Below, one piece after another: positions 1 through 64,000 of a stretch of 64,000 bases of DNA. Under the pieces are notes generated by a model. It had not been told where the DNA came from. It worked only from the letters and a program-made list of their open reading frames with translations, and searched no databases. The translations under genes were made by a program, and so were the position numbers. Numbering within the stretch: the first letter of the stretch is position 1; every line of letters begins with the position of its first letter. Source of the stretch: Clostridia bacterium (GTDB taxonomy: Bacteria > Bacillota > Clostridia > Oscillospirales > CAG-272); contig JAFQOP010000017.1 of assembly GCA_017403155.1 (NCBI GenBank), forward strand, positions 17,023 to 81,022, in the 5' to 3' direction.

Positions 1-52
1 TCAGAATTCGTGCGTCTAACGGCTTCGAAATTTAATATATTTTCCGGTTATC

Positions 53-90
53 CAATAAAAAAGGACGAAGAGAAATCCTCGTCCTTTTTG
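53..90 (-). terminator. Probable intrinsic terminator downstream of fumC (bidirectional shape)
   Basis: 8-bp stem AAGGACGA/TCGTCCTT (61-68 and 79-86) with a 10-nt loop. It is flanked by an A-run on one side and a T-run on the other, so a U-tract follows on either strand. Confidence 0.45.
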
Positions 91-165
91 TGTATTTCGA
101 TGCAATCTTAATTCTGCCCGTACATTTGCAGTGGCGGGCGAACGTTTTTTCCCATTACGTCCTTC

Positions 166-1536
166 TTACACCATCTTTTCGGGGTGGAAGCTTTCGTCAA
201 ACTGTTCCTCGGTAAGGTATCCGAGAGAAACGCATGCCGCCCTTAACGTTATGCCCTCGTCGTGTGCCTTATGCACGACCCGTGCGGCGTTTTCATAGCC
301 GATTATGGGTGTCAAACCCGTCACGGTCATAAGGGAGAGGGAGAGGTTTTCTGCCATTTTTTCCTTGTTAGCTTTGATTCCCGAGACGCAATTGTCGGTG
401 AAGGATCGCATCGCATCACCCAGAAGTCTAACCGACTGCAGATAGTTGTAGATACACACAGGCATAAAAACGTTGAGCTCAAAGTTGCCCTGCGACGCGG
501 CAAGCGACACGGCAACGTCGTTTGCCATGACCTGCACCGCAACCATTGTAAGTGCCTCGCACTGGGTGGGGTTGACCTTTCCCGGCATTATCGAGGAGCC
601 GGGCTCGTTTTCGGGAATTCTTATTTCTCCAAGACCGAGCCTCGGGCCGCTTGCGAGGTGACGGACGTCATTCGCAATTTTCATCAGGTCGGCGGCAAGC
701 GCCTTGAGCGCCCCGTGGGCAAATGCAAGCTCGTCCTTGGAGGTGAGGGCGTGAAACTTATTCTCCTCACTGACAAACGGATGCCCCGTGATATGAGATA
801 TCTCCCTTGCAACCTCGACTCCAAAGCCCTCGGGTGCGTTGAGACCCGTGCCGACCGCTGTCGCACCGAGTGCAAGACCGAGCAGACACTCGGCAGATGA
901 GACTATCATTTTTCTGCATTTCTCGAGCGATGCGCGCCAGCCGCTTATCTCCTGGCCGAAGGTGAGGGGGGTCGCATCCTGCAGATGTGTCCTACCGCAT
1001 TTTATAACCTCGCGGTTCTCCTCCTCCAGCCTCACAAGAGCCGAGATAAGTCCGTCGAGGGATGGCAGGAGCCTGTTGTGGGTAGCGAGATATGCCGAGA
1101 TATGCATCGCGGCAGGGAAGGTGTCGTTTGAGGACTGCGACATATTGACGTCGTCGTTCGGGTGCAGCAGTGGCTTGCCTGCGGTGAGATTAGCCCTGTT
1201 TGCGATAACCTCGTTTGCGTTCATATTGCTCTGCGTGCCGCTGCCCGTTTGCCAAACCGGGAGAGGAAAGTGAGCGTCGAGCTCTCCGTTTATTACCTCT
1301 GTTGCACCCTTTTCAATGGCGTGCAGCTTCTCCTCGGTCATCCTCGCGGGCGCGAGGCGACGGTTGGCTCTTGCGGCGGCGAGCTTTATGATGCCGAATG
1401 AGCGAATTATCTCGCTCGGCATTTTCTCCTCGCCTATCTTGAAGTTGTCGAGGCTCCTCTGGGTAACAGCGCCCCACAGCCTGTCCGCTTTTACGAAAAC
1501 GTCTCCGAGAGAGTCGTGCTCTTTTCTGAATTCCAT
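166..1536 (-). CDS. fumC: Fumarate hydratase, class II
   Basis: 456-aa ORF. It carries the fumarate-lyase signature GSSIMPGKVNPTQCEALTM (the FumC-type TQCEA, not the aspartase variant) and SSNDTFP. A GGAGGA SD lies 6 nt before the ATG. Confidence 0.93.
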   Translation of the reverse strand: MEFRKEHDSLGDVFVKADRLWGAVTQRSLDNFKIGEEKMPSEIIRSFGIIKLAAARANRRLAPARMTEEKLHAIEKGATEVINGELDAHFPLPVWQTGSGTQSNMNANEVIANRANLTAGKPLLHPNDDVNMSQSSNDTFPAAMHISAYLATHNRLLPSLDGLISALVRLEEENREVIKCGRTHLQDATPLTFGQEISGWRASLEKCRKMIVSSAECLLGLALGATAVGTGLNAPEGFGVEVAREISHITGHPFVSEENKFHALTSKDELAFAHGALKALAADLMKIANDVRHLASGPRLGLGEIRIPENEPGSSIMPGKVNPTQCEALTMVAVQVMANDVAVSLAASQGNFELNVFMPVCIYNYLQSVRLLGDAMRSFTDNCVSGIKANKEKMAENLSLSLMTVTGLTPIIGYENAARVVHKAHDEGITLRAACVSLGYLTEEQFDESFHPEKMV

Positions 1537-1725
1537 AGCTTATCCTCCATTATGCCGCCTACAAGGCGACCGCACAAGTATTTAACGAATTTTCGGCACC
1601 GCCGTCTTGGCGGCAAGGCTCCAAAATGCGAAAATCCCGGGCGTGAAGCGCACCGAGTGACGAATTAGATGGTGCTGAACATTCACGCTATCCTCCTTGT
1701 CGGTCGGATTATCCAATATGGGGAA

Positions 1726-1754
1726 ATTATATCATATGCGCACTCTTTTTTCAA
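1726..1754 (-). promoter_or_regulatory. Sigma-A-type promoter for fumC with extended -10
   Basis: On the minus strand: TTGAAA, 17 nt, TATAAT, with TGa immediately before the -10. This leaves a leader of about 180 nt before the fumC ATG. Confidence 0.5.
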
Positions 1755-1778
1755 TACCCGAGCTGCAAATTTCTTTTC

Positions 1779-2252
1779 TTACACGTCCTCTATCGAAATA
1801 GTTATGTATCTGTGTCTGCCGTGGTGGCCGACCTGCTTGATTGCCTCTATTCCAAGCGAGCGCAGGCTCTCAAGCGACTCTGTGATAAATCTCTCAAAGC
1901 AATCTATTCTCTCGTTCTTCGGTGCTCTGCCGATGAGAGAGGGAGCCCTCGCCTCCACCGCCACCTCCACCAGAGCCTCGCACTCTGCCACGGTGAGCGA
2001 GCGATCGCGCACCTTCTCAACGCATTCGCGCCTGCCCTCCTCGTCCTTAATTCGCAGAATTGCTCTGGCGTGTCTTTCTGTGAGCCCCGACTCCACGATG
2101 AGGGCGCGAAGCGGCTCGGAGTAGCCGAGCAGCCTCAGCTTGTTTCCTACGTACGACTGACTGACGCCGAGCTTTTTTGCTATTTCCCCCTGCGTCATTC
2201 CCAGCATTCTTATCATTCCGTCGATTGTCCTCGCCTCGTCGAACATATTCAT
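1779..2252 (-). CDS. ParB/Spo0J/Noc-family HTH protein lacking the N-terminal ParB CTPase domain
   Basis: HTH segment MTQGEIAKKLGVSQSYVGNKLRLLGYSEPLRALIVESGLTERHARAIL resembles the ParB/Noc DNA-binding core. The start is placed at MNMFDE (2252) because AAGGAGG lies 9 nt upstream; the ORF track extends to 2285. The gene lies directly downstream of rsmG, as noc does in Bacillus. Confidence 0.7.
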   Translation of the reverse strand: MNMFDEARTIDGMIRMLGMTQGEIAKKLGVSQSYVGNKLRLLGYSEPLRALIVESGLTERHARAILRIKDEEGRRECVEKVRDRSLTVAECEALVEVAVEARAPSLIGRAPKNERIDCFERFITESLESLRSLGIEAIKQVGHHGRHRYITISIEDV

Positions 2253-2348
2253 TTTCCTTGTCCTCCTTTTTTTGACTTCTATCATAATTCTATCACAAGA
2301 AAATGGCGCGAAATGTCTAAATAGCGCACCCCCGTGTAAAGAAAACGC

Positions 2349-2383
2349 AAAAAGCCGACAGACGTGACAGCTGTCGGCTTTTT
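2349..2383 (-). terminator. Intrinsic terminator after rsmG
   Basis: Stem GCCGACAG/CTGTCGGC (2354-2361 and 2371-2378) with A5 and T5 flanks. A U-tract follows on the minus strand. Confidence 0.6.
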
Positions 2384-2400
2384 ATATGAAATTTCATTTA

Positions 2401-3141
2401 TTATAGCGGTTTTTTGCTTATTTGGGCAAAGGCTCTCGGATATGCTGACGGTGTCTTCTGCTTCTTTTTTACCGAGATGAGGGGATGGGTCAGCTCCTCG
2501 GAGGCTCCGTCGGTCAGCACCACCGACTCTATCTTAACCTCACCGCCGCCGAGGGTCGCTATTGCCCGCCTTGCATCCTTCAGCTCATATTCGGCGCTCT
2601 TGCCCTTCATTGCGACAAGCTCACCTCCAACTCTGACAAAGGGAAGGCATAGCTCGCACAGTATCCTCATCTGTGCAACGGCTCTTGCAGTCGCGTAGTC
2701 AAACCTCTCGCGTAGCTCACCGTCCCGTCCGCCCTCCTCGGCTCTCATAACGCGCACAGACACGTTGGACAGTCCCAGCAGCTCGGCGCTTTCCTTTACG
2801 TAGTTGATTCTCTTTGCCGTTGAATCTACCGCGAGTATTCTGAGGTCGTCGCGTACTATTGCAAGCGGCAGGGTGGGAAAACCTGCACCGCACCCGATAT
2901 CAATAACTGAGGCACCCCGTGTCAGCTTTTTCGCCATCATAACGCAGTCAGCGTAGTGATTCAGTATTATCTGCTCGGGCTCCTTTATAGCTGTGAGGTT
3001 GTATTTCTCATTTTCCTCGAGCATCCTTACCGTGAGGCGGTAGAATTTCTCGCACCTTTCCTTGTCAAGATAGCTCGAAAGCCCGTTGAGCCCAAAGACC
3101 CGCGTGAGCTCGGAGATAAAATTTTTTTCGTTCAGCTCCAT
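2401..3141 (-). CDS. rsmG: 16S rRNA (guanine527-N7)-methyltransferase RsmG (GidB)
   Basis: 246-aa ORF with the SAM-binding motif VIDIGCGAGFPTLPLAI. Its length and C-terminal KKPL-type tail are typical of Firmicute GidB. An AGGAGA SD is present. Confidence 0.92.
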   Translation of the reverse strand: MELNEKNFISELTRVFGLNGLSSYLDKERCEKFYRLTVRMLEENEKYNLTAIKEPEQIILNHYADCVMMAKKLTRGASVIDIGCGAGFPTLPLAIVRDDLRILAVDSTAKRINYVKESAELLGLSNVSVRVMRAEEGGRDGELRERFDYATARAVAQMRILCELCLPFVRVGGELVAMKGKSAEYELKDARRAIATLGGGEVKIESVVLTDGASEELTHPLISVKKKQKTPSAYPRAFAQISKKPL

Positions 3142-3205
3142 TATATTCTCCTACATTCTTTATAGCATTATTCTATATCTTTTGCCACATTTTGTCAATA
3201 TCGTA

Positions 3206-3234
3206 TTGATTTTTGAGCATTTCCGTGATAAAAT
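3206..3234 (+). promoter_or_regulatory. Candidate promoter of the SGNH esterase gene
   Basis: TTGATT, 17 nt, TAAAAT, with TGa extended -10. It sits 34 nt upstream of the GTG start at 3268. Confidence 0.4.
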
Positions 3235-3267
3235 TAGGAAAAAACTATTTTTGGGAGAACAGCAAAA

Positions 3268-4323
3268 GTGAAAAAAATAGAAGAGATTGACAAAAATCTG
3301 AAGGTTGTGCAGGCGTGTGACGGCGGTATGGTATATCATAACGTTCTCGAGCCTCCGTTTTCTCTTTACGGTGTCTTTTATGAGGACGGTAAATTTGTAA
3401 GAATGCCTGCCGCTGTTGCCGCTACTGTAAATGAGGGCGTTGCAGGTCTCTTTGATAATACCGCGGGCGGCAGGATTCGCTTTTCCACCGACTCGAGGAA
3501 GATTAGCATCAGAGTGGGCTGGCGCGACACGGGCTTTATGCACCACATGAGCGTTGTCGGTCAGGCGGGCTTCGACCTCTACGTCGACTGCGGAGAGGGG
3601 GAGGTTTTCTACAAGAGCTTTATTCCCCCTGCTGATACAAAGGGCGGATATACCTCGCAGATTATCGATGTGTGGATGAAGGGAAACAGGACCTTCACCG
3701 TAAATTTCCCCCTCTATCATAACGTAAGCTCCCTCGAGATAGGACTTGAGGCAGACGCCTCTCTCGGTGAGCCGACACCGTATAAGGACGTGCTCCCGAT
3801 GGTCTACTACGGCTCCTCTATCACTCAGGGCGGCTGCGCGTCCAGACCCGGCAATTCCTATCAGGGCTTCATTTCCCGTCATTATAACGTCGATTATATC
3901 AACCTCGGATTTTCTGGCAGTGCAAGGGGAGAGGAGAAAATAGCGAGATACATAGCCTCGCTCGATATGTCCCTTTTCGTCCTCGACTACGACCACAACA
4001 CTCCAAGCTATGAGCACCTCGTTGCGACTCACGAGCCCTTCTTCAGAATAATAAGAGAGGCACACCCGACAATGCCCATTATAATTATGAGCCGTCCTGC
4101 GATGTACTCTTACGTGGACGACCTCAAAACTCGTGAGGGGGTCATAAAAAAGACCTACCTGAATGCACGCGAGGCAGGTGACGAGAACGTCTACTTTATA
4201 GACGGCAAGGAGCTGTATGAGATATGCGGAGCAGAGGGAACCGTCGACGGAACTCACCCGACCGACCTTGGCTTTTTCTCAATGGCAGAGCGACTTATTA
4301 AGGAAATAGACAAATTTATGTAA
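3268..4323 (+). CDS. SGNH/GDSL-family hydrolase (carbohydrate-esterase-like) with N-terminal beta-sandwich
   Basis: Block I YYGSSITQGG, block III-like DYDHN, and block V DGTHPTDLGF. GTG start with a GGAG SD. Confidence 0.8.
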   Translation: MKKIEEIDKNLKVVQACDGGMVYHNVLEPPFSLYGVFYEDGKFVRMPAAVAATVNEGVAGLFDNTAGGRIRFSTDSRKISIRVGWRDTGFMHHMSVVGQAGFDLYVDCGEGEVFYKSFIPPADTKGGYTSQIIDVWMKGNRTFTVNFPLYHNVSSLEIGLEADASLGEPTPYKDVLPMVYYGSSITQGGCASRPGNSYQGFISRHYNVDYINLGFSGSARGEEKIARYIASLDMSLFVLDYDHNTPSYEHLVATHEPFFRIIREAHPTMPIIIMSRPAMYSYVDDLKTREGVIKKTYLNAREAGDENVYFIDGKELYEICGAEGTVDGTHPTDLGFFSMAERLIKEIDKFM

Positions 4324-4354
4324 GATGCCATTGCCGCATCGGGGTAAGCAAATT

Positions 4355-4398
4355 AAAAAGAGCGCAGATACCGCCGGGAGGGTTTCTGCGCTCTTTTT
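4355..4398. terminator. Bidirectional intrinsic terminator between convergent genes
   Basis: 10-bp stem AGAGCGCAGA/TCTGCGCTCT (4359-4368 and 4385-4394), flanked by A5 and T5. Confidence 0.65.
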
Positions 4399-4405
4399 GT
4401 CTTTA

Positions 4406-6172
4406 TCAAACCTTAAGTCTGTATTCGTTTGAGTAGCTCTTGAGATACTCGTCGTAAACGGCGTTGCCGCTCTTGAGGCTCCTTGTGTATTCGTGCATGC
4501 CGAGGCTCTTGTGAGTAATCTCGATAACGCAGCCTGCAATATTGGAGCAGTGGTCGGAGACGCGCTCGAGGTCGGTGAGCATATCCGTGAGGATAAATCC
4601 GAGCTCGATTGTGCACTCGTTGTTCTTGAGACGGTTGATGTGGTTTGCGCGTATCTCGCTCTGGAGCATATCGATAACCTCCTCGAGGGGCTCTACGCGA
4701 GTTGCGCGCTCGAGGTCGTTGTCGCGGAATGCCGCGAAGGTAAGAGAGAGAATATCCTCTACCGCCCTGATCATAACGCGCATTTCCTCCCTTGCACCGC
4801 TGGAGAAGGAGATCTTCTTGTCGTACATCTCCTTTGCCGAGCAGGCGAGGTTTACCGCATGGTCGGAAAGACGCTCAAGGTCGTTTATGGTGTGGAGAAG
4901 TCTGGAAACCTCAAGACTCTCGCTCTCCGTGAGGTCGCATCCCGTGATCTTGACGAGGTAGCTTCCTATCTCATCCTCATACACGTCTATCTTGCTTTCC
5001 TCTGCGGCAACTCGCTCAAATACCTTCTTGTCAAAGCTACCAAAGAGGGAAATAGCATCCGCGAGGCAGGCATCCGTCTTCTCTGCCATGGTGTAGGTGA
5101 CTCTCTTTGCCTGCTCGATAGCGATGGCGGGAGTAGAGAGAAGTCTGTCGTCGAAGAGGTTCCTCTCCTCGGTCTCGCCCTTCTTATCTCTTACAAGGAA
5201 GATTGCAAGCCTCTCAAGGAGCTTGTAGCAGGGGAGAAGGAGAACCGAGCATACCACGTTGAAGACGGTGTGTATGACGGAGATAGAGAATTCATCCGCA
5301 GGAAGGTAGGCAAAGCCAAAGCCACCGGGAATGATAAGGTAATGGAGAAGGCAGAATACGGCGAGCATTACAGTTGAGCCGATGATGTTGAAGGACAGAT
5401 GCACTGCCGCAACGCGCTTTGCATCTTTGTTTGCACCTGCAGAGCCAAGCACTGCGGTGATGCAGGTACCGATGTTCTGACCCATGATGATGGGGAGCGC
5501 CATAGCTACGTTGAACATACCTGGGTTAGCGCCTGCGATAGTCTGCAGAATACCGACCGATGCCGAGGAAGACTGGATAATCGCCGTGATAACCGCACCC
5601 GTGAGAAGTCCGAGTACGGGGTTGGTAGCAAACATCTCGAAGAAACTGCCGAGGAACGACTCGATCTCGGGGGTTTTGAAGCCATCCGACATCATATCCA
5701 TGCCGAATATCAGGCATGAGAAGCCGAGAAGAATCAGACCGATATCCTTGAGCCTGGCACTCTTCAGGAATACGAAGAGGACCATACCGATTATTGCAAG
5801 GATGGGGGTGAAGTTCGAGGGCTTGACTATCTCAAGATACCACGCGCCGCCCTCGATTCCCGAGAGGGAGAGAATCCATGCCGTAATGGTCGTGCCGACG
5901 TTTGCACCCATGATAACGGGGATAGCCGAGCGCAGCTTGATGAGTCCCGCGTTTACAAAGCCGACGAGCATCACCGTCGTTGCCGACGAGGACTGGATAA
6001 CTGCAGTCACACCCGCACCGAGCAGAAAGCCGAGGATTGGGTTTGAGGTCATTTTGCTTAGAATTGATTTGAGCTTGTTGCCTGCCGTCTTTTCAAGTGC
6101 GTCGCCCATTACGGTCATACCGAACAGAAAGAGCGCAAGGCCGCCAAGCAATCCGAGTATAGCATCTGTCAT
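4406..6172 (-). CDS. Na+/phosphate cotransporter family protein with C-terminal PhoU-like domains
   Basis: 588 aa. The N-terminal polytopic region carries duplicated QSSSATT / QSSSASV motifs typical of Na_Pi_cotrans. The C-terminal helical repeats (DLERLSDH, DLERVSDH) are typical of PhoU. Confidence 0.9.
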   Translation of the reverse strand: MTDAILGLLGGLALFLFGMTVMGDALEKTAGNKLKSILSKMTSNPILGFLLGAGVTAVIQSSSATTVMLVGFVNAGLIKLRSAIPVIMGANVGTTITAWILSLSGIEGGAWYLEIVKPSNFTPILAIIGMVLFVFLKSARLKDIGLILLGFSCLIFGMDMMSDGFKTPEIESFLGSFFEMFATNPVLGLLTGAVITAIIQSSSASVGILQTIAGANPGMFNVAMALPIIMGQNIGTCITAVLGSAGANKDAKRVAAVHLSFNIIGSTVMLAVFCLLHYLIIPGGFGFAYLPADEFSISVIHTVFNVVCSVLLLPCYKLLERLAIFLVRDKKGETEERNLFDDRLLSTPAIAIEQAKRVTYTMAEKTDACLADAISLFGSFDKKVFERVAAEESKIDVYEDEIGSYLVKITGCDLTESESLEVSRLLHTINDLERLSDHAVNLACSAKEMYDKKISFSSGAREEMRVMIRAVEDILSLTFAAFRDNDLERATRVEPLEEVIDMLQSEIRANHINRLKNNECTIELGFILTDMLTDLERVSDHCSNIAGCVIEITHKSLGMHEYTRSLKSGNAVYDEYLKSYSNEYRLKV

Positions 6173-6222
6173 TTTTTATTTCCTCCATGATGAAAAAATT
6201 GTTTTTTTAGGCTTTTGACTGC

Positions 6223-6277
6223 ATTTTAACACACCAGTGTAAAATCCGTAATCTTCTTTGTGTTAAATCTACGTTAA
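6223..6277 (-). promoter_or_regulatory. Candidate Pho-box-like direct repeats plus extended -10 upstream of the Na/Pi transporter
   Basis: On the minus strand: TTAACG (6277-6272), 5 nt, TTAACA (6266-6261), then TTTACA (6243-6238), then TGtTAAAAT (-10 at 6228-6223). The hexamers match the Bacillus PhoP half-site TT(A/T/C)ACA, and the first pair has an 11-nt period. Confidence 0.3.
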
Positions 6278-6412
6278 ATCTCCATAGAAAATGAGGAGCC
6301 TTGCCGCAAGCCTTCATTGAATTTATATATACCCGAAATTTATATATACCCGCAGGCTCGCCAACCGTCAAAAAGCTCGGAGCTGTTCACAAGCCTGCAA
6401 GATGCGGACAAC

Positions 6413-6449
6413 AAAAAGAGCAAAGCGCCTTGGCACTTTGCTCTTTTTT
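6413..6449 (-). terminator. Intrinsic terminator after the 6469-7545 gene
   Basis: Stem AGAGCAAAG(C)GC / GC(A)CTTTGCTCT with one mismatch, flanked by A5 and T6. Confidence 0.6.
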
Positions 6450-6468
6450 ACGGGATACCCGTGTAACG

Positions 6469-7545
6469 TTATTTCATATATTTCCTGCGATTTTCTGCGA
6501 GAATTCTGTCTCTTTCCATAGCCTTGACGCGCCTTAGTCCCTCGACGCTTGCAAGCCAGGAGCGCTCTGTGCACTCCGAGCGGTAGGAGTTGGATTCACC
6601 TGCGTGAAAGCTCCAGGCGAGTATTGTTCTCGCGCCTGCATCATATGCCGCCTCGGTTGCCTCGATTATTTCCTCCTCGCGTCCCCTCGGGCAGGCATAG
6701 CCCTGTATCCATATATTGTGGTCCTTGCCGTGCTTTTCTGCGGCGGCGAGGCATACACGTGTTGAATTATAATTGTATTCGTAGGCGTTGTGATCCGTTC
6801 CGTACCAGTAGGGGTCGGTGCCGATGTTGTCAAGCGCGGGAATAGACGCGAGTCTCTCAGCATCAAGTGCGAGAAGCCCCTCCTTGCTGTTTCTTGTCTC
6901 CTTGCCGATACCCTCAAGCTGATGGGGCATAAGGCAGGTGACGTTGGTCATGCCCGCCTCCCTTGCATATCTGCATACAAAGTCGAGATAATCTATCATC
7001 GTATCGTTTCTGAATTTTGCAACGTCTGTGTCCATCACCTCGGGCATGGGGCGTCCAAACCTTTCCTCAAAAAGGCGACGGCAGGTCGGGCAGGCGCAGG
7101 AGGAGTAGTAGCCCGACCTGTCCGGCAGATCGAGTGACGGTATACTGGGCTCGTCCCAGAAAAGAGTCTTTCCACCGAGAGCTGCCACCTTCTCTATCCA
7201 CGCTTTTGAAAAATCGCGGTAGGACGGTGCGTTGAGACAGACCTGGGTGGGGTGCATCTCTCCGTTTCCGAAATAGGTGTGTGCCTCGGGATGATAGGCG
7301 AGAAAGTGGCTCTTATCACCCGGTGCTCCGCCAATTCCCCAGTTGTCCACCCAAACCTCGAGTCCCATGTCCTCACTTGCCTTGATTATATCTGCCATTA
7401 CGGTGTCGTGTCTTTCCCAGTCGTTGTGAGTGAGCATATGCACGACGATATCCATATCAGCGCGCACAATCTCCCTCATATCCTCTATTGCATGGGAGAG
7501 CATTCTGTTGCCGTGGTAGGCAACGCCCGTTTTTAACTTTTTCAT
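6469..7545 (-). CDS. Uncharacterised protein, possibly a TIM-barrel glycoside-hydrolase-like enzyme with a Cys cluster
   Basis: 358-aa ORF, 37 nt downstream of the AGE epimerase gene on the same strand. It carries the motifs LTHNDWERH, FWDEPS and SSCACPTCRRLF. I do not recognise a family with confidence. Confidence 0.6.
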   Translation of the reverse strand: MKKLKTGVAYHGNRMLSHAIEDMREIVRADMDIVVHMLTHNDWERHDTVMADIIKASEDMGLEVWVDNWGIGGAPGDKSHFLAYHPEAHTYFGNGEMHPTQVCLNAPSYRDFSKAWIEKVAALGGKTLFWDEPSIPSLDLPDRSGYYSSCACPTCRRLFEERFGRPMPEVMDTDVAKFRNDTMIDYLDFVCRYAREAGMTNVTCLMPHQLEGIGKETRNSKEGLLALDAERLASIPALDNIGTDPYWYGTDHNAYEYNYNSTRVCLAAAEKHGKDHNIWIQGYACPRGREEEIIEATEAAYDAGARTILAWSFHAGESNSYRSECTERSWLASVEGLRRVKAMERDRILAENRRKYMK

Positions 7546-7582
7546 AGCAACATCCTTTTCTTTAAAATCTCATATGGGCGGG

Positions 7583-8800
7583 TTAAAGCAGCTGAGGAAT
7601 CTCCTTGCCCTCTGCCCACGCACCGAGCATCTGCTCGCAGAGAATAAGGCAGCGAAGGAGGTGATAGGGACCCTTCCAGAGCGAGCCCTTCTGCTCGTGG
7701 GAAACCGTGCCGTCGCGGTGAAGGTATCCGTACCACTCACCTAATTCCTTGTCGGTAAAGTGGCTGAAGCAGTAGTCGTGGAGCTTGTCGTACCACCTTT
7801 CATACTTCTCCTCACCCGTAAGCCTTGCCGCGAGGAGAGTCGCGATAAGAGCCTCGTTGTGCACCCACCACAGCTTCATATCGTGCTCAAGCTGCTCGCA
7901 GGGGCGTCCGTAGACGTCGCGGAAATAGTAAATGCCGCCGTGCTGCTCGTCCCAGCCGATATCGAGCGACCAGTCGAGAATGTTGAGAGCCTTCTTAAGA
8001 AGCTCCTTGTCGCCCGTATTTATTGCCGCATTCATAAGGAACCAGGAGTTCTCAATGGAGTGACCGGGGTTGATGGTGCGTCCTGTGGGGTTGTCGAGAA
8101 TAGTACCGTCGGAATATACCGTTTCAAGCACGCATTTCAGCTCCTCCTTGTAGTGGAGGGTCATCATATCCGAAACTATCCGTGCAATAATGCCGTCATA
8201 GTATTCCTTGTTGCCCGTAATCCTTCTCAGGGTTTGCGCCGAGCTCACAAGCACCATCGGGTTGGTGTTGGAGTGGAGGGGGCGTACCTCGGCATTCTCC
8301 TTGGGTGTGATTTTGAAGGGGTCGGCAGCTGGGTCGAGGTACATACTGTACATAAAGTCAAAGTACTTGGTAGCGAGCTCAAGGTCCTCTCTGTTGCCGC
8401 GGAGGAGATAATATTCGGCAAATCCGACTACAAGAAAGCTCTCGGAGAAGAAGTAGCGACGCTTGCGAAGGGGCTTGCCGTCGCGCGTTACGGTAAAGAA
8501 CATTCTGCCGTCGGTGTCGATACAGTGCTCCCTTATGAATTTTGCACCGCTGTCTGCCGCTGCTGCCCATTCCTCCCTTCTACCGTACGTGTTGCAGAGC
8601 TTGGAGAAGGTCCACAGGCATCTGCCCTGAAACCATACGCTCTTATCGTCGTTGTAGGATTTTCCCTCTCTGTCCACACTTGTGATAAAGCCGCCGTATT
8701 CCTTGTCAATAAGGTCTGAGCCCATCCAGAAGGGAACAACGTCGGAGAAGAGGGTGTCGTGATAATGCTTTTTGAGGGATAGAATTTTTTCGTTAGTCAT
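7583..8800 (-). CDS. AGE-family epimerase/isomerase (N-acylglucosamine 2-epimerase / cellobiose 2-epimerase-like)
   Basis: 405 aa. Alpha/alpha-barrel motifs are typical of the family: GGFITSVDREG, FQGRCLWTFS, NPGHSIENSWF, GGIYYF, KLWWVHNEAL and KGPYHLLRC. Confidence 0.85.
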   Translation of the reverse strand: MTNEKILSLKKHYHDTLFSDVVPFWMGSDLIDKEYGGFITSVDREGKSYNDDKSVWFQGRCLWTFSKLCNTYGRREEWAAAADSGAKFIREHCIDTDGRMFFTVTRDGKPLRKRRYFFSESFLVVGFAEYYLLRGNREDLELATKYFDFMYSMYLDPAADPFKITPKENAEVRPLHSNTNPMVLVSSAQTLRRITGNKEYYDGIIARIVSDMMTLHYKEELKCVLETVYSDGTILDNPTGRTINPGHSIENSWFLMNAAINTGDKELLKKALNILDWSLDIGWDEQHGGIYYFRDVYGRPCEQLEHDMKLWWVHNEALIATLLAARLTGEEKYERWYDKLHDYCFSHFTDKELGEWYGYLHRDGTVSHEQKGSLWKGPYHLLRCLILCEQMLGAWAEGKEIPQLL

Positions 8801-8882
8801 TTTGTATCTCCTTTTACCTTTATACTCTAATTATACTTCATTTTTACATTGAAATCTATCACGGTATTGACCTCTGCTTTGG

Positions 8883-8920
8883 AAAAAAATAAGCCCGAGC
8901 CACCAAAATGGCTCGGGCTT
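8883..8920 (-). terminator. Intrinsic terminator after the purine permease gene
   Basis: 12-bp perfect stem AAGCCCGAGCCA/TGGCTCGGGCTT (8891-8902 and 8909-8920) with a 6-nt loop. A T8 tract follows on the minus strand. Confidence 0.75.
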
Positions 8921-8938
8921 GACATTATATTGCCCTGT

Positions 8939-10450
8939 TTAGATAACAGTGGGAACGAAGAAGTAGAGGCAGAAGAGCAGAGATACAACTATCGAAACGA
9001 TAGATACGTTCCACTCGGGCTTCTCGGTCTTCGTAACAGCAGACTTGATAAGACCTACAACGTATGCGATAAGGGACATAACGGTGTGAGCAAGAAGACC
9101 GATACCGATGCCCTTGGTGATGGAGTAGGAGAGAACCATTACAGCGATGGTAAGGAACGCGGAGGTTGCCTTGATTGCATCGCCAAAGTCGATAGCCTTA
9201 ACGTTGTTCTTCATCATAAGCACGCCTACGTAGATAAGCGCGGATGCAGCTGCCGCGGAGGGGATAGCTGCGAACAGAGGAAGAGCAAACATGGAAAGGA
9301 AGAACATGCAAGCAGTGGTGAAAGCAGTCAGACCCGTTCTGCCGCCTGCGGAAACACCTGCGCCCGACTCAACGAAGGTGGTAACGGTAGAGGTACCGAG
9401 AACAGCACCTGCGCAGGTAGCAATAGCGTCGGACATCATGATCTTGCCGTAGTTGTGGGGCTTGTCGTTCTCGTCGGAGAGAATTCTGTTACCGCCGCAG
9501 CAACCAACGATGGTGCCCATGGTGTCGAACATATCGATCATGCACATGGTGATAATAACCATGATTACAGTAAAGACAGAGCCATCGGGGAAGCCCGTCT
9601 TAAATACGTCGGTGAAGGAGAGGAATACGCTGTCCTCGCTGGTGAAGAAGTTAGCGAAGTTCTCCCAGAACTTCCACGAAACGGTGTCGGTACCGCCGAG
9701 GATGGAGAGGTCGGTAACACCGAGAGGAATACCGACGACGGTAGCGCCGAGTATGCCGAGGATAACCGAGCCCTTAACGTTGAACTTATCGAGAATAGCA
9801 ATAAAGAACAGACCTGCGATAGCAACTACAGCAGTCTTTGCAGCAAATGCGGGGGGATTGCCTGCGTTAACAATCTGCTCGCCCCAGTTGGTAAAGTCAA
9901 CAAAGCCAACCTGAGTGTAGGGGTTGTGTACGATAACGCCTGCATTCTGGAAGCCTATGTAAGCAATGAAGAGACCGATACCTACCGAAATTGCACCTCT
10001 TACTGCAACGGGCATACCGTCGAATACGAGCTCACGGAAGGTCTTGCCCTTGATCTTTACAAGGGAAAGTGCAAGGAAAAGAAGACCGGAAATGAGAACC
10101 ATCGCATACGCCTGACCAATTGTGAAGCGAACGCCGTAGGTTCCTGCTGCCCAGAGCGCGATAAGACCGCCGAGCATAGAGTTGAGACCCATACCCGAAG
10201 CCTGTGCGAGGGGCATCTTAGCGAGGAACGCCATGAGAAGCGTGCCGATGATTGCTCCGAGCGCCGTAGCGATGAAGAGAGAAGGCCAGATAGCAGCTGA
10301 ATTCTCCATACCTACGAGGATCTGAGCAGGGTTAACCGTCAGAATGTAAGCCATTGCAAGGAAGGTAACGATGCCTGCAATGATTTCCGTTTTGACGCTT
10401 GTTTGTTTCTCCACGGGATCGAAGCCGAGGAGCTTGCCAAACTTGTTCAT
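8939..10450 (-). CDS. NCS2/AzgA-family purine (adenine/guanine/hypoxanthine) permease
   Basis: The N-terminus MNKFGKLLGFDP..TSVKTEIIAGIVTFLAMAYILTVNP is typical of AzgA/PbuG-type permeases, and the protein has 12 or more hydrophobic segments. The start is set at the ATG at 10450 (AGGAGG 5 nt upstream) rather than the GTG at 10474 used by the track. Confidence 0.9.
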   Translation of the reverse strand: MNKFGKLLGFDPVEKQTSVKTEIIAGIVTFLAMAYILTVNPAQILVGMENSAAIWPSLFIATALGAIIGTLLMAFLAKMPLAQASGMGLNSMLGGLIALWAAGTYGVRFTIGQAYAMVLISGLLFLALSLVKIKGKTFRELVFDGMPVAVRGAISVGIGLFIAYIGFQNAGVIVHNPYTQVGFVDFTNWGEQIVNAGNPPAFAAKTAVVAIAGLFFIAILDKFNVKGSVILGILGATVVGIPLGVTDLSILGGTDTVSWKFWENFANFFTSEDSVFLSFTDVFKTGFPDGSVFTVIMVIITMCMIDMFDTMGTIVGCCGGNRILSDENDKPHNYGKIMMSDAIATCAGAVLGTSTVTTFVESGAGVSAGGRTGLTAFTTACMFFLSMFALPLFAAIPSAAAASALIYVGVLMMKNNVKAIDFGDAIKATSAFLTIAVMVLSYSITKGIGIGLLAHTVMSLIAYVVGLIKSAVTKTEKPEWNVSIVSIVVSLLFCLYFFVPTVI

Positions 10451-10495
10451 AAGAACCTCCTTTTTACGTGCCACATCGGCACAAATTATGGTTTT

Positions 10496-10524
10496 ATTCT
10501 AGCACATAATTCACAGAATTGCAA
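10496..10524 (-). promoter_or_regulatory. Candidate promoter of the purine permease
   Basis: On the minus strand: TTGCAA, 17 nt, TAGAAT, about 45 nt upstream of the ATG. Confidence 0.45.
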
Positions 10525-10565
10525 TATATTTTTTCAAAATTATACATATTTTGCGTGTGGCACGC

Positions 10566-10608
10566 GCAAAAACTCAAAAAGAGGGGGCACACTTCAGCCG
10601 TGCGCCCC
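10566..10608 (-). terminator. Intrinsic terminator after the radical-SAM operon
   Basis: GC-rich stem GGGGCACAC / GTGCGCCCC with one mismatch (10584-10608). CTCTTTTTGAGTTTTT follows on the minus strand. Confidence 0.55.
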
Positions 10609-10612
10609 TTAA

Positions 10613-11491
10613 TTACTTGTTTCTTACAGTATCGAATATCGGAATGATATCATTTCCAAGAGGGAATCGCTCCTTTGAGGTTGAGCTTTTTGCTATCTCC
10701 CTTTTTACAAGGTCGATATACATGCTCGCATCTCCGTCCTCTCCCATAAACATCCTCTCATATTCCTCGTCTCCTATCATCCCACGCACGTCTAGCTGGG
10801 AAAGCGCCAGGTTGTCAAAGGAAATAACCGCAAAGCGGTCGAGAATGGTAGGGAGCAGCTCTCTTGTTCTTTTCATATTATCTTCAACCGCAGAGCTGAA
10901 AAAGTCCTCTCCGCGTCCGAAGCGCTTGTACCCGAGCAGTAGCACCTTTAGTCCGAGATCGGCAATCTTTTCATAGTCCTCAAAGACTCCGTTTATAAGG
11001 TGTAAAACTGCGTTTGGGTACCCCCGTGCGAAATTAACCGTCTCGCAGTCATAGCGTGAGAGGGAGATTCCGAGCCCATGAATGAGCCCTGCTCCGATAA
11101 GCTCCGAGACCAGCTCGCGCTCTCTTTTCAGGTGCACTGCATTGACCGTCAGATTGCATATAACTCCCTGCCGCTTCATTCGCCACAGAAAGGGAACGAC
11201 AGACGGGTGAGACAGTGGGTTGCCTCCGCCGATTGCCAACTCCGTGCCTGCTCTGAGCGTTGAGAGAAAGGGCTCGTCAAGATTGCCTGCCTTGCCGTCC
11301 GGGGATGACATTTCGTGGCACATTGGGCACCCCGTGTCGCAAAAATCGGTTATTTTCAGGTCGATACTGTCGGGAAATGCCGCGAAAAAGGAATCTTCGT
11401 CCGTTTCCTTTATCTTCGTTCCGTCGCTGTACAGCTTCACCGAGTAATTGCCGTTTTCATACGAGGCAATGAGACGTCTTGTCGGATACAT
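10613..11491 (-). CDS. Radical SAM enzyme (small, single-cluster type)
   Basis: CxxxCxxC motif in ITDFCDTGCPMCHEM, and a GGGNPL SAM-binding-like motif. The start overlaps the upstream stop (TGATG), which indicates translational coupling. Confidence 0.8.
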   Translation of the reverse strand: MYPTRRLIASYENGNYSVKLYSDGTKIKETDEDSFFAAFPDSIDLKITDFCDTGCPMCHEMSSPDGKAGNLDEPFLSTLRAGTELAIGGGNPLSHPSVVPFLWRMKRQGVICNLTVNAVHLKRERELVSELIGAGLIHGLGISLSRYDCETVNFARGYPNAVLHLINGVFEDYEKIADLGLKVLLLGYKRFGRGEDFFSSAVEDNMKRTRELLPTILDRFAVISFDNLALSQLDVRGMIGDEEYERMFMGEDGDASMYIDLVKREIAKSSTSKERFPLGNDIIPIFDTVRNK

Positions 11492-12186
11492 CAGTATACC
11501 TCACCCGTTACCTCTAGGATGATGCCCGCATTCCACTCTGTCGCATACACGCCTGTTCCGTCGTCGAGGTATCTTTTTGCTGCTGCAAGCAGCTCCTCGT
11601 CGGTGTCGGTGAGAGATATGCCGAGATTGTTTGCAATTCTTATGTAGGAATGAAATCCGCAGTCACATTCGATAAGGCATCCGTTCATAAAGTGGGCATC
11701 ACAGCGGAATCTGCCGATAAGCTCGCGAGCTCTTTTGTAGTCCTCTATAAAATATTTCTCGGCAAACTTAACGATATCCCCCTCGCCCGACTCCTTGTAG
11801 GCTGCCTTGAAGTACATACTCTTGTCAAGATATTTTTCGAGTGCTGCCTCGTCTCCGAGAATTTTATAAAGCTCGGTGTCGGCGAATGCCTCGTACTCTA
11901 TCTCGCGCAGAGCCATCTCGCGGGATAGCCCCAGCTTTTCGCAAAACGCGAGAATTGCCTGCTCCTTAAATCTTAAAAGGAGCTTTTCCCATTTTTTCTT
12001 AAACGAGGTTGTGTCCTCGTGCTTTGAGTTTTCGATAAGACCGAAGAGCAACGCCATCTTCGCCCTGTCAGAGCGTATTTCAAAGGAGATTTCCTCGGGC
12101 ATCTTCTCTCCGTCCTTAACTATTGCCAGAGAGTGGGTGCTCGAGCTGTTTGTTTCAAATACGCCGCGTCTTATTACCTTTTTCAT
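11491..12186 (-). CDS. Hypothetical protein with N-terminal FETNSSSTHS motif and C-terminal Cys cluster
   Basis: 231-aa ORF with C-terminal RCDAHFMNGCLIECDCGFH. It is coupled to the radical SAM gene, and I recognise no family. Confidence 0.65.
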   Translation of the reverse strand: MKKVIRRGVFETNSSSTHSLAIVKDGEKMPEEISFEIRSDRAKMALLFGLIENSKHEDTTSFKKKWEKLLLRFKEQAILAFCEKLGLSREMALREIEYEAFADTELYKILGDEAALEKYLDKSMYFKAAYKESGEGDIVKFAEKYFIEDYKRARELIGRFRCDAHFMNGCLIECDCGFHSYIRIANNLGISLTDTDEELLAAAKRYLDDGTGVYATEWNAGIILEVTGEVY

Positions 12187-12211
12187 CGTTTTAAACCTCT
12201 TTTTATGTATA

Positions 12212-12628
12212 TTATTTCTTGTCGGGAGAAAATACCTTCTTAAAGCAGTTGTAATTATAGAGCTCCATAGCCCGTGGGTTGACGTAAACCGAAAAGACTA
12301 TGCGCCTGAAGAATCTGTCAAATCCCTCATCCGTCAAAACCTCATTGAAAAGTCGGGCGACGTCTGCCGCTCTGTGTCCAAAGGCTCCGCACCCCCACGC
12401 ACCGAGTATCAGCGTGTCATAGCCGCCGTCAAGAGCTGTGGCGAACAAGCATCTCATTTTATGCCTCATAGCCTCGTCTATATCGGACAAAATTGCCTCT
12501 ATTCTGCCGGGGGAGTAAATGACAGTGCGCGATATGCCCTCCGGGAGGGAAAATCGCTCTCCACCGGCAAAATAACTCAATTCAGAGCATATTTTCAGGT
12601 TCTCGCTTGCAATTTCTGCGTTATTCAT
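12212..12628 (-). CDS. Macrodomain fragment resembling the C-terminal half of the TIGR02452 / bacterial PARG-like family
   Basis: 138 aa containing TLILGAWGCGAFGH, the conserved C-terminal glycine-rich strand of that family. The N-terminal catalytic half is absent. The gene has its own promoter and an AAGAAGG SD. Confidence 0.6.
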   Translation of the reverse strand: MNNAEIASENLKICSELSYFAGGERFSLPEGISRTVIYSPGRIEAILSDIDEAMRHKMRCLFATALDGGYDTLILGAWGCGAFGHRAADVARLFNEVLTDEGFDRFFRRIVFSVYVNPRAMELYNYNCFKKVFSPDKK

Positions 12629-12673
12629 AGCGTGACGCCTTCTTTAACAGATTTTTTTGTTGACATTAACTAA

Positions 12674-12702
12674 AGTATAACATATTTTTTTCCTATATGC
12701 AA
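12674..12702 (-). promoter_or_regulatory. Promoter of the macrodomain / unknown / radical-SAM operon
   Basis: On the minus strand: TTGCAT, 17 nt, TATACT, with TGt extended -10. It lies about 45 nt upstream of the ATG at 12628. Confidence 0.5.
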
Positions 12703-13068
12703 GGCATAAACAAAAAATGAGCCTAAATAATGAATTTTACGTCTCGCAGATAAGGAGGAAAATGTCGGGTAAAGTGAGATAAGTAGTGACCCGTGTCGAA
12801 ATTAGCGCACAAAATTGCGGTGAAAGAGATAAACATTATAGGATAATTTTAGTAAACACTTGTTTGCATTTTTTGCGCTGAATGCTTTTTGAAATTGAAA
12901 AATGACTCCGCTTTTTTCCAAAAATGCAAGAAGAAGCCTCAAATCCTGCAAAAATAAGCATCAAAATCCGAAAAAATCCTTATACTTATTGATTTTATTT
13001 GAAATTATACTCGCGTATCCAAATATTGAATTTGCAAGTCGATTTTACAGAAAATTCAAATTTAGAAC

Positions 13069-13097
13069 TTGACTTTTTGATAAGAAATATATATTAT
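13069..13097 (+). promoter_or_regulatory. Promoter of the giant subtilase gene / block-1 operon
   Basis: TTGACT, 17 nt, TATTAT, 48 nt upstream of the ATG at 13146. A GAGGAA SD lies 5 nt before the start. Confidence 0.5.
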
Positions 13098-13145
13098 ATT
13101 ATAGTGCAATTAATTTAACGCAAAATAATTTTTTGAGGAAACAAA

Positions 13146-16100
13146 ATGCGAAACTTCAACAACACAACCGAAAAGAAAGCAACGAGGAGAACAAGGCTCG
13201 TTGCCTGGCTTATGATCGCAGTGCTGATTTTGCAGATATTCTCTGTTCTTGCCTTCGCGGCAAACGGCGGCGAACCGATCTTCAGCCTCCCCACCACTAA
13301 CACCGATAAGGGCGGAACGGTGAGCGGAATCGGAAAGCTTGAGAGCGATGCAATATCGGCTCAGCTGAAGAAGGATTTCATCGGCTCTCTCAACAAGGAC
13401 CTCGTCAAGAGAATTGAGGACCTTGAGCTGCGCGGAGCCGTTGGAGCTATCATCTCCTTCTCCGACGAATCGCTTATATCGTCCTTTACCTCGTCTCAGT
13501 ATGCTGACAGGATGACCTACGGAGAGTTCCGTACGTCTGCTGCGGCAGAGAAAATAAGAGAGAGGCTTGCTGAGAATCAGGAGGGCGTTATCTCCGCTCT
13601 TCGCTCGGCAGGACTCATCACCGAGGTTAAATACAATTACTACAATATTATGGACGGTGCATACGTCCGCACAACCTACGAGAATATCGAGAAGCTGTGC
13701 AGCTTTGAGGGCGTTGAGCGTGTTATCATATCCAACACCTATGAGCCCATGACTGCAGTTGATAATCCCGTCGACGTTTATGATACGGGTATATTCAACA
13801 GCAGCAACATAAGCTACACGGGTGAGGGCACCATAGTCGCAATACTTGACTCCGGCTGCGACTACTCTCACAGTGCGTTCACAACACACACAGTTGTAAA
13901 CCCTCTTTACGACAGAGATAAAATTGCGGAAAAGCTCCCGAGCACCGTTGCATATAGCATCGACCCCACCATTGAGGTCAGAGAGGTATATTACGGTAAT
14001 ATCACGGGCGGTAAGGTTGCCTTCGGCTACGACTATGCCGACAAGGATACCGACGTCATGCCCTTCACCAGCAGCCACGGTACCCACGTTGCAGGTATTA
14101 TAGGCGGTATGGACGATACCATTACCGGTGTTGCGATAGATACCCAGCTTGCAATAATGAAGGTCTTCAGTGACTATGATGCGGGTGCTGAGGACGGCGA
14201 TATTCTCGCTGCTCTCGAGGACTCGATAATCCTCGGTGTTGACGCAATCAACATGAGCCTTGGCTCCTCCTGCGGCTTTACACGCGAGGTCGACGACGAG
14301 TACAAGAACGAGCTTTACGACAGAATAGAGGAGGCAGGCATCTCCCTTGTCGTTGCCGCATCCAACGATTACAGCAGCGGCTTTGGCTCCGAGGAGAGTA
14401 ACACCAACAAGACCACCAACCCCGACTCCGCAACCGTAGGCGCACCCTCGACCTACCATGCGGCTCTTGCGGTAGCATCCATCAACGGCCGCAAGGAAAA
14501 CTACATCCTCGTAAACGGAGACACCGAGGTGTTCTTCAACGAGGCGTACAATATGGCTACGGACGAGTACAGCTTCTTTGAGATGCTCGGACTCGACAAG
14601 GATAACACAACAGCAGAGTTCGAGTACGTTACCATCCCCGGCTACGGCTACTCGATAAACTACTCGGGCGTTGACATTGAGGGCAAGATAGCTCTCGTAA
14701 AGCGCGGTGACATCACCTTCGAGGAGAAGGTTCAGTTTGCCTATGAGGCAGGCGCCGCAGGTATCATTATTTATAACAACATCTTCGGTGAAATTTCCAT
14801 GACGGTCGGCAATGACCTCAAGATTCCCGTAGTTTCCATCTCCAAGGACGACGGTGATGCCATGGCAGCAAGGAGCAAGGGCACCATAGTCGTAGACTTC
14901 GGCAACGAGGCAGGCCCCTTTATGAGTGACTTCTCCAGCTGGGGACCCACTCCGAGCCTTGAGCTCAAGCCCGAGATTACAGCACACGGCGGTAACATTC
15001 TCTCTGCTATTGCGGGCGGTGAGTATGAGGAGCAGAGCGGAACGAGTATGGCTGCACCCAATATGTGCGGTATTACCGTCCTCATTCGCCAGTATGTCAA
15101 GGAAAACTTCAAGAATCTTACCGTAACCGAGCAGCGCGACCTTGTAAATCAGCTCTGTATGTCCACAGCGACAATAGCTCTGGACAAGAACGGCAACCCC
15201 TACTCCCCGAGAAAGCAGGGCGCGGGTATCGCGGATATAGCAAAGGCGACCACCACCCCCGCATACCTTTACGTTGAGGGCATTGGCAAGACGAAGATAG
15301 AGCTCTTCGACGACCCCGACCGCCTCGGTGTTTACGAGCTTCCCGTAAAGCTCAAGAATATCTCGGCTGAGCCTCAGAGCTACAGCCTCGGCAGCATTAT
15401 AATGACCGAGAGCATATCTACCTCCGAGCCCGAGTACGTTGCAGAGATGGCATATCTGCTCTCGGCAGCTACCGAATATACCGTAACGGGTGCGACGCGC
15501 GAGGGTGACGTTATCACCGTTGCAGCAGGCGAGACTGCCTCAATCGTTGCGAAGATAACTCTCTCGGATGCGGACAAGGCATACATAAACTCCACCTTCA
15601 AGAACGGTATGTACGTCGAGGGCTTCCTCACTCTCGAGTCTACCGCAGAGAACGGCATCGACCTCAACGCGCCCTTCCTCGGCTTCTTCGGTGACTGGGG
15701 AGAGGCTCCTATCTTTGACCTTGACTACTATGAGGTAGAGACCGAGGCGCACAACGATGCTATTGACGACGACGAGAAGATAAAGGCGGACTACTATGCC
15801 ACCACCCCCACGGGTACATATTACTATGACTACATTCTTCCTCTCGGCAGCTACGTCTACGAGATGGATGAATCCCTTTACAGTGCAATCCCCGCAACCG
15901 AGGAGCACGCGGCAATCTCCTACTTCAGCGATTGTATAAGCGGTGTCTACGGTGTATTTGCGGGACTGCTCAGAGGTGCAAAGGAGATGAGCATCTCCGT
16001 CGTTGACACCTCGACGGGCAAGATAGTGTGGAGCAAGGTGCAGTACAACTGCTATAAGGCTCACTACAACGGCTCTCCCTATCCCTATGTTTCCTCCTTC

Positions 16101-19100
16101 GACCTTCCTATTGCAAACTACAAGACGGGCTCCGTGCTTGGCAGCAACAACACCCGCTTTGAGGTAACCATGAGCGCCAAGCTCGACTGGAACGGCGAGG
16201 AGCGCAATTCCTCCGATACGTATACCTTCTCCTTCTACATTGACTACGAGGCTCCCTCGGTTGTAGACGCAACCTTCAGAACCGAGTACGATAAGAGCAG
16301 GGAGGAGAACAGATACTACGCAGATATAATGGTTTATGACAACCACTACGCAATGTCAATAAGACCTATCATCGCCTACGACCTTGTCGAGGACGGTGAA
16401 ACGAAGAAGACCTACGCATCCCTGACCGAGTATCCCATCCCGATCTACCAGGAGAACCGCGGCGAGGCGTCCAAGGTCACCATTGAGATTACAGATTATA
16501 TTGATATTATCGCGGACTCCGCTCTTCCCGAGGGACTTACCGTGTATATCGATGACTTTGCAATGAACTCGGGCGTATGCTACATCCCCTTCCCCGAGAC
16601 CGAGAGCGATGACCTTTCCTTCATCGATCCCGACGTGCTTAACCCCGAGATCGACCTCGATATCAACGAGACCCTTGATCTTACCACCCTTCTCGTCCAC
16701 AAGGATACCACCGTCCCCGTTGAGACCGATTACCTCAAGACTCTCACCTGGACCTCCTCCGACGAGAGCGTTGTTGCTATCTCGGGCGGCAAGATAGAGG
16801 CAAAGAAGGCGGGCTCCGCCGTCATAAGCGTGACGGGCAGCTCCTGGAAGACCGACAGCGACGTGCCGATCTCCAAGTCTCTTGTCGTAAAGGTAAGCAC
16901 CACAGAGGTGGATAACCCCGACAGCGCAAAGAAGGTGCCGATTGAGGCGCTCGACTTCGTTTCCTATAACACGATCTTCGCCTTTAACAGCGATATCGAT
17001 TACTCGGAGATAGGTGTCACCGACTCTATCAATTACTTCGGTGGCAACAATTCCATCTCCTTCTATCCCTCAGAGCAGGTAAAGCTCAACTACAAGCTTG
17101 ACCCCTGGAACATTGACCCCTCCCGCTACACCCTCACCTGGTCGTCGAGCAATCCGAAGGTTGCCACCGTCGATGAAAACGGTGTTGTCACCGCCGAGAG
17201 CGAGGGCTTTGCGAGAATTTCCCTTCAGATAAAGATAGACGACAGAGTATCTCTGCTTGCAGCGCGCTGCTCTGTAACCGTCAAGAGCGAATTCATTATT
17301 GAAAACCGTACGCTCGTCGCGTACAAGGGTAAGGGCGGTGACGTCGTTATCCCCGACGACGAGGGTATTATGAGCATCGGTGCCTTCGCCTTCTGTCACT
17401 ACGATCTCGATAACGAGAAGGAGGTAGAGAAGGACGAGAACGGCTTCTACGACATTGATGAGAAGAAGGAGCCCCTCGGCAACGATACGGTTACCTCCGT
17501 CGTCATCCCCGACGGTGTGGAGACCATCGATAAGTATGCCTTCTACAACTGCCGTAAGCTCAAGAGTGTTACTCTCCCCGAGAGCTGTAAGACGATAAAC
17601 GAGCGCGCCTTTGCAAACTGCTCGATTCTTGAAGAAGCAAACCTTGAGAGCGTCAGCGTTATTCACAACTATGCGTTCTACAAGTGCGAGAGCCTTAACG
17701 GCGGCAACGACGGCATAGATCTCTCGGGTGTATATGCGGTAGGCGATTATGCCTTCGCAGGCGCGAGATTTGACAGCCTCACCCTCACCAACCTCAGTCT
17801 TACGGGCGTAGGTGCATTCTCCGATTGCACAAAGCTGACGAGCGTGACCCTTGGTGAGAAGACGAGAATATCTAACAGCATGTTTGAGAACACCCCCGTC
17901 ACCGACATCGTGATTTACAGCGATATCGTAGGAGACAAGGCGTTTGCAGGCTGCACCAAGCTCACCTCCGTAGAGTTCAAAAACGACCTTACATACCTCG
18001 GCTCCGAGGCATTCTCGGGCTGTAAGCTCCTTAACAGCGTAACCTTTGACAAGGGCTGTGAGAAGATTGCGGCACTCGCGTTCTACGAGTGTGCTGCTCT
18101 TGAGAGCTTCACTCTTCCCAATTGCGACGTTGTAATCAGCGACGGTGCATTTGGAAGGTCGGGCATTGAGACCCTCATCTTCGGCAAGAAGACTCACATC
18201 ACCGAGGGCGGCATCGGCATCCTCGAGGGTGTTGACAGCCTTGAGGTAGAGCTCGGCGGCTCCGATTACTACGTTCTCGCAGACGGTGCGGTATACACCA
18301 AGGACGGCACCTGTCTCGTTATGCTCCTCCCCGACGCGGCTGTAACCGAGTTTACGGTTCCCGCAGCCGTCACCTACATAATGGACGGAGCATTCTCCTC
18401 CAATAAATATATAAAGAGCATCTCCTTTGAGTCGGGCTCTGCTCTTGAGCGCATCGGCTACGGTGCCTTCTCCGGCTGTACCGCGCTGCGCACTGTAAAT
18501 CTTCCTGCGCGACAGATAAAGATTGGCCCCTCCGCCTTCTTTAACACCGCAAAGCTCGAGTCGGTAAACCTCGAGTCTGTAGCGGAGCTTGGCGACTTTG
18601 CATTCGAGGGCAGTGCTCTCTCCACCGCAAACCTCCTGCTTAACGGTGTTAAGATCGGAGCAGGTGCCTTCTACGGCAGCACCTCCATCAGAACGGTCAA
18701 CCTCGGCGCAGGCGCCGTTATCGGTGACTATGCATTCTCCGATTCGTCCGTCACGACCGTTACCATAGACGGTAAGGGTGCTGTGATAGGCGAGGGCGCA
18801 TTCTTCGCCTGCACAAGGCTCTCGAGCTTTGATTTTGAAGATATTACGGGTAGGGTAGGCGACTTTGCCTTCTACGGCTGTACCTCCCTCACCGGTGTAA
18901 ACGCTCCCGAGATTACCGAGCTTGGCGAGGGCTGCTTTGCAGATTGCTTCTCGCTTGCCTCCTTCCATGCGGCAAAGCTTGAAACGGTCGGCAGCTACGC
19001 ATTCTCCCCCTATGCGGAGGAGTCTGAGAACGGCGCCGCTATCAAGGTGTTTGACGCACCCAACCTTAAAAAGATAGGTGATTATGCATTCTATGCATGC

Positions 19101-20780
19101 TATTACCTTGAGACCATCGACCTCTCGGATGTCAGCGAGATAGGCTCCACCGCCTTTGCTCTTTGCTACTCCCTGAAGGGCGTAACCCTCTCCGAGGAGC
19201 TTACAGTGCTTCCCGAGCTGGTATTCTACGGCTGCAGCTCGCTGAAGCTTACCGACCTCAGCCATATTGTCCGCTTCGGCACCGGCTGTGTATACGGTGT
19301 AAAGCTTCCCCAGCATCTCGAGCTTACCAGTGCAGAGTACATAGATATGCAGGCGTTCGTCGTCTCGAGCGAGGAGATAACCTCCGACATAGAGACCGTC
19401 TACGCGCCCAACCTTCTGTTCCTTGGCGAGCAGGCATTTGCAGGGTGCGAGAATCTTCGCTCTCTTGTAGCACCCAAGCTTGAGGAAATCGGCTATGCCG
19501 CTCTCGGCTATACCGGCATCATTGAGCTTGAGATAACCGAGAACCTCAAGAAGGTTGACACAAGCATCCTTGAGGGCTCCGTGAGCTTCAGAGGCTTCTA
19601 CGCCACCGTAAACGGCGAGAAGACGTATGACGCCGAGTTTGACAACGTTATGATAAAGGAAGGCGTCCTCTACGGAATAACTCCTGTTGGATATATGCTC
19701 CTTTATTATCCCACCGCAAAGCCCGAAACCGTATTCACTGTTGCGGACGGCACGGTCAGAATAGAGTACTGCGCGGCGCTTGGCAACAATAACCTTGAAA
19801 CTGTAATTCTTCCCGAGTCTGTGCGCTATATTGCCAACCATGCATTCTACCAGTGCGCGAACCTCAAGAAGGTAGTCTTCAAGTCCTACTATGCCCCCGT
19901 GCTTGAGGGCACCATGACGGGCAACGAGGTAAAGATAACTCCCGAGACAATCAAGGATTATCCCGGATTCGAAAAGCTCTATAAGTACGATTATTACTTT
20001 AAGGTAGAATCCCTCGTCGCGGCTCCTCTCTATTACAGCCACTTCGTTGATCTCGTTACCTCCAAGGGCGCTGAGGGTCTCACCTATGTGATTCCCAAGA
20101 ACTCCGAGGGCTATGACTCCAGACTCTACTCCGCATACTTCACACCCGTTGAGGGAGAGGATGCGGGCACCGTTATGGGCGCTGCCGGTATCGCGTTTAT
20201 CGACGCGGTAAAGAAGCTGCCCGAGACTGCAACCCGCTTTGACGAGGCGCTTATCAGCAATGCTATAAACGCGTATAACGTGCTCGTTGCAAGCTCTGAC
20301 GTTGAGCTCGTAGACGAGTCCTACGTCACCCGCTTCACCGTTGCTCGCAGCCAGTACAACGTCAGTGTTGCAGAGAACAAGATCGCGCATCTTTACGATA
20401 TGGCAAACGCGAAGTACTTCTACGACCTTGTTAAGGATGCAAGAGCAGCCTACCTCGCCCTTACCGACGAGGAGAGAGCCGCAGTATCCAACAGCGAGCA
20501 TCTCGAGCAGAAGATTGCCGAGCTTGCCTCCGCTATGGACAAGGAGCTCGACTTCACCCTTGAGTACGCGGATTACTTCCCCGTAAGCGAGGAGCCTGAC
20601 CGACCCGAGCCTCCCATCGCTCCCGACACGGAGGGTGGCCTTGACACCTGGGTTATCGTTGTGATAGCCGTAGCGGGTGTGCTCGTCCTTGGCGGTGGAG
20701 CCTTCGGCGCCTTCCTCCTCGTTAGAAAGAAGAAGGGCGTCACCGACCCGGCAACCGACACCGACAAAAAGGAAGACTAA
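13146..20780 (+). CDS. Giant cell-envelope subtilase (S8 with PA insert) fused to Fn3-like, Big_2 and BspA-type LRR arrays, with a C-terminal TM anchor
   Basis: 2544 aa. It has a signal/TM segment (LVAWLMIAVLILQIFSVLAFA). The catalytic triad motifs are AILDSGCD (D235, 13848), HGTHVAG (H311, 14076) and SGTSMAAP (S634, 15045). A PA-like insert (IEGKIALVKRGDITFEEK..AGAAGIIIYNN) lies between the His and Ser. Two Big_2-like modules follow (LTWTSSDESVVAISGG, LTWSSSNPKVATVDENG). The TM helix W2502-V2526 (20649-20723) is followed by RKKKG. Confidence 0.93.
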   Translation: MRNFNNTTEKKATRRTRLVAWLMIAVLILQIFSVLAFAANGGEPIFSLPTTNTDKGGTVSGIGKLESDAISAQLKKDFIGSLNKDLVKRIEDLELRGAVGAIISFSDESLISSFTSSQYADRMTYGEFRTSAAAEKIRERLAENQEGVISALRSAGLITEVKYNYYNIMDGAYVRTTYENIEKLCSFEGVERVIISNTYEPMTAVDNPVDVYDTGIFNSSNISYTGEGTIVAILDSGCDYSHSAFTTHTVVNPLYDRDKIAEKLPSTVAYSIDPTIEVREVYYGNITGGKVAFGYDYADKDTDVMPFTSSHGTHVAGIIGGMDDTITGVAIDTQLAIMKVFSDYDAGAEDGDILAALEDSIILGVDAINMSLGSSCGFTREVDDEYKNELYDRIEEAGISLVVAASNDYSSGFGSEESNTNKTTNPDSATVGAPSTYHAALAVASINGRKENYILVNGDTEVFFNEAYNMATDEYSFFEMLGLDKDNTTAEFEYVTIPGYGYSINYSGVDIEGKIALVKRGDITFEEKVQFAYEAGAAGIIIYNNIFGEISMTVGNDLKIPVVSISKDDGDAMAARSKGTIVVDFGNEAGPFMSDFSSWGPTPSLELKPEITAHGGNILSAIAGGEYEEQSGTSMAAPNMCGITVLIRQYVKENFKNLTVTEQRDLVNQLCMSTATIALDKNGNPYSPRKQGAGIADIAKATTTPAYLYVEGIGKTKIELFDDPDRLGVYELPVKLKNISAEPQSYSLGSIIMTESISTSEPEYVAEMAYLLSAATEYTVTGATREGDVITVAAGETASIVAKITLSDADKAYINSTFKNGMYVEGFLTLESTAENGIDLNAPFLGFFGDWGEAPIFDLDYYEVETEAHNDAIDDDEKIKADYYATTPTGTYYYDYILPLGSYVYEMDESLYSAIPATEEHAAISYFSDCISGVYGVFAGLLRGAKEMSISVVDTSTGKIVWSKVQYNCYKAHYNGSPYPYVSSFDLPIANYKTGSVLGSNNTRFEVTMSAKLDWNGEERNSSDTYTFSFYIDYEAPSVVDATFRTEYDKSREENRYYADIMVYDNHYAMSIRPIIAYDLVEDGETKKTYASLTEYPIPIYQENRGEASKVTIEITDYIDIIADSALPEGLTVYIDDFAMNSGVCYIPFPETESDDLSFIDPDVLNPEIDLDINETLDLTTLLVHKDTTVPVETDYLKTLTWTSSDESVVAISGGKIEAKKAGSAVISVTGSSWKTDSDVPISKSLVVKVSTTEVDNPDSAKKVPIEALDFVSYNTIFAFNSDIDYSEIGVTDSINYFGGNNSISFYPSEQVKLNYKLDPWNIDPSRYTLTWSSSNPKVATVDENGVVTAESEGFARISLQIKIDDRVSLLAARCSVTVKSEFIIENRTLVAYKGKGGDVVIPDDEGIMSIGAFAFCHYDLDNEKEVEKDENGFYDIDEKKEPLGNDTVTSVVIPDGVETIDKYAFYNCRKLKSVTLPESCKTINERAFANCSILEEANLESVSVIHNYAFYKCESLNGGNDGIDLSGVYAVGDYAFAGARFDSLTLTNLSLTGVGAFSDCTKLTSVTLGEKTRISNSMFENTPVTDIVIYSDIVGDKAFAGCTKLTSVEFKNDLTYLGSEAFSGCKLLNSVTFDKGCEKIAALAFYECAALESFTLPNCDVVISDGAFGRSGIETLIFGKKTHITEGGIGILEGVDSLEVELGGSDYYVLADGAVYTKDGTCLVMLLPDAAVTEFTVPAAVTYIMDGAFSSNKYIKSISFESGSALERIGYGAFSGCTALRTVNLPARQIKIGPSAFFNTAKLESVNLESVAELGDFAFEGSALSTANLLLNGVKIGAGAFYGSTSIRTVNLGAGAVIGDYAFSDSSVTTVTIDGKGAVIGEGAFFACTRLSSFDFEDITGRVGDFAFYGCTSLTGVNAPEITELGEGCFADCFSLASFHAAKLETVGSYAFSPYAEESENGAAIKVFDAPNLKKIGDYAFYACYYLETIDLSDVSEIGSTAFALCYSLKGVTLSEELTVLPELVFYGCSSLKLTDLSHIVRFGTGCVYGVKLPQHLELTSAEYIDMQAFVVSSEEITSDIETVYAPNLLFLGEQAFAGCENLRSLVAPKLEEIGYAALGYTGIIELEITENLKKVDTSILEGSVSFRGFYATVNGEKTYDAEFDNVMIKEGVLYGITPVGYMLLYYPTAKPETVFTVADGTVRIEYCAALGNNNLETVILPESVRYIANHAFYQCANLKKVVFKSYYAPVLEGTMTGNEVKITPETIKDYPGFEKLYKYDYYFKVESLVAAPLYYSHFVDLVTSKGAEGLTYVIPKNSEGYDSRLYSAYFTPVEGEDAGTVMGAAGIAFIDAVKKLPETATRFDEALISNAINAYNVLVASSDVELVDESYVTRFTVARSQYNVSVAENKIAHLYDMANAKYFYDLVKDARAAYLALTDEERAAVSNSEHLEQKIAELASAMDKELDFTLEYADYFPVSEEPDRPEPPIAPDTEGGLDTWVIVVIAVAGVLVLGGGAFGAFLLVRKKKGVTDPATDTDKKED
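13800..15250 (+). other. S8 peptidase catalytic domain with inserted PA domain (lactocepin / C5a-peptidase-like organisation)
   Basis: Asp, His and Ser motifs occur in canonical order. A protease-associated-like segment of about 130 aa lies between His and Ser. Confidence 0.8.
17301..19900 (+). repeat. BspA/TpLRR-type leucine-rich repeat array (about 35 repeats, protein level)
   Basis: Recurrent modules of about 23-25 aa of the form L.S(V/I).(L/I)P.S(V/C)..I...AF..C..L. They are diverged at the DNA level. Confidence 0.7.
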
Positions 20781-21892
20781 TGATGAAAAGAAAGCTTCTA
20801 CTTCTAATAATGTCTCTTCTCGTTGTCGCCTCCCTGGCAGTTATGCTGTCAGGGTGCGGCGCCGACGATGAGCTCGACGGTAAGCATATCGTTACCTTCG
20901 AGATAAACGGAGGAGTCTTTAACTACGGTACCTCGAGCACCGATACGGCTATTAAATATGCCTATCATCCCGATACCAAAATCGTAGACCCTCTCACCAT
21001 AAATCAGAATAAAATCTCCCGCAACGGCTACGTTTTTACCGGTTGGTATACGTCATCCGATTGCAAGGCAAACGAAAGGTGGGAGTTCAAAGGCCAGTCT
21101 GTCACAGCCGATATAACGCTCTATGCGGGCTGGGAGCTTGAGATCAAGCATACCTTCTCGGTAAAATATACCGACGGTGACAGCGAGACCACCCTCGGCA
21201 CCTACGACGTAAAGGCGGGCACTGTGTTTGAGGATTGGCGCCATTTTGCCGACAAGCGCGACGGATATACTGCGTTTGGCTTCTACTCTGACCCCGAGTG
21301 CACGGCACCCTGGGATTTCTCCTCCGTGCATCCGGGCGGAGAGAGTGACCTCGATATCCCCGTATACGTCAGGTATATAGAGGGCGAGTGGACTCTGGTA
21401 GACAACGCAGATAAGTTCATAAGCGCTGTGAAGAACGGCAAGAATATTTACCTCACGTGTGATATTGATTTCGGCGGTGAAGAAATAAATCCGCGCGATT
21501 TAAGCGAGTATAACGCAACCCTTGAGGGCAACGAATACAAAATTTCGTCCTTCTCGGTCAGCAAGAGCGGAACCACCTTTAGTCCTACTCTTGCTATATT
21601 CGGCGAGCTGGGTGCGAATGCTGATATAAGAAACGTCTCCTTCGAGAACGTTACCTATAAATTATTTGATGTTGTAGACAGAGATGACGTAACGGTAAGG
21701 GCTGCCGCACTCGCCGCTGATATGGCAGAGGGCGCAACTGTTACCAACGTAACCGTGACCGGCGTGCTTGAGACCAACTACGCAGGAGAGCTTCCCAGAC
21801 TTTGCGACGTATTCTGTTATGACGCAGAGAGCGAGAGCATCCTCGACGGTGTCAGCGGCTTCAGCGCCAATATTACTGTTAATAAACAATAG
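20780..21892 (+). CDS. Lipoprotein with two Listeria-Bacteroides (Flg_new) repeats and a GLUG-like C-terminal region
   Basis: Lipobox MLSGC|G. Repeats are marked by FTGWYTSSDC..ITLYAGWE and TAFGFYSDPECTAPWDF. The start overlaps the subtilase stop (TAATG). Confidence 0.85.
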   Translation: MMKRKLLLLIMSLLVVASLAVMLSGCGADDELDGKHIVTFEINGGVFNYGTSSTDTAIKYAYHPDTKIVDPLTINQNKISRNGYVFTGWYTSSDCKANERWEFKGQSVTADITLYAGWELEIKHTFSVKYTDGDSETTLGTYDVKAGTVFEDWRHFADKRDGYTAFGFYSDPECTAPWDFSSVHPGGESDLDIPVYVRYIEGEWTLVDNADKFISAVKNGKNIYLTCDIDFGGEEINPRDLSEYNATLEGNEYKISSFSVSKSGTTFSPTLAIFGELGANADIRNVSFENVTYKLFDVVDRDDVTVRAAALAADMAEGATVTNVTVTGVLETNYAGELPRLCDVFCYDAESESILDGVSGFSANITVNKQ

Positions 21893-21918
21893 TTATATAA
21901 AGGAGAAATCAAGAGAAA

Positions 21919-24438
21919 ATGAAAAAGGCAAGAAAGATCATTTCGCTCCTGCTCGCATTCGCTCTGCTTATGGGAACTCTTACCGCTCTCATGGGCTGCG
22001 GCTCGGATGAGGTGATTGACAACGAAACAACGCGTCTGGTGCTCTCCACCTCTGAGCTCGACGGCGTATTCAACCCCTTCTACTCATCCTCGGCATCCGA
22101 CGGATCGGTAGTAGGTATGACACAGATAGGCATGCTTTCCTCCGATAAGGACGGAAAGGTAGCATACGGTGAGAAGGAGGCTTGTGTCGTTCTCGACTAT
22201 GAGGCAGTTCCCGTGGTTGAGGGCGGTGAAACCACCAAGACCGTCTACCGATTCGTGCTCAAGAACGGTCTGAAGTTCAGCGACGGCTCTCCCCTTACCA
22301 TGAGAGACGTTCTCTTCAACCTCTACGTATACCTCGACCCCGCATACTACGGTAGCGCTACTATCTACTCTACCGATATCGTAGGTCTTCAGGAATACCG
22401 TACCCAGACTGCAAACAAGAATGAGCAGGACGGCTTCAACGAGGAGTTCAGTGCTCTTGCAGAGGACCGTATTCTCCGTCTTTACGAGTGCCTTACCGAT
22501 ATATATAAGGAAAATAAGGCACAGGGCGGCGGCAGCCTCAGCGCTGACGAGATGGTAAGCAGACTTACCACAATGATGAACGACCGCAAGGAATACGACG
22601 CAAAGTACGGCACTATCCTTGACGACTACAACCTTGCAGACAAGTACTTCCGCGAGGAGCTCAAGGAGGATTACAGCTACGCCAAGGGCACAGCAGAGGA
22701 TATCGCATTCACCGATGCCAGCGGCAAGAGGGTTCACCTCACCACCGATACCGAGGCATTCCTCTACAACGAGGGTCTTATCGTTTGGGACGAGGACAAT
22801 CTCTTCTTCGACTACTCCCTCGGTGAGGACAGTAAGAACTGGTCCGAGGAGCGCGCTATTCAGGCCATCTACGATTATTATTTCCCCAACAAGGTTGACG
22901 TAGTTGTCACCGGCTGGAACACCGCCAACAAGCTTCACGATTACTTCTCCTTCCTCGAGCAGCAGAAGTACTTTGAGGGCGTTACGAACAAGGTTACCAG
23001 CATCTCCGGTATCCGCTACGCAAACTTCACCGAGAGCGTAGAGGTAAACGGCAAGACCTATGCCAAGACCGAGCTTAACGATAAGGGTGTTGTTACCAAC
23101 GACACCAACGAGGTTCTTGAGATCACCATCAACAAGGTTGACCCCAAGGCTATCTGGAACTTCGCATTCACCGTTGCTCCTATGTTCTACTACTCGAGCG
23201 CAGACGAGATTGAAGCGTTCAACTACACCGACAAGTTCGGCGTAAAGTTCGGTAGCATCGAGTTTATGGACGAGGTAATCAAGGATCCCAACAAGATCGG
23301 CGTTCCCGTGGGTGCAGGTGCCTACAAGGCAACCACCCGTGAGGGCGATTCCTCCTCGGTTACCGCAGGTACCTTCAAGGCAAACAACGTCGTTTACTTC
23401 GAGCGCAACGAGCACTTTATGTTCGACATTAAGATCAAGTACGTAAACTACCAGGTTGTTCCTACCAACCTTATGCTTGAGTCTCTCTACTCGGGCGACG
23501 TTCACTTCGTTGAGCCCGCTTGTAAGCAGGAGAACATCAACAGCATCGACTCCAAGGCATCCGAGGGCTTTGCAAGCTCCGCGGTAATGACTAACGGCTA
23601 CGGATATATCGGTATCAATGCCGAGAAGGTTCCGAGCCTTGCCGTAAGACAGGCTATCATGCGTGCTATCAACACACAGTATGCAGTAGACTATTATAAC
23701 GGCTATTCCTCCAGCATCTACCGTCCTATGACCAAGGCATCCTGGGCATATCCCGACGAGACGGATGAGCTCGGACAGTATTACGCATTCGATGAGACGG
23801 GTGATATCTGTGAGCAGCTTGTTATCGACGCAGGCTACATCAAGAACTCCAAGGGCATCTATGCAAAGGGCAACGACGTCCTTAAATACACCTTCACCAT
23901 CGCAGGTGATACCACCGACCACCCCGCATATCAGTCTCTCAAGATTGCTGCCGACATTCTTAACAAGCACGGCTTCAAGATTGAGGTAAAGACAGATATC
24001 AACGCTCTCAAGAAGCTCAACAACGGTGACCTCGCAGTATGGGCGGCAGCTTGGGGCGCAGGCGTTGACCCCGATATGTATCAGGTATATCACATCGACT
24101 CCACCGCAGGCTCCACCGCTAACTGGGGCTACCGTGCCATCAAGGCTAACGCAGGCGGCAAGTACGATACCGAGCTCGCTCTCGTTAAGCAGCTCTCCGA
24201 GATCATCGACCTCGCACGCGAGACCCTTGATCCCGACAGACGCGAGGCTTATTACGCGCAGGCTCTTGATATAGTAATGGAGCTCGCAGTCGAGCTTCCC
24301 ACCTATCAGAGAAGCGACCTCTTCGCTTACAACACCAACATAATCGACGTTACGACTCTCACCCCCTCCTCCGAGCTCACTCCCTACAACGGACCGCTCA
24401 GCAGACTTTGGGAGGTCAGCCTTAACGAGACGAAATAA
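21919..24438 (+). CDS. ABC transporter substrate-binding lipoprotein, family 5 (Opp/Dpp/Nik type), unusually large
   Basis: Lipobox LMGC|G. It has an SBP_bac_5-like core (FVLKNGLKFSDGSPLTMRDVLFNLYVYLDP ... GYIGINAEKVPS ... AAWGAGVDPDMYQVYH). At 839 aa it exceeds the 500-600 aa typical of this family. Confidence 0.88.
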   Translation: MKKARKIISLLLAFALLMGTLTALMGCGSDEVIDNETTRLVLSTSELDGVFNPFYSSSASDGSVVGMTQIGMLSSDKDGKVAYGEKEACVVLDYEAVPVVEGGETTKTVYRFVLKNGLKFSDGSPLTMRDVLFNLYVYLDPAYYGSATIYSTDIVGLQEYRTQTANKNEQDGFNEEFSALAEDRILRLYECLTDIYKENKAQGGGSLSADEMVSRLTTMMNDRKEYDAKYGTILDDYNLADKYFREELKEDYSYAKGTAEDIAFTDASGKRVHLTTDTEAFLYNEGLIVWDEDNLFFDYSLGEDSKNWSEERAIQAIYDYYFPNKVDVVVTGWNTANKLHDYFSFLEQQKYFEGVTNKVTSISGIRYANFTESVEVNGKTYAKTELNDKGVVTNDTNEVLEITINKVDPKAIWNFAFTVAPMFYYSSADEIEAFNYTDKFGVKFGSIEFMDEVIKDPNKIGVPVGAGAYKATTREGDSSSVTAGTFKANNVVYFERNEHFMFDIKIKYVNYQVVPTNLMLESLYSGDVHFVEPACKQENINSIDSKASEGFASSAVMTNGYGYIGINAEKVPSLAVRQAIMRAINTQYAVDYYNGYSSSIYRPMTKASWAYPDETDELGQYYAFDETGDICEQLVIDAGYIKNSKGIYAKGNDVLKYTFTIAGDTTDHPAYQSLKIAADILNKHGFKIEVKTDINALKKLNNGDLAVWAAAWGAGVDPDMYQVYHIDSTAGSTANWGYRAIKANAGGKYDTELALVKQLSEIIDLARETLDPDRREAYYAQALDIVMELAVELPTYQRSDLFAYNTNIIDVTTLTPSSELTPYNGPLSRLWEVSLNETK

Positions 24439-24459
24439 TCGTGGGGCAGGGTAAAGAAA

Positions 24460-25779
24460 ATGTTTAAATATATACTGAAAAGACTCGGTCTTTCCATCAT
24501 TATCCTGCTCGGTGTGTCGCTTATCATATACATCCTTGTCAGACTTATGCCGACCAACTATCTCGAGACCAAGTTCTCCTCGCAGCTTCAGCAGGGAACT
24601 ATGACTCACGAGCAGCTCGATGAGTTCAAGAAGAGATACGGTCTGTATATGCCTGAGGCATATCTCACCGTTGATCCCGAGGAGGGCGAGTATTCGGACG
24701 TTCTGTTCGAGAGGGATATAAGAGAACAGTCCTATGAGGACCTCGAGAGCGGAATTATTAATTACACCGAGTTCTATGCGGGCACCTATACCGCAGAGGA
24801 CGAGGAGCTGTATCTCGAGCTGAAGGATGACGGCACCTACCGCATTTATGCGATGGAGGAGGGCATTGCAATCAACAAGCTCTCGGGTCTTTACGATGCC
24901 GCGAAGGACTCCGTAACCCTCAGAAACGGTGCTGTTTCCTATGCCGCTGCCGCAACCTACAAGGTTGCGAGCGGCTGGGATAAGTTCGGTGCAGTGCTGG
25001 GCGGATACTTCTCCTGGCTCGGCAATATGCTGCGCGGAGACCTCGGTGACTCCTTCCTGTATCAGCAGCCCGTCGGCAAGGTAATTGCAGACCACATGTG
25101 GGTATCCTTCGCGATATCGCTCGTTGCACTCATATTCCAGTTTGCAATCTCGATACCTCTCGGCATCACCAGCGCAACACACCAGTATTCGGTTGCCGAC
25201 TATACGGTAACCATCGTAACAATGATAGGCATTTCGCTGCCCTCCTTCTTCTTTGCGGCGCTGCTTATCAAGATATTCTCCAGCTGGCTCGGCTGGTTCC
25301 CCTCCTTCGGTCTTGTAACGGGAGGCTCATCGGCAACGGGCTTTGCACTCTTCTTCGACATGCTTCATCACCTGGTGCTTCCCATGCTGGTGCTTGTCGT
25401 GCTTTCCATCGGCGGCCTTATGCGCTATACCAGAACGAATATGCTCGAGGTTCTCAACTCCGATTATATCCGCACCGCGCGCTCCAAGGGCCTCTCGGAG
25501 AAGAAGGTTATATACGTACACGCATTCCGTAACACCATGATTCCCCTTATGACCCTTCTTGCAGGTATTCTGCCCTCCCTCTTCGGAGGTGCGATGATTA
25601 CCGAGGAGGTCTTTGCCATCGACGGTATCGGACGATTGGCATACAAGGCGCTTCAGCAGGGAGATATCCCCTTTATAATGGGATACAATATGTTCCTTGC
25701 CGTGCTTACGGTTATCGGCACACTTTTCTCGGATCTTATGTATGCAGTAGTTGACCCCAGAGTCAAGCTGTCAAAATAA
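24460..25779 (+). CDS. ABC transporter permease (OppB/DppB type) with an enlarged first extracytoplasmic loop
   Basis: MFKYILKRLGLSIIILLGVSLIIYILVRLMP N-terminus and the EAA-loop region SDYIRTARSKGLSEKKVIYVHAFRN. At 439 aa it exceeds the usual size of about 310 aa. Confidence 0.9.
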   Translation: MFKYILKRLGLSIIILLGVSLIIYILVRLMPTNYLETKFSSQLQQGTMTHEQLDEFKKRYGLYMPEAYLTVDPEEGEYSDVLFERDIREQSYEDLESGIINYTEFYAGTYTAEDEELYLELKDDGTYRIYAMEEGIAINKLSGLYDAAKDSVTLRNGAVSYAAAATYKVASGWDKFGAVLGGYFSWLGNMLRGDLGDSFLYQQPVGKVIADHMWVSFAISLVALIFQFAISIPLGITSATHQYSVADYTVTIVTMIGISLPSFFFAALLIKIFSSWLGWFPSFGLVTGGSSATGFALFFDMLHHLVLPMLVLVVLSIGGLMRYTRTNMLEVLNSDYIRTARSKGLSEKKVIYVHAFRNTMIPLMTLLAGILPSLFGGAMITEEVFAIDGIGRLAYKALQQGDIPFIMGYNMFLAVLTVIGTLFSDLMYAVVDPRVKLSK

Positions 25780-25806
25780 GCGGATACTGAGCGATAGGAG
25801 ATTTTT

Positions 25807-26871
25807 ATGGACGAAAAAATGGACAATAAAATAGAGCCCACCGCCGTATCCGAGGAAACCGTTGAGGTAGAGGTACACTACAAGGAAATGTCACCTGCGA
25901 TGATGGTAATGAGGAGATTCTTCCGCTCCCGTCTTTCGCTCGTCGGCGTTATACTCCTTGTGGCACTCTTCGCGTTTTCCTTCCTCGGCCCGCCCGTTAT
26001 GCATATGTTCGGATATGAGTGGGGCGAGATAGATACCGACCTGACCCCCACCACCAAGCGCGCGTCGACAACAATCAAGGGCGCAACGACCGACGCAGAG
26101 GGTAATGAGTATGACCTCATTCAGTTCGTTGAGAACGAGGTAGGCATCAATTACTATGCTCCCTCCTCGGGCTCCCACTGGTTCGGCACCGATGAGAAGG
26201 GTATGGACGTCTTTATCAGACTTATGTACGGCGGCAGAGTATCTCTTACTCTGGGCTTCATAGTAATCATTCTTGAAACAATAATCGGCGTTATTCTCGG
26301 CGGTATAGCGGGCTACTTCGGCGGCAAGCTCGACCAGCTGATAATGAGAATAGTCGATATACTCAACTGTATTCCCACACTTCCCATTCTTCTTATTGCG
26401 TCGGTAGTTATCGACTCGTGGGAGGTTGCTGCGGGAATGCGTATCTATTACCTTATGGCGATTATGACCGTCTTCGGCTGGAGCGGCACCGCCCGTATGG
26501 TAAGGGGACAGATACTCTACCTGCGCGAGCAGGAGTACATCGTTGCCTGCGAGGTTATGGGTATTCCCGTATGGCGCAGAATCTTCAAGCACCTCGTTCC
26601 CAACATTATGCCCCAGCTCATCGTGTCTATGACCCTTGGTCTTGGTAGCATAATCCTTTATGAATCTACCCTCAGCTATCTCGGACTCGGTATTCCGCTT
26701 CCGTATGCCGCTTGGGGTACGATGATATCCTCATCCACCGATCCCACAACCATGGCAAACTATCCGGGCCTTTGGGTGCCCGCGGGTATCCTCATCGTAA
26801 TTGCCGTCCTCGCCTTCAACTTCGTTGGCGACGGTCTGCGTGACGCTATGGACCCGAAGTCAAAGAGGTGA
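25807..26871 (+). CDS. ABC transporter permease (OppC/DppC type)
   Basis: OppC-type N-terminus (MMVMRRFFRSRLSLVGVILLV), GTDEKGMDVF, and an EAA loop (REQEYIVACEVMGIPVWRRIFKHLVPN). Confidence 0.9.
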   Translation: MDEKMDNKIEPTAVSEETVEVEVHYKEMSPAMMVMRRFFRSRLSLVGVILLVALFAFSFLGPPVMHMFGYEWGEIDTDLTPTTKRASTTIKGATTDAEGNEYDLIQFVENEVGINYYAPSSGSHWFGTDEKGMDVFIRLMYGGRVSLTLGFIVIILETIIGVILGGIAGYFGGKLDQLIMRIVDILNCIPTLPILLIASVVIDSWEVAAGMRIYYLMAIMTVFGWSGTARMVRGQILYLREQEYIVACEVMGIPVWRRIFKHLVPNIMPQLIVSMTLGLGSIILYESTLSYLGLGIPLPYAAWGTMISSSTDPTTMANYPGLWVPAGILIVIAVLAFNFVGDGLRDAMDPKSKR

Positions 26872-26876
26872 GTGAT

Positions 26877-28052
26877 ATGAGCAGAAAACCAAAGAACCCA
26901 AACGTACTTACACTCAAGGAAAGCCGCGAGATAATCAAGAGCAACCTGCGCGAGATGAAGCGGCTTGAGAAGCAGAAGAGAGAGAAACGCACACTTTCCG
27001 ACTACACCACCGTGATGCGCTCGGATAACAACGTGCTTGAGATAGAGAATCTCGAGACCTGCTTCTTCACCGACAACGGCGTCGTCCGCTCGGTAAACAA
27101 AATATCCTTCGACGTACCGAAGGACTCGGTTGTCGGACTCGTTGGAGAGTCGGGCTGTGGCAAAAGCGTCACCAGCCTCTCGATAATGCAGCTTGTCCAG
27201 GCACCGCAGGGACAGGTAATCGGCGGCGAGATTCGCTTCAGCTCGGATGAGCTCGGCTACACCGAGGACGGAGAGAAACTCTGCTATGACATCACCAAAA
27301 TGCCCACCCTTGATATGTGCCGCATCAGAGGCAGGGATATCTCCATGATATTCCAGGAGCCTATGACCAGCCTTAACCCCGTATTCACCGTTGGCTACCA
27401 GATTGAGGAGGTATTCTATCTTTTGAATCCTGAGGCTACGAAGGAGGAGGCAAGGCAGAAGGCGATAGAGATGCTGACTCTCGTTGGTATCCCTATGCCC
27501 GAAACGATTATCGATTACTATCCTCATCAGCTCTCGGGCGGTATGAGACAGAGAGTAATGATTGCGATAGCGCTCACGGGAGACCCGAAGCTCATTATCG
27601 CAGACGAGCCAACCACGGCTCTTGACGTAACGATACAGAGCCAGATACTGAAGCTTTTGCAGAAGGTAAGACACGCCTCGGGCGCGTCGATAATGCTCAT
27701 TACCCACGACCTCGGCGTCGTTGCCGAGATGGCAGACTACGTTGTAGTTATGTACGCGGGTAAGATAGTAGAGAAGGGAACAGTCTACGAGATATTCGAC
27801 AATCCCCGTCACCCCTACACCATAGGCATCCAGAAGGCAAAGCCCTCGCTCGCCTCCGATGCGGCAGAGGAGCTCTACAGCATCCCCGGCAACGTTCCCA
27901 ACCCCATAAACATTCCCGACGAATGCCTTTTCAAGGGCAGATGCGACAGAAAATGCGGCAAGTGCGAGGGCACCTACCCGAAGGAGATAAAGCTCTCCGA
28001 TACGCACAGCGTATTCTGCCATCTGTACGATGAAGATAGGGAGGATATCTAA
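26877..28052 (+). CDS. ABC transporter ATP-binding protein (OppD/DppD type) with Cys-rich C-terminal extension
   Basis: Walker A GESGCGKS, signature LSGGMRQR, Walker B LIIADEPTTALD, and C-terminal CLFKGRCDRKCGKC. The ATG at 26877 is preferred (GAGGTGA 5 nt upstream); the track starts at the GTG at 26868, which overlaps the OppC stop. Confidence 0.92.
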   Translation: MSRKPKNPNVLTLKESREIIKSNLREMKRLEKQKREKRTLSDYTTVMRSDNNVLEIENLETCFFTDNGVVRSVNKISFDVPKDSVVGLVGESGCGKSVTSLSIMQLVQAPQGQVIGGEIRFSSDELGYTEDGEKLCYDITKMPTLDMCRIRGRDISMIFQEPMTSLNPVFTVGYQIEEVFYLLNPEATKEEARQKAIEMLTLVGIPMPETIIDYYPHQLSGGMRQRVMIAIALTGDPKLIIADEPTTALDVTIQSQILKLLQKVRHASGASIMLITHDLGVVAEMADYVVVMYAGKIVEKGTVYEIFDNPRHPYTIGIQKAKPSLASDAAEELYSIPGNVPNPINIPDECLFKGRCDRKCGKCEGTYPKEIKLSDTHSVFCHLYDEDREDI

Positions 28053-29114
28053 ATGGAAGAAAAGAATATCAACCCGATCGCGTCGGAAAAGGATTACATC
28101 CTTGAGGTAGATGGGCTGAAGCAGCATTTCCCCATAAAGAAAAGCATTATGGGCAAGGTGCTCTCCTCGCTCAAGGCGGTAGACGGCGTCTCCTTCAAGC
28201 TCGAGCGCGGCAAGACCCTCGGTATAGTGGGTGAGTCAGGCTGCGGCAAGACCACCCTCGGCAGAACGATACTCCGCCTCTACGACTTTACCGAAGGCTC
28301 CGCTATCTACAACTCCAAGGATGAGGAGGGAAACGTCCGCTCGGTAGACCTTGCGAAGGTATCGAAGCGCGAGCTTCTCGATCTTCGTACCGAGCTGCAG
28401 CTCGTCTTCCAGGATCCGTATTCCTCTCTCCCCCCCAGAATGACCGTCGGCGCCATCATCGGTGAGGCGGTAAAGGTACATAACGTAGTCCCTGCCGACG
28501 AGGTGAGTGATTACGTACGCAGCGTTATGAAGCGTTGCGGACTCCAGGAGCATTTCTATGACCGCTATCCCCACGAATTCTCGGGCGGACAGCGCCAGAG
28601 AATATGCATCGCGCGCGCCCTTGCAGTAAAGCCGAAGCTCGTCGTGTGTGACGAGCCCGTATCCGCGCTTGACGTTTCAATCCAGGCGCAGATAATAAAC
28701 CTGCTGAAGAAGCTGCAGCGCGAGGAGGGAATGTCCTATCTCTTTATTTCCCACGACCTTTCGGTCGTAAAATACATCTCCGACAATATTGCGGTTATGT
28801 ATCTCGGAAACGTGGTTGAAATGGGCTCCACCGCGGATATATGCAAGAATGCACAGCATCCGTACACCAGGGCTCTCTTCTCCGCCGTTCCCGTAGCAAA
28901 TCCCCACAACAAATCAGAGCCCGTCGCCCTCGAGGGCGAGCTGCCCAGCCCCGCAAATCCTCCAAAGGGCTGTAAGTTCCATACCAGATGTAAGTATTGC
29001 ACGGACAAGTGCCGTGAGATGGCTCCTGGTATGACAGAGGTAAGTGAGGGCCACTTCGTTGCCTGCTATCTTGTAGAAGATGGAATGAGGACAAATGAAG
29101 AAAAGAAAGACTAA
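28053..29114 (+). CDS. ABC transporter ATP-binding protein (OppF/DppF type)
   Basis: Walker [10 protein letters not shown], signature FSGGQRQR, Walker [13 protein letters not shown], and C-terminal [18 protein letters not shown]. Confidence 0.92.
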
Positions 29115-29355
29115 AGTAAAAACTGTTTATTATGAGGATAAGGGAGAAACTATTTACTCCATGGCAGCTCTTGAGGGTAAGACCCCCGAACAGAAGGAGG
29201 AGGAGGAAAAGAACCGCAAGAATTTCCCGACCCTGACAGGTAAGGAAAGACGCGCTATGATAAGCGCGGCATTCTCGGTTTACGGCCCCCTTCTTCTGAT
29301 GCTTGTAGGCTCCTTTGCCCTGGTGGCACTGTTCCTCTACTTTTTCCTGAAATAA
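29095..29355 (+). CDS. Small basic/acidic protein with a single C-terminal TM helix (hypothetical)
   Basis: 86-aa ORF overlapping the OppF end by 20 nt, with a GAGGAC SD 4 nt upstream. The TM segment is AAFSVYGPLLLMLVGSFALVALFLYFFL. Confidence 0.45.
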   Translation: MKKRKTKVKTVYYEDKGETIYSMAALEGKTPEQKEEEEKNRKNFPTLTGKERRAMISAAFSVYGPLLLMLVGSFALVALFLYFFLK

Positions 29356-29423
29356 AGCAAAAAAGCAAAGACATTATTAGTTAAACAGCCGCATAAGCGG
29401 TATTAAATAAGGAGGTTTCTACC

Positions 29424-32400
29424 ATGACAAAAAGAAAAATCCTTTCTTTGCTACTCGCGGTAATGCTCATAATTTGTGCATTCGCGATGGTTAGCTGCAA
29501 TGATGAAGAACCCGAGGTACCCACTCCGTCCGAAAAGACTGAGTGGCCCGAGGCAGGTGTCTACAAATTTGCGGCAGGTATAAGCGAATGTTCCCTCGTT
29601 CTTAACGAAGGCGATACATTCACACTCGTGTATAAGGACCAGAGCCAGAACGGTACTTATACTCTGTCCAACAGCACTCTCGTGCTCAAGTTTGAAGGCG
29701 AGGCTGAGAAGCTCGTAACGGCGAACTATGCCGTTACCGCCATCACTCTCAACTATGATGGCGCTAATATGATTCTGTATAAGAATCTCAGCTACACCGT
29801 AACCTTCGACTCTCAGGATGGCACCGAGGTTGCAAGCCAGACAGTAGTAAACGGCCAGAAGGCAACCTTACCCGAGAATCCCACCCGAGAGGGATATGAT
29901 TTCCTCGGCTGGTACAAGGATGAAGCGTTTACCTCGGCATTCAGCTTTGAGTCGCCCATAACCGCTGACACCACCCTGTACGCTCGCTGGGAAAAGCCCT
30001 CCGAGGATATGCAGCTCCCCGATCCTGAGATCAACGTAACTGCAACTAAGATTGAGTGGCAGTCCATTTCGGGAGCAAGATCCTACCGTGTTGATATCAT
30101 AGCTCCTGACGGAGAGGTAGTATTTACCCAGAACGCCACAGCTACTGTTGTCAACGTTGATTTCGAGCAGTTTGATGCAGCGATCTACACCGTAAGGGTA
30201 ACCGCACTTGCACAGACCGGCTCCGAGGACGACTCCTCCAAGGAGGTTACCTATGCGCATAAGGCGCTTGCAAAGGTAACGGGCTTCGACGTTATCAGCC
30301 CCTCTCTCCTTGTATTCAATAAGGTAGAAAATGCCGAGAAGTACTACGTAACCGTAGTCTGCGGCGACCCCGACCACAACCACACATACTATGACAACGG
30401 AACTAACAGGTTCTTCAGCCTGGAGAACTGTGTCATGGGCGAGGACGGCATCAAGGTAACCGTTACCGCTGTTGCAGAGGGCTTTGCTTCCTCTACCTCC
30501 GAGACCTTCGTATACAAGAGAGAGCTCGGCGCAGTAACCGGTCTTGTAATTGATGAAGCCACCGAGACCGTTACCTGGAACGAGGTTGAAAATGCTACCT
30601 CCTACATGGTATCCGTAATCTGCGGTGACGCCTCTCACAGCCATGCATTCGTAAGCGTTGGCAGCCAGACCTCCGTAAGCATCAAGGGCTGCGCTCCCTG
30701 CGAGGGCGGCATCGTTGTAAAGGTATATCCCGTAACCGACGGATACATCTCTCCCGAGGCAACAACCCTTACTTATGAGAAGAGCGGTCTTCAGACCCCC
30801 GGCGCTCTCACCGTTAACGGCACCGTTATCAGTTGGAATGCCGTAACAGGCGCAACTTCCTATGAGGTAAAGATTGGCACCGAGACATATACCGTAGATG
30901 CTAACAGCTACGATATGGCAGCTCTGCTTAACTACGCAGAGGGCACCCCGTATGCAATCAGCGTACGCGCAGTCTCCGATGACGCAAACTCCCTTTGGAC
31001 CGACGTGCTTACCGCCCGTTACTATGAGATGGGCGAGCTTGCATACGGCAAGGGCACCCTCACTTGGGCACCCGTAGTAGGTGTTGCAGGCTATGAGGTT
31101 CAGGTAAACGGCGGTGAAATCGTCGCAGTTGACGGCAGCACTACCGCAGCGCCCATCACCTTTACCAAGGCAGGCGTAAATACCCTCAAGGTTCGCTTTG
31201 TCGACGGCAAGGTAAAGTCCGAGTGGAAGAGCATAGAGGTTTATGCGCATGCTATAACCTTCGACACCCTCGGCGGCAGCGAGATCATCGTACAGTATAA
31301 GGCTGTCGGCGATCCCATCACCCTTCCCACCGCTACCAAGGCAGGCTACGTATTCGACGCATGGTACAACCTTCCCGGCGGCGCCGCAAGCAACGGCAAG
31401 GAGTACACCGACACCGTATTTGCAGGCTCGGGCTCGATTGTTCTCTATGCACAGTACGTCGCAGAGGAGTATGAGATTGACCTCGACTTCGCAGGCGGCA
31501 GCGGCACCTCCGATAAGGGTACCGTATCCTATGAGAACAGCTACACCATCGAGGTTCCCGTAGCGGCTGACCCCGCGCTTGTATTTGCAGGCTGGTTCAG
31601 CGCACCCTACGGCAAGGGCGTTCAGTATACCGATGCCAACGGTAACAGCCTTGCTCCCTGGACTGATCTCGAGGGCGCAAAGTTCTACGCATTCTGGGTA
31701 GATTACACCCTTGAATACACTCTTACCAACGTAAACGGCAAGCCCGCTTACATGGTTTCCGCAGGTGACAGAATATCTCTTGTTACCGAAATTACAGTTC
31801 CCGCAACCTATAAGGGTGTTAACGTTGCTATGATCGCAGGTAATGCGTTCCTTAACTGCACGACCCTTGAGGTTATCAACCTTCCCGCTACTATCGAGCA
31901 GATTTCGAACGTTTCTCCCTTCGGCGGCTGCACAGCCCTCAAGGAAATAAACGTATACGACGTTGAGGGCGTAAGCGCTCGCTACTGGTCCGAGGACGGT
32001 GTTCTCTTTGACAACGGCACCTCCACCGTAGCTACTCCCAAGCTCCTCCACATGCCCGTAGCAAAGGAGGGCATCTACACGGTTCCCGCAGGCATTACCG
32101 AGATTCCCGAGGCTGCGTTTGCAAGCTCCAAGGTATCCAAGGTTGTAATTCCTGTGAGCGTAACCAAGATTGGCAGAGAGGCATTTACCAATGCCACCAA
32201 CCTCGCCTCCGTAGTATTCTCCGTACCCGAGGCAAGGGAGAGCGCATCCGCGCTTATGATCGGTGCCAGAGCATTTGCAGGCTGTACCTCTCTTGAGAAG
32301 ATAATCCTTCCCGCAAGACTTTCCGAAATTAAGCTTCAGAAGTACACCGTAAGCGGTGAGACCGTAGAAATTGACGGTGCTGAGAACGCATTTGCAGGCT

Positions 32401-35400
32401 GCACCTCTCTTTCCGCTATCACCGTAGCAGCAGGCAATGCTGCATACAAGTCCGTTGACGGTCTTATCTACTCCGCTGACGGCAAGACCCTCCTCTACTG
32501 CCCTGCAGGCAAGACGTTTGAGGACGGCAAGCTTGAAATTCCCACAGGCACGGTTACCGTTGCGGCAGGTGCCTTCGTTGATTGCAGTGGCATCACCGAG
32601 GTTGCTCTTCCCAACACCGTAACTCTCGTTGGCGAGTGTGCCTTCTACGGCACGGCTTCTCTCAGCAAGGTTACCTTCGGCGGCGAATCCTTCGTTAACC
32701 TTGTAATCGGTAAGTACGCGTTCCGCGACTGCTCCAATCTCTCTGTGCTTGAGCTTGAGCCCGGAAGCCGCGTTTCCGTAATCTCCGAGGGTTCATTTAT
32801 GAACTGTACCTCTCTGTCTGCTCTTACCGTTCCCGCAACTGCTACCGCTATCCAGGCTAATGCATTCAGCGGCTGTACCGGTCTTGAGAGCATCTCCTTC
32901 GAGGCAAGCACTCAGGAGCTCGCCTTCGGTGAGAACGCATTCTACAACTGTACCGCTCTTGCAAGCGTTACCCTTCCCGCTAACGTATCCGCTATCCCCG
33001 GTATCTTTAACGGCTGCTCCTCTCTTACCAGTGTTACCGTTCATGAGGATAACCCCTATTTCATGAGCGATGAGGAGGGCGTTGTATTCAACAAGGAAAA
33101 GACCGAGATCGTCTTCTTCCCCCACGGAAAGAGCGGCGATTACACCCTTCCCGACACCGTTACCTCTATTGCTAACGGCGTATTCAAGGGCGTAAGCCTT
33201 GACTCCATTACCATCAACAACGCTATCACCAGCATCGGCGACGAGGCGTTCCGTGACTCCTCCATCTATGAATATATCTTTGTTGGAGACGAGAACACCG
33301 AGTCTCTTACCATCGGTAATAGCGCATTCGAGGGTGCATCGGGTGATGAACTCACACTTCCCGCACACACCAAGTATATCGGTGAGGCTGCATTTGCACG
33401 CTCCGATTTCTACTACGGCATCGTGCTTAACAACGGTGTAGAGACTCTTGGTGCTTATGCATTCTATGATATGGAATTCGGCTCCTGGAGTGCTGATCCC
33501 GTCATTATTCCTCCCAGCGTTAAGACAATAGGCGACTATTGCTTCGCAGAGGGTGAATACGACTACGTAGACGTAGAGATCAATGCAGAGGGCTCCGTGC
33601 TCGAGTATATCGGTAAGCACGCCTTCGATGGCAACTCTTCCTTCTACTCCTTCACCATTCCCGCAACCGTCAAGGTTATTGACGACTACGCATTCTACAA
33701 TTGCTACTACCTCGGATACTATCCCAGCTACTACGGTGGCTTCTCGTTTGCTGCAGACAGCACTCTTGAGACTATCGGTGCCCATGCATTTGACTACTGT
33801 GAATATCTTGAGGAAATAACCATTCCCAAGTCCGTGAAGACTATCAAGGCATATGCATTTGCAAACTGCGGAGGTCTTGAGACCGTTATCTTCGAGGAGG
33901 GCGGCAGTGACGACCTTATTCTCGGCACTCCCTATACCTACTCCTACATTGACGTAAACGGTCAGCAGGTTACCGCAATTGATCGCGGTCACGTATTTGA
34001 CAACTGCAAATACCTTGAGAACATAAGCCTTCCCGAGCATCTTGTAGAGATTGGAGAATACTCCTTCTACAATGCAGGAGGAAACCTCTACTCGTCCAAT
34101 CTTACCGTATCCTTTGGCGAGAACAGCCGCCTTGCAACCATAGGTGATGGCGCGTTCTACTACGCAAACATTTCAACCATCACCATTCCTAAGTCCGTAC
34201 GCAACCTTGAGCCCGTCCTCGACGAGGCAACAGGCGAGTACCGCGACCGCATCGGTATCGGTAATAAGGCATTCTACTTCCTCTACGACTCTCTTACCGA
34301 GGTTATCTTCGAGGCAGGCAGCAACGAGCCTCTTACCATCGGTGAGTATGCATTCGATACCTGCCGTTTGCTCGAGAGCATCGAGCTTCCCGCAAGACTC
34401 GCTCCCTACACCAGCTACACAGGTGAGGTTATTCCTCCTCTTGCTAACGGCGCAGGTGTATTCAACGAGGCAACAGCTCTTCAGTCTGTTACCGTAAGCG
34501 GCACCGACGGCTACTATGCAAGCGTCGAGGGCGTTCTCTACACCGCAGATATGACCGAGCTTGTATTCTGTCCCGTGGCTAAGAATGGCGCGGTAAGCAT
34601 TCCCGCTACCGTAACCAAGATTCACGACAGAGCCTTCTATGAGTGCGTAGAGCTCGAGGCTATTACCTTCGTAGGTGGCGAGGGCGATATGGTAATCGGT
34701 AACGAGGCGTTCTACGGATGCAAGAAGATTACCGAGATTGTTCTTCCCGACAACGTTAAGACTATCGGCACCGAGGCATTCTACGGATGCTCTGAGCTTG
34801 TAGCTATTACTCTTCCCGCAGGCCTTGCAGGCTTTGACAGCGGCATCGTCGGCGCATGTCCCAAGCTCTCGACCATCACCGTGGGAGGTGGCGAGAACGC
34901 AGGCTTCAAGCTTGTTGGCGGCGTAATGTTCAGCATCGACGGCACCGAGCTTATCTACTATCCTGCTACCCTTGATGCTACCGAGTACACCGTACCCGAT
35001 GGCGTTAAGTACATAGCAGACGGTGCATTCTCCGGCAACACCATGCTTGAGAGCATCACTCTTCCCGAGGGACTTATTGAGATCGGCGCAAACGCGTTCA
35101 GCAGCTGCTCCGTTCTTGAGAGCATCAACATCCCCGGCAGCGTTGTTCTCCTCGATACAGGCGCCTTCATCGGATGCTACAGCCTCAGCTCGGTAGACTT
35201 CGCAGACAGTGAGGAAGCTCTTATCATCGGTGATAAGGCGTTCTACAACAACTCCTCTCTTGAGAGCATCAGCTTCCCCGAAAGACTTGCCGAGATTGGC
35301 ATGGAGGCGTTCTATTCCGCAGTACTTTCCGAGGTTTCCTTTGCTCCCAACAGCAAGCTCGGCGTTATCGGTGACATGGCATTCTACAGAACCCGTCTTG

Positions 35401-37646
35401 TAGACGTCGTTCTCCCCGAGGGCATTGTAAGCATAGGCAGCAACGTATTTAGTAGCAGCTACTATCTTGAGAGCGTTACCTTCGGTGAGGGACTTGTAAC
35501 CCTTGGCGATAATACGTTTACAGGATGTGAGGCCCTTGTTGAGGTTTACTTCCCCGCAAGCCTCAGAACCATCGGTAAATACACGTTCTCCGATAAGTAT
35601 GGAGACGGCTGCGCAGCCCTTAAGACCGTCGTATTCGCTGACGGCTCCGCACTCGAGGCTATTCCCGAGGGCACCTTTGCCGGCTGTGGAATCGAGTCCA
35701 TAGTTATCCCCGCAAGCGTTAAGGAAATTGAAGACAAGGATACCTCCACGAGCTACAGTCTCGGTGCATTCTGGGGCTGCTCGTCGCTCGCTACGGTTAT
35801 CTTTGAGGATAATTCCGCTTGTACCAAGATTGGCGCATTTGCATTCTATCAGTGCTCCGCTCTTGACAACTTCACCATTCCCGCATCGGTAGTATCCATC
35901 GGTGAGTCCGCATTTGAGGAGTGCTCCTCGCTTAGCAGCATCACCATTCCCGCTACCACGACTCAGCTTGGCTTCGAGGCATTCCGCAGCTGCTCCTCTC
36001 TTGCAACCGTTGTTCTTGAGACCAGAGCAACCGAGCTTCCCGGCTATATATTTGCATACTGCTATGCACTTGAAACCGTCGTAATTCCTTCGACTGTTTC
36101 CTCCATCGGCTCCAACTGCTTTGACGGCTGTGTAGCTGCCTTCTACGTAGAGAGCGGAAGCGCCCACTACAAGGCAGTTGACGGTATTCTTTACACCGCA
36201 GATATGACCGAGTTTGTCTTCTATCCCGCATACAAGACTGACAGCAGCATTACCATTCCTAAGGAAATCGTAAGAATTCCCGACGGTCTGTTCTACAGAA
36301 ACGAGTATCTGCGTGAGGTTATCTTCGAGGAGGGCGGAACCGAGGATCTTACAATTGGAGAAAACGCATTCTACAATGTTGTAACTCTTTATAAGGTTGT
36401 CCTTCCTGCAAGACTTAAGGCGGTTGGCGACAGCGCATTCTACGGCTGTGCAAACCTCGCAACCATCAATCTTCCTGCGAACCTCGCAGAGGAGAACGTT
36501 GGCTACGATGCATTCTACGGCTGTGACAGAATCGTTGAGATTTACAACCAGAGTGCAAACGAGATAGAGGCAGGCGATAGCTATGCATACGAGGGTCTGT
36601 TTGCATCAGCTCTTCGTGTTTACACCGAGGGTGAGAGCCTTGTCCGTATCGATGAGGACGGATATATCACCATCGCGCTTGACGGTGAGGTTTACCTCGT
36701 TGGCTACGTAGGCGGTGAGACCGATCTCGTAATTCCCACGGGCGTAACTATCATCAACTATGCAGCATTCTACGACAACTCCGACATCACCTCCGTGGTA
36801 ATTCCCGAGGGTGTTGTCGAGATCGGCGAGTATGCATTCTACTACTGCACAAGCCTTGCAAACGTAACGCTTCCCTCGACTCTCGAGCGCATAGTCGATA
36901 GGGCATTCTCTGACTGCTATGATCTTGGCACCGTTCTCATTCCCGAGAGCGTAACCGAAATCGGCAGCAATGCATTCAGCTCCTGCTCGGATGCACTCTT
37001 CCTCATCGAGGCAGCATCTCAGCCCGACGGCTGGGCATACTACTGGAAGTCCAGCAGCGCGCGTACTATATGGGGCTACACGGGTGAGACTATAGTCTAC
37101 ACCTTTGAGGTAGACGGCGGCACAGCAATAGATCCCATCTCCTCCACTATGCCCATCACTCTTCCCGAGACGGCAGTGAAGGACGGCTGGTACTTCGCAG
37201 GCTGGTATGCCGATGAAGAGTTTACTACGTTAATCAACGGTGAGTACTACGATGCTACCAACACCGTGATCTACGCAAAGTGGATAACTGAAGAGCAGTA
37301 TCTTGAGCAGTTCCTCGGCACAAGCTTTGAGATGGCTATCGTGCTTAATGTTGGAGACACAGTGGCAGACTCCGTAGAGGAAAAGTATCAGAAGCTCTAC
37401 TTTGTATTCACTCCCGAGACAACAGGCTACTATAAGTTCTATTCTACGGGCGAGACAAAGTACGATCCCGATATGAACTGCACTCTTTACGATTCGTCTT
37501 ATAACCAGATTACGTTCTCTGAGGACGATAACGGATATCAGTTCAGAATCATAAGAGAGCTTACCGCAGGCGAGACCTACTACTTTGTAGTAAGCACAAG
37601 TTATTCAAGCTCCGGTGACTACACCGTTACGCTTGAGGAATATTGA
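29424..37646 (+). CDS. Giant lipoprotein: Flg_new repeats + Fn3-like array + about 70 BspA-type LRRs + C-terminal PPC-like beta-sandwich
   Basis: 2740 aa with lipobox AMVSC|N and an AAGGAGG SD. Flg_new repeats (e.g. YTVTFDSQDGTEV..GYDFLGWYKDEAF..TLYARWE) occur near both ends. Five Fn3-like modules carry W..V.GA.SY.V. The LRR consensus is as in the subtilase. The tail GETYYFVVSTSYSSSGDYTVTLEEY is only tentatively PPC-like. Confidence 0.93.
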   Translation: MTKRKILSLLLAVMLIICAFAMVSCNDEEPEVPTPSEKTEWPEAGVYKFAAGISECSLVLNEGDTFTLVYKDQSQNGTYTLSNSTLVLKFEGEAEKLVTANYAVTAITLNYDGANMILYKNLSYTVTFDSQDGTEVASQTVVNGQKATLPENPTREGYDFLGWYKDEAFTSAFSFESPITADTTLYARWEKPSEDMQLPDPEINVTATKIEWQSISGARSYRVDIIAPDGEVVFTQNATATVVNVDFEQFDAAIYTVRVTALAQTGSEDDSSKEVTYAHKALAKVTGFDVISPSLLVFNKVENAEKYYVTVVCGDPDHNHTYYDNGTNRFFSLENCVMGEDGIKVTVTAVAEGFASSTSETFVYKRELGAVTGLVIDEATETVTWNEVENATSYMVSVICGDASHSHAFVSVGSQTSVSIKGCAPCEGGIVVKVYPVTDGYISPEATTLTYEKSGLQTPGALTVNGTVISWNAVTGATSYEVKIGTETYTVDANSYDMAALLNYAEGTPYAISVRAVSDDANSLWTDVLTARYYEMGELAYGKGTLTWAPVVGVAGYEVQVNGGEIVAVDGSTTAAPITFTKAGVNTLKVRFVDGKVKSEWKSIEVYAHAITFDTLGGSEIIVQYKAVGDPITLPTATKAGYVFDAWYNLPGGAASNGKEYTDTVFAGSGSIVLYAQYVAEEYEIDLDFAGGSGTSDKGTVSYENSYTIEVPVAADPALVFAGWFSAPYGKGVQYTDANGNSLAPWTDLEGAKFYAFWVDYTLEYTLTNVNGKPAYMVSAGDRISLVTEITVPATYKGVNVAMIAGNAFLNCTTLEVINLPATIEQISNVSPFGGCTALKEINVYDVEGVSARYWSEDGVLFDNGTSTVATPKLLHMPVAKEGIYTVPAGITEIPEAAFASSKVSKVVIPVSVTKIGREAFTNATNLASVVFSVPEARESASALMIGARAFAGCTSLEKIILPARLSEIKLQKYTVSGETVEIDGAENAFAGCTSLSAITVAAGNAAYKSVDGLIYSADGKTLLYCPAGKTFEDGKLEIPTGTVTVAAGAFVDCSGITEVALPNTVTLVGECAFYGTASLSKVTFGGESFVNLVIGKYAFRDCSNLSVLELEPGSRVSVISEGSFMNCTSLSALTVPATATAIQANAFSGCTGLESISFEASTQELAFGENAFYNCTALASVTLPANVSAIPGIFNGCSSLTSVTVHEDNPYFMSDEEGVVFNKEKTEIVFFPHGKSGDYTLPDTVTSIANGVFKGVSLDSITINNAITSIGDEAFRDSSIYEYIFVGDENTESLTIGNSAFEGASGDELTLPAHTKYIGEAAFARSDFYYGIVLNNGVETLGAYAFYDMEFGSWSADPVIIPPSVKTIGDYCFAEGEYDYVDVEINAEGSVLEYIGKHAFDGNSSFYSFTIPATVKVIDDYAFYNCYYLGYYPSYYGGFSFAADSTLETIGAHAFDYCEYLEEITIPKSVKTIKAYAFANCGGLETVIFEEGGSDDLILGTPYTYSYIDVNGQQVTAIDRGHVFDNCKYLENISLPEHLVEIGEYSFYNAGGNLYSSNLTVSFGENSRLATIGDGAFYYANISTITIPKSVRNLEPVLDEATGEYRDRIGIGNKAFYFLYDSLTEVIFEAGSNEPLTIGEYAFDTCRLLESIELPARLAPYTSYTGEVIPPLANGAGVFNEATALQSVTVSGTDGYYASVEGVLYTADMTELVFCPVAKNGAVSIPATVTKIHDRAFYECVELEAITFVGGEGDMVIGNEAFYGCKKITEIVLPDNVKTIGTEAFYGCSELVAITLPAGLAGFDSGIVGACPKLSTITVGGGENAGFKLVGGVMFSIDGTELIYYPATLDATEYTVPDGVKYIADGAFSGNTMLESITLPEGLIEIGANAFSSCSVLESINIPGSVVLLDTGAFIGCYSLSSVDFADSEEALIIGDKAFYNNSSLESISFPERLAEIGMEAFYSAVLSEVSFAPNSKLGVIGDMAFYRTRLVDVVLPEGIVSIGSNVFSSSYYLESVTFGEGLVTLGDNTFTGCEALVEVYFPASLRTIGKYTFSDKYGDGCAALKTVVFADGSALEAIPEGTFAGCGIESIVIPASVKEIEDKDTSTSYSLGAFWGCSSLATVIFEDNSACTKIGAFAFYQCSALDNFTIPASVVSIGESAFEECSSLSSITIPATTTQLGFEAFRSCSSLATVVLETRATELPGYIFAYCYALETVVIPSTVSSIGSNCFDGCVAAFYVESGSAHYKAVDGILYTADMTEFVFYPAYKTDSSITIPKEIVRIPDGLFYRNEYLREVIFEEGGTEDLTIGENAFYNVVTLYKVVLPARLKAVGDSAFYGCANLATINLPANLAEENVGYDAFYGCDRIVEIYNQSANEIEAGDSYAYEGLFASALRVYTEGESLVRIDEDGYITIALDGEVYLVGYVGGETDLVIPTGVTIINYAAFYDNSDITSVVIPEGVVEIGEYAFYYCTSLANVTLPSTLERIVDRAFSDCYDLGTVLIPESVTEIGSNAFSSCSDALFLIEAASQPDGWAYYWKSSSARTIWGYTGETIVYTFEVDGGTAIDPISSTMPITLPETAVKDGWYFAGWYADEEFTTLINGEYYDATNTVIYAKWITEEQYLEQFLGTSFEMAIVLNVGDTVADSVEEKYQKLYFVFTPETTGYYKFYSTGETKYDPDMNCTLYDSSYNQITFSEDDNGYQFRIIRELTAGETYYFVVSTSYSSSGDYTVTLEEY
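31790..37010 (+). repeat. BspA/TpLRR-type leucine-rich repeat array (about 70 repeats, protein level)
   Basis: About 1740 aa of recurring ..L.S(I/V).(I/L)P.SV..IG..AF..C..L.. modules. Confidence 0.7.
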
Positions 37647-37697
37647 TGCACGTCTGCATCTGACGCATCAGGCCACATCCGTGGCTTGATGCTCCCC

Positions 37698-37748
37698 GAT
37701 ATCCCATACCAAGAGGTGTGCGCCCTCGGGCGCACACCGAGGGATATC
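37698..37748 (+). terminator. Strong compound hairpin after the 2740-aa gene (possible terminator or RNA-stability element)
   Basis: Inner 10-bp GC-rich stem GGTGTGCGCC/GGCGCACACC (37715-37738, loop CTCG). It is nested in the outer stem GATATCCC/GGGATATC (37698-37705 and 37741-37748). AAAATTT follows, with no clean U-tract. Confidence 0.4.
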
Positions 37749-37752
37749 AAAA

Positions 37753-37834
37753 TTTACACGGAACATTCCGTGTAAAAATGAGCAGAAATGAAGGGTGTGC
37801 AATTCTGTTCACTTTTACATGGAATTTATGTAAA
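37753..37834 (+). promoter_or_regulatory. Two TTTACA...TGTAAA inverted repeats upstream of the MoxR operon (candidate operator pair)
   Basis: TTTACACGGAAcaTTCCGTGTAAA (37753-37776, 11-bp arms) and TTTACATggaatttATGTAAA (37814-37834, 7-bp arms). They lie 83 and 25 nt upstream of the ATG at 37859. Confidence 0.3.
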
Positions 37835-37858
37835 GAATAAAAAGAAAGAAACAGTACT

Positions 37859-38998
37859 ATGAACGGAAAGCAATTGTTTAAGAAGCATTATACGCGCCTT
37901 GTGCTTGAGGGAATTTTGCTCTCGGCATTCGGTGGCTTGGCGATAGGCTTTGCGGCGAGCTTCGTCGCGGCGCTTGTCGCGTGGATTCTTGATTTCGGCG
38001 GCATATGGCTTGCCATCGGAGTTGGAGGCGGAGTGGCTCTTGTGAGCGGAATTCTCCTCTATTTCCTGAAATATAAGCCGAATGAGGTGGAGGTAGCCAG
38101 ACGAATTGACCGTCTGGGACTCCAGGAGAGAATGGTAACCATGCTCGAGCTTCGCGGCGAGGACAGCTATATTGCCAACCTTCAGCGCGAGAACGCAAGG
38201 GTAAGCCTTGACAAGGTATCCGCCTCGGGCAGAAAAATCAAATTCAGAATATCAAGACTGTTAGTCATTATGCTGACTGTGGCATTCGTCCTTGCCGCAT
38301 CTATGACCACAGTCGTCGGACTTGCCGAGGCAAACGATGATTTGAAGTTTGACAATCCCTTTGAGGATGAGGATGATATTCTTGCCACCTACATTCCCAT
38401 CACCTACCTTGCAGACGAGGGCGGTGAGATAGAGGGAGAGACAGACCAGCTTATCCCCCCCGGCGGCAGCACGGAAACGGTCGTAGCAGTAGCGGAAGAC
38501 GGATGGGTGTTCGTCGGATGGGATGACGGCAACGAGAATCCCGACAGATTTGAAAAGAATGTGACCGAAGAGTGGGTATATATAGCAATCTTCGAGCAGA
38601 TCGCCGAAGGAGACGGCACGGAGGACAGCGACGAGTCCAACGGTCAGGCGAGCACTCCCGAGGGAGATGAGGCTGAAGACCTTCCCGAGGGCGGTGATGC
38701 TAACGTGGAAAGCGAGCAAAACGGCGGAAATGGAGAAAAGGGTGATGGCTCAGGCTCAGACGGCAACAACGACGGCGGTCAGGGCTCCAGCGAGGAAGAA
38801 GGCGAAGGCAAGGGAGACGGTCAAGGTCTCGGCGCCGGAGGCAAATGGGAGGATAGCAACCAGTTCCTCGACGGCATGACCTACTACAAGGATTACCTCG
38901 ACGTGTATTACGAGATGGCTCAACAGTTTTTTGAGGAGAACGGCGAGATACCGCCCGAGCTGCTTGAATTCTTCGAGACATATTTCAACAGTATATAA
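37859..38998 (+). CDS. Polytopic membrane protein with acidic Gly/Asp/Glu/Ser-rich low-complexity region (hypothetical; first gene of the MoxR block)
   Basis: 379 aa. It has two N-terminal hydrophobic hairpin segments and a third TM (LLVIMLTVAFVLAASMTTVVGLA). A partial Flg_new-like segment (GWVFVGWDDGNENP) follows. A low-complexity tract at about 38591-38840 precedes a conserved-looking aromatic C-terminus. Confidence 0.75.
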   Translation: MNGKQLFKKHYTRLVLEGILLSAFGGLAIGFAASFVAALVAWILDFGGIWLAIGVGGGVALVSGILLYFLKYKPNEVEVARRIDRLGLQERMVTMLELRGEDSYIANLQRENARVSLDKVSASGRKIKFRISRLLVIMLTVAFVLAASMTTVVGLAEANDDLKFDNPFEDEDDILATYIPITYLADEGGEIEGETDQLIPPGGSTETVVAVAEDGWVFVGWDDGNENPDRFEKNVTEEWVYIAIFEQIAEGDGTEDSDESNGQASTPEGDEAEDLPEGGDANVESEQNGGNGEKGDGSGSDGNNDGGQGSSEEEGEGKGDGQGLGAGGKWEDSNQFLDGMTYYKDYLDVYYEMAQQFFEENGEIPPELLEFFETYFNSI

Positions 38999-39031
38999 AA
39001 AATAAATATATAAAAATAAGGTGAAAGAAAA

Positions 39032-40081
39032 ATGGTAACAGAACAGAACATTCAGAAATTCAGTACTCAGTGCAAGAACATCTTTGAGCAGATCGGCAGA
39101 GACGTGATAGGACAGAAGGAGGTTATCGAGGGTGCGGTTATCGCGATGATCGCAGGCGGTAACGTGCTTCTCGAGGGTGTACCCGGAGTTGGCAAGACCC
39201 GTCTTGTTCGCTCTCTCGGCAGAGTATTCGACCTCCCCTTCTCAAGAATACAGTTTACTCCCGACCTTATGCCCGCCGACGTTACGGGTACCAATATCAT
39301 AGTCAAGGACGAGTCGGGCAACTCCTCCTTCCAGTTCCAGCCGGGTCCCATCTTCTCGAACATCATTCTCGCCGACGAGATCAACCGCGCAACCCCCAAG
39401 ACGCAGTCGGCACTTCTCGAGGCGATGCAGGAGCACACCGTTACCGTAATGGGTGTATCCAGAAAGCTCGAGGAGCCCTTCTTCGTTCTCGCAACGCAGA
39501 ACCCCGTTGAGCAGGACGGTACCTATCCTCTTCCCGAGGCACAGATGGACCGCTTTATGTTCAAGATTATAGTTAAGAATCCCTCCCTTGACGAGCTTAT
39601 GGACATAGTTAATATGACCCAGAAGACCATGGCAGAGGTTGCGGATGCGGCTTGTAACGGTGCGGACCTGCTTGAGATGCGCGCTACCGCAAACCAGATT
39701 CCCGTAGCAGAGGACGTTATGAGATATGCTATGCGTCTTTGCTCCGCGACCCACCCCGACAGCGAGTGCGCGAGCGAGGCAGCAAAGAAGTACGTCCGTC
39801 TCGGTGCATCCCCCCGTGCGGGTCAGGCTCTTATCTCTGCAGCTAAGGTAAAGGCTCTTATGAGCGGTAGATACAACGTGTCCTACGATGACGTAAACGC
39901 GCTTGCATACCCCGTTCTCAGACATAGAATGAAGCTCACCTTCGAGGCGGTAGCGGAGAAGGTAAGCCCCGATGAGATAGTATCGATGATTATCGACGAG
40001 CTTTCCGGCAAGGCAAAGCTTAACAGCGACCTCCCCAAGGACGCAAAGGACAAGAAGAAGGATAAGCTCGGGAGAAAGTAA
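39032..40081 (+). CDS. MoxR-family AAA+ ATPase (AAA_3 type)
   Basis: Walker A GVPGVGKT, RIQFTPDLMPADVTGT, Walker B ILADEINRATPKTQSALLEAMQE, ATQNPVEQDGTYPLPEAQMDRF and GASPRAG. Confidence 0.93.
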   Translation: MVTEQNIQKFSTQCKNIFEQIGRDVIGQKEVIEGAVIAMIAGGNVLLEGVPGVGKTRLVRSLGRVFDLPFSRIQFTPDLMPADVTGTNIIVKDESGNSSFQFQPGPIFSNIILADEINRATPKTQSALLEAMQEHTVTVMGVSRKLEEPFFVLATQNPVEQDGTYPLPEAQMDRFMFKIIVKNPSLDELMDIVNMTQKTMAEVADAACNGADLLEMRATANQIPVAEDVMRYAMRLCSATHPDSECASEAAKKYVRLGASPRAGQALISAAKVKALMSGRYNVSYDDVNALAYPVLRHRMKLTFEAVAEKVSPDEIVSMIIDELSGKAKLNSDLPKDAKDKKKDKLGRK

Positions 40082-40980
40082 TGAAGGGTTCTTATTTAAA
40101 CGATGAATTTTTCAGTCGTTTAGAGACGCTCTCTCTTGAGCTTCGTGCCGATCTCGCAGGCTTCTTCGGAGGCAAGCACCTTGTGCGCACGTACGGACAG
40201 ACGGTTGAGTTCGCGGACTACCGCGAGTATATGCTCGGTGACGACATCCGCCGCATAGACTGGAATCTTTACAGCCGTTTTGAGAAGTTTTTCCTGAAGC
40301 TTTTCACCGACGAGCGCCAGATGCACACGCAGATATTCATAGACACCTCCGCCTCGATGGGAAAGCATAACCCCGAAAAGGCGGCGTACGTCGTGGGTAT
40401 AGCGGCGGCACTCGGCTACCTTTCGGTTCACAATATGGACAAGGTATCCTTCAAGCTCATAAGCGGTGAAAAATCCGAGGATCCGTTTGGCACCATCGTT
40501 GGCAAGCGCGCCTTCTTCGACGCAATCAGCTCCCTCGAGGAGCTCTCCTTTGACGGAGAGTGCGATCTTCGCTCCTCCATTATAAATGCGCCGAACGTGG
40601 GCAACAACGACGGTCTGACGGTTATAATCTCCGATTTCTTTACCGACAGCGACTGGAAAAAGGCAGTGGATTATCTTTGCTACAAGAAGAGGCAGGTCCT
40701 GCTCGTACAGGTAATGACCCTTGAGGAAAGAGATCCGCTTTACACGGGTAGAGTCAACCTCATAGACTCTGAGTCGGTGGACGTGGCCGACGACAAAAAT
40801 ATGAAAATGAAGATCGACCGTGCGTCGCAGAATGCCTATGAGGCAGCTATGCGCGAGCTGGTCGGTGACTTGCATCAGTTCTGTAATTCGCGCGGCGCCG
40901 CCTTTGTATCTGTGTGTACCGATCAGCCGATTGAAAGGATGCTCTTTAAAGAACTTTTGAAGGTAGGTATCATGGGATGA
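40081..40980 (+). CDS. DUF58-family protein (MoxR-associated, vWA-like)
   Basis: FADYREYMLGDDIRRIDWNLYSRFEKFFLKLFTDERQ is the hallmark DUF58 motif. The start overlaps the MoxR stop (TAATG). Confidence 0.88.
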   Translation: MKGSYLNDEFFSRLETLSLELRADLAGFFGGKHLVRTYGQTVEFADYREYMLGDDIRRIDWNLYSRFEKFFLKLFTDERQMHTQIFIDTSASMGKHNPEKAAYVVGIAAALGYLSVHNMDKVSFKLISGEKSEDPFGTIVGKRAFFDAISSLEELSFDGECDLRSSIINAPNVGNNDGLTVIISDFFTDSDWKKAVDYLCYKKRQVLLVQVMTLEERDPLYTGRVNLIDSESVDVADDKNMKMKIDRASQNAYEAAMRELVGDLHQFCNSRGAAFVSVCTDQPIERMLFKELLKVGIMG

Positions 40981-42890
40981 CGTGGCTGGTACCTCTTGGA
41001 CTGATTGCACTTGCAAGCATTTTAGTCCTTATAATCATTTACATAATCAAGCCCAACTACCAGCAGAAGCTGGTCTCCAGCACCTACGTATGGAAGCTGA
41101 GCTTGAAATATAAAAAGCGCAGAATACCGATAAACAAGCTGAACAATATTCTGATATTCCTCTGTCAGCTCCTTATCCTCTCCATCTGCTCCGTGCTTCT
41201 CGCGCGCCCTGTAATAGCAAACGAGAAGATTGGTGACGAGAGCGAGAGAATAATAATCATCGACGCATCGGCAAGCATGCTCCTCTCCGACGGCAACAAC
41301 ACCCGCTTCGAGCGCGCGGTGACCGATGCATCTGTCCTTGCTGAACAGACGCATGAAAACGGTGGCATCGTTTCGGTAATTCTCGCAGACGAAACCCCCG
41401 AGTTTATCGTCCAGCGCTTGAGCTCGGATAACAGTGAAGAGCTCAAGCTCGGTATGACATCGCTCACAGAGGGGAACACCCGTTGCTCATATAGCTCTGC
41501 GGATATGGAGGGCGCCATTGCCCTTGCCGAGGAGGTTCTTGCCTACAATTATGAGGCTCAGATTCACCTCTTCACCGCAACGAACTACATAGAGAAAAAC
41601 GGCGTGTTCGTGCATGACGTGTCCGCCGCGGACGAGTGGAATGCGGCAGTCCTCGGCTGCACCGCAACGCTCGACAACGAGAACCATTATGAGATAACGG
41701 TAGACCTCGGCTGCTTCAGCAACGAAACAAAGGATTTCACCGTTTACTGTCAGATAAACGGTGCCAACGGCAAGGTGCAAAGTGAAGCACCCTTCCACGA
41801 GCCTATCGGTAAATCGGCATTCTTTGACCCCTCTGATGACAGACAGACCGTCACCTTCAACAGTGACGATTTCGGAGGCGAGTACCTTTATTCCTTTGAT
41901 TACATAGAGGTGTACGTTGAAGTCGACGATAACTTCGAGAAGGATAACTTCTTCTCCCTCTACGGAGGCACAAGACCCACGATAAGGGTGCAGTACGCCA
42001 GCTCAATACCCAATAACTACTTTGGCGGTATTGTGCGCACCATCCGTGAGAAGATGAAGGGCGATTGGAGAATTGAGTTCAAGGAGCTCAAGGCGGACCA
42101 AAAGGCTGCCACCGAGGGCTTTGACCTTTATATCTTTGAGCACCGTATGCCCGACGTTATGCCTACCGACGGAGTAGTTCTGCTCGTTGACCCGAGCGGC
42201 TCGCCTGATGGCTCCGGCATACACTTCGGCGGCACCTACAACGTAGATAAGTCCTCCACCCTTGCGGCAGGAACACCCCACAAGCTCACCGAGTACGTGG
42301 ATTCCTCGAGGGTCACCATCGCTAAGTACACCGAGATTCAGAGCAGCGACGGATATGAGGAGCTTGCATACTACAACGGCAGACCCGTCATCCTCGCAAA
42401 GAATGAGGACAATGCGAAGGTCGTGGTATGGGCGTTTGACCTTAACTACTCCAACCTTATCGCTATGCCCGATTTTTCCTTCCTTATGTATAATCTCTTT
42501 AATTACTATATTCCCTCCACCTTCGACTCCTACTCCTATGAGATAGGAGATACGGTCAGCCTCACCGGTAGGGGCACCGAGCTGAAGCTGTCGGGAAATG
42601 GCGAGGAGATAACGTTTGAGGGCAATAGAGGAGAGTACACCGTTACCGCCCCGGGCAACTACACGGTTACCCAGAAGCCAATGGCAGGTGACGAGCTTAT
42701 AATCGAGAGCTTCTTCGTTGGCATTCCCAATTATGAGAGTGACGTAACGAAGGAGGTCGATTTCATCCCCCCTGCGAGCGTAGAGATAGTAACCGAGATA
42801 GAATTTGAGGACCTTATCTTCTACTTTGCCATAGCACTTGTATCCCTCCTCTTCGTCGAGTGGATACTCCAGTCCAAGAAGAACTATTAA
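40977..42890 (+). CDS. BatA-like membrane protein: N-terminal double-TM domain + vWA domain + C-terminal TM
   Basis: The N-terminus has two TM helices. The vWA domain has MIDAS IIIIDASASM. The C-terminal helix is LIFYFAIALVSLLFVEWIL. An ATGA overlap joins it to the DUF58 gene. Confidence 0.85.
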   Translation: MTWLVPLGLIALASILVLIIIYIIKPNYQQKLVSSTYVWKLSLKYKKRRIPINKLNNILIFLCQLLILSICSVLLARPVIANEKIGDESERIIIIDASASMLLSDGNNTRFERAVTDASVLAEQTHENGGIVSVILADETPEFIVQRLSSDNSEELKLGMTSLTEGNTRCSYSSADMEGAIALAEEVLAYNYEAQIHLFTATNYIEKNGVFVHDVSAADEWNAAVLGCTATLDNENHYEITVDLGCFSNETKDFTVYCQINGANGKVQSEAPFHEPIGKSAFFDPSDDRQTVTFNSDDFGGEYLYSFDYIEVYVEVDDNFEKDNFFSLYGGTRPTIRVQYASSIPNNYFGGIVRTIREKMKGDWRIEFKELKADQKAATEGFDLYIFEHRMPDVMPTDGVVLLVDPSGSPDGSGIHFGGTYNVDKSSTLAAGTPHKLTEYVDSSRVTIAKYTEIQSSDGYEELAYYNGRPVILAKNEDNAKVVVWAFDLNYSNLIAMPDFSFLMYNLFNYYIPSTFDSYSYEIGDTVSLTGRGTELKLSGNGEEITFEGNRGEYTVTAPGNYTVTQKPMAGDELIIESFFVGIPNYESDVTKEVDFIPPASVEIVTEIEFEDLIFYFAIALVSLLFVEWILQSKKNY

Positions 42891-42905
42891 CAGGAGCATA
42901 GCCAG

Positions 42906-45623
42906 ATGACAAACTTCAGAATTGAATATAGCAATCCTTGGTTTTTGCTGCTGTTGATTCCCGCAGTTCTTCTGACACTGTGGCCCTATTTCAGATCGGC
43001 AAAAAAGTACCGTCGCACAAGGAACAGAATACTCTCGATGGCATTTCACCTTGTCGCGCTGGTGCTTGCGATAAACCTCCTCTCGGGAATTAAATTTTCC
43101 TACGAGGTACCCAACCTTGAAAACGAGGTTATCCTCCTCGTCGATTCCTCGGACAGCAACGGGGAGAAGAAGCAGGACAAGGACGATTTCATTGCCTCGG
43201 TGATAAACGTGTGCGACGATCAGTATCGCATAGGTATAGTAAAGTTCGGCTTCGACCAGAAGTACGTTGCACCCCTCACCGAGAACTCGTCGGAGGCGTT
43301 TGATAAGTATCTCACCTCCGAGGATCCCGACGTCACCGCTACCGACATAGCCTCGGCGCTGAAGTACGCGAGCACCCTTTTCACCAACCCAAAAAGTGCC
43401 AAGATCGTCCTCATATCCGACGGTATAGAGACCGACAGCGCGGCAGCCTCCGTTATCAAGGGCATCGTTTCCGACGGAATCAAGGTCGACACGGTTCATT
43501 TCCCGAACGAGGAGCACGATGAGCTCCAGATAGTCGACGTGCAGATTCCTACCCAGGAGATTGCAGTTGGTGAGGAGTTTGTGGTTGACCTTATTCTCAA
43601 GAGCAACCTCGGCACCGCAGAGCACATGATAAAGCTCACCGCCTATGACGGCGAGGAGGCGGTAGGTGAGGCAGAGGTTCCCGTCAAGGGGGAGGAGTCG
43701 AAGCTCCAGATAGCCCTCGCGCTTGAGAAGCGCGGACTTCATGAGCTTACCTTCAAGGTGGAAACCGAGGAGGATACTCTTACCGCCAACAATGAATACC
43801 ACACCTTTATTAACCTCGCGATATTCGAGAACATCCTTATAGTAGAGAGGACGGAGGGAGAGGGCAAGTCTCTTGCTGATTTCCTTGCTCCGACCTATAA
43901 GGTTGTAACAATGAGCCTTGACGAGGATGCTGAGGTAATTCCTCGCGCCGTCGAGGACTTCGTTGACTTTGAGCAGGTAATACTCGTTAACGTAGCATAC
44001 GGCGATATGCCCGCAGGCTTTGAGGAGTCTCTCAACGACTACGTATACAGGCTTGGCGGAGGTCTTCTCACCCTCGGCGGTGAGAACGATTCGGTAAACG
44101 GTGTTCCCGTTGCTCACGCATACAACAGAAACGATATAGCAAACTCCATTTACCTAAAGGATATGCTTCCCGTCCACGCAATTGATTACACGCCCCCTGT
44201 CGCAATTATGCTTGTTATAGATGCCTCCGCATCTATGAGCAGTGGCAGACTGGAGGCGGCAATCATGGGTGCCGAGGCGTGCCTCGGTTCTCTGCATGAC
44301 CGCGACTTCTGCGGCGTTATGTCCTTCCAGACCAGAGCACAGGAGGAGATTCAGGTGCTCCCCGTAACCGAGCGCGAGACGATACTTGAGGCAATAAGAA
44401 GCGTCGACGATGTAGACAGCGGTGCCCAGGGAGGTACAATTTTCTCCGATGCTATTATGAGAGCGGGCCACGCCCTCTCCGTCATTGAAAACGTTGAGAG
44501 AAAGCACATCATCATGGTAACCGACGGCAACCCCGGTGACTCCTACGAAACCTACCTGCCATACATCGAGGACAACAGGAGTGAACATATCACTATGTCC
44601 GTCATCGCTGTCGACGATATCGACAGCTCCCTGCGCGAGAAGATGCAGAAAACCGCTGACGCAGGCGGAGGAGCCTTCTACAGCCTCAAGGCAAACGAGT
44701 ATGACAAGATACCCGAGATTATGCAGGAGGACCTTGGCAACAATGCAATCGTAGAAATCTACGAGGAGGAATTCGTTCCCACAGTTAAGGATCGCACAAG
44801 CATCACAGCAGGCGTTGACCCCACCAAAATTCCCCCGCTTATGGGATATTACGGCACGGTGGCAAAGCAGGGAGCTACGGTAGCCCTTGCAGGCGAGTAC
44901 GTTCCCATCTATGCCGAGTGGCAGTACGGAAAGGGAACTGTCGGCAGCTTTATGAGCGATCTTACGGGTATATGGTCGAATGAATTCATCACATCCCCTG
45001 TCGGTCAGTCGATAGTTCACAACATTATAAACAGTGTGTTCCCGACGGAGGACGTCCGCATTGATAGCATCGAGTATGTTCTGAAGACCGACAACCTCAC
45101 CAACCAGCTTACCGTATACGGAGCTCTCGAGGGCGAGAATATAGAGGTTCAGGTCACACCCGTGTCAAATTCTCTAGCATCCAAGCTGGAGGAGGGTGTT
45201 GCAGTAAGCGTGGCAGAGGCGAACAGACGCTATAAGTTTGCCCTGAAGGACGCGGGCATCTATCGGATAAAGATAAAGAGAACCGATGCGACGGGCAAAG
45301 CCCTGCCCGACATAGTCTTTTACAAGGCGTTCTCCTACTCCGAGGAGTATAACGCATTCCCCGAGAGAGAGCCTCTTGGCAGGGAGCTTCTTTCCCTTAT
45401 CGCCAAGGACGGAAAGGGTATGGAGATCGATGATCCCGCAGGCGTGTTTGAGAACTTTGCCAAGACGCTGAAGAAGGAATTCGATCCCCGTGACATATTC
45501 CTCATAGTTTGTATCGTGAGCCTCCTTCTGGACGTCGCGGTACGTAAATTCAAGTTCAAGTGGCCCCACGAGCTCATCCGCGAGCATAAGCAGAAGAAGC
45601 TCGAGCGCTCACAGAATAGCTGA
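42906..45623 (+). CDS. BatA-like membrane protein with two vWA domains and C-terminal TM
   Basis: Double-TM N-terminus (WFLLLLIPAVLLTLWPYF .. MAFHLVALVLAINLL). MIDAS motifs are LLVDSSDSNG and MLVIDASASMS. The C-terminal helix is IFLIVCIVSLLLDVAV. Confidence 0.85.
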   Translation: MTNFRIEYSNPWFLLLLIPAVLLTLWPYFRSAKKYRRTRNRILSMAFHLVALVLAINLLSGIKFSYEVPNLENEVILLVDSSDSNGEKKQDKDDFIASVINVCDDQYRIGIVKFGFDQKYVAPLTENSSEAFDKYLTSEDPDVTATDIASALKYASTLFTNPKSAKIVLISDGIETDSAAASVIKGIVSDGIKVDTVHFPNEEHDELQIVDVQIPTQEIAVGEEFVVDLILKSNLGTAEHMIKLTAYDGEEAVGEAEVPVKGEESKLQIALALEKRGLHELTFKVETEEDTLTANNEYHTFINLAIFENILIVERTEGEGKSLADFLAPTYKVVTMSLDEDAEVIPRAVEDFVDFEQVILVNVAYGDMPAGFEESLNDYVYRLGGGLLTLGGENDSVNGVPVAHAYNRNDIANSIYLKDMLPVHAIDYTPPVAIMLVIDASASMSSGRLEAAIMGAEACLGSLHDRDFCGVMSFQTRAQEEIQVLPVTERETILEAIRSVDDVDSGAQGGTIFSDAIMRAGHALSVIENVERKHIIMVTDGNPGDSYETYLPYIEDNRSEHITMSVIAVDDIDSSLREKMQKTADAGGGAFYSLKANEYDKIPEIMQEDLGNNAIVEIYEEEFVPTVKDRTSITAGVDPTKIPPLMGYYGTVAKQGATVALAGEYVPIYAEWQYGKGTVGSFMSDLTGIWSNEFITSPVGQSIVHNIINSVFPTEDVRIDSIEYVLKTDNLTNQLTVYGALEGENIEVQVTPVSNSLASKLEEGVAVSVAEANRRYKFALKDAGIYRIKIKRTDATGKALPDIVFYKAFSYSEEYNAFPEREPLGRELLSLIAKDGKGMEIDDPAGVFENFAKTLKKEFDPRDIFLIVCIVSLLLDVAVRKFKFKWPHELIREHKQKKLERSQNS

Positions 45624-45649
45624 GACAGAAAAGCCGAAAGGAGCAGCAG

Positions 45650-48466
45650 ATGAAAATATTACGTTTTATATTTCCCATTGTTTTAATAATTTGTTGCTTG
45701 CTGGCAGTCTGCTCCTGTGAGCAGCTCCCCGTCCTGAGGACCCCCACCGGTGTCAAGATAGAGAACACCTCTCTCACCTTGAGCTGGAAGGAGGTCAAGG
45801 ATGCCCGTCTTTACACGATAAGCATCACAAAGGATGGCGAGGAGGAGCCAAAGGAATACGTAGCAAGCAAAACGACCTATTCGCTTGTCAACCTTGACGA
45901 GGGTGATTACACAATAAAGGTTAAGGCAAACGGCAGGGAAGAGGTCATAGAGGATTCGGATTGGTCCGACGAGATTCCCTTCACAAGGGAGCATGAGACG
46001 GGCTTGGTCTTTTCCCTCATAAATAACAAAACAGCCTATGAGATAACGGGCAAGGGAACCGCCACGGGCAATATAGTCATTCCCGACACATATCGCGGAC
46101 TTCCCGTAACCTCAATAGGCAAAAAGGCGTTCTTTAATAAGAGCGACGTCACGGGCATCACCTTCGGTGAGAACAGCAACGTCAAGAGCATAGGAGAGTT
46201 TGCCTTTGCCAACTGCTCATACCTCACCTCGTTGAATCTGCCCGCCGGGCTTGAGTCTATCGGTGCGAGTGCCTTCGCCAGCTGCCGACTTCTCGGTGGC
46301 GAGCTGGTTGTCCCCGGTGGAGTCAAGTCTATTCCCACCAACGCATTCGCCTTCTGCGCCCTGATAGAGAAGGTAACACTCTCCGAGGGCGTTGAAACGG
46401 TGGATAAGATGGCATTTACCGACTGCAAGAGCATCACCGAGCTGAAGCTGCCCGACAGCCTTATCTCGGTCGGTGAGTATGCCTTCTCGGTATGTGTGAA
46501 CCTTAACTCTCTTACCTTCGGTAAGAATATTTCAGAAATCGGCCCCTATGCCTTCTCGGGCTGCGCGGGGATAAGCAGCATCACTCTCCCCGACAGTCTC
46601 AAAAAGGTCGGAGAGGGAGCATTCTTTGAATGCGCGGAGCTCTCTGAGGTCGCTCTCGGCACGGGCGTCGAGGTGATTGACCTCGGTGCCTTCCACAGCA
46701 CGAAGATATGGGAGGCAAGCCCTGATGAAAACGAGGTATACGTAGGCAAGTGGCTTATCGGACTTAAGGATACTACCGCAAATGCGATAAGCTTCAGACC
46801 CGATACCTACGGTATTGCCAATTATGCCTTCCTCCGGAATACCTCGCTCTCCACGGTGAGAATCCCCGACAGCATTAAGATTATCGGCGAGGCGGCATTT
46901 GCGCAGTCAAAGATAAACACCTTCATCCTCGGCGCAGGCGTCGAGGTGATAGGAGACCAGACGTTTATTTCCTGCGAGAATCTTTCCAAGGTAATACTTG
47001 GCTCCTTCGACACTGTTACGGGCGGCATTGAGTTCAGCAGTCTTAGGTCGATAGGCTCCTATGCCTTCCAGGAGTGCAAGGCGCTTTCGGATATCGATAT
47101 CCCCGAGTCGGTTAAGGTCATCGGCTCTTATGCGTTCAAGAACACCGCCATTCATTCAAAGGACGGCGTCGTTTACGCGGGCGTCAGCATTTCGCCCGAG
47201 GGCGAAGCAATCTACGACGGCAGTTGGGTCGTCGGCTTCCTTGAGGACGTCGGGTCCTCGGTTAAGATAGAGAGCGGCACTGTCGGTGTAGCCAACTACG
47301 CATTCTATAAGTGCGACGTAATAACCTCCGCCAGCCTACCCTCCACTGTCAAGACCGTAGGGCGTGCAGCTTTTTACGACTGCTCGGGTCTTGCCTCGGT
47401 GACCCTCCCCGATACTCTTGAGGTAATCGAGGACTACACCTTCTACCGCTGCACAAGCCTCAAGCTCTTCAATCTTCCTCCCATTTTGAGGAAAATAGGT
47501 CGCTCCGCATTCTATAAGTGTGCGAGTGCCTCCTCGGTTAAGGATTCCGACACCGACGCCGACGTGCTTGTGATACCTCCCAGTGTTGAAGAGATAGGCG
47601 ATTTCGCCTTTTACTGCTGCACCTTCGAGGAAACTGTTGCCACCGACGTATACAGATACGGCGTCGACACCGTCATCATAGGCGACGGCGTCAGGAGCAT
47701 CGGTGCCAATGCCTTCTACGGATTCTCCTCTATCAAGAAGGTTGTGCTCGGCAACGGACTCCAGACCCTTGGCGAGAAGGCATTCTACAAGTGCGTGCTT
47801 CTCTCCGAGGTAGACTTCGGCACCTCCCTTACCAATATCGGTTTGAAGGCGTTCTATAAGTGCGAGGCGCTCACCTCCGTCACTCTTCCCGACAGCCTTG
47901 TCACTCTTTCCGATTATGCATTCTACAAGTGCACGGCGCTCACCTCCGTTAATCTCGGAGGAGGCCTTAGCTCGATTGGCGAGTTCGCCTTCTACGGCGA
48001 TTTGGAGATAAGCTATCTCTACCTGCCGACGAGCATTACCAAAATAGGTCGCCAGGCATTCAGAAACTGCGATAAGCTCACAAGCGTGATACTCGCAGAC
48101 AATATTCAAGCAATTGATAAGCACGCCTTCTACGGCTGCGATAACCTGACGGTATATACCGAGCTTTCCTCCATTCCCGAGGGCTGGGAAAAGCATTGGA
48201 ATTCCTCTTACCGCCCCGTTATATGGAACTGTACCCTCTCCGAGGATAAGGACTACGTGGTCTCTCTCGAGATAAAGGAGAAGGGCATAACGAACAAGAA
48301 CAATTCCAACGAGCTTTCCTCTCCCATAAAGCTGGGCTATGAGTTTGTCGGCTGGGGCTCCAACTCCTCCGCAACCGAGCCCTCCGTCACAATGGAAGAG
48401 ATCCACACTGCCGAGAAGGGCAGAAGACTCTTTGCTATCTGGAAAGAGGTTACCCCCGAGGAATGA
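45650..48466 (+). CDS. Probable lipoprotein: Fn3-like module + about 28 BspA-type LRRs + C-terminal Flg_new repeat
   Basis: Signal with CLLAVCSC. The Fn3-like module LTLSWKEVKDARLYTISI is paralogous to modules in the 2740-aa protein. The LRR array spans about 46070-48200. The C-terminus has GYEFVGWGSNSS..RLFAIWKE. Confidence 0.9.
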   Translation: MKILRFIFPIVLIICCLLAVCSCEQLPVLRTPTGVKIENTSLTLSWKEVKDARLYTISITKDGEEEPKEYVASKTTYSLVNLDEGDYTIKVKANGREEVIEDSDWSDEIPFTREHETGLVFSLINNKTAYEITGKGTATGNIVIPDTYRGLPVTSIGKKAFFNKSDVTGITFGENSNVKSIGEFAFANCSYLTSLNLPAGLESIGASAFASCRLLGGELVVPGGVKSIPTNAFAFCALIEKVTLSEGVETVDKMAFTDCKSITELKLPDSLISVGEYAFSVCVNLNSLTFGKNISEIGPYAFSGCAGISSITLPDSLKKVGEGAFFECAELSEVALGTGVEVIDLGAFHSTKIWEASPDENEVYVGKWLIGLKDTTANAISFRPDTYGIANYAFLRNTSLSTVRIPDSIKIIGEAAFAQSKINTFILGAGVEVIGDQTFISCENLSKVILGSFDTVTGGIEFSSLRSIGSYAFQECKALSDIDIPESVKVIGSYAFKNTAIHSKDGVVYAGVSISPEGEAIYDGSWVVGFLEDVGSSVKIESGTVGVANYAFYKCDVITSASLPSTVKTVGRAAFYDCSGLASVTLPDTLEVIEDYTFYRCTSLKLFNLPPILRKIGRSAFYKCASASSVKDSDTDADVLVIPPSVEEIGDFAFYCCTFEETVATDVYRYGVDTVIIGDGVRSIGANAFYGFSSIKKVVLGNGLQTLGEKAFYKCVLLSEVDFGTSLTNIGLKAFYKCEALTSVTLPDSLVTLSDYAFYKCTALTSVNLGGGLSSIGEFAFYGDLEISYLYLPTSITKIGRQAFRNCDKLTSVILADNIQAIDKHAFYGCDNLTVYTELSSIPEGWEKHWNSSYRPVIWNCTLSEDKDYVVSLEIKEKGITNKNNSNELSSPIKLGYEFVGWGSNSSATEPSVTMEEIHTAEKGRRLFAIWKEVTPEE

Positions 48467-48516
48467 TCGGGCAGGAAAATAGGTATAATTTATAACCAAT
48501 ATAGGAGCATCAATAA

Positions 48517-51500
48517 ATGAAAAGAATCAGTAAAATATTATTGCTGCTGGCACTCGTTGTCCTGACCGCCCTCGCGCTTGTCGCGTGCGGCGGCACCGAG
48601 ACGCTCTCCGTAAAGGAGGACAGAATGCCTCAGCTCGTCCACGTTCAGGGCGAGGAGCTTAACCTTGCCGACGGTGTTTTGATTTACAACGACGGCTCGG
48701 GCGACAGTGAGCTTGCTATGAACGCTGAGGGCGTTACCGTCAGCGGATACGACAAGAACACCCTTGGTGAGCAGACCGTAACAATCACCTACGGTGAAGC
48801 AACCACCACCGTCAAGATAACGGTAGTTCCCAGAATGACAGTTGACGGCTACACCGCTGACTACCTCGTCGGTGATGAGTTTGACACCGATGACGGAGTG
48901 CTTAAAATAACGAGAAACGACGGCAGCTCCTTCACAGTTATCCTCAAGAGCGATAAGGTGAAGATAGAGGGCTTCGATTCCTCCGCCGCAGGCACTCTTA
49001 ACCTCACAGCAAAGTATACGAACGGTGACACGGTATATACCTGCCCCTTCACTGCTACCGTCTATGCGGTAGACAGCGTGAGCTTCAAGGCACCCAACAA
49101 GACAGCCTATGACAGCCACGACGGCGAGCTTGACGTTTCGGGCGGCTACTTTACCCTGAGCGGCAAGAACGGTGCGCTCAAGAAGGACGTTCCTCTCGAT
49201 GCCGATATCGTACAGGGCTTTGATATCAGCGCCGTAAATGAGACCAACACCCCCATTTGGCAGACACTTACGGTTGAATACGGCGGCAAGACCCATTCGT
49301 ATAAGGTAGAGCTTACCTACACCGATATATCTCTGTTTAAAAAGAACGCTCAGCCCCTCCTCTCCCTCAACTGGGAGGTTCCCTCCGACGAGGAGCCCGA
49401 GCTTACCGAGGCGCAGGGCACCCTTGCACTCGCAATGATGGAGAAGTATCTCGATATGTCTCCCGCTGAGCGCACCTTCATCACCGATGAGGAAACTCTC
49501 GCGACAGCGCGCGCGGCTATGTCCTATGGCTTTGCCACCTGGGCAGACGAGATACAGAAGTACGACAACGCGTTTGCTATCGAGTACGGTGAGCTTGTAT
49601 TCAAGTGCGAGAGCCGCGAGGCTCTTGAGGCGGCAATCGAGGGGCTTGCAAACACCGATACCCCCATCTACACCTACAGCCCTATCCTTCTTCAGCTTAT
49701 GGAGACCTTTAAGGAAGAGCAGGTAAACACCGACTATCTCTTCTCCGACTATCCCGTAATCGACAACGAGACCTATGAGGCCCTTGTCACCGTCTTCGAG
49801 TTTATGCTCGACCTCGACACCGTTGCCGACAAGGTAGGCGAGGATTGGAGAGATGACATCTCCGTATATGCAACCGAGATTGAGGACGTATACGACGCTA
49901 TCGTAAACAGCGAGTTTTACAGCTATGAATTCGCTCAGTTCTTCTACTACGTTTCCATGTGGAGAACCGAGGACGATCTCTTCGACTTTCTCTACACCTA
50001 CTATTATGACGTAAAGGAAGATGTTGCTTCTATAATCAAAATAGCCAACATTCGTCTGCCCTCCGAGCTTGAGGAGGTTTTTGCATACGTCTATGAGGCG
50101 ATGAACCTGATGAGCTTTATCACCAATGATTATTACTTCTATCAGATTCCCGATACCACCGAGTTCTTCTACAGCTACTACATGGCGCAGAAGCTGTCCA
50201 ACGAAATCATCACCAGCGAGGACCCCAACGACGAAATGCTCCAGACACTCTTCTACGGTCTTCCCCTTAACAGCATGCTCGGTATAAGCGCAGAGGAGGG
50301 AATATACACCTTCAGCGACATACTCGAGTATATCAATACCTCCGAGGGCGGCTACTACTCGCTTTGCGGAGCGCTCCTTGATATCCCCGCGTTTGACGAG
50401 CTTATGAGCAAGTATCTCGACATTGTAGTCAAGGACCTTGATAGCGAGGAGTATATGCATTCCGAGGAGTACGTAACAGACGTAAAGGCTATGTTCGCTC
50501 TTTACACCGCTCTTACACCCTCCCAGCAGTTCAACTTCCTTGGCATTCTCAGCACTTATTACGTGAGGGGCTACGTTCCCATGGCGTTTGACAACGTCAC
50601 CGAGGGCTACTCCGAGCTTTCCACCGTCTTCGTAGACATGGTAAACGGTGTATATACCGATATGTTCACGACCGAGGCTGCAAAGAACGCATATCTTGAC
50701 CTTATCTTCGCAACCGAGATTTATGCACAGCGCTACCTCTACTCTTCTCTCAATACCGGAACGGAAAAGACCTGGCTCGAGGATTTCACTGCAAGAATCA
50801 ATGCGGTTACCGCGGCTCTTGGCACTATGGATGATGCCGACAAGGCAATCTTCACCGCCGAGCTCGGAGTCCTTTACACCACCTACAAGGGCATTCTTGA
50901 TAGCTATGGCACCACGGGCGACGTTGAGCTTGGTGATTGGGAGGACGACATCGCCGAGCTTGAGGAGGCAGTTCTTAATCTTGAGCTCGCTTACGCTATT
51001 CTCAGCGAAGGCGCTTCCTACTACGATTTGTTCTTTACGGCATATGAGAGAGTCACGGCAATCACCGACAGAATTCTCTCCGACCCGAACACTCCCTCCG
51101 AGATCAAGCACGCAATTATATACAGCGAGCTCTATTCCACCAGCTCTCTTGACAAGATGCTTGACCCCGACCTCGTCGTTGACCCCGAGGATGAGGTTTT
51201 CTGGAGCTACGACTACGTTATCAGCGTCTACCGCTCCATGTACGTAAACGCGTTGCTCACCCTTGGCGGTGGCACCAGCCTCTACGACTACTATCAGATG
51301 TACGGCTTTGATAAGTTTATGAATAAGTCCTATGACCTCATCTGGGCTTATATGGGATCACAGACGGATGACACCGACATCTTTGATAAGGCAGCAGGTC
51401 TTGACGTAATGACCGACTTTGCTGAGATGGACGTAAACGCGCAGATGATGTTCATACTCTACATAGAGGGTGAGAACGGATTCTACTACACAGCTATCAG

Positions 51501-51798
51501 CGAGTTCCTCGCAGAGGAATTCACAGCCAACACCGCAGCGGCAGGCGAGCTCCTCGTCGCTCTCGAGATGGAGGCAATCGGTTATAGGTATTACAGCTAT
51601 ATGCTCGAGAACGAGGCAGCAACCGAGGCAGAGGTCGAGGCAGCAGCCGAGTCTCTCCTCGAGGCATACGCCGCCCTTGAGACTGCCCTCGGAAATCTTT
51701 CTGACGACGAGGGAAAGGAATTCACCGACAACCTCGGTGACATCTATGAAATTTATAAGGCAATCGCCGAGAGCGTAACGCCTGCTCCCGTCGAGTAA
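48517..51798 (+). CDS. Orphan lipoprotein: three Ig-like modules + about 800-aa acidic, aromatic-rich helical region
   Basis: Lipobox LALVAC|GG. Ig-like segments end in TVTITYGEATTTVKITVV, LNLTAKYTNGDTVYTCPFTATVYAV and TLTVEYGGKTHSYKVELTY. I recognise no family motif in the remainder. Confidence 0.85.
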   Translation: MKRISKILLLLALVVLTALALVACGGTETLSVKEDRMPQLVHVQGEELNLADGVLIYNDGSGDSELAMNAEGVTVSGYDKNTLGEQTVTITYGEATTTVKITVVPRMTVDGYTADYLVGDEFDTDDGVLKITRNDGSSFTVILKSDKVKIEGFDSSAAGTLNLTAKYTNGDTVYTCPFTATVYAVDSVSFKAPNKTAYDSHDGELDVSGGYFTLSGKNGALKKDVPLDADIVQGFDISAVNETNTPIWQTLTVEYGGKTHSYKVELTYTDISLFKKNAQPLLSLNWEVPSDEEPELTEAQGTLALAMMEKYLDMSPAERTFITDEETLATARAAMSYGFATWADEIQKYDNAFAIEYGELVFKCESREALEAAIEGLANTDTPIYTYSPILLQLMETFKEEQVNTDYLFSDYPVIDNETYEALVTVFEFMLDLDTVADKVGEDWRDDISVYATEIEDVYDAIVNSEFYSYEFAQFFYYVSMWRTEDDLFDFLYTYYYDVKEDVASIIKIANIRLPSELEEVFAYVYEAMNLMSFITNDYYFYQIPDTTEFFYSYYMAQKLSNEIITSEDPNDEMLQTLFYGLPLNSMLGISAEEGIYTFSDILEYINTSEGGYYSLCGALLDIPAFDELMSKYLDIVVKDLDSEEYMHSEEYVTDVKAMFALYTALTPSQQFNFLGILSTYYVRGYVPMAFDNVTEGYSELSTVFVDMVNGVYTDMFTTEAAKNAYLDLIFATEIYAQRYLYSSLNTGTEKTWLEDFTARINAVTAALGTMDDADKAIFTAELGVLYTTYKGILDSYGTTGDVELGDWEDDIAELEEAVLNLELAYAILSEGASYYDLFFTAYERVTAITDRILSDPNTPSEIKHAIIYSELYSTSSLDKMLDPDLVVDPEDEVFWSYDYVISVYRSMYVNALLTLGGGTSLYDYYQMYGFDKFMNKSYDLIWAYMGSQTDDTDIFDKAAGLDVMTDFAEMDVNAQMMFILYIEGENGFYYTAISEFLAEEFTANTAAAGELLVALEMEAIGYRYYSYMLENEAATEAEVEAAAESLLEAYAALETALGNLSDDEGKEFTDNLGDIYEIYKAIAESVTPAPVE

Positions 51799-51810
51799 AA
51801 GGCAACAGCG

Positions 51811-52707
51811 ATGAGAAGATTCGGAATCTCCATTTACGGAGTATCAAGAAAAATCAGAAGCGGAGAGCTCACCCCCGTCGAGGCATTCCACAAAATATGT
51901 GATATGGGTGCCGAGGCGGTGGAGCTCGTGCCCTTCGGCTTCAATCTCGTCACCACCCCCTCCCTCAAGGCAGAGCTGCGCGCGGCAAGCGCCGAGCGCA
52001 GCGTCCCGATAGGGAACTACTCTCTCAACGCCAACTTCCTCATGCTCACCCCTGAGCGATATGAGGAAGAGATGGCGAGAGTAAAGTCGCACATCGATGC
52101 GGCATCGGATATGGAAATACCCACCGTCCGCGTTGACTCAGCGGCATACTCCCGTCCAAAGTCCGAGAACACAATGGAAAAGTTCCAGGCGGAGCTGCCA
52201 CTGATAGTCGAAACCTATGAGCGCCTGTGCGATTATGCCAAGCCTCTCGGCATCACTATTCTTCTCGAGAATCACGGCTTCCACGCCAACGGCTCCGAGC
52301 GCGTCCGCCAGATACTGACGAGCGTAAAGAGGGATAACTTCGCCCACCAGATGGACGTCGGCAACTACGTTTGCGTTGACGATATCCCCGAGATTGCCGC
52401 CAAGAAGATGATCGGCTTCGCCAAGACCATCCATATGAAGGATTTCTACCTCCGTCCCGCGCACCGCGACCCGGGCGACTCCGATGAATTCAACTGCGAG
52501 AGCTCCTGGTTCCGCTCGGTAAACGGCACCTTCCTCCGCGGCTCCATTCTCGCCCAGGGAGATATTGATATCTGGGACGTTATGCGCACGGTAAAGAGCT
52601 CCGACTTTGACGGAGATATCTACCTCGAGTATGAGGGCATGGAGGAATGCGAGTACGGCACCGCTGTCTCCTTTGCCAACATGAAGCGAATCTACAACGA
52701 GGTATAA
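51811..52707 (+). CDS. Sugar-phosphate isomerase/epimerase (xylose-isomerase-like TIM barrel)
   Basis: 298 aa. The pattern ILLENHGF, HMKDF and YLEYEG is typical of AP_endonuc_2 / xylose-isomerase-like TIM-barrel proteins. Confidence 0.8.
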   Translation: MRRFGISIYGVSRKIRSGELTPVEAFHKICDMGAEAVELVPFGFNLVTTPSLKAELRAASAERSVPIGNYSLNANFLMLTPERYEEEMARVKSHIDAASDMEIPTVRVDSAAYSRPKSENTMEKFQAELPLIVETYERLCDYAKPLGITILLENHGFHANGSERVRQILTSVKRDNFAHQMDVGNYVCVDDIPEIAAKKMIGFAKTIHMKDFYLRPAHRDPGDSDEFNCESSWFRSVNGTFLRGSILAQGDIDIWDVMRTVKSSDFDGDIYLEYEGMEECEYGTAVSFANMKRIYNEV

Positions 52708-52725
52708 TGAAGGGAGAGCATTATT

Positions 52726-52893
52726 ATGGCAAGATGCAAAAGCTGTAAATATTTCCGCACCGACAACGACTGCGACGGCCCATCCATTGAGTGGTGCGCC
52801 CTCGAAATAGTTGACACGGGTTACTACGTCTCCGACTATCCCGCCTGCGACCACTACGTCGAAGCCCCCGAGGAATATGACTGGGACGACTGA
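52726..52893 (+). CDS. Untracked 55-codon Cys-rich ORF (MARCKSCKYFRTDNDCDGPSIEWCALEIVDTGYYVSDYPACDHYVEAPEEYDWDD)
   Basis: I translated this by hand. It is below the 60-aa cutoff of the ORF track. An AAGGGAGAG SD ends 7 nt before the ATG. Codon usage (GC3-rich) matches neighbouring genes. It sits 18 nt after the preceding stop and immediately before the terminator. Confidence 0.5.
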   Translation: MARCKSCKYFRTDNDCDGPSIEWCALEIVDTGYYVSDYPACDHYVEAPEEYDWDD

Positions 52894-52906
52894 TATAAAT
52901 CAGAAC

Positions 52907-52942
52907 AAAAAACACACAACCGCGAGGGTTGTGTGTTTTTTT
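52907..52942. terminator. Bidirectional intrinsic terminator shared by the convergent plus-strand block and the giant minus-strand gene
   Basis: 10-bp stem ACACACAACC/GGTTGTGTGT (52912-52921 and 52927-52936), flanked by A6 and T7. Confidence 0.8.
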
Positions 52943-52969
52943 ATTGTTTCTTTTGCTGTTTTTTGCTGA

Positions 52970-53650
52970 TTATTGCTCGCCTTCCTCGCAAAGAGCGTTG
53001 AGAGCGTGCTCAAGGAATTCTGCTATAAGTCTGTGACCTGCTGTGTTGGGGTGCAGACCGTCCTCCATATAGTACTCCCTCGTTTCCTCTGACTCGGGGT
53101 CGAGCTCAAGCTCGTTGTAAAGGTCTATCACATCAACTCCGTATTTTGCACACGCCTCAATGATAGCGTTTACGTAATCCTCGAGGGTGTGTCCCGCTCC
53201 GTTCGGGATGCTGTCGTAGGTGTGCGTCTCGCCCGTTGCGGAATTTACACCGTAGCCGTATCTGTGAAGCGGAGTGATAAATACTATCCTTGCATTCGGG
53301 TATTTAGCCTGCAATGCGGGAATTATTACGTTGAGTGCGCCAAGGAAGGACACGTCAGAGGTATCGGTGATAGCTCCTATGGGAGTGTCGTAGCCGTAGT
53401 CGTTGGTTCCCATAAATATCGTTATCAGGTCAGCCTCGGGAACAGTGTCGTAAATATCCGTGAGCGAATCGCACTCAGCGCTGCCTGTGCCCGTGGAGCT
53501 TACAGTGCCCTCTGTTGAGGTAACTGTGCTAACACTGCCGAATTCGAGCATCTGCTCAAGCAGCTGCCAATACTTGTCGCCCTCGCAGCCTATGCCGGCT
53601 GTTATACCGTCGCCAACGAATATTGCATTTTTGTCTGCCCAGTAGCCCTT
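52970..53650 (-). other. C-terminal SGNH/GDSL-hydrolase-like domain with Ser-to-Gly substitution in block I
   Basis: Block I reads IFVGDGITAG (codon GGT, verified on the DNA at about 53610), where GDS is expected. Block III FMGTNDYG and block V DGLHPNTAGH are intact. Confidence 0.65.
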
Positions 53651-56600
53651 TATCTGAATACCCTCGCTTGCTCCGAAGTGCTTGGAGAAGAGAAGTGCGT
53701 GTGAATCACCCGTTACCATAATTCTGTCGTGAGCGATTTCCTCGGCACCTCGTACGTCGGCAAACATCGCAACCGAGTATATCTTACCCTTGAAGCTCTG
53801 CGCGGTAATTCTTTGGTCGGTAGCAATGAAGAATGTGGAGCCGTCGTAAGGAACCTCGCTCGCAAGCGTTACGCTTTCGGCAAAAATTCCGTTTACGTAA
53901 AGTGACGCGCTTGTGCCGTCGATGGTGAAGGTAAGGTGAACACTCTTTTCCGAACGGATATCCACGTTGAAGATATAAGAGTAGCTTACGCCGTTCTTCT
54001 TGTACCACAGACGTGGAGCGCCGTTAGTATAAATCTCAAGGTTCATTCTGCCGCTTGCCGTGCCGTCGTAGTTGCCGAGTATAACACCGCCGCGGTCTGT
54101 GATAGAGGGGGAAAGCTGAAGCTCAATCTCAAAGGTCTTGGGAGCGTCAGTGAGGTTGCCTTCAACAACGAAGTATTCGCCGCCCATAAGAGCCGAATCG
54201 GTATGAGTGTTGCTGTTAACGGTGTCGGGCGTGTAGGGAATACTGTATATTCTGACCACCCTGCCGCAATCGGAGCAAATGAGCTTTCCAAGTCCGTCGC
54301 AGTCTGCTGTGGGCTCAGCGAGAATTTCAAAGTGTACGTTACCGTGAATATCATTCACCTGATTTTCGTCAGCATTAATGTATTCCGTGTAGAACAGCAG
54401 TCCATCCCCGTCTGCCGTGCCAAGCATATCCTGCATGATCTGCTCTGCGCTTCTTACACTTTCAAAAAGACCTACGGAGTAGATTGTGCCTTTGAAATAC
54501 TGTGTATTGTCGGGTCTGAAGTCGCCGCCTATGTAGAAATTGTCGCTTGCCTCGGGAAGGGGAAGAGCAAGCTCCTTAACCTCTGTCAGAACACCGTTTA
54601 TGTAAAGGTAAGCGGTTGTTCCGTCAACAGTGAGTGCTACGTGGATTGGCTTATCCGAGCGGACGTCGGTGTCAAACCTGCAGTCAACGGTGGTTGTTCC
54701 GTTTACAAAGTAAAGTCTCAGCTTTCCTTCCTTATATACCTCAAAGCTTACTATGGGTTTGCTCTTGAAGTTGTTGCTTACGATAATGCCTCCGCGTCCG
54801 TTGCAGTCCTTGGAGAGCTGTATAATTGCCTCAAAGGTGAGAGGAGTTTTATCTATCGTGCAGTCGGTGCTGCCTATAACGTTGCTGTTAAACGACTGTC
54901 CGTTGTAGCTTGAGTTGCCCTTTTCGGTGAAGTACGTGGAGTAGATAAGTCCCTCGGACTTGTCGGTCACAACCGTCATATCGCTTATGATTTCAGCCTC
55001 GCTTCTTGCCGTGCTGAATATATTGAGCGAGTATAGCGTTCCCTTGAAGTACTGAACGTTGTCTGCGCGGTAGTCGCCGCCGATAGCATATGCTCCCGAC
55101 ATCGTGGGAAGTGCACCCTCGACAGTCAGCGTCTCTGCAAGAGAACCGTTGACATACAGGGATATTTCCAAATCCGCCGCTACAAGAGCAATGCTTATGG
55201 GTGTATCCGAGCGTATATCGGTGGCAAAGGTGTAATCGTGCTTGACTCCGCCGTTGATGTAATAGAGTCTGAGTCTTCCTCCTGCCGCTATCTCAAGATT
55301 GAGCGTATCCTTTGTGCCGTCGGTGTAGTTTCCGAGGATAACGCCTGCGCGCTCCTCGTGGCTCGTCGGAATCATTGCGGTAAATTCGATAGTACCCACC
55401 GTGCTCTCGCTTACCTCAAGCTCGGTAAGGCTGTTCTGCTTAAACTGCGTGCCGGTTGTGTTGCCCGTAATATAGGTTGGCTCGTCGGATGAGGAGAAAT
55501 AGCTTGAGTAAAGCACACCGGGTGCGGCTGCGCTTACGTATTCCTTGTCGGTAAGTATCTCCTCACAGCTCCTTACTCTGTCAAAGAGTGCAACCGAGTA
55601 TATCTTGCCCTTGAATACCTGGGGAAGTACGCTTCGGTTGTCCGCACCGACAACCATATTCTTGTCTATTTCGGGCAGGGGAGTGTGTATCTCGACCGTT
55701 TCGGAGAGCACTCCGTTTACATAAAGCCTTACAAAATCGCCGTCAACGGTTACCGCGAGGTGTACGGGCTCCGTCGAGCGTATATCCTCAGCGAAGAGTA
55801 TATCCGTTCTTATTCCGTTCGTTATGTAGAACAAACGCACTCTGCCCTGACTGTATATTTCCAGGTTGATAGCGTTTTCGTCCTCATAGGATGAGTAGTT
55901 TCCTACAATAACGCCTCCGCGCTGTGAATAGCTCTTGTCAAGCAGTACGGTTGCCTCAATCGTAAGAGGTGCCTTGTCAACGTAAACGGGAATGGGGCTG
56001 CCGCCAACAAAGCTGATACCCGTGTTGCTTTCGGGATTGATGGCACTGCCGTTGTATTTTGTTTCCTCCGTAACGATTATCTCGTCACAAACAACACACC
56101 TTCTGTAACGGATACCGTTTTCCTCGGGTGTTGCAATTCTGTCAACAGTCCACTCGCCAAGCGAGTGCAGGGTTTCGTATATTTCCTTGTGTCCGCAGCA
56201 GCTGCATACCTTGTATATGTATCCGTGCTCGGTCTCGCTTGCCTCCACTCTTTCTGTATCCTCGAGGGTGTGAGTCACAAGCTCTGCGTTTGTCGAATAC
56301 CTTGCAACTATTGAGAATACGCTGTTCTCCGAGCAGGTGGTCTCCTTTATTACAAGAGCCGAGTTGGATTGATAATACATTGAGCCTGCATGAAGATTGA
56401 GCGAGTTGAGAAGCGAAACGTAATAGCGGACTCCGTCCTTCACGTAAGAGAACTGCACGTCCTTGTTGTGAATTGCGCCGAGCGGCCACTGATTTATGGA
56501 TTTGAACCCGATATCTACTCCAACCTCAAGGTCGTCAAACGTCGTGGGATCAAAGGATTCCATATTCACGTATATCTTGTTGTTGGGGTTCTTGTTTTTG

Positions 56601-59600
56601 TGGAATGCATCGATAAGCATCTGCTCAAGCTGCTGGGCGAGAGAGAAGCTACCGCTGTATTCAGCAGCATTCCAGGTGAATATGATGTAATCCTCGGAGT
56701 TGTAAAGCTCGCGCATATACTTGCAGTAAGGATTGTATATCTCGCTCCAGGAGAGAATGTCTCCGCCAAAGGGAGTGAAGTACATCTCGAATACGTCGTC
56801 GTTTTCCGTGCCTATATACACAAGACGCTCGTCCTCGGGAATTTCCTCGTATTTGCCCTCCAGAATGAGATCTATCTGCTTTGTCGTCTCAACGTTCATC
56901 ACGTTCTGGAATTCAACAATTCCTTCCTGATCACCGTATTTCGGCATCAGGCGCAGATAGTTAACGGAGATGCGGTAGATGTCCTCGTGGTCGGAAACGA
57001 TAGTAGCTGTCTGAAGCTTCCAGTTTGCGTTGTAGCCCGCGTCCTTTATACCGTCAAGGTTGGAGCTTGAGGTCCAGACGGCATTTCTGTGTATCTCTCC
57101 GTTCATATCAATATAGTGAGATACTGCACAAAGTTTGGTGTGCATCATATCCGTGCCACCCTTGCCGCCTTCGCTGAGTGTCCAGTCGAAGTAGCAGTAG
57201 GAAAGATAATCGCTTATTGTGCCGTAGGGAGCATAATCGGGGTCACAATAGTCATTGTAATACGCCGAGAAATACCCTTCAAACGTGCTTGGGACAACAC
57301 CGTAATCCTTGATGGGATATCCCTCTCTGTGTCCGAGAACGTTAACGTGTATTCCCATCTTTGCCGCAGATACAAGCAGGTATGCAACTCTAACAAAGCC
57401 GAACTCGTCGTAGTTTTCGGTGTAGAGAGCTCTCGTGTATCCGAAGTATCTGCTGTTTCTGTTGATGTTAACCGCAGTCTGCACCGAGAAGCGGTATGAG
57501 GATATATCAATATATACCTCCTCGTCGGGATAAGCCTGCTTGTAAAGCATCGCCTGATAAATCATCAGAGCCTCGCCGACCGTCATATTATGAGCCGTTG
57601 AATATTTGGGATATACAAAGGTATCAACCGTAACCGTGCCGCCGTTGATGTTTTCAAACACGGTAGTTCCGCGGCTCATAAAGTTAGAGCTGTTGTCTAG
57701 CACGGGAAATTTATCATAGGTGCTGTTGATATATCCGTCGCTCGAATTGATTGCAAGGTCGAATATATCGTTTACGGATGCCGACTGCTTACCGACCGTG
57801 TTCCTTGTGGGCTCCGTGTAGCTTGTGTATACCTCTGCCGCAGAAAGGGTGAGGGGGGTGTCGTTTACGGTGAGTGCACCCTCGATTGCGGTCTGCCAGT
57901 ATGCATCGTCGAGCACAGTCTCCGTGTCAAGATCAACGTACTGCGTCTTATCGATATTGAGAACTGCATTCTTTGTATTACCCCAGATAACGCTTCCGCC
58001 CGTGGCAGTATTGCCCGAAACGGTAAGCGCCGCAAGCTCTACAACCGTGCCGGAGGTGGTTTCGTACATAAATCCACCCTTTACCGCGGAGTTGCCCGTT
58101 GCGGTTGCGTTGTGTATCTGCACGTCACTCTTGTTCGAAATATATAAGCCGCCGCCAAAGTTAGACGAGCTGTTGCGCTCAAAGTCGCATCCGTTGATAA
58201 CGGTCCTCGTGCCGCCCGTGTATATGAACAGCGCAGCACCGTTCTCAGTACATTTGTTGGACTTGAATTCTGTGTTATATATGCTTGATACCGCACCTTC
58301 GTACAGATACATACCTGCACCCATATTCGACGTGTTGTTGTTAACCGTGCTGTTATAAACCGTCAGCTCACCGAGAGTGCTGTAAACAAAGCCGCCGTTT
58401 GTTCTTGCGGAGTTTCTCGATGCGGTAACGTTGTTGAGCGTGATGCCTGCACCCTCGCCAAGAGAGATAGCACCGCCGACGCATGCGCTCGTATTCTTGG
58501 TAAACACACCGCCGTCTATCTCAAGCGTTGACTTGCCCGCGTGGATAGCACCGCCTGCACCGTCGGTCTTCTTGGTAATCGAGTTTGCAACGAACGTTAC
58601 GTCCTTCATATATACGTCAACGCTCGCGGTAAGCAGGAGAGCACCGCCGCTGTCCTTTGCAACGTTGCCCGCAAAATCGGTGGAGCGCACCGTGAGCACC
58701 TCGGTGTCGTTTTCGATTGCTCTTCTGGTTGCGTAGATTGCACCGCCGTTGTCCGACTCGTTGTCCTTAATGGTGGAGTCGGTTATGGTTACCTTGGCAT
58801 TTCTCTCAATATCGCTGCTGTATGCGATGTAGATAGCACCTCCGTTTTTATCCGAATAGTTGCCTTCAATTGCCGTGGTGCTTATATTTAGCGTTGAGCT
58901 TCTTACCGATATAGCACCGCCGTGCGAGGCTGCGCTTCCGGAAAGGAGCTCGGAGCCGTTGATGTTTACCGTGCTCTCACCGATAACGTAGAGAGCTGCG
59001 CCCTCTGCTGCCGCTGAGTTGGAATCGAATTCCGTTCCGTTAACGGTAAGAGTCGATTTGCGCTCTGTGCAGATAGCACCGCCGCTGCCAAGCGAGGAGT
59101 TGGAAATGAATTTGCACGCATTCGTTGTAACGATAGCACCCGATTCAAAGTCCGAATCGGATGAGTAGATCGACAGCGCGCCACCCGTGCTTGCGCTGTT
59201 GCCAATAAACGAGCAGCTGTCAAAACGCACCAGGCGTGTAACGTAATTGTCGCTTGACCTCGTTACAAACACAGCGCCTCCGCGGGATTTTGCGGTGTTG
59301 CTGCTGAACACGGTGTTCTTCACCGTAAAGGTGCTCGAGGTATATATAGCACCGCCGCTGCCTGAGATTGCACTGTTGCCGTCAAAGGTGGTATTGCCGT
59401 AAATCACAACACCGTTGAGGAACGTCGAGTAGATAGCACCGCCGTTCGACTGCGCCGTGTTGTCCTTGAAAAGTATAGGCGTGTCGGAGCTGTATCCGAT
59501 ATTCAGCTGAGTGGTGGAGTAGCTGGGTGAATAGTAAACGCCGCCGCTTACGGTTGCGTGGTTGGAAATAAAGCTGCCGCCGTAGAGCTTTATAACTCCG

Positions 59601-62600
59601 TAGTTGTAAACTACGCCGCCGCGCGCACCCGTATTACCCTCAAACACACCGCCGTATATCTTCAGGTTGCCCTTGTTGTAGAATACGCCGCCGAGTGTGG
59701 AATTGCGCAATTCCTCATCCGAGGTATCCTCGGGACGGATTGAGTTGTTGTTAAAGCTGCCGCCGTATACGTTCAGCGTGCCGAATGCAATTATAGCAAC
59801 CGAGCCACCAACGCGGTTAGGTCTTGACAGTCTGTATTGCTCGTTATATGCCTTTTCGTTTCCTACCTTGTAGCAGTTTATAACCGAAACGTTTTCATAT
59901 ATATCGGCAATCGCACCGCCACAGATAAAGATTACCGAGCCTGTAACGTCTACTGTCATATTGTCCTTGTTTCCGTCCACGGTAAGAAGGGCAGGGGAAT
60001 CGGATGACGGATTACCGAGAACAAGGCGCGCGTCTGCCTTCGCAAGCATTGAGTTGGTGCCGTCCCCGTGCTCACCGACAACAAACACGTCACCGCCGAA
60101 GTCAGGGGAACGGGTAAGGATATGTCTTGCCGTAGAGAAGATTGTAACGTTATAAGTGATATAGAACGTGCGGTCAATCTCGAAATCGGCTATTATCCTA
60201 ATTTTTCTTCTTCCAGCTGCGAGAGCCGCCTCAAGCTCGTCTGCGTTTGATACGTCGGTCGCGTCGGTAAGGTCGCCCGCAGGCTCGTTTCCCTCCTCGA
60301 TAAACTCGGGCACGTCGTCATATACGTTGTTTATAGTAAGCGTGCCATAAAGGGTAGCTTCCCAGTATTTTGCATCGAAAACGGGGTTTTCGGCATCGGA
60401 ATAGCTGCTCTTGTTGATATTGAGCACAGCTTCCGCGTTATCGCCGTAAACAAGCTGACCGTTTTTCGCACTGTTCGACGATACCGCAATACCGATAACG
60501 GTAGCACAGCTTCCACGTCCGCTGATATAAAGGAATCCGCCGCGTCCTGCATCATTCCTCTCAGCCTTTACGGAGTAGATATATGCGGTAGCACCGTTCA
60601 CCGTCGCAACAGCACCGCCGTTTGCCGCGCTGTTTTCGCCAAAGTCGCAAAGCTGGAGCGTAATGACGGTCGCATCACCGCTTGCATATACCGCGCCTGC
60701 GTTTCTTTTCGCACTGTTGGCGGTAAATACCGTAGTGTATATCCTTGCTACGGTAGCGTCTGTAATGGCTATGGCGCCACCGTTCTGTCTTGATGTGTTG
60801 CCGTTAAGGTACGTGCCGTAGGAGGTGAGTGTTGAGTCGACAGCATGTATTGCACCGCCGTCGTTCGCCGCGCTGTTAGCGGTGAATTTCGAGGTATTGC
60901 TGATATATGCCTCCGAGCCGTCAAGCGCAACAGCACCGCCGTTGTAGTCGGCACAGTTTGCGGTAAACGACGCACCGCTGACCGTAATATCCGAGCACTC
61001 TGCGTATATTGCACCGCCCTCAAAGGCATAGCCGCTCTCAAAGGTGTCGGAGGTGGTAGTGAGGCTGCCCTCGTATACGTACACAGCAGCACCCTTGTCT
61101 GCCTCGTTTTCTCTGAAGGTGTTTTGAGCGGAGCTTATAACCGTGTCGGCTGCATATATAAATCCGCCGTTTTCGTCAGCTGAATTGCGTGTGGCATTCA
61201 CACCGCCGAGAACTACGGGTGCGCCGCTTGTATAAACCGCACCGCCGTTTGTCGCACCGTTTTGATTGAACGTGCATTCGGTAACGGAAAGATTTGCGTT
61301 TTCAACGTATATTGCACCGCCGCACAGTGCGGTGTTTTCCGTAAAGTCACATTCCTTGATATCAAAGTCGGCACCCGAGAGGTAAAGCGCACCGCCAAGG
61401 TCCGCGTTGTTTTTATTAAACTCTGCACCGAGAAGGTCAACGAGTGCTGCATCGCTCTCAATGCATATTGCGCCGCCGTTTGTTGCCGTATTAGCAGTAA
61501 ACGTCGCGTTTGCAAGCGATGCGGCACCGCCTACGGCATATATTGCGCCGCCAAGCACTGCCGAATTCTCCAAAAGCTCGCAGCCGAGCTCAACGCTTCC
61601 CTCGGAAACGTATACTGCGCCACCACATTCGGTAGCCGTGTTTGCGGTAATGCTGCCGCCGTCGGCTATCAGAAGGCCAAGGCTGTATACTGCACCGCCA
61701 AGACGTGCCGTGTTGTTCTCAATTCTGCCGCCGTGGATATTAAGCGTGCCGATATTGTAAATTGCACCGCCCATATCCGCGATATTGCCGATAATGCTGC
61801 CGCCGTTTATATTGAGAGTACCGTTGTTGAATATAACGCCGTTTGCACCCGACGTATTATTTTCAATTTTTCCGCCGTAAACGTTTACGGTGGCATTTGC
61901 CTCGATGCTTATTGCACTGCCGTCAGCGCCAATCGCGCCTCTTACCGTAGCGTTTTCATAAATATCTGCCTGCGAGCCGCTTGCCACAACTATGACAGAC
62001 TCACCCTCGCCGCCCACTATGCTAAGAAAATCTGCATTTGCCGAGGTCGAAAGCCCCAGCGTAAGCACAACGGATGCATCGGTATAGGCACCGTCCCCAT
62101 CCTTGCCAACGACTATCAGATTTCCGCCAAAGCCGTCAGCGCGGGTAAGAGTGCAGGGAACTGTGGAGAAAATAACGGTGCTTGAGGTAACGTAAAGGGT
62201 TTCGCTTATTTCTATGTCGTTAACAACCTTGATATAAGGAGCCCCGGAAGCAAGAGCCGCCTTCAGAGCGTCAAAGTCTCTGACAATTGCCGCACTCCAC
62301 AGCCCGTCAACTATCTCGCCACTGTGATCTGTGTAGGGAGGAATGGCTGCATCGGAGTCGTATACCTTGAGTGAATTTACTATTGCACCTGACCAATAAT
62401 CGTCGGGCAGTGAGCCGCTCACGTCAAGGTCAACAAAATTGTCCTTGTTTATGTAAAGCTTTGCGTTGGTTGTGTTGCCCCAGATTATAGGACCGCCCAC
62501 GCTTGCCGTGTTGCCGGAAACCGTAATGCCGGATGCCGTAACCACAGTACCTGCGGACGTTTCATAGAGAAAGCCGCCCTTTGCCGCACTGTTGTCAATG

Positions 62601-64000
62601 GCGGTTATGTTATACAGATACGCGGTGCTTACTCCTGATATCGTCATAGCTCCGCCAAGACCTGCGGAGGTGTTCTGTATGAAGGATGAGGAGTGAACGG
62701 TTGTTTCCGTGCCGCCCGTGTATATGTAAAGCGCTCCCGCGTTTGCGGTATTGCTTTCAAGACATGAGTTGCCAATAAAGCTTGAGCCGTATATGGTTGT
62801 GGTGGCATCGCTGCCGAGATAAATCGCGCTTCCGCCCTTTGCCACGCCGTTCTTCACGGTGCTGTTATACAGTGAAAGGGTAGAGCCTATTGAGTATATC
62901 GTACCGCCGTTTCCCGTTGCGGTGTTGCCCTGCGCATCGAGCTTGTTTACGGTTGCAACCGTTCCCTCAAGCATATATATTCCGCCGCCTGCGCTTGCGG
63001 AGCTTTCGACCAGCTCTGCCTTGTCGATACCGAGGGTGGCACCCGAAGCATAAACCGTACCACCGTAGGAGGTCGCCGTGTTTTCCTTGAACGAGCAGCT
63101 CTTTACCTGCGCGCAGGAGGTGGATGCAATAGCAATCGCACCGCCGCTCTTTGCGCTGTTCTTCTCGAAGCCTACACCCAGTAGGGATACGTCGTTTTCT
63201 ATATCAAGCTCGTTGTGTCCCGTTGCATACACGGCACCTCCGCTACCCGTTGCCGTGTTGGCGATAAACGAGGAGTCGGTGAGATTAAGTGCGGAATAAT
63301 TTCCCGATACGTATACCGAGCCACCGTTGGAGGCACTGTTGCCTTCAAACACGGTATCCTGACCGGAGGTTCTTCCCGAGGAGAATATAGCACCGCCGTT
63401 TGAGCCCGCACTGTTGCCGTAGAACAAAACGCCGCTTGTAACAAGGTCGTTGTTGCCGCCAAGGTAGAGCTTTGCAGAGCTGCTCGCAGGCAGATATATA
63501 GCTCCGCCGTTGGTGCTTGCCGAGTTGTTTTTGATAGTTGCGGAGTATATGTAGAGTGAGCGATAGTTGTAGAACACGCCCGCTCTGTTTGCCGCTCCGC
63601 CCTCAAACAAGCCACCGTAAACGTTCATGGTGGCATAGTTGTAGAACATACCGCCGTATATCGACTCGCCCGTGGTGTTTACGGTGTTGTCAGTATATGT
63701 ACCGCCGTAAACGTTCATAAAGCTGCTCTTTGACAAAATTGCAACCGAGCCGCCTATATTTGCAATATTCGTGAGCGAGTATATCTCGTTTGCCGCCCTG
63801 TCGTTGCCAACCTTCTTGCAGCTTGTAACGGTAAGGTTGTCATAAAGGTCGCACTGCGCCTCGGGGCAAACGAAGAACACCGTTCCAACAACGTCAACGG
63901 TCATATTCTCGCTGTTGCCGTTAATCGTAAGTCCGCCCGAGGTATCACCGTTGAATCCGCCGATAGAGAGTGTAACCTGCTCCTCGCAAAGATTGTTCTC
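52970..64000 (-). CDS. Giant multidomain protein (partial; N-terminus beyond the window): Pmp-type beta-helix supermodules + PLD-like domain + 4 LamG modules + degenerate SGNH domain
   Basis: The reading frame stays open from 63904 to the window edge: ENNLCEEQVTLSIGGFNGDTSGGLTINGNSEN precedes the first Met. That upstream sequence parallels an internal repeat (LTVDGNKDNMTVDV..), so the true start lies upstream and the protein is at least 3,676 aa. Confidence 0.9.
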   Translation of the reverse strand, partial: ENNLCEEQVTLSIGGFNGDTSGGLTINGNSENMTVDVVGTVFFVCPEAQCDLYDNLTVTSCKKVGNDRAANEIYSLTNIANIGGSVAILSKSSFMNVYGGTYTDNTVNTTGESIYGGMFYNYATMNVYGGLFEGGAANRAGVFYNYRSLYIYSATIKNNSASTNGGAIYLPASSSAKLYLGGNNDLVTSGVLFYGNSAGSNGGAIFSSGRTSGQDTVFEGNSASNGGSVYVSGNYSALNLTDSSFIANTATGSGGAVYATGHNELDIENDVSLLGVGFEKNSAKSGGAIAIASTSCAQVKSCSFKENTATSYGGTVYASGATLGIDKAELVESSASAGGGIYMLEGTVATVNKLDAQGNTATGNGGTIYSIGSTLSLYNSTVKNGVAKGGSAIYLGSDATTTIYGSSFIGNSCLESNTANAGALYIYTGGTETTVHSSSFIQNTSAGLGGAMTISGVSTAYLYNITAIDNSAAKGGFLYETSAGTVVTASGITVSGNTASVGGPIIWGNTTNAKLYINKDNFVDLDVSGSLPDDYWSGAIVNSLKVYDSDAAIPPYTDHSGEIVDGLWSAAIVRDFDALKAALASGAPYIKVVNDIEISETLYVTSSTVIFSTVPCTLTRADGFGGNLIVVGKDGDGAYTDASVVLTLGLSTSANADFLSIVGGEGESVIVVASGSQADIYENATVRGAIGADGSAISIEANATVNVYGGKIENNTSGANGVIFNNGTLNINGGSIIGNIADMGGAIYNIGTLNIHGGRIENNTARLGGAVYSLGLLIADGGSITANTATECGGAVYVSEGSVELGCELLENSAVLGGAIYAVGGAASLANATFTANTATNGGAICIESDAALVDLLGAEFNKNNADLGGALYLSGADFDIKECDFTENTALCGGAIYVENANLSVTECTFNQNGATNGGAVYTSGAPVVLGGVNATRNSADENGGFIYAADTVISSAQNTFRENEADKGAAVYVYEGSLTTTSDTFESGYAFEGGAIYAECSDITVSGASFTANCADYNGGAVALDGSEAYISNTSKFTANSAANDGGAIHAVDSTLTSYGTYLNGNTSRQNGGAIAITDATVARIYTTVFTANSAKRNAGAVYASGDATVITLQLCDFGENSAANGGAVATVNGATAYIYSVKAERNDAGRGGFLYISGRGSCATVIGIAVSSNSAKNGQLVYGDNAEAVLNINKSSYSDAENPVFDAKYWEATLYGTLTINNVYDDVPEFIEEGNEPAGDLTDATDVSNADELEAALAAGRRKIRIIADFEIDRTFYITYNVTIFSTARHILTRSPDFGGDVFVVGEHGDGTNSMLAKADARLVLGNPSSDSPALLTVDGNKDNMTVDVTGSVIFICGGAIADIYENVSVINCYKVGNEKAYNEQYRLSRPNRVGGSVAIIAFGTLNVYGGSFNNNSIRPEDTSDEELRNSTLGGVFYNKGNLKIYGGVFEGNTGARGGVVYNYGVIKLYGGSFISNHATVSGGVYYSPSYSTTQLNIGYSSDTPILFKDNTAQSNGGAIYSTFLNGVVIYGNTTFDGNSAISGSGGAIYTSSTFTVKNTVFSSNTAKSRGGAVFVTRSSDNYVTRLVRFDSCSFIGNSASTGGALSIYSSDSDFESGAIVTTNACKFISNSSLGSGGAICTERKSTLTVNGTEFDSNSAAAEGAALYVIGESTVNINGSELLSGSAASHGGAISVRSSTLNISTTAIEGNYSDKNGGAIYIAYSSDIERNAKVTITDSTIKDNESDNGGAIYATRRAIENDTEVLTVRSTDFAGNVAKDSGGALLLTASVDVYMKDVTFVANSITKKTDGAGGAIHAGKSTLEIDGGVFTKNTSACVGGAISLGEGAGITLNNVTASRNSARTNGGFVYSTLGELTVYNSTVNNNTSNMGAGMYLYEGAVSSIYNTEFKSNKCTENGAALFIYTGGTRTVINGCDFERNSSSNFGGGLYISNKSDVQIHNATATGNSAVKGGFMYETTSGTVVELAALTVSGNTATGGSVIWGNTKNAVLNIDKTQYVDLDTETVLDDAYWQTAIEGALTVNDTPLTLSAAEVYTSYTEPTRNTVGKQSASVNDIFDLAINSSDGYINSTYDKFPVLDNSSNFMSRGTTVFENINGGTVTVDTFVYPKYSTAHNMTVGEALMIYQAMLYKQAYPDEEVYIDISSYRFSVQTAVNINRNSRYFGYTRALYTENYDEFGFVRVAYLLVSAAKMGIHVNVLGHREGYPIKDYGVVPSTFEGYFSAYYNDYCDPDYAPYGTISDYLSYCYFDWTLSEGGKGGTDMMHTKLCAVSHYIDMNGEIHRNAVWTSSSNLDGIKDAGYNANWKLQTATIVSDHEDIYRISVNYLRLMPKYGDQEGIVEFQNVMNVETTKQIDLILEGKYEEIPEDERLVYIGTENDDVFEMYFTPFGGDILSWSEIYNPYCKYMRELYNSEDYIIFTWNAAEYSGSFSLAQQLEQMLIDAFHKNKNPNNKIYVNMESFDPTTFDDLEVGVDIGFKSINQWPLGAIHNKDVQFSYVKDGVRYYVSLLNSLNLHAGSMYYQSNSALVIKETTCSENSVFSIVARYSTNAELVTHTLEDTERVEASETEHGYIYKVCSCCGHKEIYETLHSLGEWTVDRIATPEENGIRYRRCVVCDEIIVTEETKYNGSAINPESNTGISFVGGSPIPVYVDKAPLTIEATVLLDKSYSQRGGVIVGNYSSYEDENAINLEIYSQGRVRLFYITNGIRTDILFAEDIRSTEPVHLAVTVDGDFVRLYVNGVLSETVEIHTPLPEIDKNMVVGADNRSVLPQVFKGKIYSVALFDRVRSCEEILTDKEYVSAAAPGVLYSSYFSSSDEPTYITGNTTGTQFKQNSLTELEVSESTVGTIEFTAMIPTSHEERAGVILGNYTDGTKDTLNLEIAAGGRLRLYYINGGVKHDYTFATDIRSDTPISIALVAADLEISLYVNGSLAETLTVEGALPTMSGAYAIGGDYRADNVQYFKGTLYSLNIFSTARSEAEIISDMTVVTDKSEGLIYSTYFTEKGNSSYNGQSFNSNVIGSTDCTIDKTPLTFEAIIQLSKDCNGRGGIIVSNNFKSKPIVSFEVYKEGKLRLYFVNGTTTVDCRFDTDVRSDKPIHVALTVDGTTAYLYINGVLTEVKELALPLPEASDNFYIGGDFRPDNTQYFKGTIYSVGLFESVRSAEQIMQDMLGTADGDGLLFYTEYINADENQVNDIHGNVHFEILAEPTADCDGLGKLICSDCGRVVRIYSIPYTPDTVNSNTHTDSALMGGEYFVVEGNLTDAPKTFEIELQLSPSITDRGGVILGNYDGTASGRMNLEIYTNGAPRLWYKKNGVSYSYIFNVDIRSEKSVHLTFTIDGTSASLYVNGIFAESVTLASEVPYDGSTFFIATDQRITAQSFKGKIYSVAMFADVRGAEEIAHDRIMVTGDSHALLFSKHFGASEGIQIKGYWADKNAIFVGDGITAGIGCEGDKYWQLLEQMLEFGSVSTVTSTEGTVSSTGTGSAECDSLTDIYDTVPEADLITIFMGTNDYGYDTPIGAITDTSDVSFLGALNVIIPALQAKYPNARIVFITPLHRYGYGVNSATGETHTYDSIPNGAGHTLEDYVNAIIEACAKYGVDVIDLYNELELDPESEETREYYMEDGLHPNTAGHRLIAEFLEHALNALCEEGEQ
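53720..56060 (-). repeat. Four tandem LamG / concanavalin-A-like (Laminin_G_3-type) modules
   Basis: Each module of about 180 aa contains ..RGG(V/I)I(V/L)(G/S)N(Y/F).., LNLEIY..G..RL(F/Y/W)Y, D(I/V)RS..P(V/I)H(L/V)A(V/L)T(V/I)DG....LY(V/I)NG, and the ending FKG.IYS(V/L)..F...RS.EEI. Confidence 0.7.
56240..57790 (-). other. Phospholipase-D-superfamily-like domain with two HxK motifs
   Basis: The first motif is MMHTKLCAVSH...WTSSSNLD (H2255 at 57140-57142). The second is AIHNKDVQFSY...LLNSLNLHAGS (H2479 at 56468-56470). In both, Ser occupies the position of the canonical Asp. Confidence 0.5.
57800..64000 (-). repeat. Polymorphic-membrane-protein (Pmp)-type parallel beta-helix repeats arranged in at least 3 supermodules
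   Basis: Dozens of GGA(I/V)(Y/F) plus F..N(S/T)A units. Supermodules end with WGNTTNAKLYINKDNF (W475, 62480), YGDNAEAVLNINKSSY (Y1153, 60446) and WGNTKNAVLNIDKTQY (W1974, 57983). A recurring cap/linker is ..ALKAALASGAPYIKVVNDIEI.. (62221-62280) and ..ELEAALAAGRRKIRIIADFEI.. (60181-60250). Confidence 0.75.

Follow-up and report, generated by a model that had tools for sequence, protein, structure and literature searches.

Why are large LRR and Ig-like lipoproteins encoded directly downstream of MoxR, DUF58 and BatA-type genes in a Clostridia bacterium, and do these genes belong together? The initial annotation of the window analyzed here (the whole stretch of 64,000 nucleotides from GCA_017403155.1, JAFQOP010000017.1:17023-81022) had described nine tightly packed genes as a candidate envelope-assembly operon in which the surface proteins are plausible clients of the MoxR/vWA proteins. 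Our analysis revealed a surface module that is conserved and vertically inherited in a clade of uncultured Clostridia from gut and rumen. Its core is composed of g0, g1, MoxR (g2), DUF58 (g3), g4, g5, g6 and g7, located as follows.

29424-37646, + strand: g0, giant lipoprotein of 2740 aa (LRR_5 and Flg_new matches, lipobox)
37753-37834, + strand: long imperfect hairpin in the g0-g1 spacer (folding energy)
37859-38998, + strand: g1, membrane protein (ORF call)
39032-40081, + strand: g2, MoxR (ORF call; AAA_3 and AAA_lid_2)
40081-40980, + strand: g3, DUF58 (ORF call; DUF58 match)
40977-42890, + strand: g4, BatA-type protein of 637 aa (BatA_N and VWA_2)
42906-45623, + strand: g5, BatA-type protein of 905 aa (two vWA domains and a weak GATase1_like match)
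45650-48466, + strand: g6, BspA-LRR lipoprotein of 938 aa (LRR_5)
48517-51798, + strand: g7, Ig/helical lipoprotein of 1093 aa (Big_3)
51811-52707, + strand: g8, xylose-isomerase-like TIM barrel (AP_endonuc_2)
52726-52893, + strand: g9, Cys-rich acidic ORF of 55 aa (ORF call; no Pfam match)
52907-52941, both strands: bidirectional intrinsic terminator (15-bp stem, T-runs)

The nine ORFs g1 to g9 all lie on the + strand exactly where they had been placed, and both reported overlaps were read directly, TAATG at 40079-40083 (g2/g3, 1-nt overlap) and ATGA at 40977-40980 (g3/g4). The non-overlapping gaps among g1-g9 measure 12-50 nt. None of the intergenic gaps of g1-g9 holds a + strand terminator comparable to the one found after g9, which is bidirectional, as proposed, consists of a 15-bp hairpin with T-runs on both strands and is common to the g1-g9 unit and a convergent 3644-aa gene. 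Although these ORFs are as described, the conserved unit begins further upstream, at g0, which the initial annotation had omitted.

Domains of the window products were assigned by Pfam profile search. The product of g2 matches AAA_3 (PF07726, 4e-62) and AAA_lid_2 (PF17863, 6e-19), with a secondary match to bpMoxR (PF20030) at 3e-10 compared to the 4e-62 of AAA_3, and is predicted to be cytoplasmic. It carries the Walker A motif already noted (GVPGVGKT) and a Walker B motif (LADEINR), both invariant in 27 of 27 orthologues (78-93% identity). Its domain, Walker motifs and C-terminal lid place g2 among the MoxR-proper/AAA_3 ATPases. Directly downstream of moxR, g3 encodes a DUF58 protein (PF01882, 4e-30), also predicted to be cytoplasmic, with a DxSxS motif of its own (DTSAS) that had been missed and that is kept in 27/27 orthologues. 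This protein is presumably the vWA-like adaptor of MoxR.

The three MIDAS motifs attributed to the vWA domains of g4 and g5 (DASAS, DSSDS and DASAS) are all present. g4 is predicted to begin with a TM hairpin whose basic cytoplasmic loop is the most conserved portion of the protein, followed by a vWA domain, a ~400-aa ectodomain that has no Pfam match and a C-terminal TM segment. BatA_N (PF07584) and VWA_2 (PF13519) were matched in 18/18 g4 orthologues, and the g4 MIDAS is degenerate in about one third of the orthologues. g5, in which Pfam recognized two vWA domains and a weak GATase1_like match, is organized as a TM hairpin, a first vWA domain (vWA1), a GATase1-like domain interrupted by the insertion of a second vWA domain (vWA2), a C-terminal ectodomain, a TM segment and a basic tail. 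Profile matches linked its residues 430-600 to BatB (3ibs), 4jdu, ITIH4, alpha2delta and integrin I domains, and its residues 316-422 and 630-695 to STM1381/2gk3; the hairpin and vWA regions of g5 and g4 matched each other in profile-profile comparison with a probability of 91%. The g5 profile also resembles the pilus tip adhesins SpaC and Mfa5 as well as ITIH, all extracellular MIDAS adhesion domains. Among the top 8 variants of 39 g5 sequences, DxSxS is kept at both MIDAS sites, except for a minority DTTDS at vWA1.

Conservation reached 0.77-0.78 in the cytoplasmic loops and tail of g4 and g5 compared to 0.52-0.62 in their ectodomains, and the cytoplasmic segments are equally conserved in copies of the module lacking MoxR. 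Topology was predicted from hydropathy and charge (positive-inside rule) and from analogy to a Borrelia BatA-type protein, BB0173, which has been mapped by experiment and has its vWA domain in the periplasm (PMC5700661). By this prediction, all three vWA domains with MIDAS motifs would face outward together with the GATase1-like domain, next to the ectodomain of g1 and the three lipoproteins. The parts facing the cytoplasm, where MoxR and DUF58 would be located, would be limited to the g1 loop, the tail of g5 and the basic loops of the hairpins. Such a placement of extracellular MIDAS sites beside LRR and Ig modules suggests metal-dependent binding of acidic ligands.

Hydropathy and alignment indicate that g1 (379 aa) combines a TM hairpin at its N-terminus with a cytoplasmic loop that is highly conserved, a third TM segment and a predicted extracellular Flg_new_2 domain, and that its C-terminal part consists of an acidic G/D/E/S linker followed by a conserved C-terminal motif. 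The Flg_new_2 domain adds to the initial description of this protein. NCBI names g1 a phage holin, an assignment that we rejected, as no holin family was matched in Pfam or NCBIfam at E<=0.01 and the context is chromosomal and syntenic. The gene immediately after g1 is MoxR or, in MoxR-less loci, g4. Upstream of it, g0 combines a lipobox (MVSC), 14 BspA-type LRR_5 matches (3e-258), three Flg_new repeats and a non-LRR C-terminal domain. A 2458-2836-aa protein of the same architecture precedes g1 in L089-L093, L096, L106, L111, L004, L006, L014, L016 and L019, and the C-terminal 330-600 aa of g0 align with the related-locus counterparts at 30-43% identity. g0 is found upstream of g1 wherever upstream DNA is visible, including in distant lineages with different genes beyond g0. 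The hairpin between g0 and g1 (dG -29.7 kcal/mol, z -6.2) is not followed by a U-tract, and every related g0-g1 spacer examined contains a strong stem (z -2.7 to -9.9), the sequence of which is itself not conserved. This element is probably an intercistronic RNA stem serving as a stabiliser, attenuator or processing site. Given the strong hairpins in this spacer, expression of g0 may be separate from that of g1.

The description of g6 as an Fn3 and BspA-LRR lipoprotein of 938 aa held for the LRR region (LRR_5, 2e-141) and the lipoprotein signal, but the N-terminal Fn3 match stayed below threshold (18 bits, cutoff 25); a weak Flg_new domain lies at the C-terminus. Full-length g6 orthologues share 33-61% identity and a conserved lipobox. 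Both g0 and g6 display the tandem LRR_5 repeats and lipobox of BspA-type LRR proteins. g7 contains three Big_3 Ig-like domains (9e-18) at residues ~28-267, then an all-alpha domain of ~820 aa. Rather than being an orphan, as first thought, this 1093-aa protein counts more than 160 homologues when sequences are clustered at 90%, and its family forms 201 clusters at 50% (phmmer). Nearly all of the 201 clusters have the same fixed architecture of a lipobox, three Ig-like domains and the ~820-aa helical domain, and phmmer found the helical domain almost only in this context. Identity among g7 orthologues ranges from 25 to 71%, and lipoboxes are kept in nearly all orthologues of the lipoproteins. 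AF2 models had a pLDDT of 87 for full-length g7 and of 91 (pTM 0.82) for the helical part, which is alpha-solenoid-like. Foldseek searches against PDB and BFVD returned no match below E 0.01 and no TM higher than 0.17, so that the helical domain has no structural analogue in these databases.

Downstream of g7, g8 encodes a predicted cytoplasmic protein matching AP_endonuc_2 (1.5e-22), with Art22 (8z1i, E 4e-8) as its closest solved relative. The gene and its TIM-barrel fold are as proposed, but its membership in the module did not stand, as it is confined to the 9 loci closest to the window. Its conservation there (81-89% identity) far exceeds that of its neighbours, as expected of a hitch-hiking cytoplasmic enzyme. 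We therefore regard g8 as a subclade-specific passenger rather than part of the core. The 55-aa Cys-rich ORF g9 is likewise present, acidic and preceded by a plausible ribosome-binding site, but related loci contain no homologue of it, even with the cutoff relaxed to E 10; it is not core and may not be a real gene.

The surroundings of the module could point to nutrient harvesting instead of adhesion, with the lipoproteins capturing proteins or glycans for an S8 protease and an Opp importer, or for TIM-barrel sugar metabolism, and the vWA proteins acting as a scaffold. An Opp-type ABC importer is encoded directly upstream of g0 both in the window and in the closely related L091-L093 (OppF 80% identical), an S8/PA/LRR giant lies further upstream in the window itself, and the gene after g7 in this subclade encodes the sugar-isomerase-like TIM barrel. 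However, the distant L096 and L111 have no Opp genes upstream of g0 (a rhodanese gene is found there in L111), and g8 is absent beyond the nearest subclade. Furthermore, g0, g1 and g4-g7 contain no CAZyme, peptidase or substrate-binding-protein domain, and the helical domain of g7 matches no enzyme or SusD-like fold. We consider nutrient harvesting unlikely.

Synteny favored linkage of the LRR/Ig lipoprotein genes with the MoxR/vWA genes, as the initial annotation had supposed, over chance neighbourhood. In 38 of the 39 species-representative loci with a g7 homologue, the gene immediately before g7 is g6, with a product of ~920 aa; g4-g5-g6-g7 occur together in 34 of these 39, and MoxR and DUF58 in at least 25. 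Two BatA/vWA genes accompany g6-g7 wherever the contig extends far enough, usually with MoxR and DUF58 also. The g4-g5-g6-g7 order is kept in all contigs found through g7 homologues (6/6, four with MoxR and DUF58), and 22 further metagenome loci identified via g1 showed the same order in each one extending downstream, except the degenerate L112. Spacing is operon-like and conserved too, with a 4-nt DUF58-g4 overlap in 26/26 loci, a g4-g5 gap of 11-17 nt in 37/37 loci, and median gaps of 38 nt (g5-g6) and 48 nt (g6-g7). Conservation forms a gradient across the genes, the surface components evolving much faster than MoxR. All genomes compared are uncultured MAGs; NCBI labels the carriers as Clostridia, Eubacteriales or Oscillospiraceae MAGs, Ca. 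Gallimonas, Ca. Scatosoma and Christensenellaceae.

In one paralogous clade, the module consists of g0-g1-g4-g5-g6-g7 without MoxR and DUF58. Apart from L037, the MoxR-less copies form this single clade, and two genomes (JAZSHN and JAFXHU) contain both MoxR-less and MoxR-containing copies. Since this clade lacks MoxR and DUF58 in cis, and L034 lacks DUF58, the ATPase may not be needed for the surface proteins. Strictly read as a co-transcribed chaperone and its clients, the initial interpretation therefore cannot be general.

These exceptions are also consistent with two independent neighbouring units, namely a Bat-like envelope-stress MoxR-DUF58-BatA/BatB operon and separate LRR/Ig lipoprotein genes, the shared order of which would reflect lineage-level synteny rather than joint function. 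MoxR-less loci have retained the surface genes with no ATPase in cis, a lone g7 paralogue occurs in L021, and hairpins intervene between g0 and g1. Moreover, because the genomes are rich in LRR_5 proteins, including LRR_5 giants, the background chance of finding an LRR gene as a neighbour is higher. In contrast, colinearity persists down to 26-28% g7 identity even though the flanks downstream of the module are unrelated between genomes and the genes beyond g0 change. The 11-50 nt gaps are devoid of terminators and the g7 family is found almost nowhere else. Furthermore, g0-g1-g4-g5-g6-g7 were duplicated together long ago, and the vWA genes thereby remained linked to the lipoproteins even where MoxR did not. 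Two separate units thus seem quite improbable.

A role in biological conflict, as an NTP-dependent MoxR-vWA defence or as fast-evolving surface decoys or masks against phages, is highly improbable, for although MoxR-vWA modules are known in conflict systems (PMC7159879), the surface components evolve fast and MoxR has the secondary bpMoxR match, we found no effector, beta-propeller or other sensor domain of the kind expected in a MoxR-vWA-beta-propeller ternary system, PADLOC returned weak generic AAA matches only, the predicted location of the vWA domains is extracytoplasmic, and the locus is stable and vertically inherited without the variable context of a defence island.

The surface module most closely resembles the Bat operon (Bacteroides; Borrelia BB0170-BB0176; Leptospira batABD), the molecular function of which is still unknown (PMC3557215, PMC5700661). 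Both group the genes for MoxR (AAA_3), DUF58 and two vWA membrane proteins with a BatA_N hairpin in a single operon, which is a predicted one for the module; in the module, DUF58 is directly downstream of moxR and the membrane proteins combine the BatA_N hairpin with MIDAS vWA domains. The extracytoplasmic location predicted for the vWA domains of g4 and g5 was shown for BB0173 (PMC5700661). Unlike the Bat operon, the module encodes no BatC/BatE or BatD, as no TPR, SH3 or BatD domain was found in the nine window products or g0, and lipoproteins occupy their position. Its BatA-type proteins are 2-3 times longer and anchored at both ends, the second vWA domain of g5 is inserted in a GATase1-like domain, and three lipoproteins (two LRR, one Ig and helical) and a Flg_new_2 membrane protein are added. 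Its hosts belong to the class Clostridia of the phylum Bacillota, whereas the Bacteroides and spirochaete hosts of Bat systems are diderm. No description of a similar arrangement was found in the literature searched, in line with the novelty first claimed.

Other MoxR systems are more distant. The PFNA cluster of Bifidobacterium (pkb2-fn3-aaa-atp-duf58-tgm) encodes a large surface protein thought to mediate host contact (PMC8430577, PMC6803598) together with a MoxR-type ATPase and DUF58, a combination that it shares with the module. We rejected identity with this cluster: the module contains no Ser/Thr kinase or transglutaminase domain and its fn3 match is below threshold, while PFNA lacks BatA-type vWA proteins and LRR or Big_3 lipoproteins, and the surface proteins of the two are unrelated. 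In NorQ/NorD, CbbQ/CbbO and RavA/ViaA, a MoxR AAA+ protein remodels a specific client via a vWA/MIDAS adaptor (PMC9976466, PMC6987120), a role that would fall to DUF58 with its DxSxS motif in the module. However, clients of these pairs are cytoplasmic or inner-membrane enzymes and their vWA proteins are cytoplasmic, whereas the candidate partners in the module are extracytoplasmic. Finally, the vWA2 profile of g5 matches the MIDAS-vWA adhesion domains of integrin I domains, SpaC and Mfa5, but the module has neither the pilus or sortase context of pilus adhesins nor an integrin beta-propeller. In this comparison, only the MoxR/Bat class is linked to a cytoplasmic AAA+ ATPase.

The module is best read as a variant of the MoxR(MRP)-DUF58-BatA/BatB (Bat) system with lineage-specific lipoproteins in place of the BatC/D/E TPR/SH3 partners. 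The best overall reading, to which we give about an even chance, is a variant MoxR-DUF58-BatA/B surface complex of vWA domains and three lipoproteins that is serviced by the ATPase from the cytoplasm. The module may contribute to envelope assembly, with the surface proteins as possible clients or subunits. In this model, g4 and g5 would form a membrane platform anchored at both ends, and their MIDAS sites would bind acidic ligands on partners, namely the acidic linker of g1 and/or g0, g6 and g7, to build an LRR/Ig-decorated, probably adhesive, surface complex; the adhesive function is our guess from the domain types alone. The MoxR hexamer, through the vWA-like DUF58 adaptor, would act on the conserved cytoplasmic segments of the membrane proteins and thereby assemble, reset or switch the complex as an inside-out chaperone, whereas the paralogous copy without MoxR would depend on servicing in trans. 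A bolder version, which we put forward only tentatively and consider doubtful, is an inside-out adhesion machine in which an ATP-driven MoxR/DUF58 motor switches or loads double-anchored membrane proteins, with extracellular MIDAS vWA domains holding a giant LRR adhesin, an LRR lipoprotein and an Ig lipoprotein with a new-fold ~820-aa domain. If true, such a machine would provide the first defined extracellular clients for the long-enigmatic MoxR-DUF58-BatA class.

Nine plus-strand ORFs were found at exactly the positions proposed in the initial annotation, and the two overlaps that it reported, TAATG (40079-40083) and ATGA (40977-40980), could be read directly in the sequence. The other intergenic gaps within this cluster span 12-50 nt. 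No plus-strand terminator was found between its genes, and the bidirectional terminator placed at its end, a 15-bp hairpin at 52907-52941, was the sole convincing one. A convergent gene (52970-63904, minus strand) shares this terminator and encodes a 3644-aa protein with four Laminin_G_3 domains, Chlamydia-PMP repeats and a C-terminal GDSL lipase.

Genes considered here, with Pfam matches for g2 to g9
29424-37646: g0, 2740-aa lipoprotein (lipobox MVSC), 14 LRR_5 matches, 3 Flg_new repeats
37859-38998, plus strand: g1, 379-aa membrane protein
g2, plus strand: MoxR ATPase, AAA_3 (4e-62) and AAA_lid_2
g3, plus strand: DUF58 protein, DUF58 (4e-30)
g4, plus strand: BatA-type protein, BatA_N and VWA_2
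g5, plus strand: BatA-type protein, two vWA domains and a weak GATase1_like match
g6, plus strand: 938-aa LRR lipoprotein, LRR_5 (2e-141)
g7, plus strand: 1093-aa lipoprotein, Big_3
g8, plus strand: TIM barrel, AP_endonuc_2
g9, plus strand: 55-aa ORF, no domain

Most of the proposed domains were recovered with Pfam, and the Walker A motif GVPGVGKT and the three DxSxS motifs (the vWA metal site, MIDAS) are present; DUF58 has a DxSxS motif of its own, DTSAS. The Fn3 domain assigned to g6 scored below the Pfam threshold. The acidic tail of g1 was retained, and three hydrophobic segments and a Flg_new_2 domain N-terminal to the tail were added to its description. NCBIfam returned no family for g1, g3, g4, g7 or g9, and Rfam gave no match anywhere in the window. 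Very long minus-strand ORFs (298-857 aa; 40120-41016, 42003-44117, 47336-48499 and 48538-51111) lie antisense to g3-g7; they are mechanical shadow ORFs without independent support.

The protein encoded by g7 was initially considered an orphan. We found it to have over 160 full-length homologues (33-99% identity); where a source is named, it is a Clostridia or 'Ruminococcaceae' MAG. Six contigs fetched via g7 homologues (33-70% identity) share one gene order, g4, g5, an LRR gene of about 920 aa and g7; four also carry MoxR and DUF58. Their 3' flanks are mutually unrelated (chromate transporter; nitroreductase/FGGY; bPH/TnpV; transketolase). A contig scan with a single g7 sequence as query returned no relative. 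Scanning one genome for each GTDB species with an alignment as query yielded 39 loci with extended g7 matches, against which all window proteins were compared by tblastn. In 38 of these loci g6 is the gene immediately upstream of g7, g4-g5-g6-g7 occur together in 34 (four others end at contig edges), and at least 25 have MoxR and DUF58. The single exception, L021, has a lone g7 paralogue adjoining another Big_3 protein (1312 aa), without vWA genes. Furthermore, a metagenome scan seeded with g1 added 22 loci, human-gut contigs among them; those reaching downstream all have the same order except L112, which gave only partial MoxR and DUF58 matches. The 120 matches listed for g5 and g1 homologues all fall inside the clade.

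Spacing across loci is as conserved as gene order: DUF58 and g4 overlap by 4 nt in 26/26 loci, g4 and g5 are 11-17 nt apart in 37/37, and the median distance is 38 nt from g5 to g6 and 48 nt from g6 to g7. Because order and spacing are shared across loci, the proposed linkage of the LRR and Ig lipoproteins with the MoxR/vWA genes is clearly upheld. Two loci depart locally: L011 contains an additional partial g5 copy between g5 and g6 (5786-6988), and in L034 (1-700) the BatA gene directly follows MoxR, DUF58 being absent.

g0 had been left outside the cluster. We observed that a protein of the same architecture (2458-2836 aa) precedes g1 in every locus with visible upstream DNA (L089-L093, L096, L106, L111, L004, L006, L014, L016 and L019), and the non-repeat C-terminus of g0 also aligns across these loci. 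Further 5', Opp-type ABC genes are common only to the window and its nearest relatives, L091-L093, and other genes take their place in L096 and L111. Therefore, the conserved module is g0-g1-(MoxR-DUF58)-g4-g5-g6-g7, about 22 kb (29424-51798). The Opp transporter, missing in distant lineages, was rejected as a core member, as were g8, restricted to the nine closest loci, and g9, which has a plausible ribosome-binding site and no homologue in any related locus. g8 is 81-89% identical among the nine loci where it follows g7, while g7 itself is only 38-70% identical in them, as would be expected if a conserved cytoplasmic enzyme had joined the operon recently. Alternatively, the locus could encode a nutrient-capture complex linked to its neighbors, the S8 protease, the Opp importer and the TIM barrel; we consider this unlikely, since none of the three is conserved with the module.

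The g0-g1 spacer (110-240 nt) contains a strong, long hairpin without a U-tract in every case examined (the window, L089-L093, L096, L103, L106 and L111; z -2.7 to -9.9). In the window it spans 37753-37834 (dG -29.7 kcal/mol, z -6.2). Its structure is kept while its sequence diverges. Through this hairpin, g0 and the genes after it are probably expressed at different levels; it may act as an attenuator, an RNase III site or a stabiliser between cistrons.

The region upstream of g0 (13146-29114) encodes a 2544-aa S8 subtilase (PA, Fn3-like, LRR_5) and, after it, a Flg_new protein of 370 aa and an ABC importer of the Opp type whose SBP_bac_5 binding protein is oversized (839 aa), a layout reminiscent of PrtP/Opp-style proteolysis and peptide uptake. 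In L091-L093, OppF shows 80% identity and lies directly 5' of g0, which is not so in more distant lineages. Between OppF and g0 lies an 86-aa ORF with a C-terminal TM segment (29095-29355, plus strand), and L091 and L092 have 84- and 85-aa genes at this position. A GidB/RsmG gene is found close to the window start (2401-3141, minus strand), so this part of the genome may be close to the origin of replication; cumulative GC skew declines steadily from one end of the window to the other.

In seven loci, g1 directly precedes g4, without MoxR or DUF58; paralogous or variant copies lacking both genes are found at L004, L006/L025, L014, L016, L019, L020, L037 and L111. Six of the seven form one clade in the g5 tree, sister to that of the window, and two genomes (JAZSHN and JAFXHU) each hold one MoxR-containing and one MoxR-less copy. 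These observations point to an old block duplication covering g0-g1-g4-g5-g6-g7. Therefore, the vWA proteins and the lipoproteins belong together, and MoxR and DUF58 either act in trans for both copies or are dispensable. That the genes are mere neighbors without a functional link is quite improbable given this block duplication and the variable flanks. L004 and L006 (the same locus as L025) also carry an extra Flg_new protein of about 1030-1150 aa downstream of g7, and tblastn matches to the Flg_new-repeat region of g0 just 3' of g7 suggest that most other MoxR-less copies may have one too.

Hydropathy and charge indicate that g4 and g5 have an N-terminal TM hairpin with a strongly basic loop (KYKKRR and KKYRRTRNR, respectively) and a C-terminal TM followed by a basic tail. 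Because of this layout, their vWA and GATase1-like regions would be outside the membrane, in agreement with Borrelia BB0173, in which the vWA domain was mapped experimentally as periplasmic (PMC5700661). The second vWA domain of g5 (about residues 430-610) is inserted into the GATase1-like domain, which matches STM1381/2gk3 at 316-422 and 630-695; at the vWA domain, the profile matches BatB 3ibs, ITIH4, alpha2delta, integrin I domains, SpaC and Mfa5. Searches of the PDB with g4 sequences and profiles were uninformative beyond the vWA domain. The MIDAS motif of g4 is degenerate in about one third of orthologues; in g5, the commonest variants have DxSxS at both sites, with a minority DTTDS at vWA1. 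Nearly all g6 and g7 orthologues keep their lipoboxes.

Identity to the window drops steadily from cytoplasmic to surface genes (MoxR, 78-93%; DUF58, 67-88%; g4, 38-70%; g5, 40-66%; g6, 34-62%; g7, 25-71%). Likewise, the cytoplasm-facing segments of g4 and g5 are the most conserved (0.77-0.78 vs 0.52-0.62 for the ectodomains), and equally so in MoxR-less copies. Alignment of g1 revealed a very conserved predicted cytoplasmic loop (ARRIDRxGLEERxITMLEL...LQRxDA). It also shows the Flg_new_2 domain, predicted to be extracellular, together with an acidic linker and a motif conserved at the C-terminus. g1 is thus a conserved module member with a Flg_new_2 ectodomain. Its NCBI name, 'phage holin family protein' (P0380, 37859-38998), was rejected, having no Pfam or NCBIfam support.

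An AlphaFold2 model of g7 built with 33 homologues is confident (pLDDT 87). Its three Ig-like domains occupy residues 28-267, and a helical part of about 820 residues comes after them; this part reached pLDDT 91 and pTM 0.82 when modelled alone. Foldseek retrieved only Ig-domain matches for the full-length model; for the helical part, it gave no significant match in the PDB (best E 0.013, TM <=0.17, generic solenoids throughout) or in BFVD. Beyond the Ig domains, PDB searches with sequences and profiles of the g7 family were uninformative. No catalytic signature was seen in its alignment, in which most of the invariant positions are aromatic. Across 1.84 billion representative proteins, exhaustive searching with phmmer returned only 201 g7 clusters, nearly all of 1040-1150 aa with the helical part starting near residue 270. 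Judged from these clusters, the family is small and its architecture fixed. The ~820-residue helical domain that defines it is predicted with confidence, and these searches found no structural analogue for it.

MoxR-DUF58-BatA/B operons are widespread, and their deletion affects stress tolerance or virulence; we know of no client or mechanism for them. The central puzzle of this class is that a cytoplasmic AAA+ ATPase is set against vWA domains outside the cell. The module described here has the defining features of the class, but it lacks BatC, BatD and BatE and adds four lineage-specific envelope proteins. Our literature search found no description of this MoxR/vWA/LRR/Ig lipoprotein arrangement. 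MoxR and DUF58 are also encoded together with a surface protein in the PFNA cluster of Bifidobacterium, conceptually the closest precedent; that cluster contains a kinase and a transglutaminase but no BatA-type proteins (PMC8430577). We regard the module as a variant of the MoxR-DUF58-BatA/B class, with one component predicted to be structurally novel.

Our results show a co-inherited, operon-like set that combines cytoplasmic MoxR and DUF58 with membrane proteins and lipoproteins bearing vWA, LRR, Ig, Flg_new and helical modules. We propose that g4 and g5 would serve as a platform in the membrane, with MIDAS sites that bind acidic ligands carried by co-encoded partners, possibly the acidic linker of g1 or g0, g6 and g7. 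Platform and partners would together build a surface complex that is decorated with LRR and Ig domains and is probably adhesive. Via DUF58, MoxR would assemble or switch this complex by acting on the conserved loops in the cytoplasm. We give this mechanism as a whole roughly even chances. A conflict or defence system is highly improbable, as an effector is absent, PADLOC was negative and the locus is stable and vertically inherited.

The proposed surface complex would supply a long-unexplained ATPase class with fixed, co-inherited candidate extracellular partners, although its function is one that we infer and its hosts are uncultured, and the natural MoxR-less paralogue is a built-in comparison. 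Together, these make the relation between the ATPase and the extracellular vWA domains testable by co-expression, pull-down and multimer modelling. The module would also represent a conserved surface structure in abundant, uncultured gut Clostridia that could bear on their contact with the host or with food particles.

What the first reader, a model, noticed from the sequence alone, without database searches (positions are those of the whole stretch)
52970..64000. Giant protein of at least 3,676 aa combining Pmp beta-helix supermodules, a PLD-like domain, four LamG modules and a dead-looking SGNH domain
This single minus-strand ORF runs off the window. Read by eye, its N-to-C order is:
- at least three Pmp-type (GGAI / FxxN) beta-helix supermodules of unequal length (about 680 and 820 aa between conserved end motifs);
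- a PLD-superfamily-like region with two HxK motifs;
- a CxCC...CxxC knuckle;
- three LamG modules, then a second CxxC-type knuckle, then a fourth LamG;
- an SGNH fold lacking its nucleophile.

Beta-helical stalks carrying distal enzymatic or lectin heads are known from adhesins and contact-dependent toxins. I do not recognise this particular domain combination (PLD + LamG x4 + SGNH on a Pmp stalk in a Gram-positive-like genome) as a described architecture.
Basis: partly seen in the sequence, partly recalled or inferred. Interest (0 to 1): 0.72.

Follow-up and report, generated by a model that had tools for sequence, protein, structure and literature searches.

The report
Giant secreted beta-helix protein carrying divergent PLD enzyme
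This is a real gene of about 3,800 codons from a gut Clostridia (Oscillospiraceae-like) bacterium: a secreted protein in which three long beta-helix rods carry an unannotated, very divergent phospholipase-D-type enzyme domain, four lectin-like modules and an esterase domain that has lost its catalytic serine. It belongs to a recurrent family that databases label only "hypothetical".

Summary
Window 52970-64000 (minus strand) is one uninterrupted 3,676-codon frame that runs off the window. It is collinear with a complete 3,820-aa orthologue in an Oscillospiraceae MAG, which begins with a Sec signal peptide, so about 136 residues are missing here.

Every domain call holds:
- **Stalk:** three Pmp-repeat supermodules. 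One was modelled as a continuous beta-solenoid (pLDDT 94.7).
- **PLD-like domain:** about 500 aa, invisible to Pfam and to PDB sequence search. Its model (pLDDT 91.6) matches only PLD-superfamily structures, and both HxK...N motifs are invariant across relatives.
- **Cys4 knuckles:** two.
- **Laminin_G_3 modules:** four.
- **SGNH domain:** GDS has become GDG here, while three relatives keep GDS.

The architecture is not unique. A profile of the PLD-like domain finds 195 cluster representatives, including at least 25 stalk + PLD + LamG proteins, all named "hypothetical". Stand-alone PLD-like genes sit directly downstream of homologous Pmp beta-helix genes in 4 of 4 contexts, so the stalk-PLD link is conserved. 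The SGNH tail is rare.

Best reading: a Sec-secreted enzyme-adhesin presenting an active PLD-type phosphodiesterase. The substrate is unknown; I favour a phosphodiester-containing glycopolymer or a phospholipid. I rate it a new variant of a known kind, of moderate interest.

The parts
52970..64000 (-). Giant ORF: 3,676 codons plus a stop at 52970-52972. The 5' end lies outside the window; by orthology about 136 codons are missing, including the signal peptide.
62366..64000 (-). Pmp beta-helix supermodule 1, truncated by the window end (aa 1-545)
60338..62365 (-). Pmp beta-helix supermodule 2 (aa 546-1221), with an N-terminal cap motif at aa 553-639
57860..60337 (-). Pmp beta-helix supermodule 3 (aa 1222-2047), modelled as one continuous right-handed beta-solenoid with N- and C-terminal caps
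56276..57784 (-). Divergent two-lobed PLD-superfamily domain (aa 2073-2575), not covered by Pfam
57053..57142 (-). First catalytic motif: H2287-x-K2289 ... N2314-x-D2316, invariant in the family
56396..56470 (-). Second catalytic motif: H2511-x-K2513-D2514 ... N2535. Invariant in the core family and at least 90% conserved in the broadened alignment.
56051..56236 (-). Cys4 knuckle 1 (CxCC ... H..GEW ... CxxC; aa 2589-2650), conserved directly after the PLD domain across the family
55532..56029 (-). LamG module 1 (Laminin_G_3)
54965..55462 (-). LamG module 2
54425..54916 (-). LamG module 3
54236..54343 (-). Cys knuckle 2 (C3234 ... C3242xxC3245), a shorter variant
53711..54214 (-). LamG module 4
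52997..53644 (-). SGNH/GDSL hydrolase fold (aa 3453-3668). Blocks III (GTND) and V (DGLHP) are intact, block I Ser is replaced, and the block II region has diverged.
53606..53608 (-). Codon GGT (Gly3465) at the position of the SGNH nucleophile Ser. The orthologue has AGC (Ser).
52907..52941 (.). Bidirectional intrinsic-terminator-like hairpin shared with the convergent AP_endonuc_2 gene (51811-52707, plus strand)

Best explanation
The gene encodes a protein of about 3,800 aa that is secreted by the Sec pathway and is not covalently anchored. It is a modular extracellular enzyme-adhesin.

Shown:
- Three tandem Pmp-repeat right-handed beta-helices form a rod-like N-terminal stalk.
- The stalk is followed by a very divergent but catalytically intact-looking member of the PLD (HKD) phosphodiesterase superfamily.
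- Next come a Cys4 knuckle, then four LamG (ConA-like) modules with a second knuckle before the fourth, then an SGNH esterase fold.
- The stalk-PLD pairing is evolutionarily conserved, either fused or as adjacent genes.
- The SGNH domain here has lost its Ser nucleophile.

Inferred:
- The PLD-like domain is the working enzyme. It would use the superfamily's two-step mechanism: one His attacks the phosphodiester to form a phospho-histidine intermediate, and the other His acts as general acid/base.
- The LamG array, and possibly the beta-helix surface, bind the target and hold the enzyme on it.
- In relatives the SGNH domain removes ester substituents from the same substrate. In this genome it can at most bind.

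Substrate, which is the least certain part: the recurrent PLD + SGNH and PLD + LamG pairings point to a molecule that carries both phosphodiester and ester bonds on a glycan-rich surface. I rank the candidates as follows:
- a phosphodiester-containing cell-envelope or dietary glycopolymer, such as a teichoic-acid-type polymer or a phosphoglycan: about 0.4;
- membrane phospholipid: about 0.3;
- extracellular nucleic acid: about 0.15.
For: Gene integrity and secretion:
- The frame is open and the protein is collinear with a complete orthologue.
- The orthologue and 20 or more family giants start with classic signal peptides with A-x-A sites.
- There is no TM segment, LPXTG or SLH motif.

Stalk:
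- Chlam_PMP and POMP_repeat score well above their cut-offs.
- The SM3 model has pLDDT 94.7 and pTM 0.91. It is all-beta with three strands per coil, and its PDB matches are right-handed beta-helices.

PLD domain:
- The model has pLDDT 91.6 and pTM 0.93.
- All top 50 PDB matches are PLD-superfamily members: Serratia PLD 7e0m (E = 6.5e-12, identified in PMC8004604), PLD3/4, PLD1/2, PPK1, Tdp1 and F13.
- The viral structure library gives poxvirus F13-type and PLD phosphodiesterase proteins.
- H2287, K2289, N2314, D2316, H2511, K2513, D2514 and N2535 are invariant in 39 sequences of 37-49% identity.
- H/K/N/D of motif 1 stay invariant, and H/K/N of motif 2 stay at least 90% conserved, when relatives of 17-25% identity are added. 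The consensus of motif 2 then reads the canonical 'HxK...GSxN'.
- Distant relatives pass the PLDc_2 gathering score.

Conserved coupling:
- Stand-alone PLD-like genes that carry signal or lipoprotein peptides lie 3-10 bp downstream of, or overlap, Pmp genes of 1,600-2,200 aa in 4 of 4 independent contexts. One locus carries two such pairs.
- Those Pmp proteins are homologous to this stalk, with E down to 6e-73.
- Stalk + PLD + LamG occurs in at least 25 cluster representatives.
- PLD + SGNH of the same subtype is also fused directly in the 899-aa P0047, which keeps GDS.

SGNH domain:
- It passes Pfam.
- Its closest solved relatives are lp_3323 (3dc7), 7bxd, 3bzw and phage tail-associated lysin SGNH domains.
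- The window has GDG where three relatives have GDS.
Against: - There is no biochemical evidence for any member; every named relative is 'hypothetical'.
- The window's PLD-like region has no Pfam hit. Neither the sequence nor two profiles hit any solved PLD by sequence.
- Structural similarity is at superfamily level only: TM 0.33-0.55 and 9-13% identity.
- Both motifs carry a hairpin about 8-11 residues longer than the canonical HxK(x)4D(x)6GSxN. The canonical Asp four residues after the Lys is not evident.
- I could not inspect model coordinates to confirm that the two motifs face each other.
- No neighbouring genes are conserved around the giants, so context says nothing about the substrate.
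- The lack of an anchor leaves open whether the protein stays on the cell.
Confidence: 0.6

Rival explanations
1. A purely adhesive giant surface protein. The PLD-like, LamG and SGNH modules all serve as ligand-binding 'heads' on a beta-helix stalk, and none of them catalyses anything.
For: - The SGNH domain in this copy has already lost its nucleophile.
- Pmp repeats and LamG modules are classical adhesin components.
- The genome neighbourhood is full of giant LRR_5, Flg_new and Big_3 surface proteins.
- PLD-fold proteins without classical activity exist; poxvirus F13-type proteins are among the fold matches.
Against: - The H, K and N residues of both PLD motifs are invariant or nearly so across relatives down to 17-25% identity. 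That is the signature of purifying selection on a catalytic centre.
- SGNH orthologues keep all catalytic blocks.
Confidence: 0.15
2. An antibacterial or anti-eukaryote contact toxin. In this reading a phospholipase-D-type membrane-attacking effector, analogous to T6SS Tle5/PldA-type PLD effectors or CdiA-like filaments, is delivered on a beta-helical filament.
For: - The PLD fold's best match is a bacterial phospholipase D.
- A beta-helical filament resembles TpsA/CdiA-type stalks.
- The pairing with an SGNH (lipase/esterase) domain is compatible with lipid attack.
Against: - No immunity-like gene is conserved next to the giants or to the two-gene modules.
- No secretion-system marker is present: Pfam/NCBIfam scans show no TPS, LXG/T7SS or autotransporter barrel, only a Sec signal peptide.
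- The enzyme is internal, not a variable C-terminal tip.
- The protein is collinear and 68% identical between genomes rather than polymorphic.
- Stand-alone versions are lipoproteins of the producer itself.
Confidence: 0.12
3. An extracellular nuclease for DNA or RNA scavenging, of the PLD3/4, Nuc or BfiI-like type, tethered on a stalk.
For: PLD3/PLD4 5' exonucleases, Tdp1 and a NucT-like phage nuclease are among the fold matches.
Against: - Fold scores do not discriminate nucleases from lipases.
- Recurrent fusion to LamG lectin modules and to an SGNH esterase is not what nucleic-acid substrates would predict.
- No nucleic-acid-binding domain was detected.
Confidence: 0.1
4. An artefact: an assembly chimera, a pseudogene, or a prophage tail-fibre/depolymerase gene rather than a cellular gene.
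For: - The window cuts the gene, so its 5' end is unseen.
- The SGNH domain is related to phage tail-associated lysin domains.
- Beta-helices resemble tailspikes.
Against: - The frame is uninterrupted for 11 kb.
- The protein is fully collinear with an independent MAG orthologue and with P0081.
- There are no DNA tandem repeats, and a terminator follows the stop.
- The neighbours are cellular genes, and orthologues carry a signal peptide.
Confidence: 0.03

Closest known systems
PLD (HKD) phosphodiesterase superfamily: bacterial phospholipase D (Serratia plymuthica, PDB 7e0m), PLD3/PLD4 exonucleases, poxvirus F13, Tdp1, PPK1 C-terminal domains
   Same: - A single-chain, two-lobed fold with one HxK...N motif per lobe, both conserved.
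- All best structural matches are members of this superfamily.
- Distant relatives reach the PLDc_2 threshold.
   Different: - Only 9-13% identity and TM 0.33-0.55 to any solved member.
- No Pfam or PDB sequence hit for the window copy.
- The hairpin between HxK and N is longer than in canonical members, and the canonical Asp is not at its usual position.
- The domain is extracellular and embedded in, or encoded next to, giant Pmp beta-helix proteins.
Chlamydial polymorphic membrane proteins and other Pmp-repeat autotransporter adhesins (for example Fap2 and Ag43-type passengers)
   Same: GGA(I/L/V)/FxxN repeats that form a long right-handed beta-helix displayed outside the cell.
   Different: - No autotransporter beta-barrel and no Pmp middle domain were reported by the Pfam scan.
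- The host is Gram-positive-type (Oscillospiraceae relative), and export is by a plain Sec signal peptide.
- There are three tandem capped helices rather than one.
- Enzyme and lectin domains are attached at the C-terminus.
Pmp/beta-helix 'adhesin-like proteins' of gut methanogens that carry a catalytic domain (Chlam_PMP + Beta_helix + transglutaminase-core proteins of Methanobrevibacter and Methanobacteriaceae)
   Same: They were retrieved as homologues of the stalk module (P0242 and P0305). The design principle is the same: a Pmp beta-helix fused to an enzyme-like head in gut anaerobes.
   Different: The head is a different domain (transglutaminase-like rather than PLD-like), the hosts are archaeal, and the proteins are much shorter (about 1,200 aa).
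SGNH hydrolases of the lp_3323 (3dc7) / 7bxd / 3bzw group and SGNH domains of staphylococcal phage tail-associated lysins (6v8i, 8egr)
   Same: Same fold and same conserved blocks III and V (E = 8e-25 to 2e-12). It is a C-terminal appendage on a large extracellular fibre-like protein, as in the phage proteins.
   Different: The block I nucleophile Ser is replaced by Gly and the block II region has diverged in this copy. The substrates of the closest solved relatives are themselves mostly unknown.

Membership tests
PLD (HKD) superfamily | Two copies of the HxK(x)nD/N catalytic motif in one chain (or one per subunit) | tested here: met
   H2287/K2289/N2314/D2316 and H2511/K2513/D2514/N2535 are invariant in 39 sequences. 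They stay invariant or at least 90% conserved in a broader set of 31 sequences. The spacing is longer than canonical.
PLD (HKD) superfamily | Bilobed alpha/beta PLD fold | tested here: met
   The AF2 model has pLDDT 91.6. The Foldseek top 50 PDB matches are all PLD-superfamily members, with probability 1.00 and E down to 6.5e-12. The viral library agrees.
PLD (HKD) superfamily | Match to Pfam PLDc / PLDc_2 above the gathering score | tested here: not met
   The window region has no hit even at E = 10. Distant relatives P0181, P0185 and P0187 pass at 29.5-34.2 bits against a cut-off of 27. One family member carries a 'faint' PLDc_2 hit.
PLD (HKD) superfamily | Phosphodiester hydrolysis or transfer through a phospho-histidine intermediate | not testable with these tools
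   Needs enzymology.
Chlamydia-type polymorphic membrane proteins (Pmp autotransporters) | Multiple GGA(I/L/V) and FxxN repeats (Chlam_PMP / TIGR01376) | tested here: met
   Chlam_PMP scores 99.3 bits against 20.6, and POMP_repeat scores 107.9 against 15. There are 32 GGAx motifs against 1.4 expected by shuffling.
Chlamydia-type polymorphic membrane proteins (Pmp autotransporters) | C-terminal autotransporter beta-barrel and Pmp middle domain | tested here: not met
   The whole-protein Pfam scan lists only Laminin_G_3, Chlam_PMP and the two GDSL families. The C-terminus is an SGNH domain. The protein is therefore Pmp-repeat-containing but not a Pmp autotransporter.
Right-handed parallel beta-helix proteins | Continuous three-stranded solenoid | tested here: met
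   The SM3 model has pLDDT 94.7 and a regular three-strand periodicity. Its PDB matches are PL6 lyases, phi29 gp12, Ag43 and tailspikes, at weak E values of 6e-4 or worse.
Laminin_G_3 / ConA-like lectin-glucanase superfamily | Profile match above the gathering score | tested here: met
   186 bits against 27.6, in four stretches. The modules are 37-44% identical to each other. Ligand binding was not tested.
SGNH/GDSL hydrolases | Fold or profile match, plus block III GxND and block V DxxH | tested here: met
   Lipase_GDSL_2 scores 72.9 bits against 32.9. GTND and DGLHP are present.
SGNH/GDSL hydrolases | Block I nucleophile Ser (GDS) | tested here: not met
   The window has GDGITAG, with codon GGT at 53606-53608. 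L001orth, P0081, P0047 and PDB 3dc7 all have GDSITA. This copy is therefore a predicted pseudo-enzyme.
Polymorphic / contact-dependent toxins | Variable C-terminal toxin tip with an adjacent immunity gene and a dedicated secretion marker | tested here: not met
   The enzyme is internal and conserved. No neighbour is conserved. Only a Sec signal peptide is present.

The most novel reading that the evidence does not exclude
The Pfam-less PLD-like domain founds a new extracellular branch of the PLD superfamily. In this reading its native substrate is not a phospholipid or nucleic acid but a phosphodiester-linked glycopolymer, such as teichoic-acid-type wall polymers or phosphoglycans of neighbouring microbes or of the diet. 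The enzyme would work obligatorily with a Pmp beta-helix partner, fused or encoded upstream, that binds the polymer. A dedicated SGNH esterase would strip ester substituents. Together these would form a previously unrecognised glycopolymer-degrading or remodelling machine of gut Clostridia.
Probability: 0.25. Interest if true: 0.75.

Novelty: new variant of a known kind. Interest (0 to 1): 0.5.

Why it matters
Gut and rumen Clostridia encode many giant "hypothetical" surface proteins whose roles are unknown.

- **A new PLD branch.** One such family is built around an enzyme domain that standard annotation (Pfam, NCBIfam, PDB sequence search) cannot see. Structure prediction and residue conservation place it firmly in the PLD phosphodiesterase superfamily. 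That defines a new, testable PLD branch of about 200 50%-identity clusters.
- **A conserved partnership.** The PLD-like domain is conserved next to Pmp beta-helix proteins, either fused or as adjacent genes.
- **A natural experiment.** Orthologues carry either an active or a dead SGNH domain.

If the substrate proves to be a cell-envelope or dietary phosphoglycan, the known chemistry of PLD enzymes would widen and the result would bear on microbe-microbe or microbe-feed interactions in the gut. If the substrate is a phospholipid or DNA, this is a new scaffold for a familiar activity.

Tried and rejected
- **Sequence route to the PLD call.** I ran Pfam at E = 10 on the PLD-like region, phmmer against the PDB, and two family profiles (A1, A3) against the PDB. 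None returned a PLD hit. The assignment therefore rests on fold, motif conservation and the bridge through distant relatives.
- **Recovering the missing 5' end.**
  - The genome-contig scan found only an orthologue at 73% nucleotide identity, not the source contig.
  - An exact 60-mer from the window end had no match in metagenome contigs.
  - The look-up of encoding contigs cannot be used on a truncated protein.
  - The N-terminus is therefore inferred from orthologues.
- **Gene neighbourhood of the giants.** No partner gene is conserved in L010/L011 or L001, so context gives no substrate clue.
- **Names of relatives.** All named relatives are 'hypothetical protein'.
- **Literature.** Searches on Chlam_PMP + Laminin_G_3, on PF02415 with Clostridia and rumen, and on polymorphic membrane protein with Oscillospiraceae and giant found nothing on this architecture. 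The giant-gene preprint describes only RCC1-type Oscillospiraceae giants.
- **Fold search of the stalk module.** It gave only generic beta-helix matches at weak E values. I therefore rejected the idea that the stalk is a recognisable lyase or hydrolase.
- **DNA tandem repeats.** None were found, so I rejected recent repeat expansion or assembly duplication.
- **Anchoring.** A search for LPXTG, SLH and TM segments was negative.
Full report
**1. The observation**

Translating window 52970-64000 on the minus strand gives 3,676 sense codons followed by one stop. There is no internal stop, and the frame is still open at base 64000. A 15-bp-stem hairpin followed by a T-run lies at 52907-52941, just beyond the stop. 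It is shared with the convergent AP_endonuc_2 gene at 51811-52707. Tandem Repeats Finder reports nothing in the 11 kb, so the protein-level repeats are old and diverged rather than assembly duplications.

**2. The missing N-terminus and the host**

Scanning one genome per GTDB species with the first 300 residues returned L001, from a contig of 'MAG: Oscillospiraceae bacterium isolate SIG692'.
- L001 carries a complete ORF of 3,841 codons from an upstream TTG.
- The window protein aligns with it end to end: residues 1-3675 against 158-3841, at 68% identity. The DNA is about 73% identical. It is therefore an orthologue in a related genome, not the same contig.
- The orthologue's likely start, MKTKFRNRILALSLALLMLVSIMPIQALA|SAAS, is a textbook Sec signal peptide.
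- More than 20 other family giants begin the same way.
- By homology the window copy lacks only about 136 residues and is about 3,810 aa long.
- An exact 60-mer from the window edge was not found in the metagenome contig collection, so the real 5' end remains unseen.
- The window protein has no TM segment, LPXTG or SLH motif. The orthologue's only hydrophobic stretch is the signal peptide.

**3. The stalk (aa 1-2047)**
- Chlam_PMP scores 99 bits against a cut-off of 20.6, and TIGR01376 POMP_repeat scores 108 bits against 15.
- GGA[ILVMFA] occurs 32 times in residues 1-2072 and never in the remaining 1,604 residues. Composition-preserving shuffles give a mean of 1.4 and a maximum of 5.
- A conserved end motif (...IWGN..NA.L.I.K......YW....G.LTV) recurs at residues 535, 1212 and 2034.
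- A conserved N-cap motif marks each module start.
- The modules are 28-32% identical to one another.
- Homologues of module 3 almost all carry PF02415, often together with PF13229 Beta_helix.
- With 33 aligned sequences, AlphaFold2 models module 3 at pLDDT 94.7 and pTM 0.91. The model is a continuous all-beta solenoid with three strands per coil and short helical caps at both ends.
- Its PDB neighbours are right-handed beta-helices: PL6 lyases, phi29 gp12, Ag43, tailspikes and Rhombotarget A. The E values are weak (6e-4 or worse), so no specific enzymatic relationship can be claimed.
- At roughly 25-26 residues and 4.8 Å per coil, each module would be a rod of about 12-15 nm. This is inference from general beta-helix geometry, not a measurement.

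**4. The PLD-like domain (aa 2073-2575)**

Sequence methods fail on this region. Pfam at E = 10 gives no PLD family. phmmer against the PDB gives nothing. Two family profiles against the PDB also give nothing.

Homologues do exist.
- The first search returned 44 proteins, mostly about 550 aa, with no Pfam domain and labelled 'hypothetical'.
- In their alignment H215, K217, N242, D244, H439, K441, D442 and N463 are invariant.
- With this alignment AlphaFold2 gives pLDDT 91.6 and pTM 0.93.
- All 50 best Foldseek matches in the PDB are PLD-superfamily members: Serratia plymuthica PLD 7e0m (E = 6.5e-12, identified through PMC8004604), PLD3/PLD4, PLD1/2, PPK1, Tdp1 and vaccinia F13. Each has probability 1.00, with TM 0.33-0.55 and 9-13% identity.
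- The viral library returns poxvirus F13-type and 'PLD phosphodiesterase' proteins.
- A profile search of 1.84 billion cluster representatives finds 195 proteins at E ≤ 1e-3 and 117 at E ≤ 1e-30.
- Three of the most distant of these pass the PLDc_2 gathering score, and several more fall just below it. One family member carries a precomputed 'faint' PLDc_2 hit.
- When those distant relatives (17-25% identity) are added, H/K/N/D of motif 1 stay invariant and H/K/N of motif 2 stay at least 90% conserved. The motif 2 consensus then reads the canonical HxK...GSxN.

I conclude that this is a genuine but highly divergent PLD-superfamily domain with a conserved catalytic centre. It departs from the canonical motif in two ways: the hairpin between HxK and N is longer, and there is no obvious Asp four residues after the Lys.

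**5. The C-terminal half**

After the PLD domain comes a Cys4 knuckle (GY.Y..C..CG...H..GEWIVD.EAT....G..H..C..CG). It is conserved at this position in 39 detected copies across the family, and a shorter variant usually precedes the last LamG module.

Laminin_G_3 matches four times (E = 5e-55). The modules are 37-44% identical to one another.

The last 216 residues are an SGNH fold.
- Lipase_GDSL_2 scores 72.9 bits against a cut-off of 32.9.
- The closest solved relatives are L. plantarum lp_3323 (3dc7, E = 8e-25), 7bxd, 3bzw and the SGNH domains of phage tail-associated lysins 6v8i and 8egr.
- Block I reads FVGDGITAG, with codon GGT at 53606-53608. The orthologue L001 (AGC), P0081, P0047 and 3dc7 all read GDSITA.
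- The block II region also differs: relatives have G(V/L)AGSCISS, and the window has TSTEGTVSS.
- Blocks III (GTND) and V (DGLHP) are kept.

The inactivation is specific to this lineage.

**6. How common is the architecture?**

I mapped the window's own modules onto the 188 retrieved relatives with HMMs and phmmer. The counts were:

| Architecture | Proteins |
|---|---|
| stalk + PLD + LamG, mostly 3,000-5,200 aa (three to five supermodules, then PLD, knuckle and one to seven LamG modules) | 25 |
| stalk + PLD only (including partial PLD matches) | 21 |
| PLD + LamG without a stalk (including partial PLD matches) | 17 |
| PLD-like domain alone, full length (mostly stand-alone proteins of about 500-590 aa) | 57 |
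| PLD-like domain alone, partial match (mostly gene fragments) | 58 |

- The SGNH tail occurs only in the window protein, L001orth and P0081. The same SGNH subtype (E = 6e-74) also follows the PLD-like domain directly in the compact 899-aa P0047.
- Every member that carries a name is 'hypothetical protein [Clostridia bacterium]', or Lachnospiraceae or Spirochaetia for outliers.
- Literature searches found no description of this architecture.
- The word-indexed homology search listed nothing longer than 1,403 aa. That explains why the giants surfaced only in the exhaustive search.

**7. A conserved Pmp-PLD partnership**

The stand-alone PLD-like proteins carry signal or lipoprotein peptides. 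I examined four independent contig families.
- In all four, the gene lies 3-10 bp downstream of, or overlaps by 8 nt, a Chlam_PMP protein of 1,600-2,200 aa on the same strand. One contig has two such pairs in tandem.
- Those upstream proteins are homologous to the window stalk: 27-31% identity over 700-1,300 aa, with E down to 6e-73.
- The fusion seen in the window therefore reproduces a conserved gene pair in the same order. This argues that the beta-helix and the PLD-like enzyme work together.
- Around the giants themselves no neighbour is conserved.

**8. Mechanism**

Shown: Sec export (by orthology), a rod-like triple beta-helix, a PLD-fold domain with conserved catalytic residues, lectin-type modules, and an SGNH domain without its nucleophile.

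Inferred from established PLD chemistry: one motif's His attacks a phosphodiester to form a phospho-histidine intermediate, and the other His protonates the leaving group and activates water.

The recurrent co-occurrence with LamG modules and with an SGNH esterase suggests a substrate that combines phosphodiester and ester bonds in a glycan-rich context. My ranking is:
- teichoic-acid-type polymers or phosphoglycans, about 0.4;
- membrane phospholipids, about 0.3;
- nucleic acid, about 0.15;
- a non-catalytic role, about 0.15.

Nothing tested here discriminates between these firmly.

**9. Rivals**
- A purely adhesive role conflicts with the conserved catalytic residues.
- A contact-dependent toxin is disfavoured for four reasons: the enzyme is internal, the orthologues are conserved and collinear, no immunity-like neighbour exists, and only a Sec signal is present.
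- A nuclease role is not supported by the domain partners.
- Chimera, pseudogene and prophage origins are contradicted by the orthologue collinearity, the intact frame and the cellular neighbours.

**10. Verdict**

Each part belongs to a known superfamily, but three things are undescribed:
- the PLD-like domain as a Pfam-less branch of the PLD superfamily;
- its conserved coupling to Pmp beta-helices;
- the giant stalk-PLD-LamG(-SGNH) architecture.

I rate it a new variant of a known kind. It is of moderate interest because giant mosaic surface proteins are common in gut Clostridia and no function can yet be assigned.

Noticed in passing
window 13146-29114 (+): A 2,544-aa surface protein (Peptidase_S8 + PA + fn3_5 + Big_2 + eight LRR_5 stretches) is followed by a Flg_new protein and an Opp-type peptide ABC importer (SBP_bac_5, two permeases, ATPase). 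It looks like a cell-surface proteolysis and peptide-uptake locus.
   Followed up: partly
window 29424-37646 (+): A second giant: 2,740 aa with three Flg_new (Listeria-Bacteroides) repeats and 14 BspA-type LRR_5 stretches.
   Followed up: no
window 39032-51798 (+): A MoxR (AAA_3) / DUF58 / BatA+VWA / VWA 'Bat-like' operon is followed by a 938-aa LRR_5 protein and a 1,093-aa Big_3 protein.
   Followed up: no
L006 2187-17665: Two tandem copies of the two-gene module: Pmp beta-helix (1,936 and 2,192 aa), each followed by a 554-aa PLD-like gene. The second PLD-like gene carries a faint PLDc_2 hit.
   Followed up: partly
L003 2796-7991 and L007 3109-7992: The Pmp partner proteins start with a lipoprotein signal (…LSAC / …FASC). 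This is followed immediately by the same 'H.YGEW.V..ATC' Cys-knuckle motif that links domains in the giant.
   Followed up: no
P0047 (899 aa, metagenome protein): A compact fusion of signal anchor + PLD-like domain + the same SGNH subtype (E = 6e-74) with an intact GDSITAG. This is an independent PLD-SGNH association and a convenient construct for biochemistry.
   Followed up: partly
L003 9769-10851 and 13156-15753; L007 11404-12486; L009 486-1238: Acyl_transf_3 genes (360 aa, possibly glycan O-acyltransferases) lie just downstream of the PLD-like gene in two contexts. A DUF4886 protein and a GT2 glycosyltransferase are also nearby. This is a weak hint of a link to surface glycopolymers.
   Followed up: no
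tool behaviour: The word-indexed homology search listed no protein longer than 1,403 aa, although many 3,000-5,200-aa relatives exist in the exhaustive representative search. Giants are under-reported by the first tool.
   Followed up: no
L002 2158-3129 (uncultured Rickettsiales MAG): A weak (32%) Pmp-repeat match to the stalk query, reflecting the wide distribution of Pmp repeats rather than orthology.
   Followed up: no
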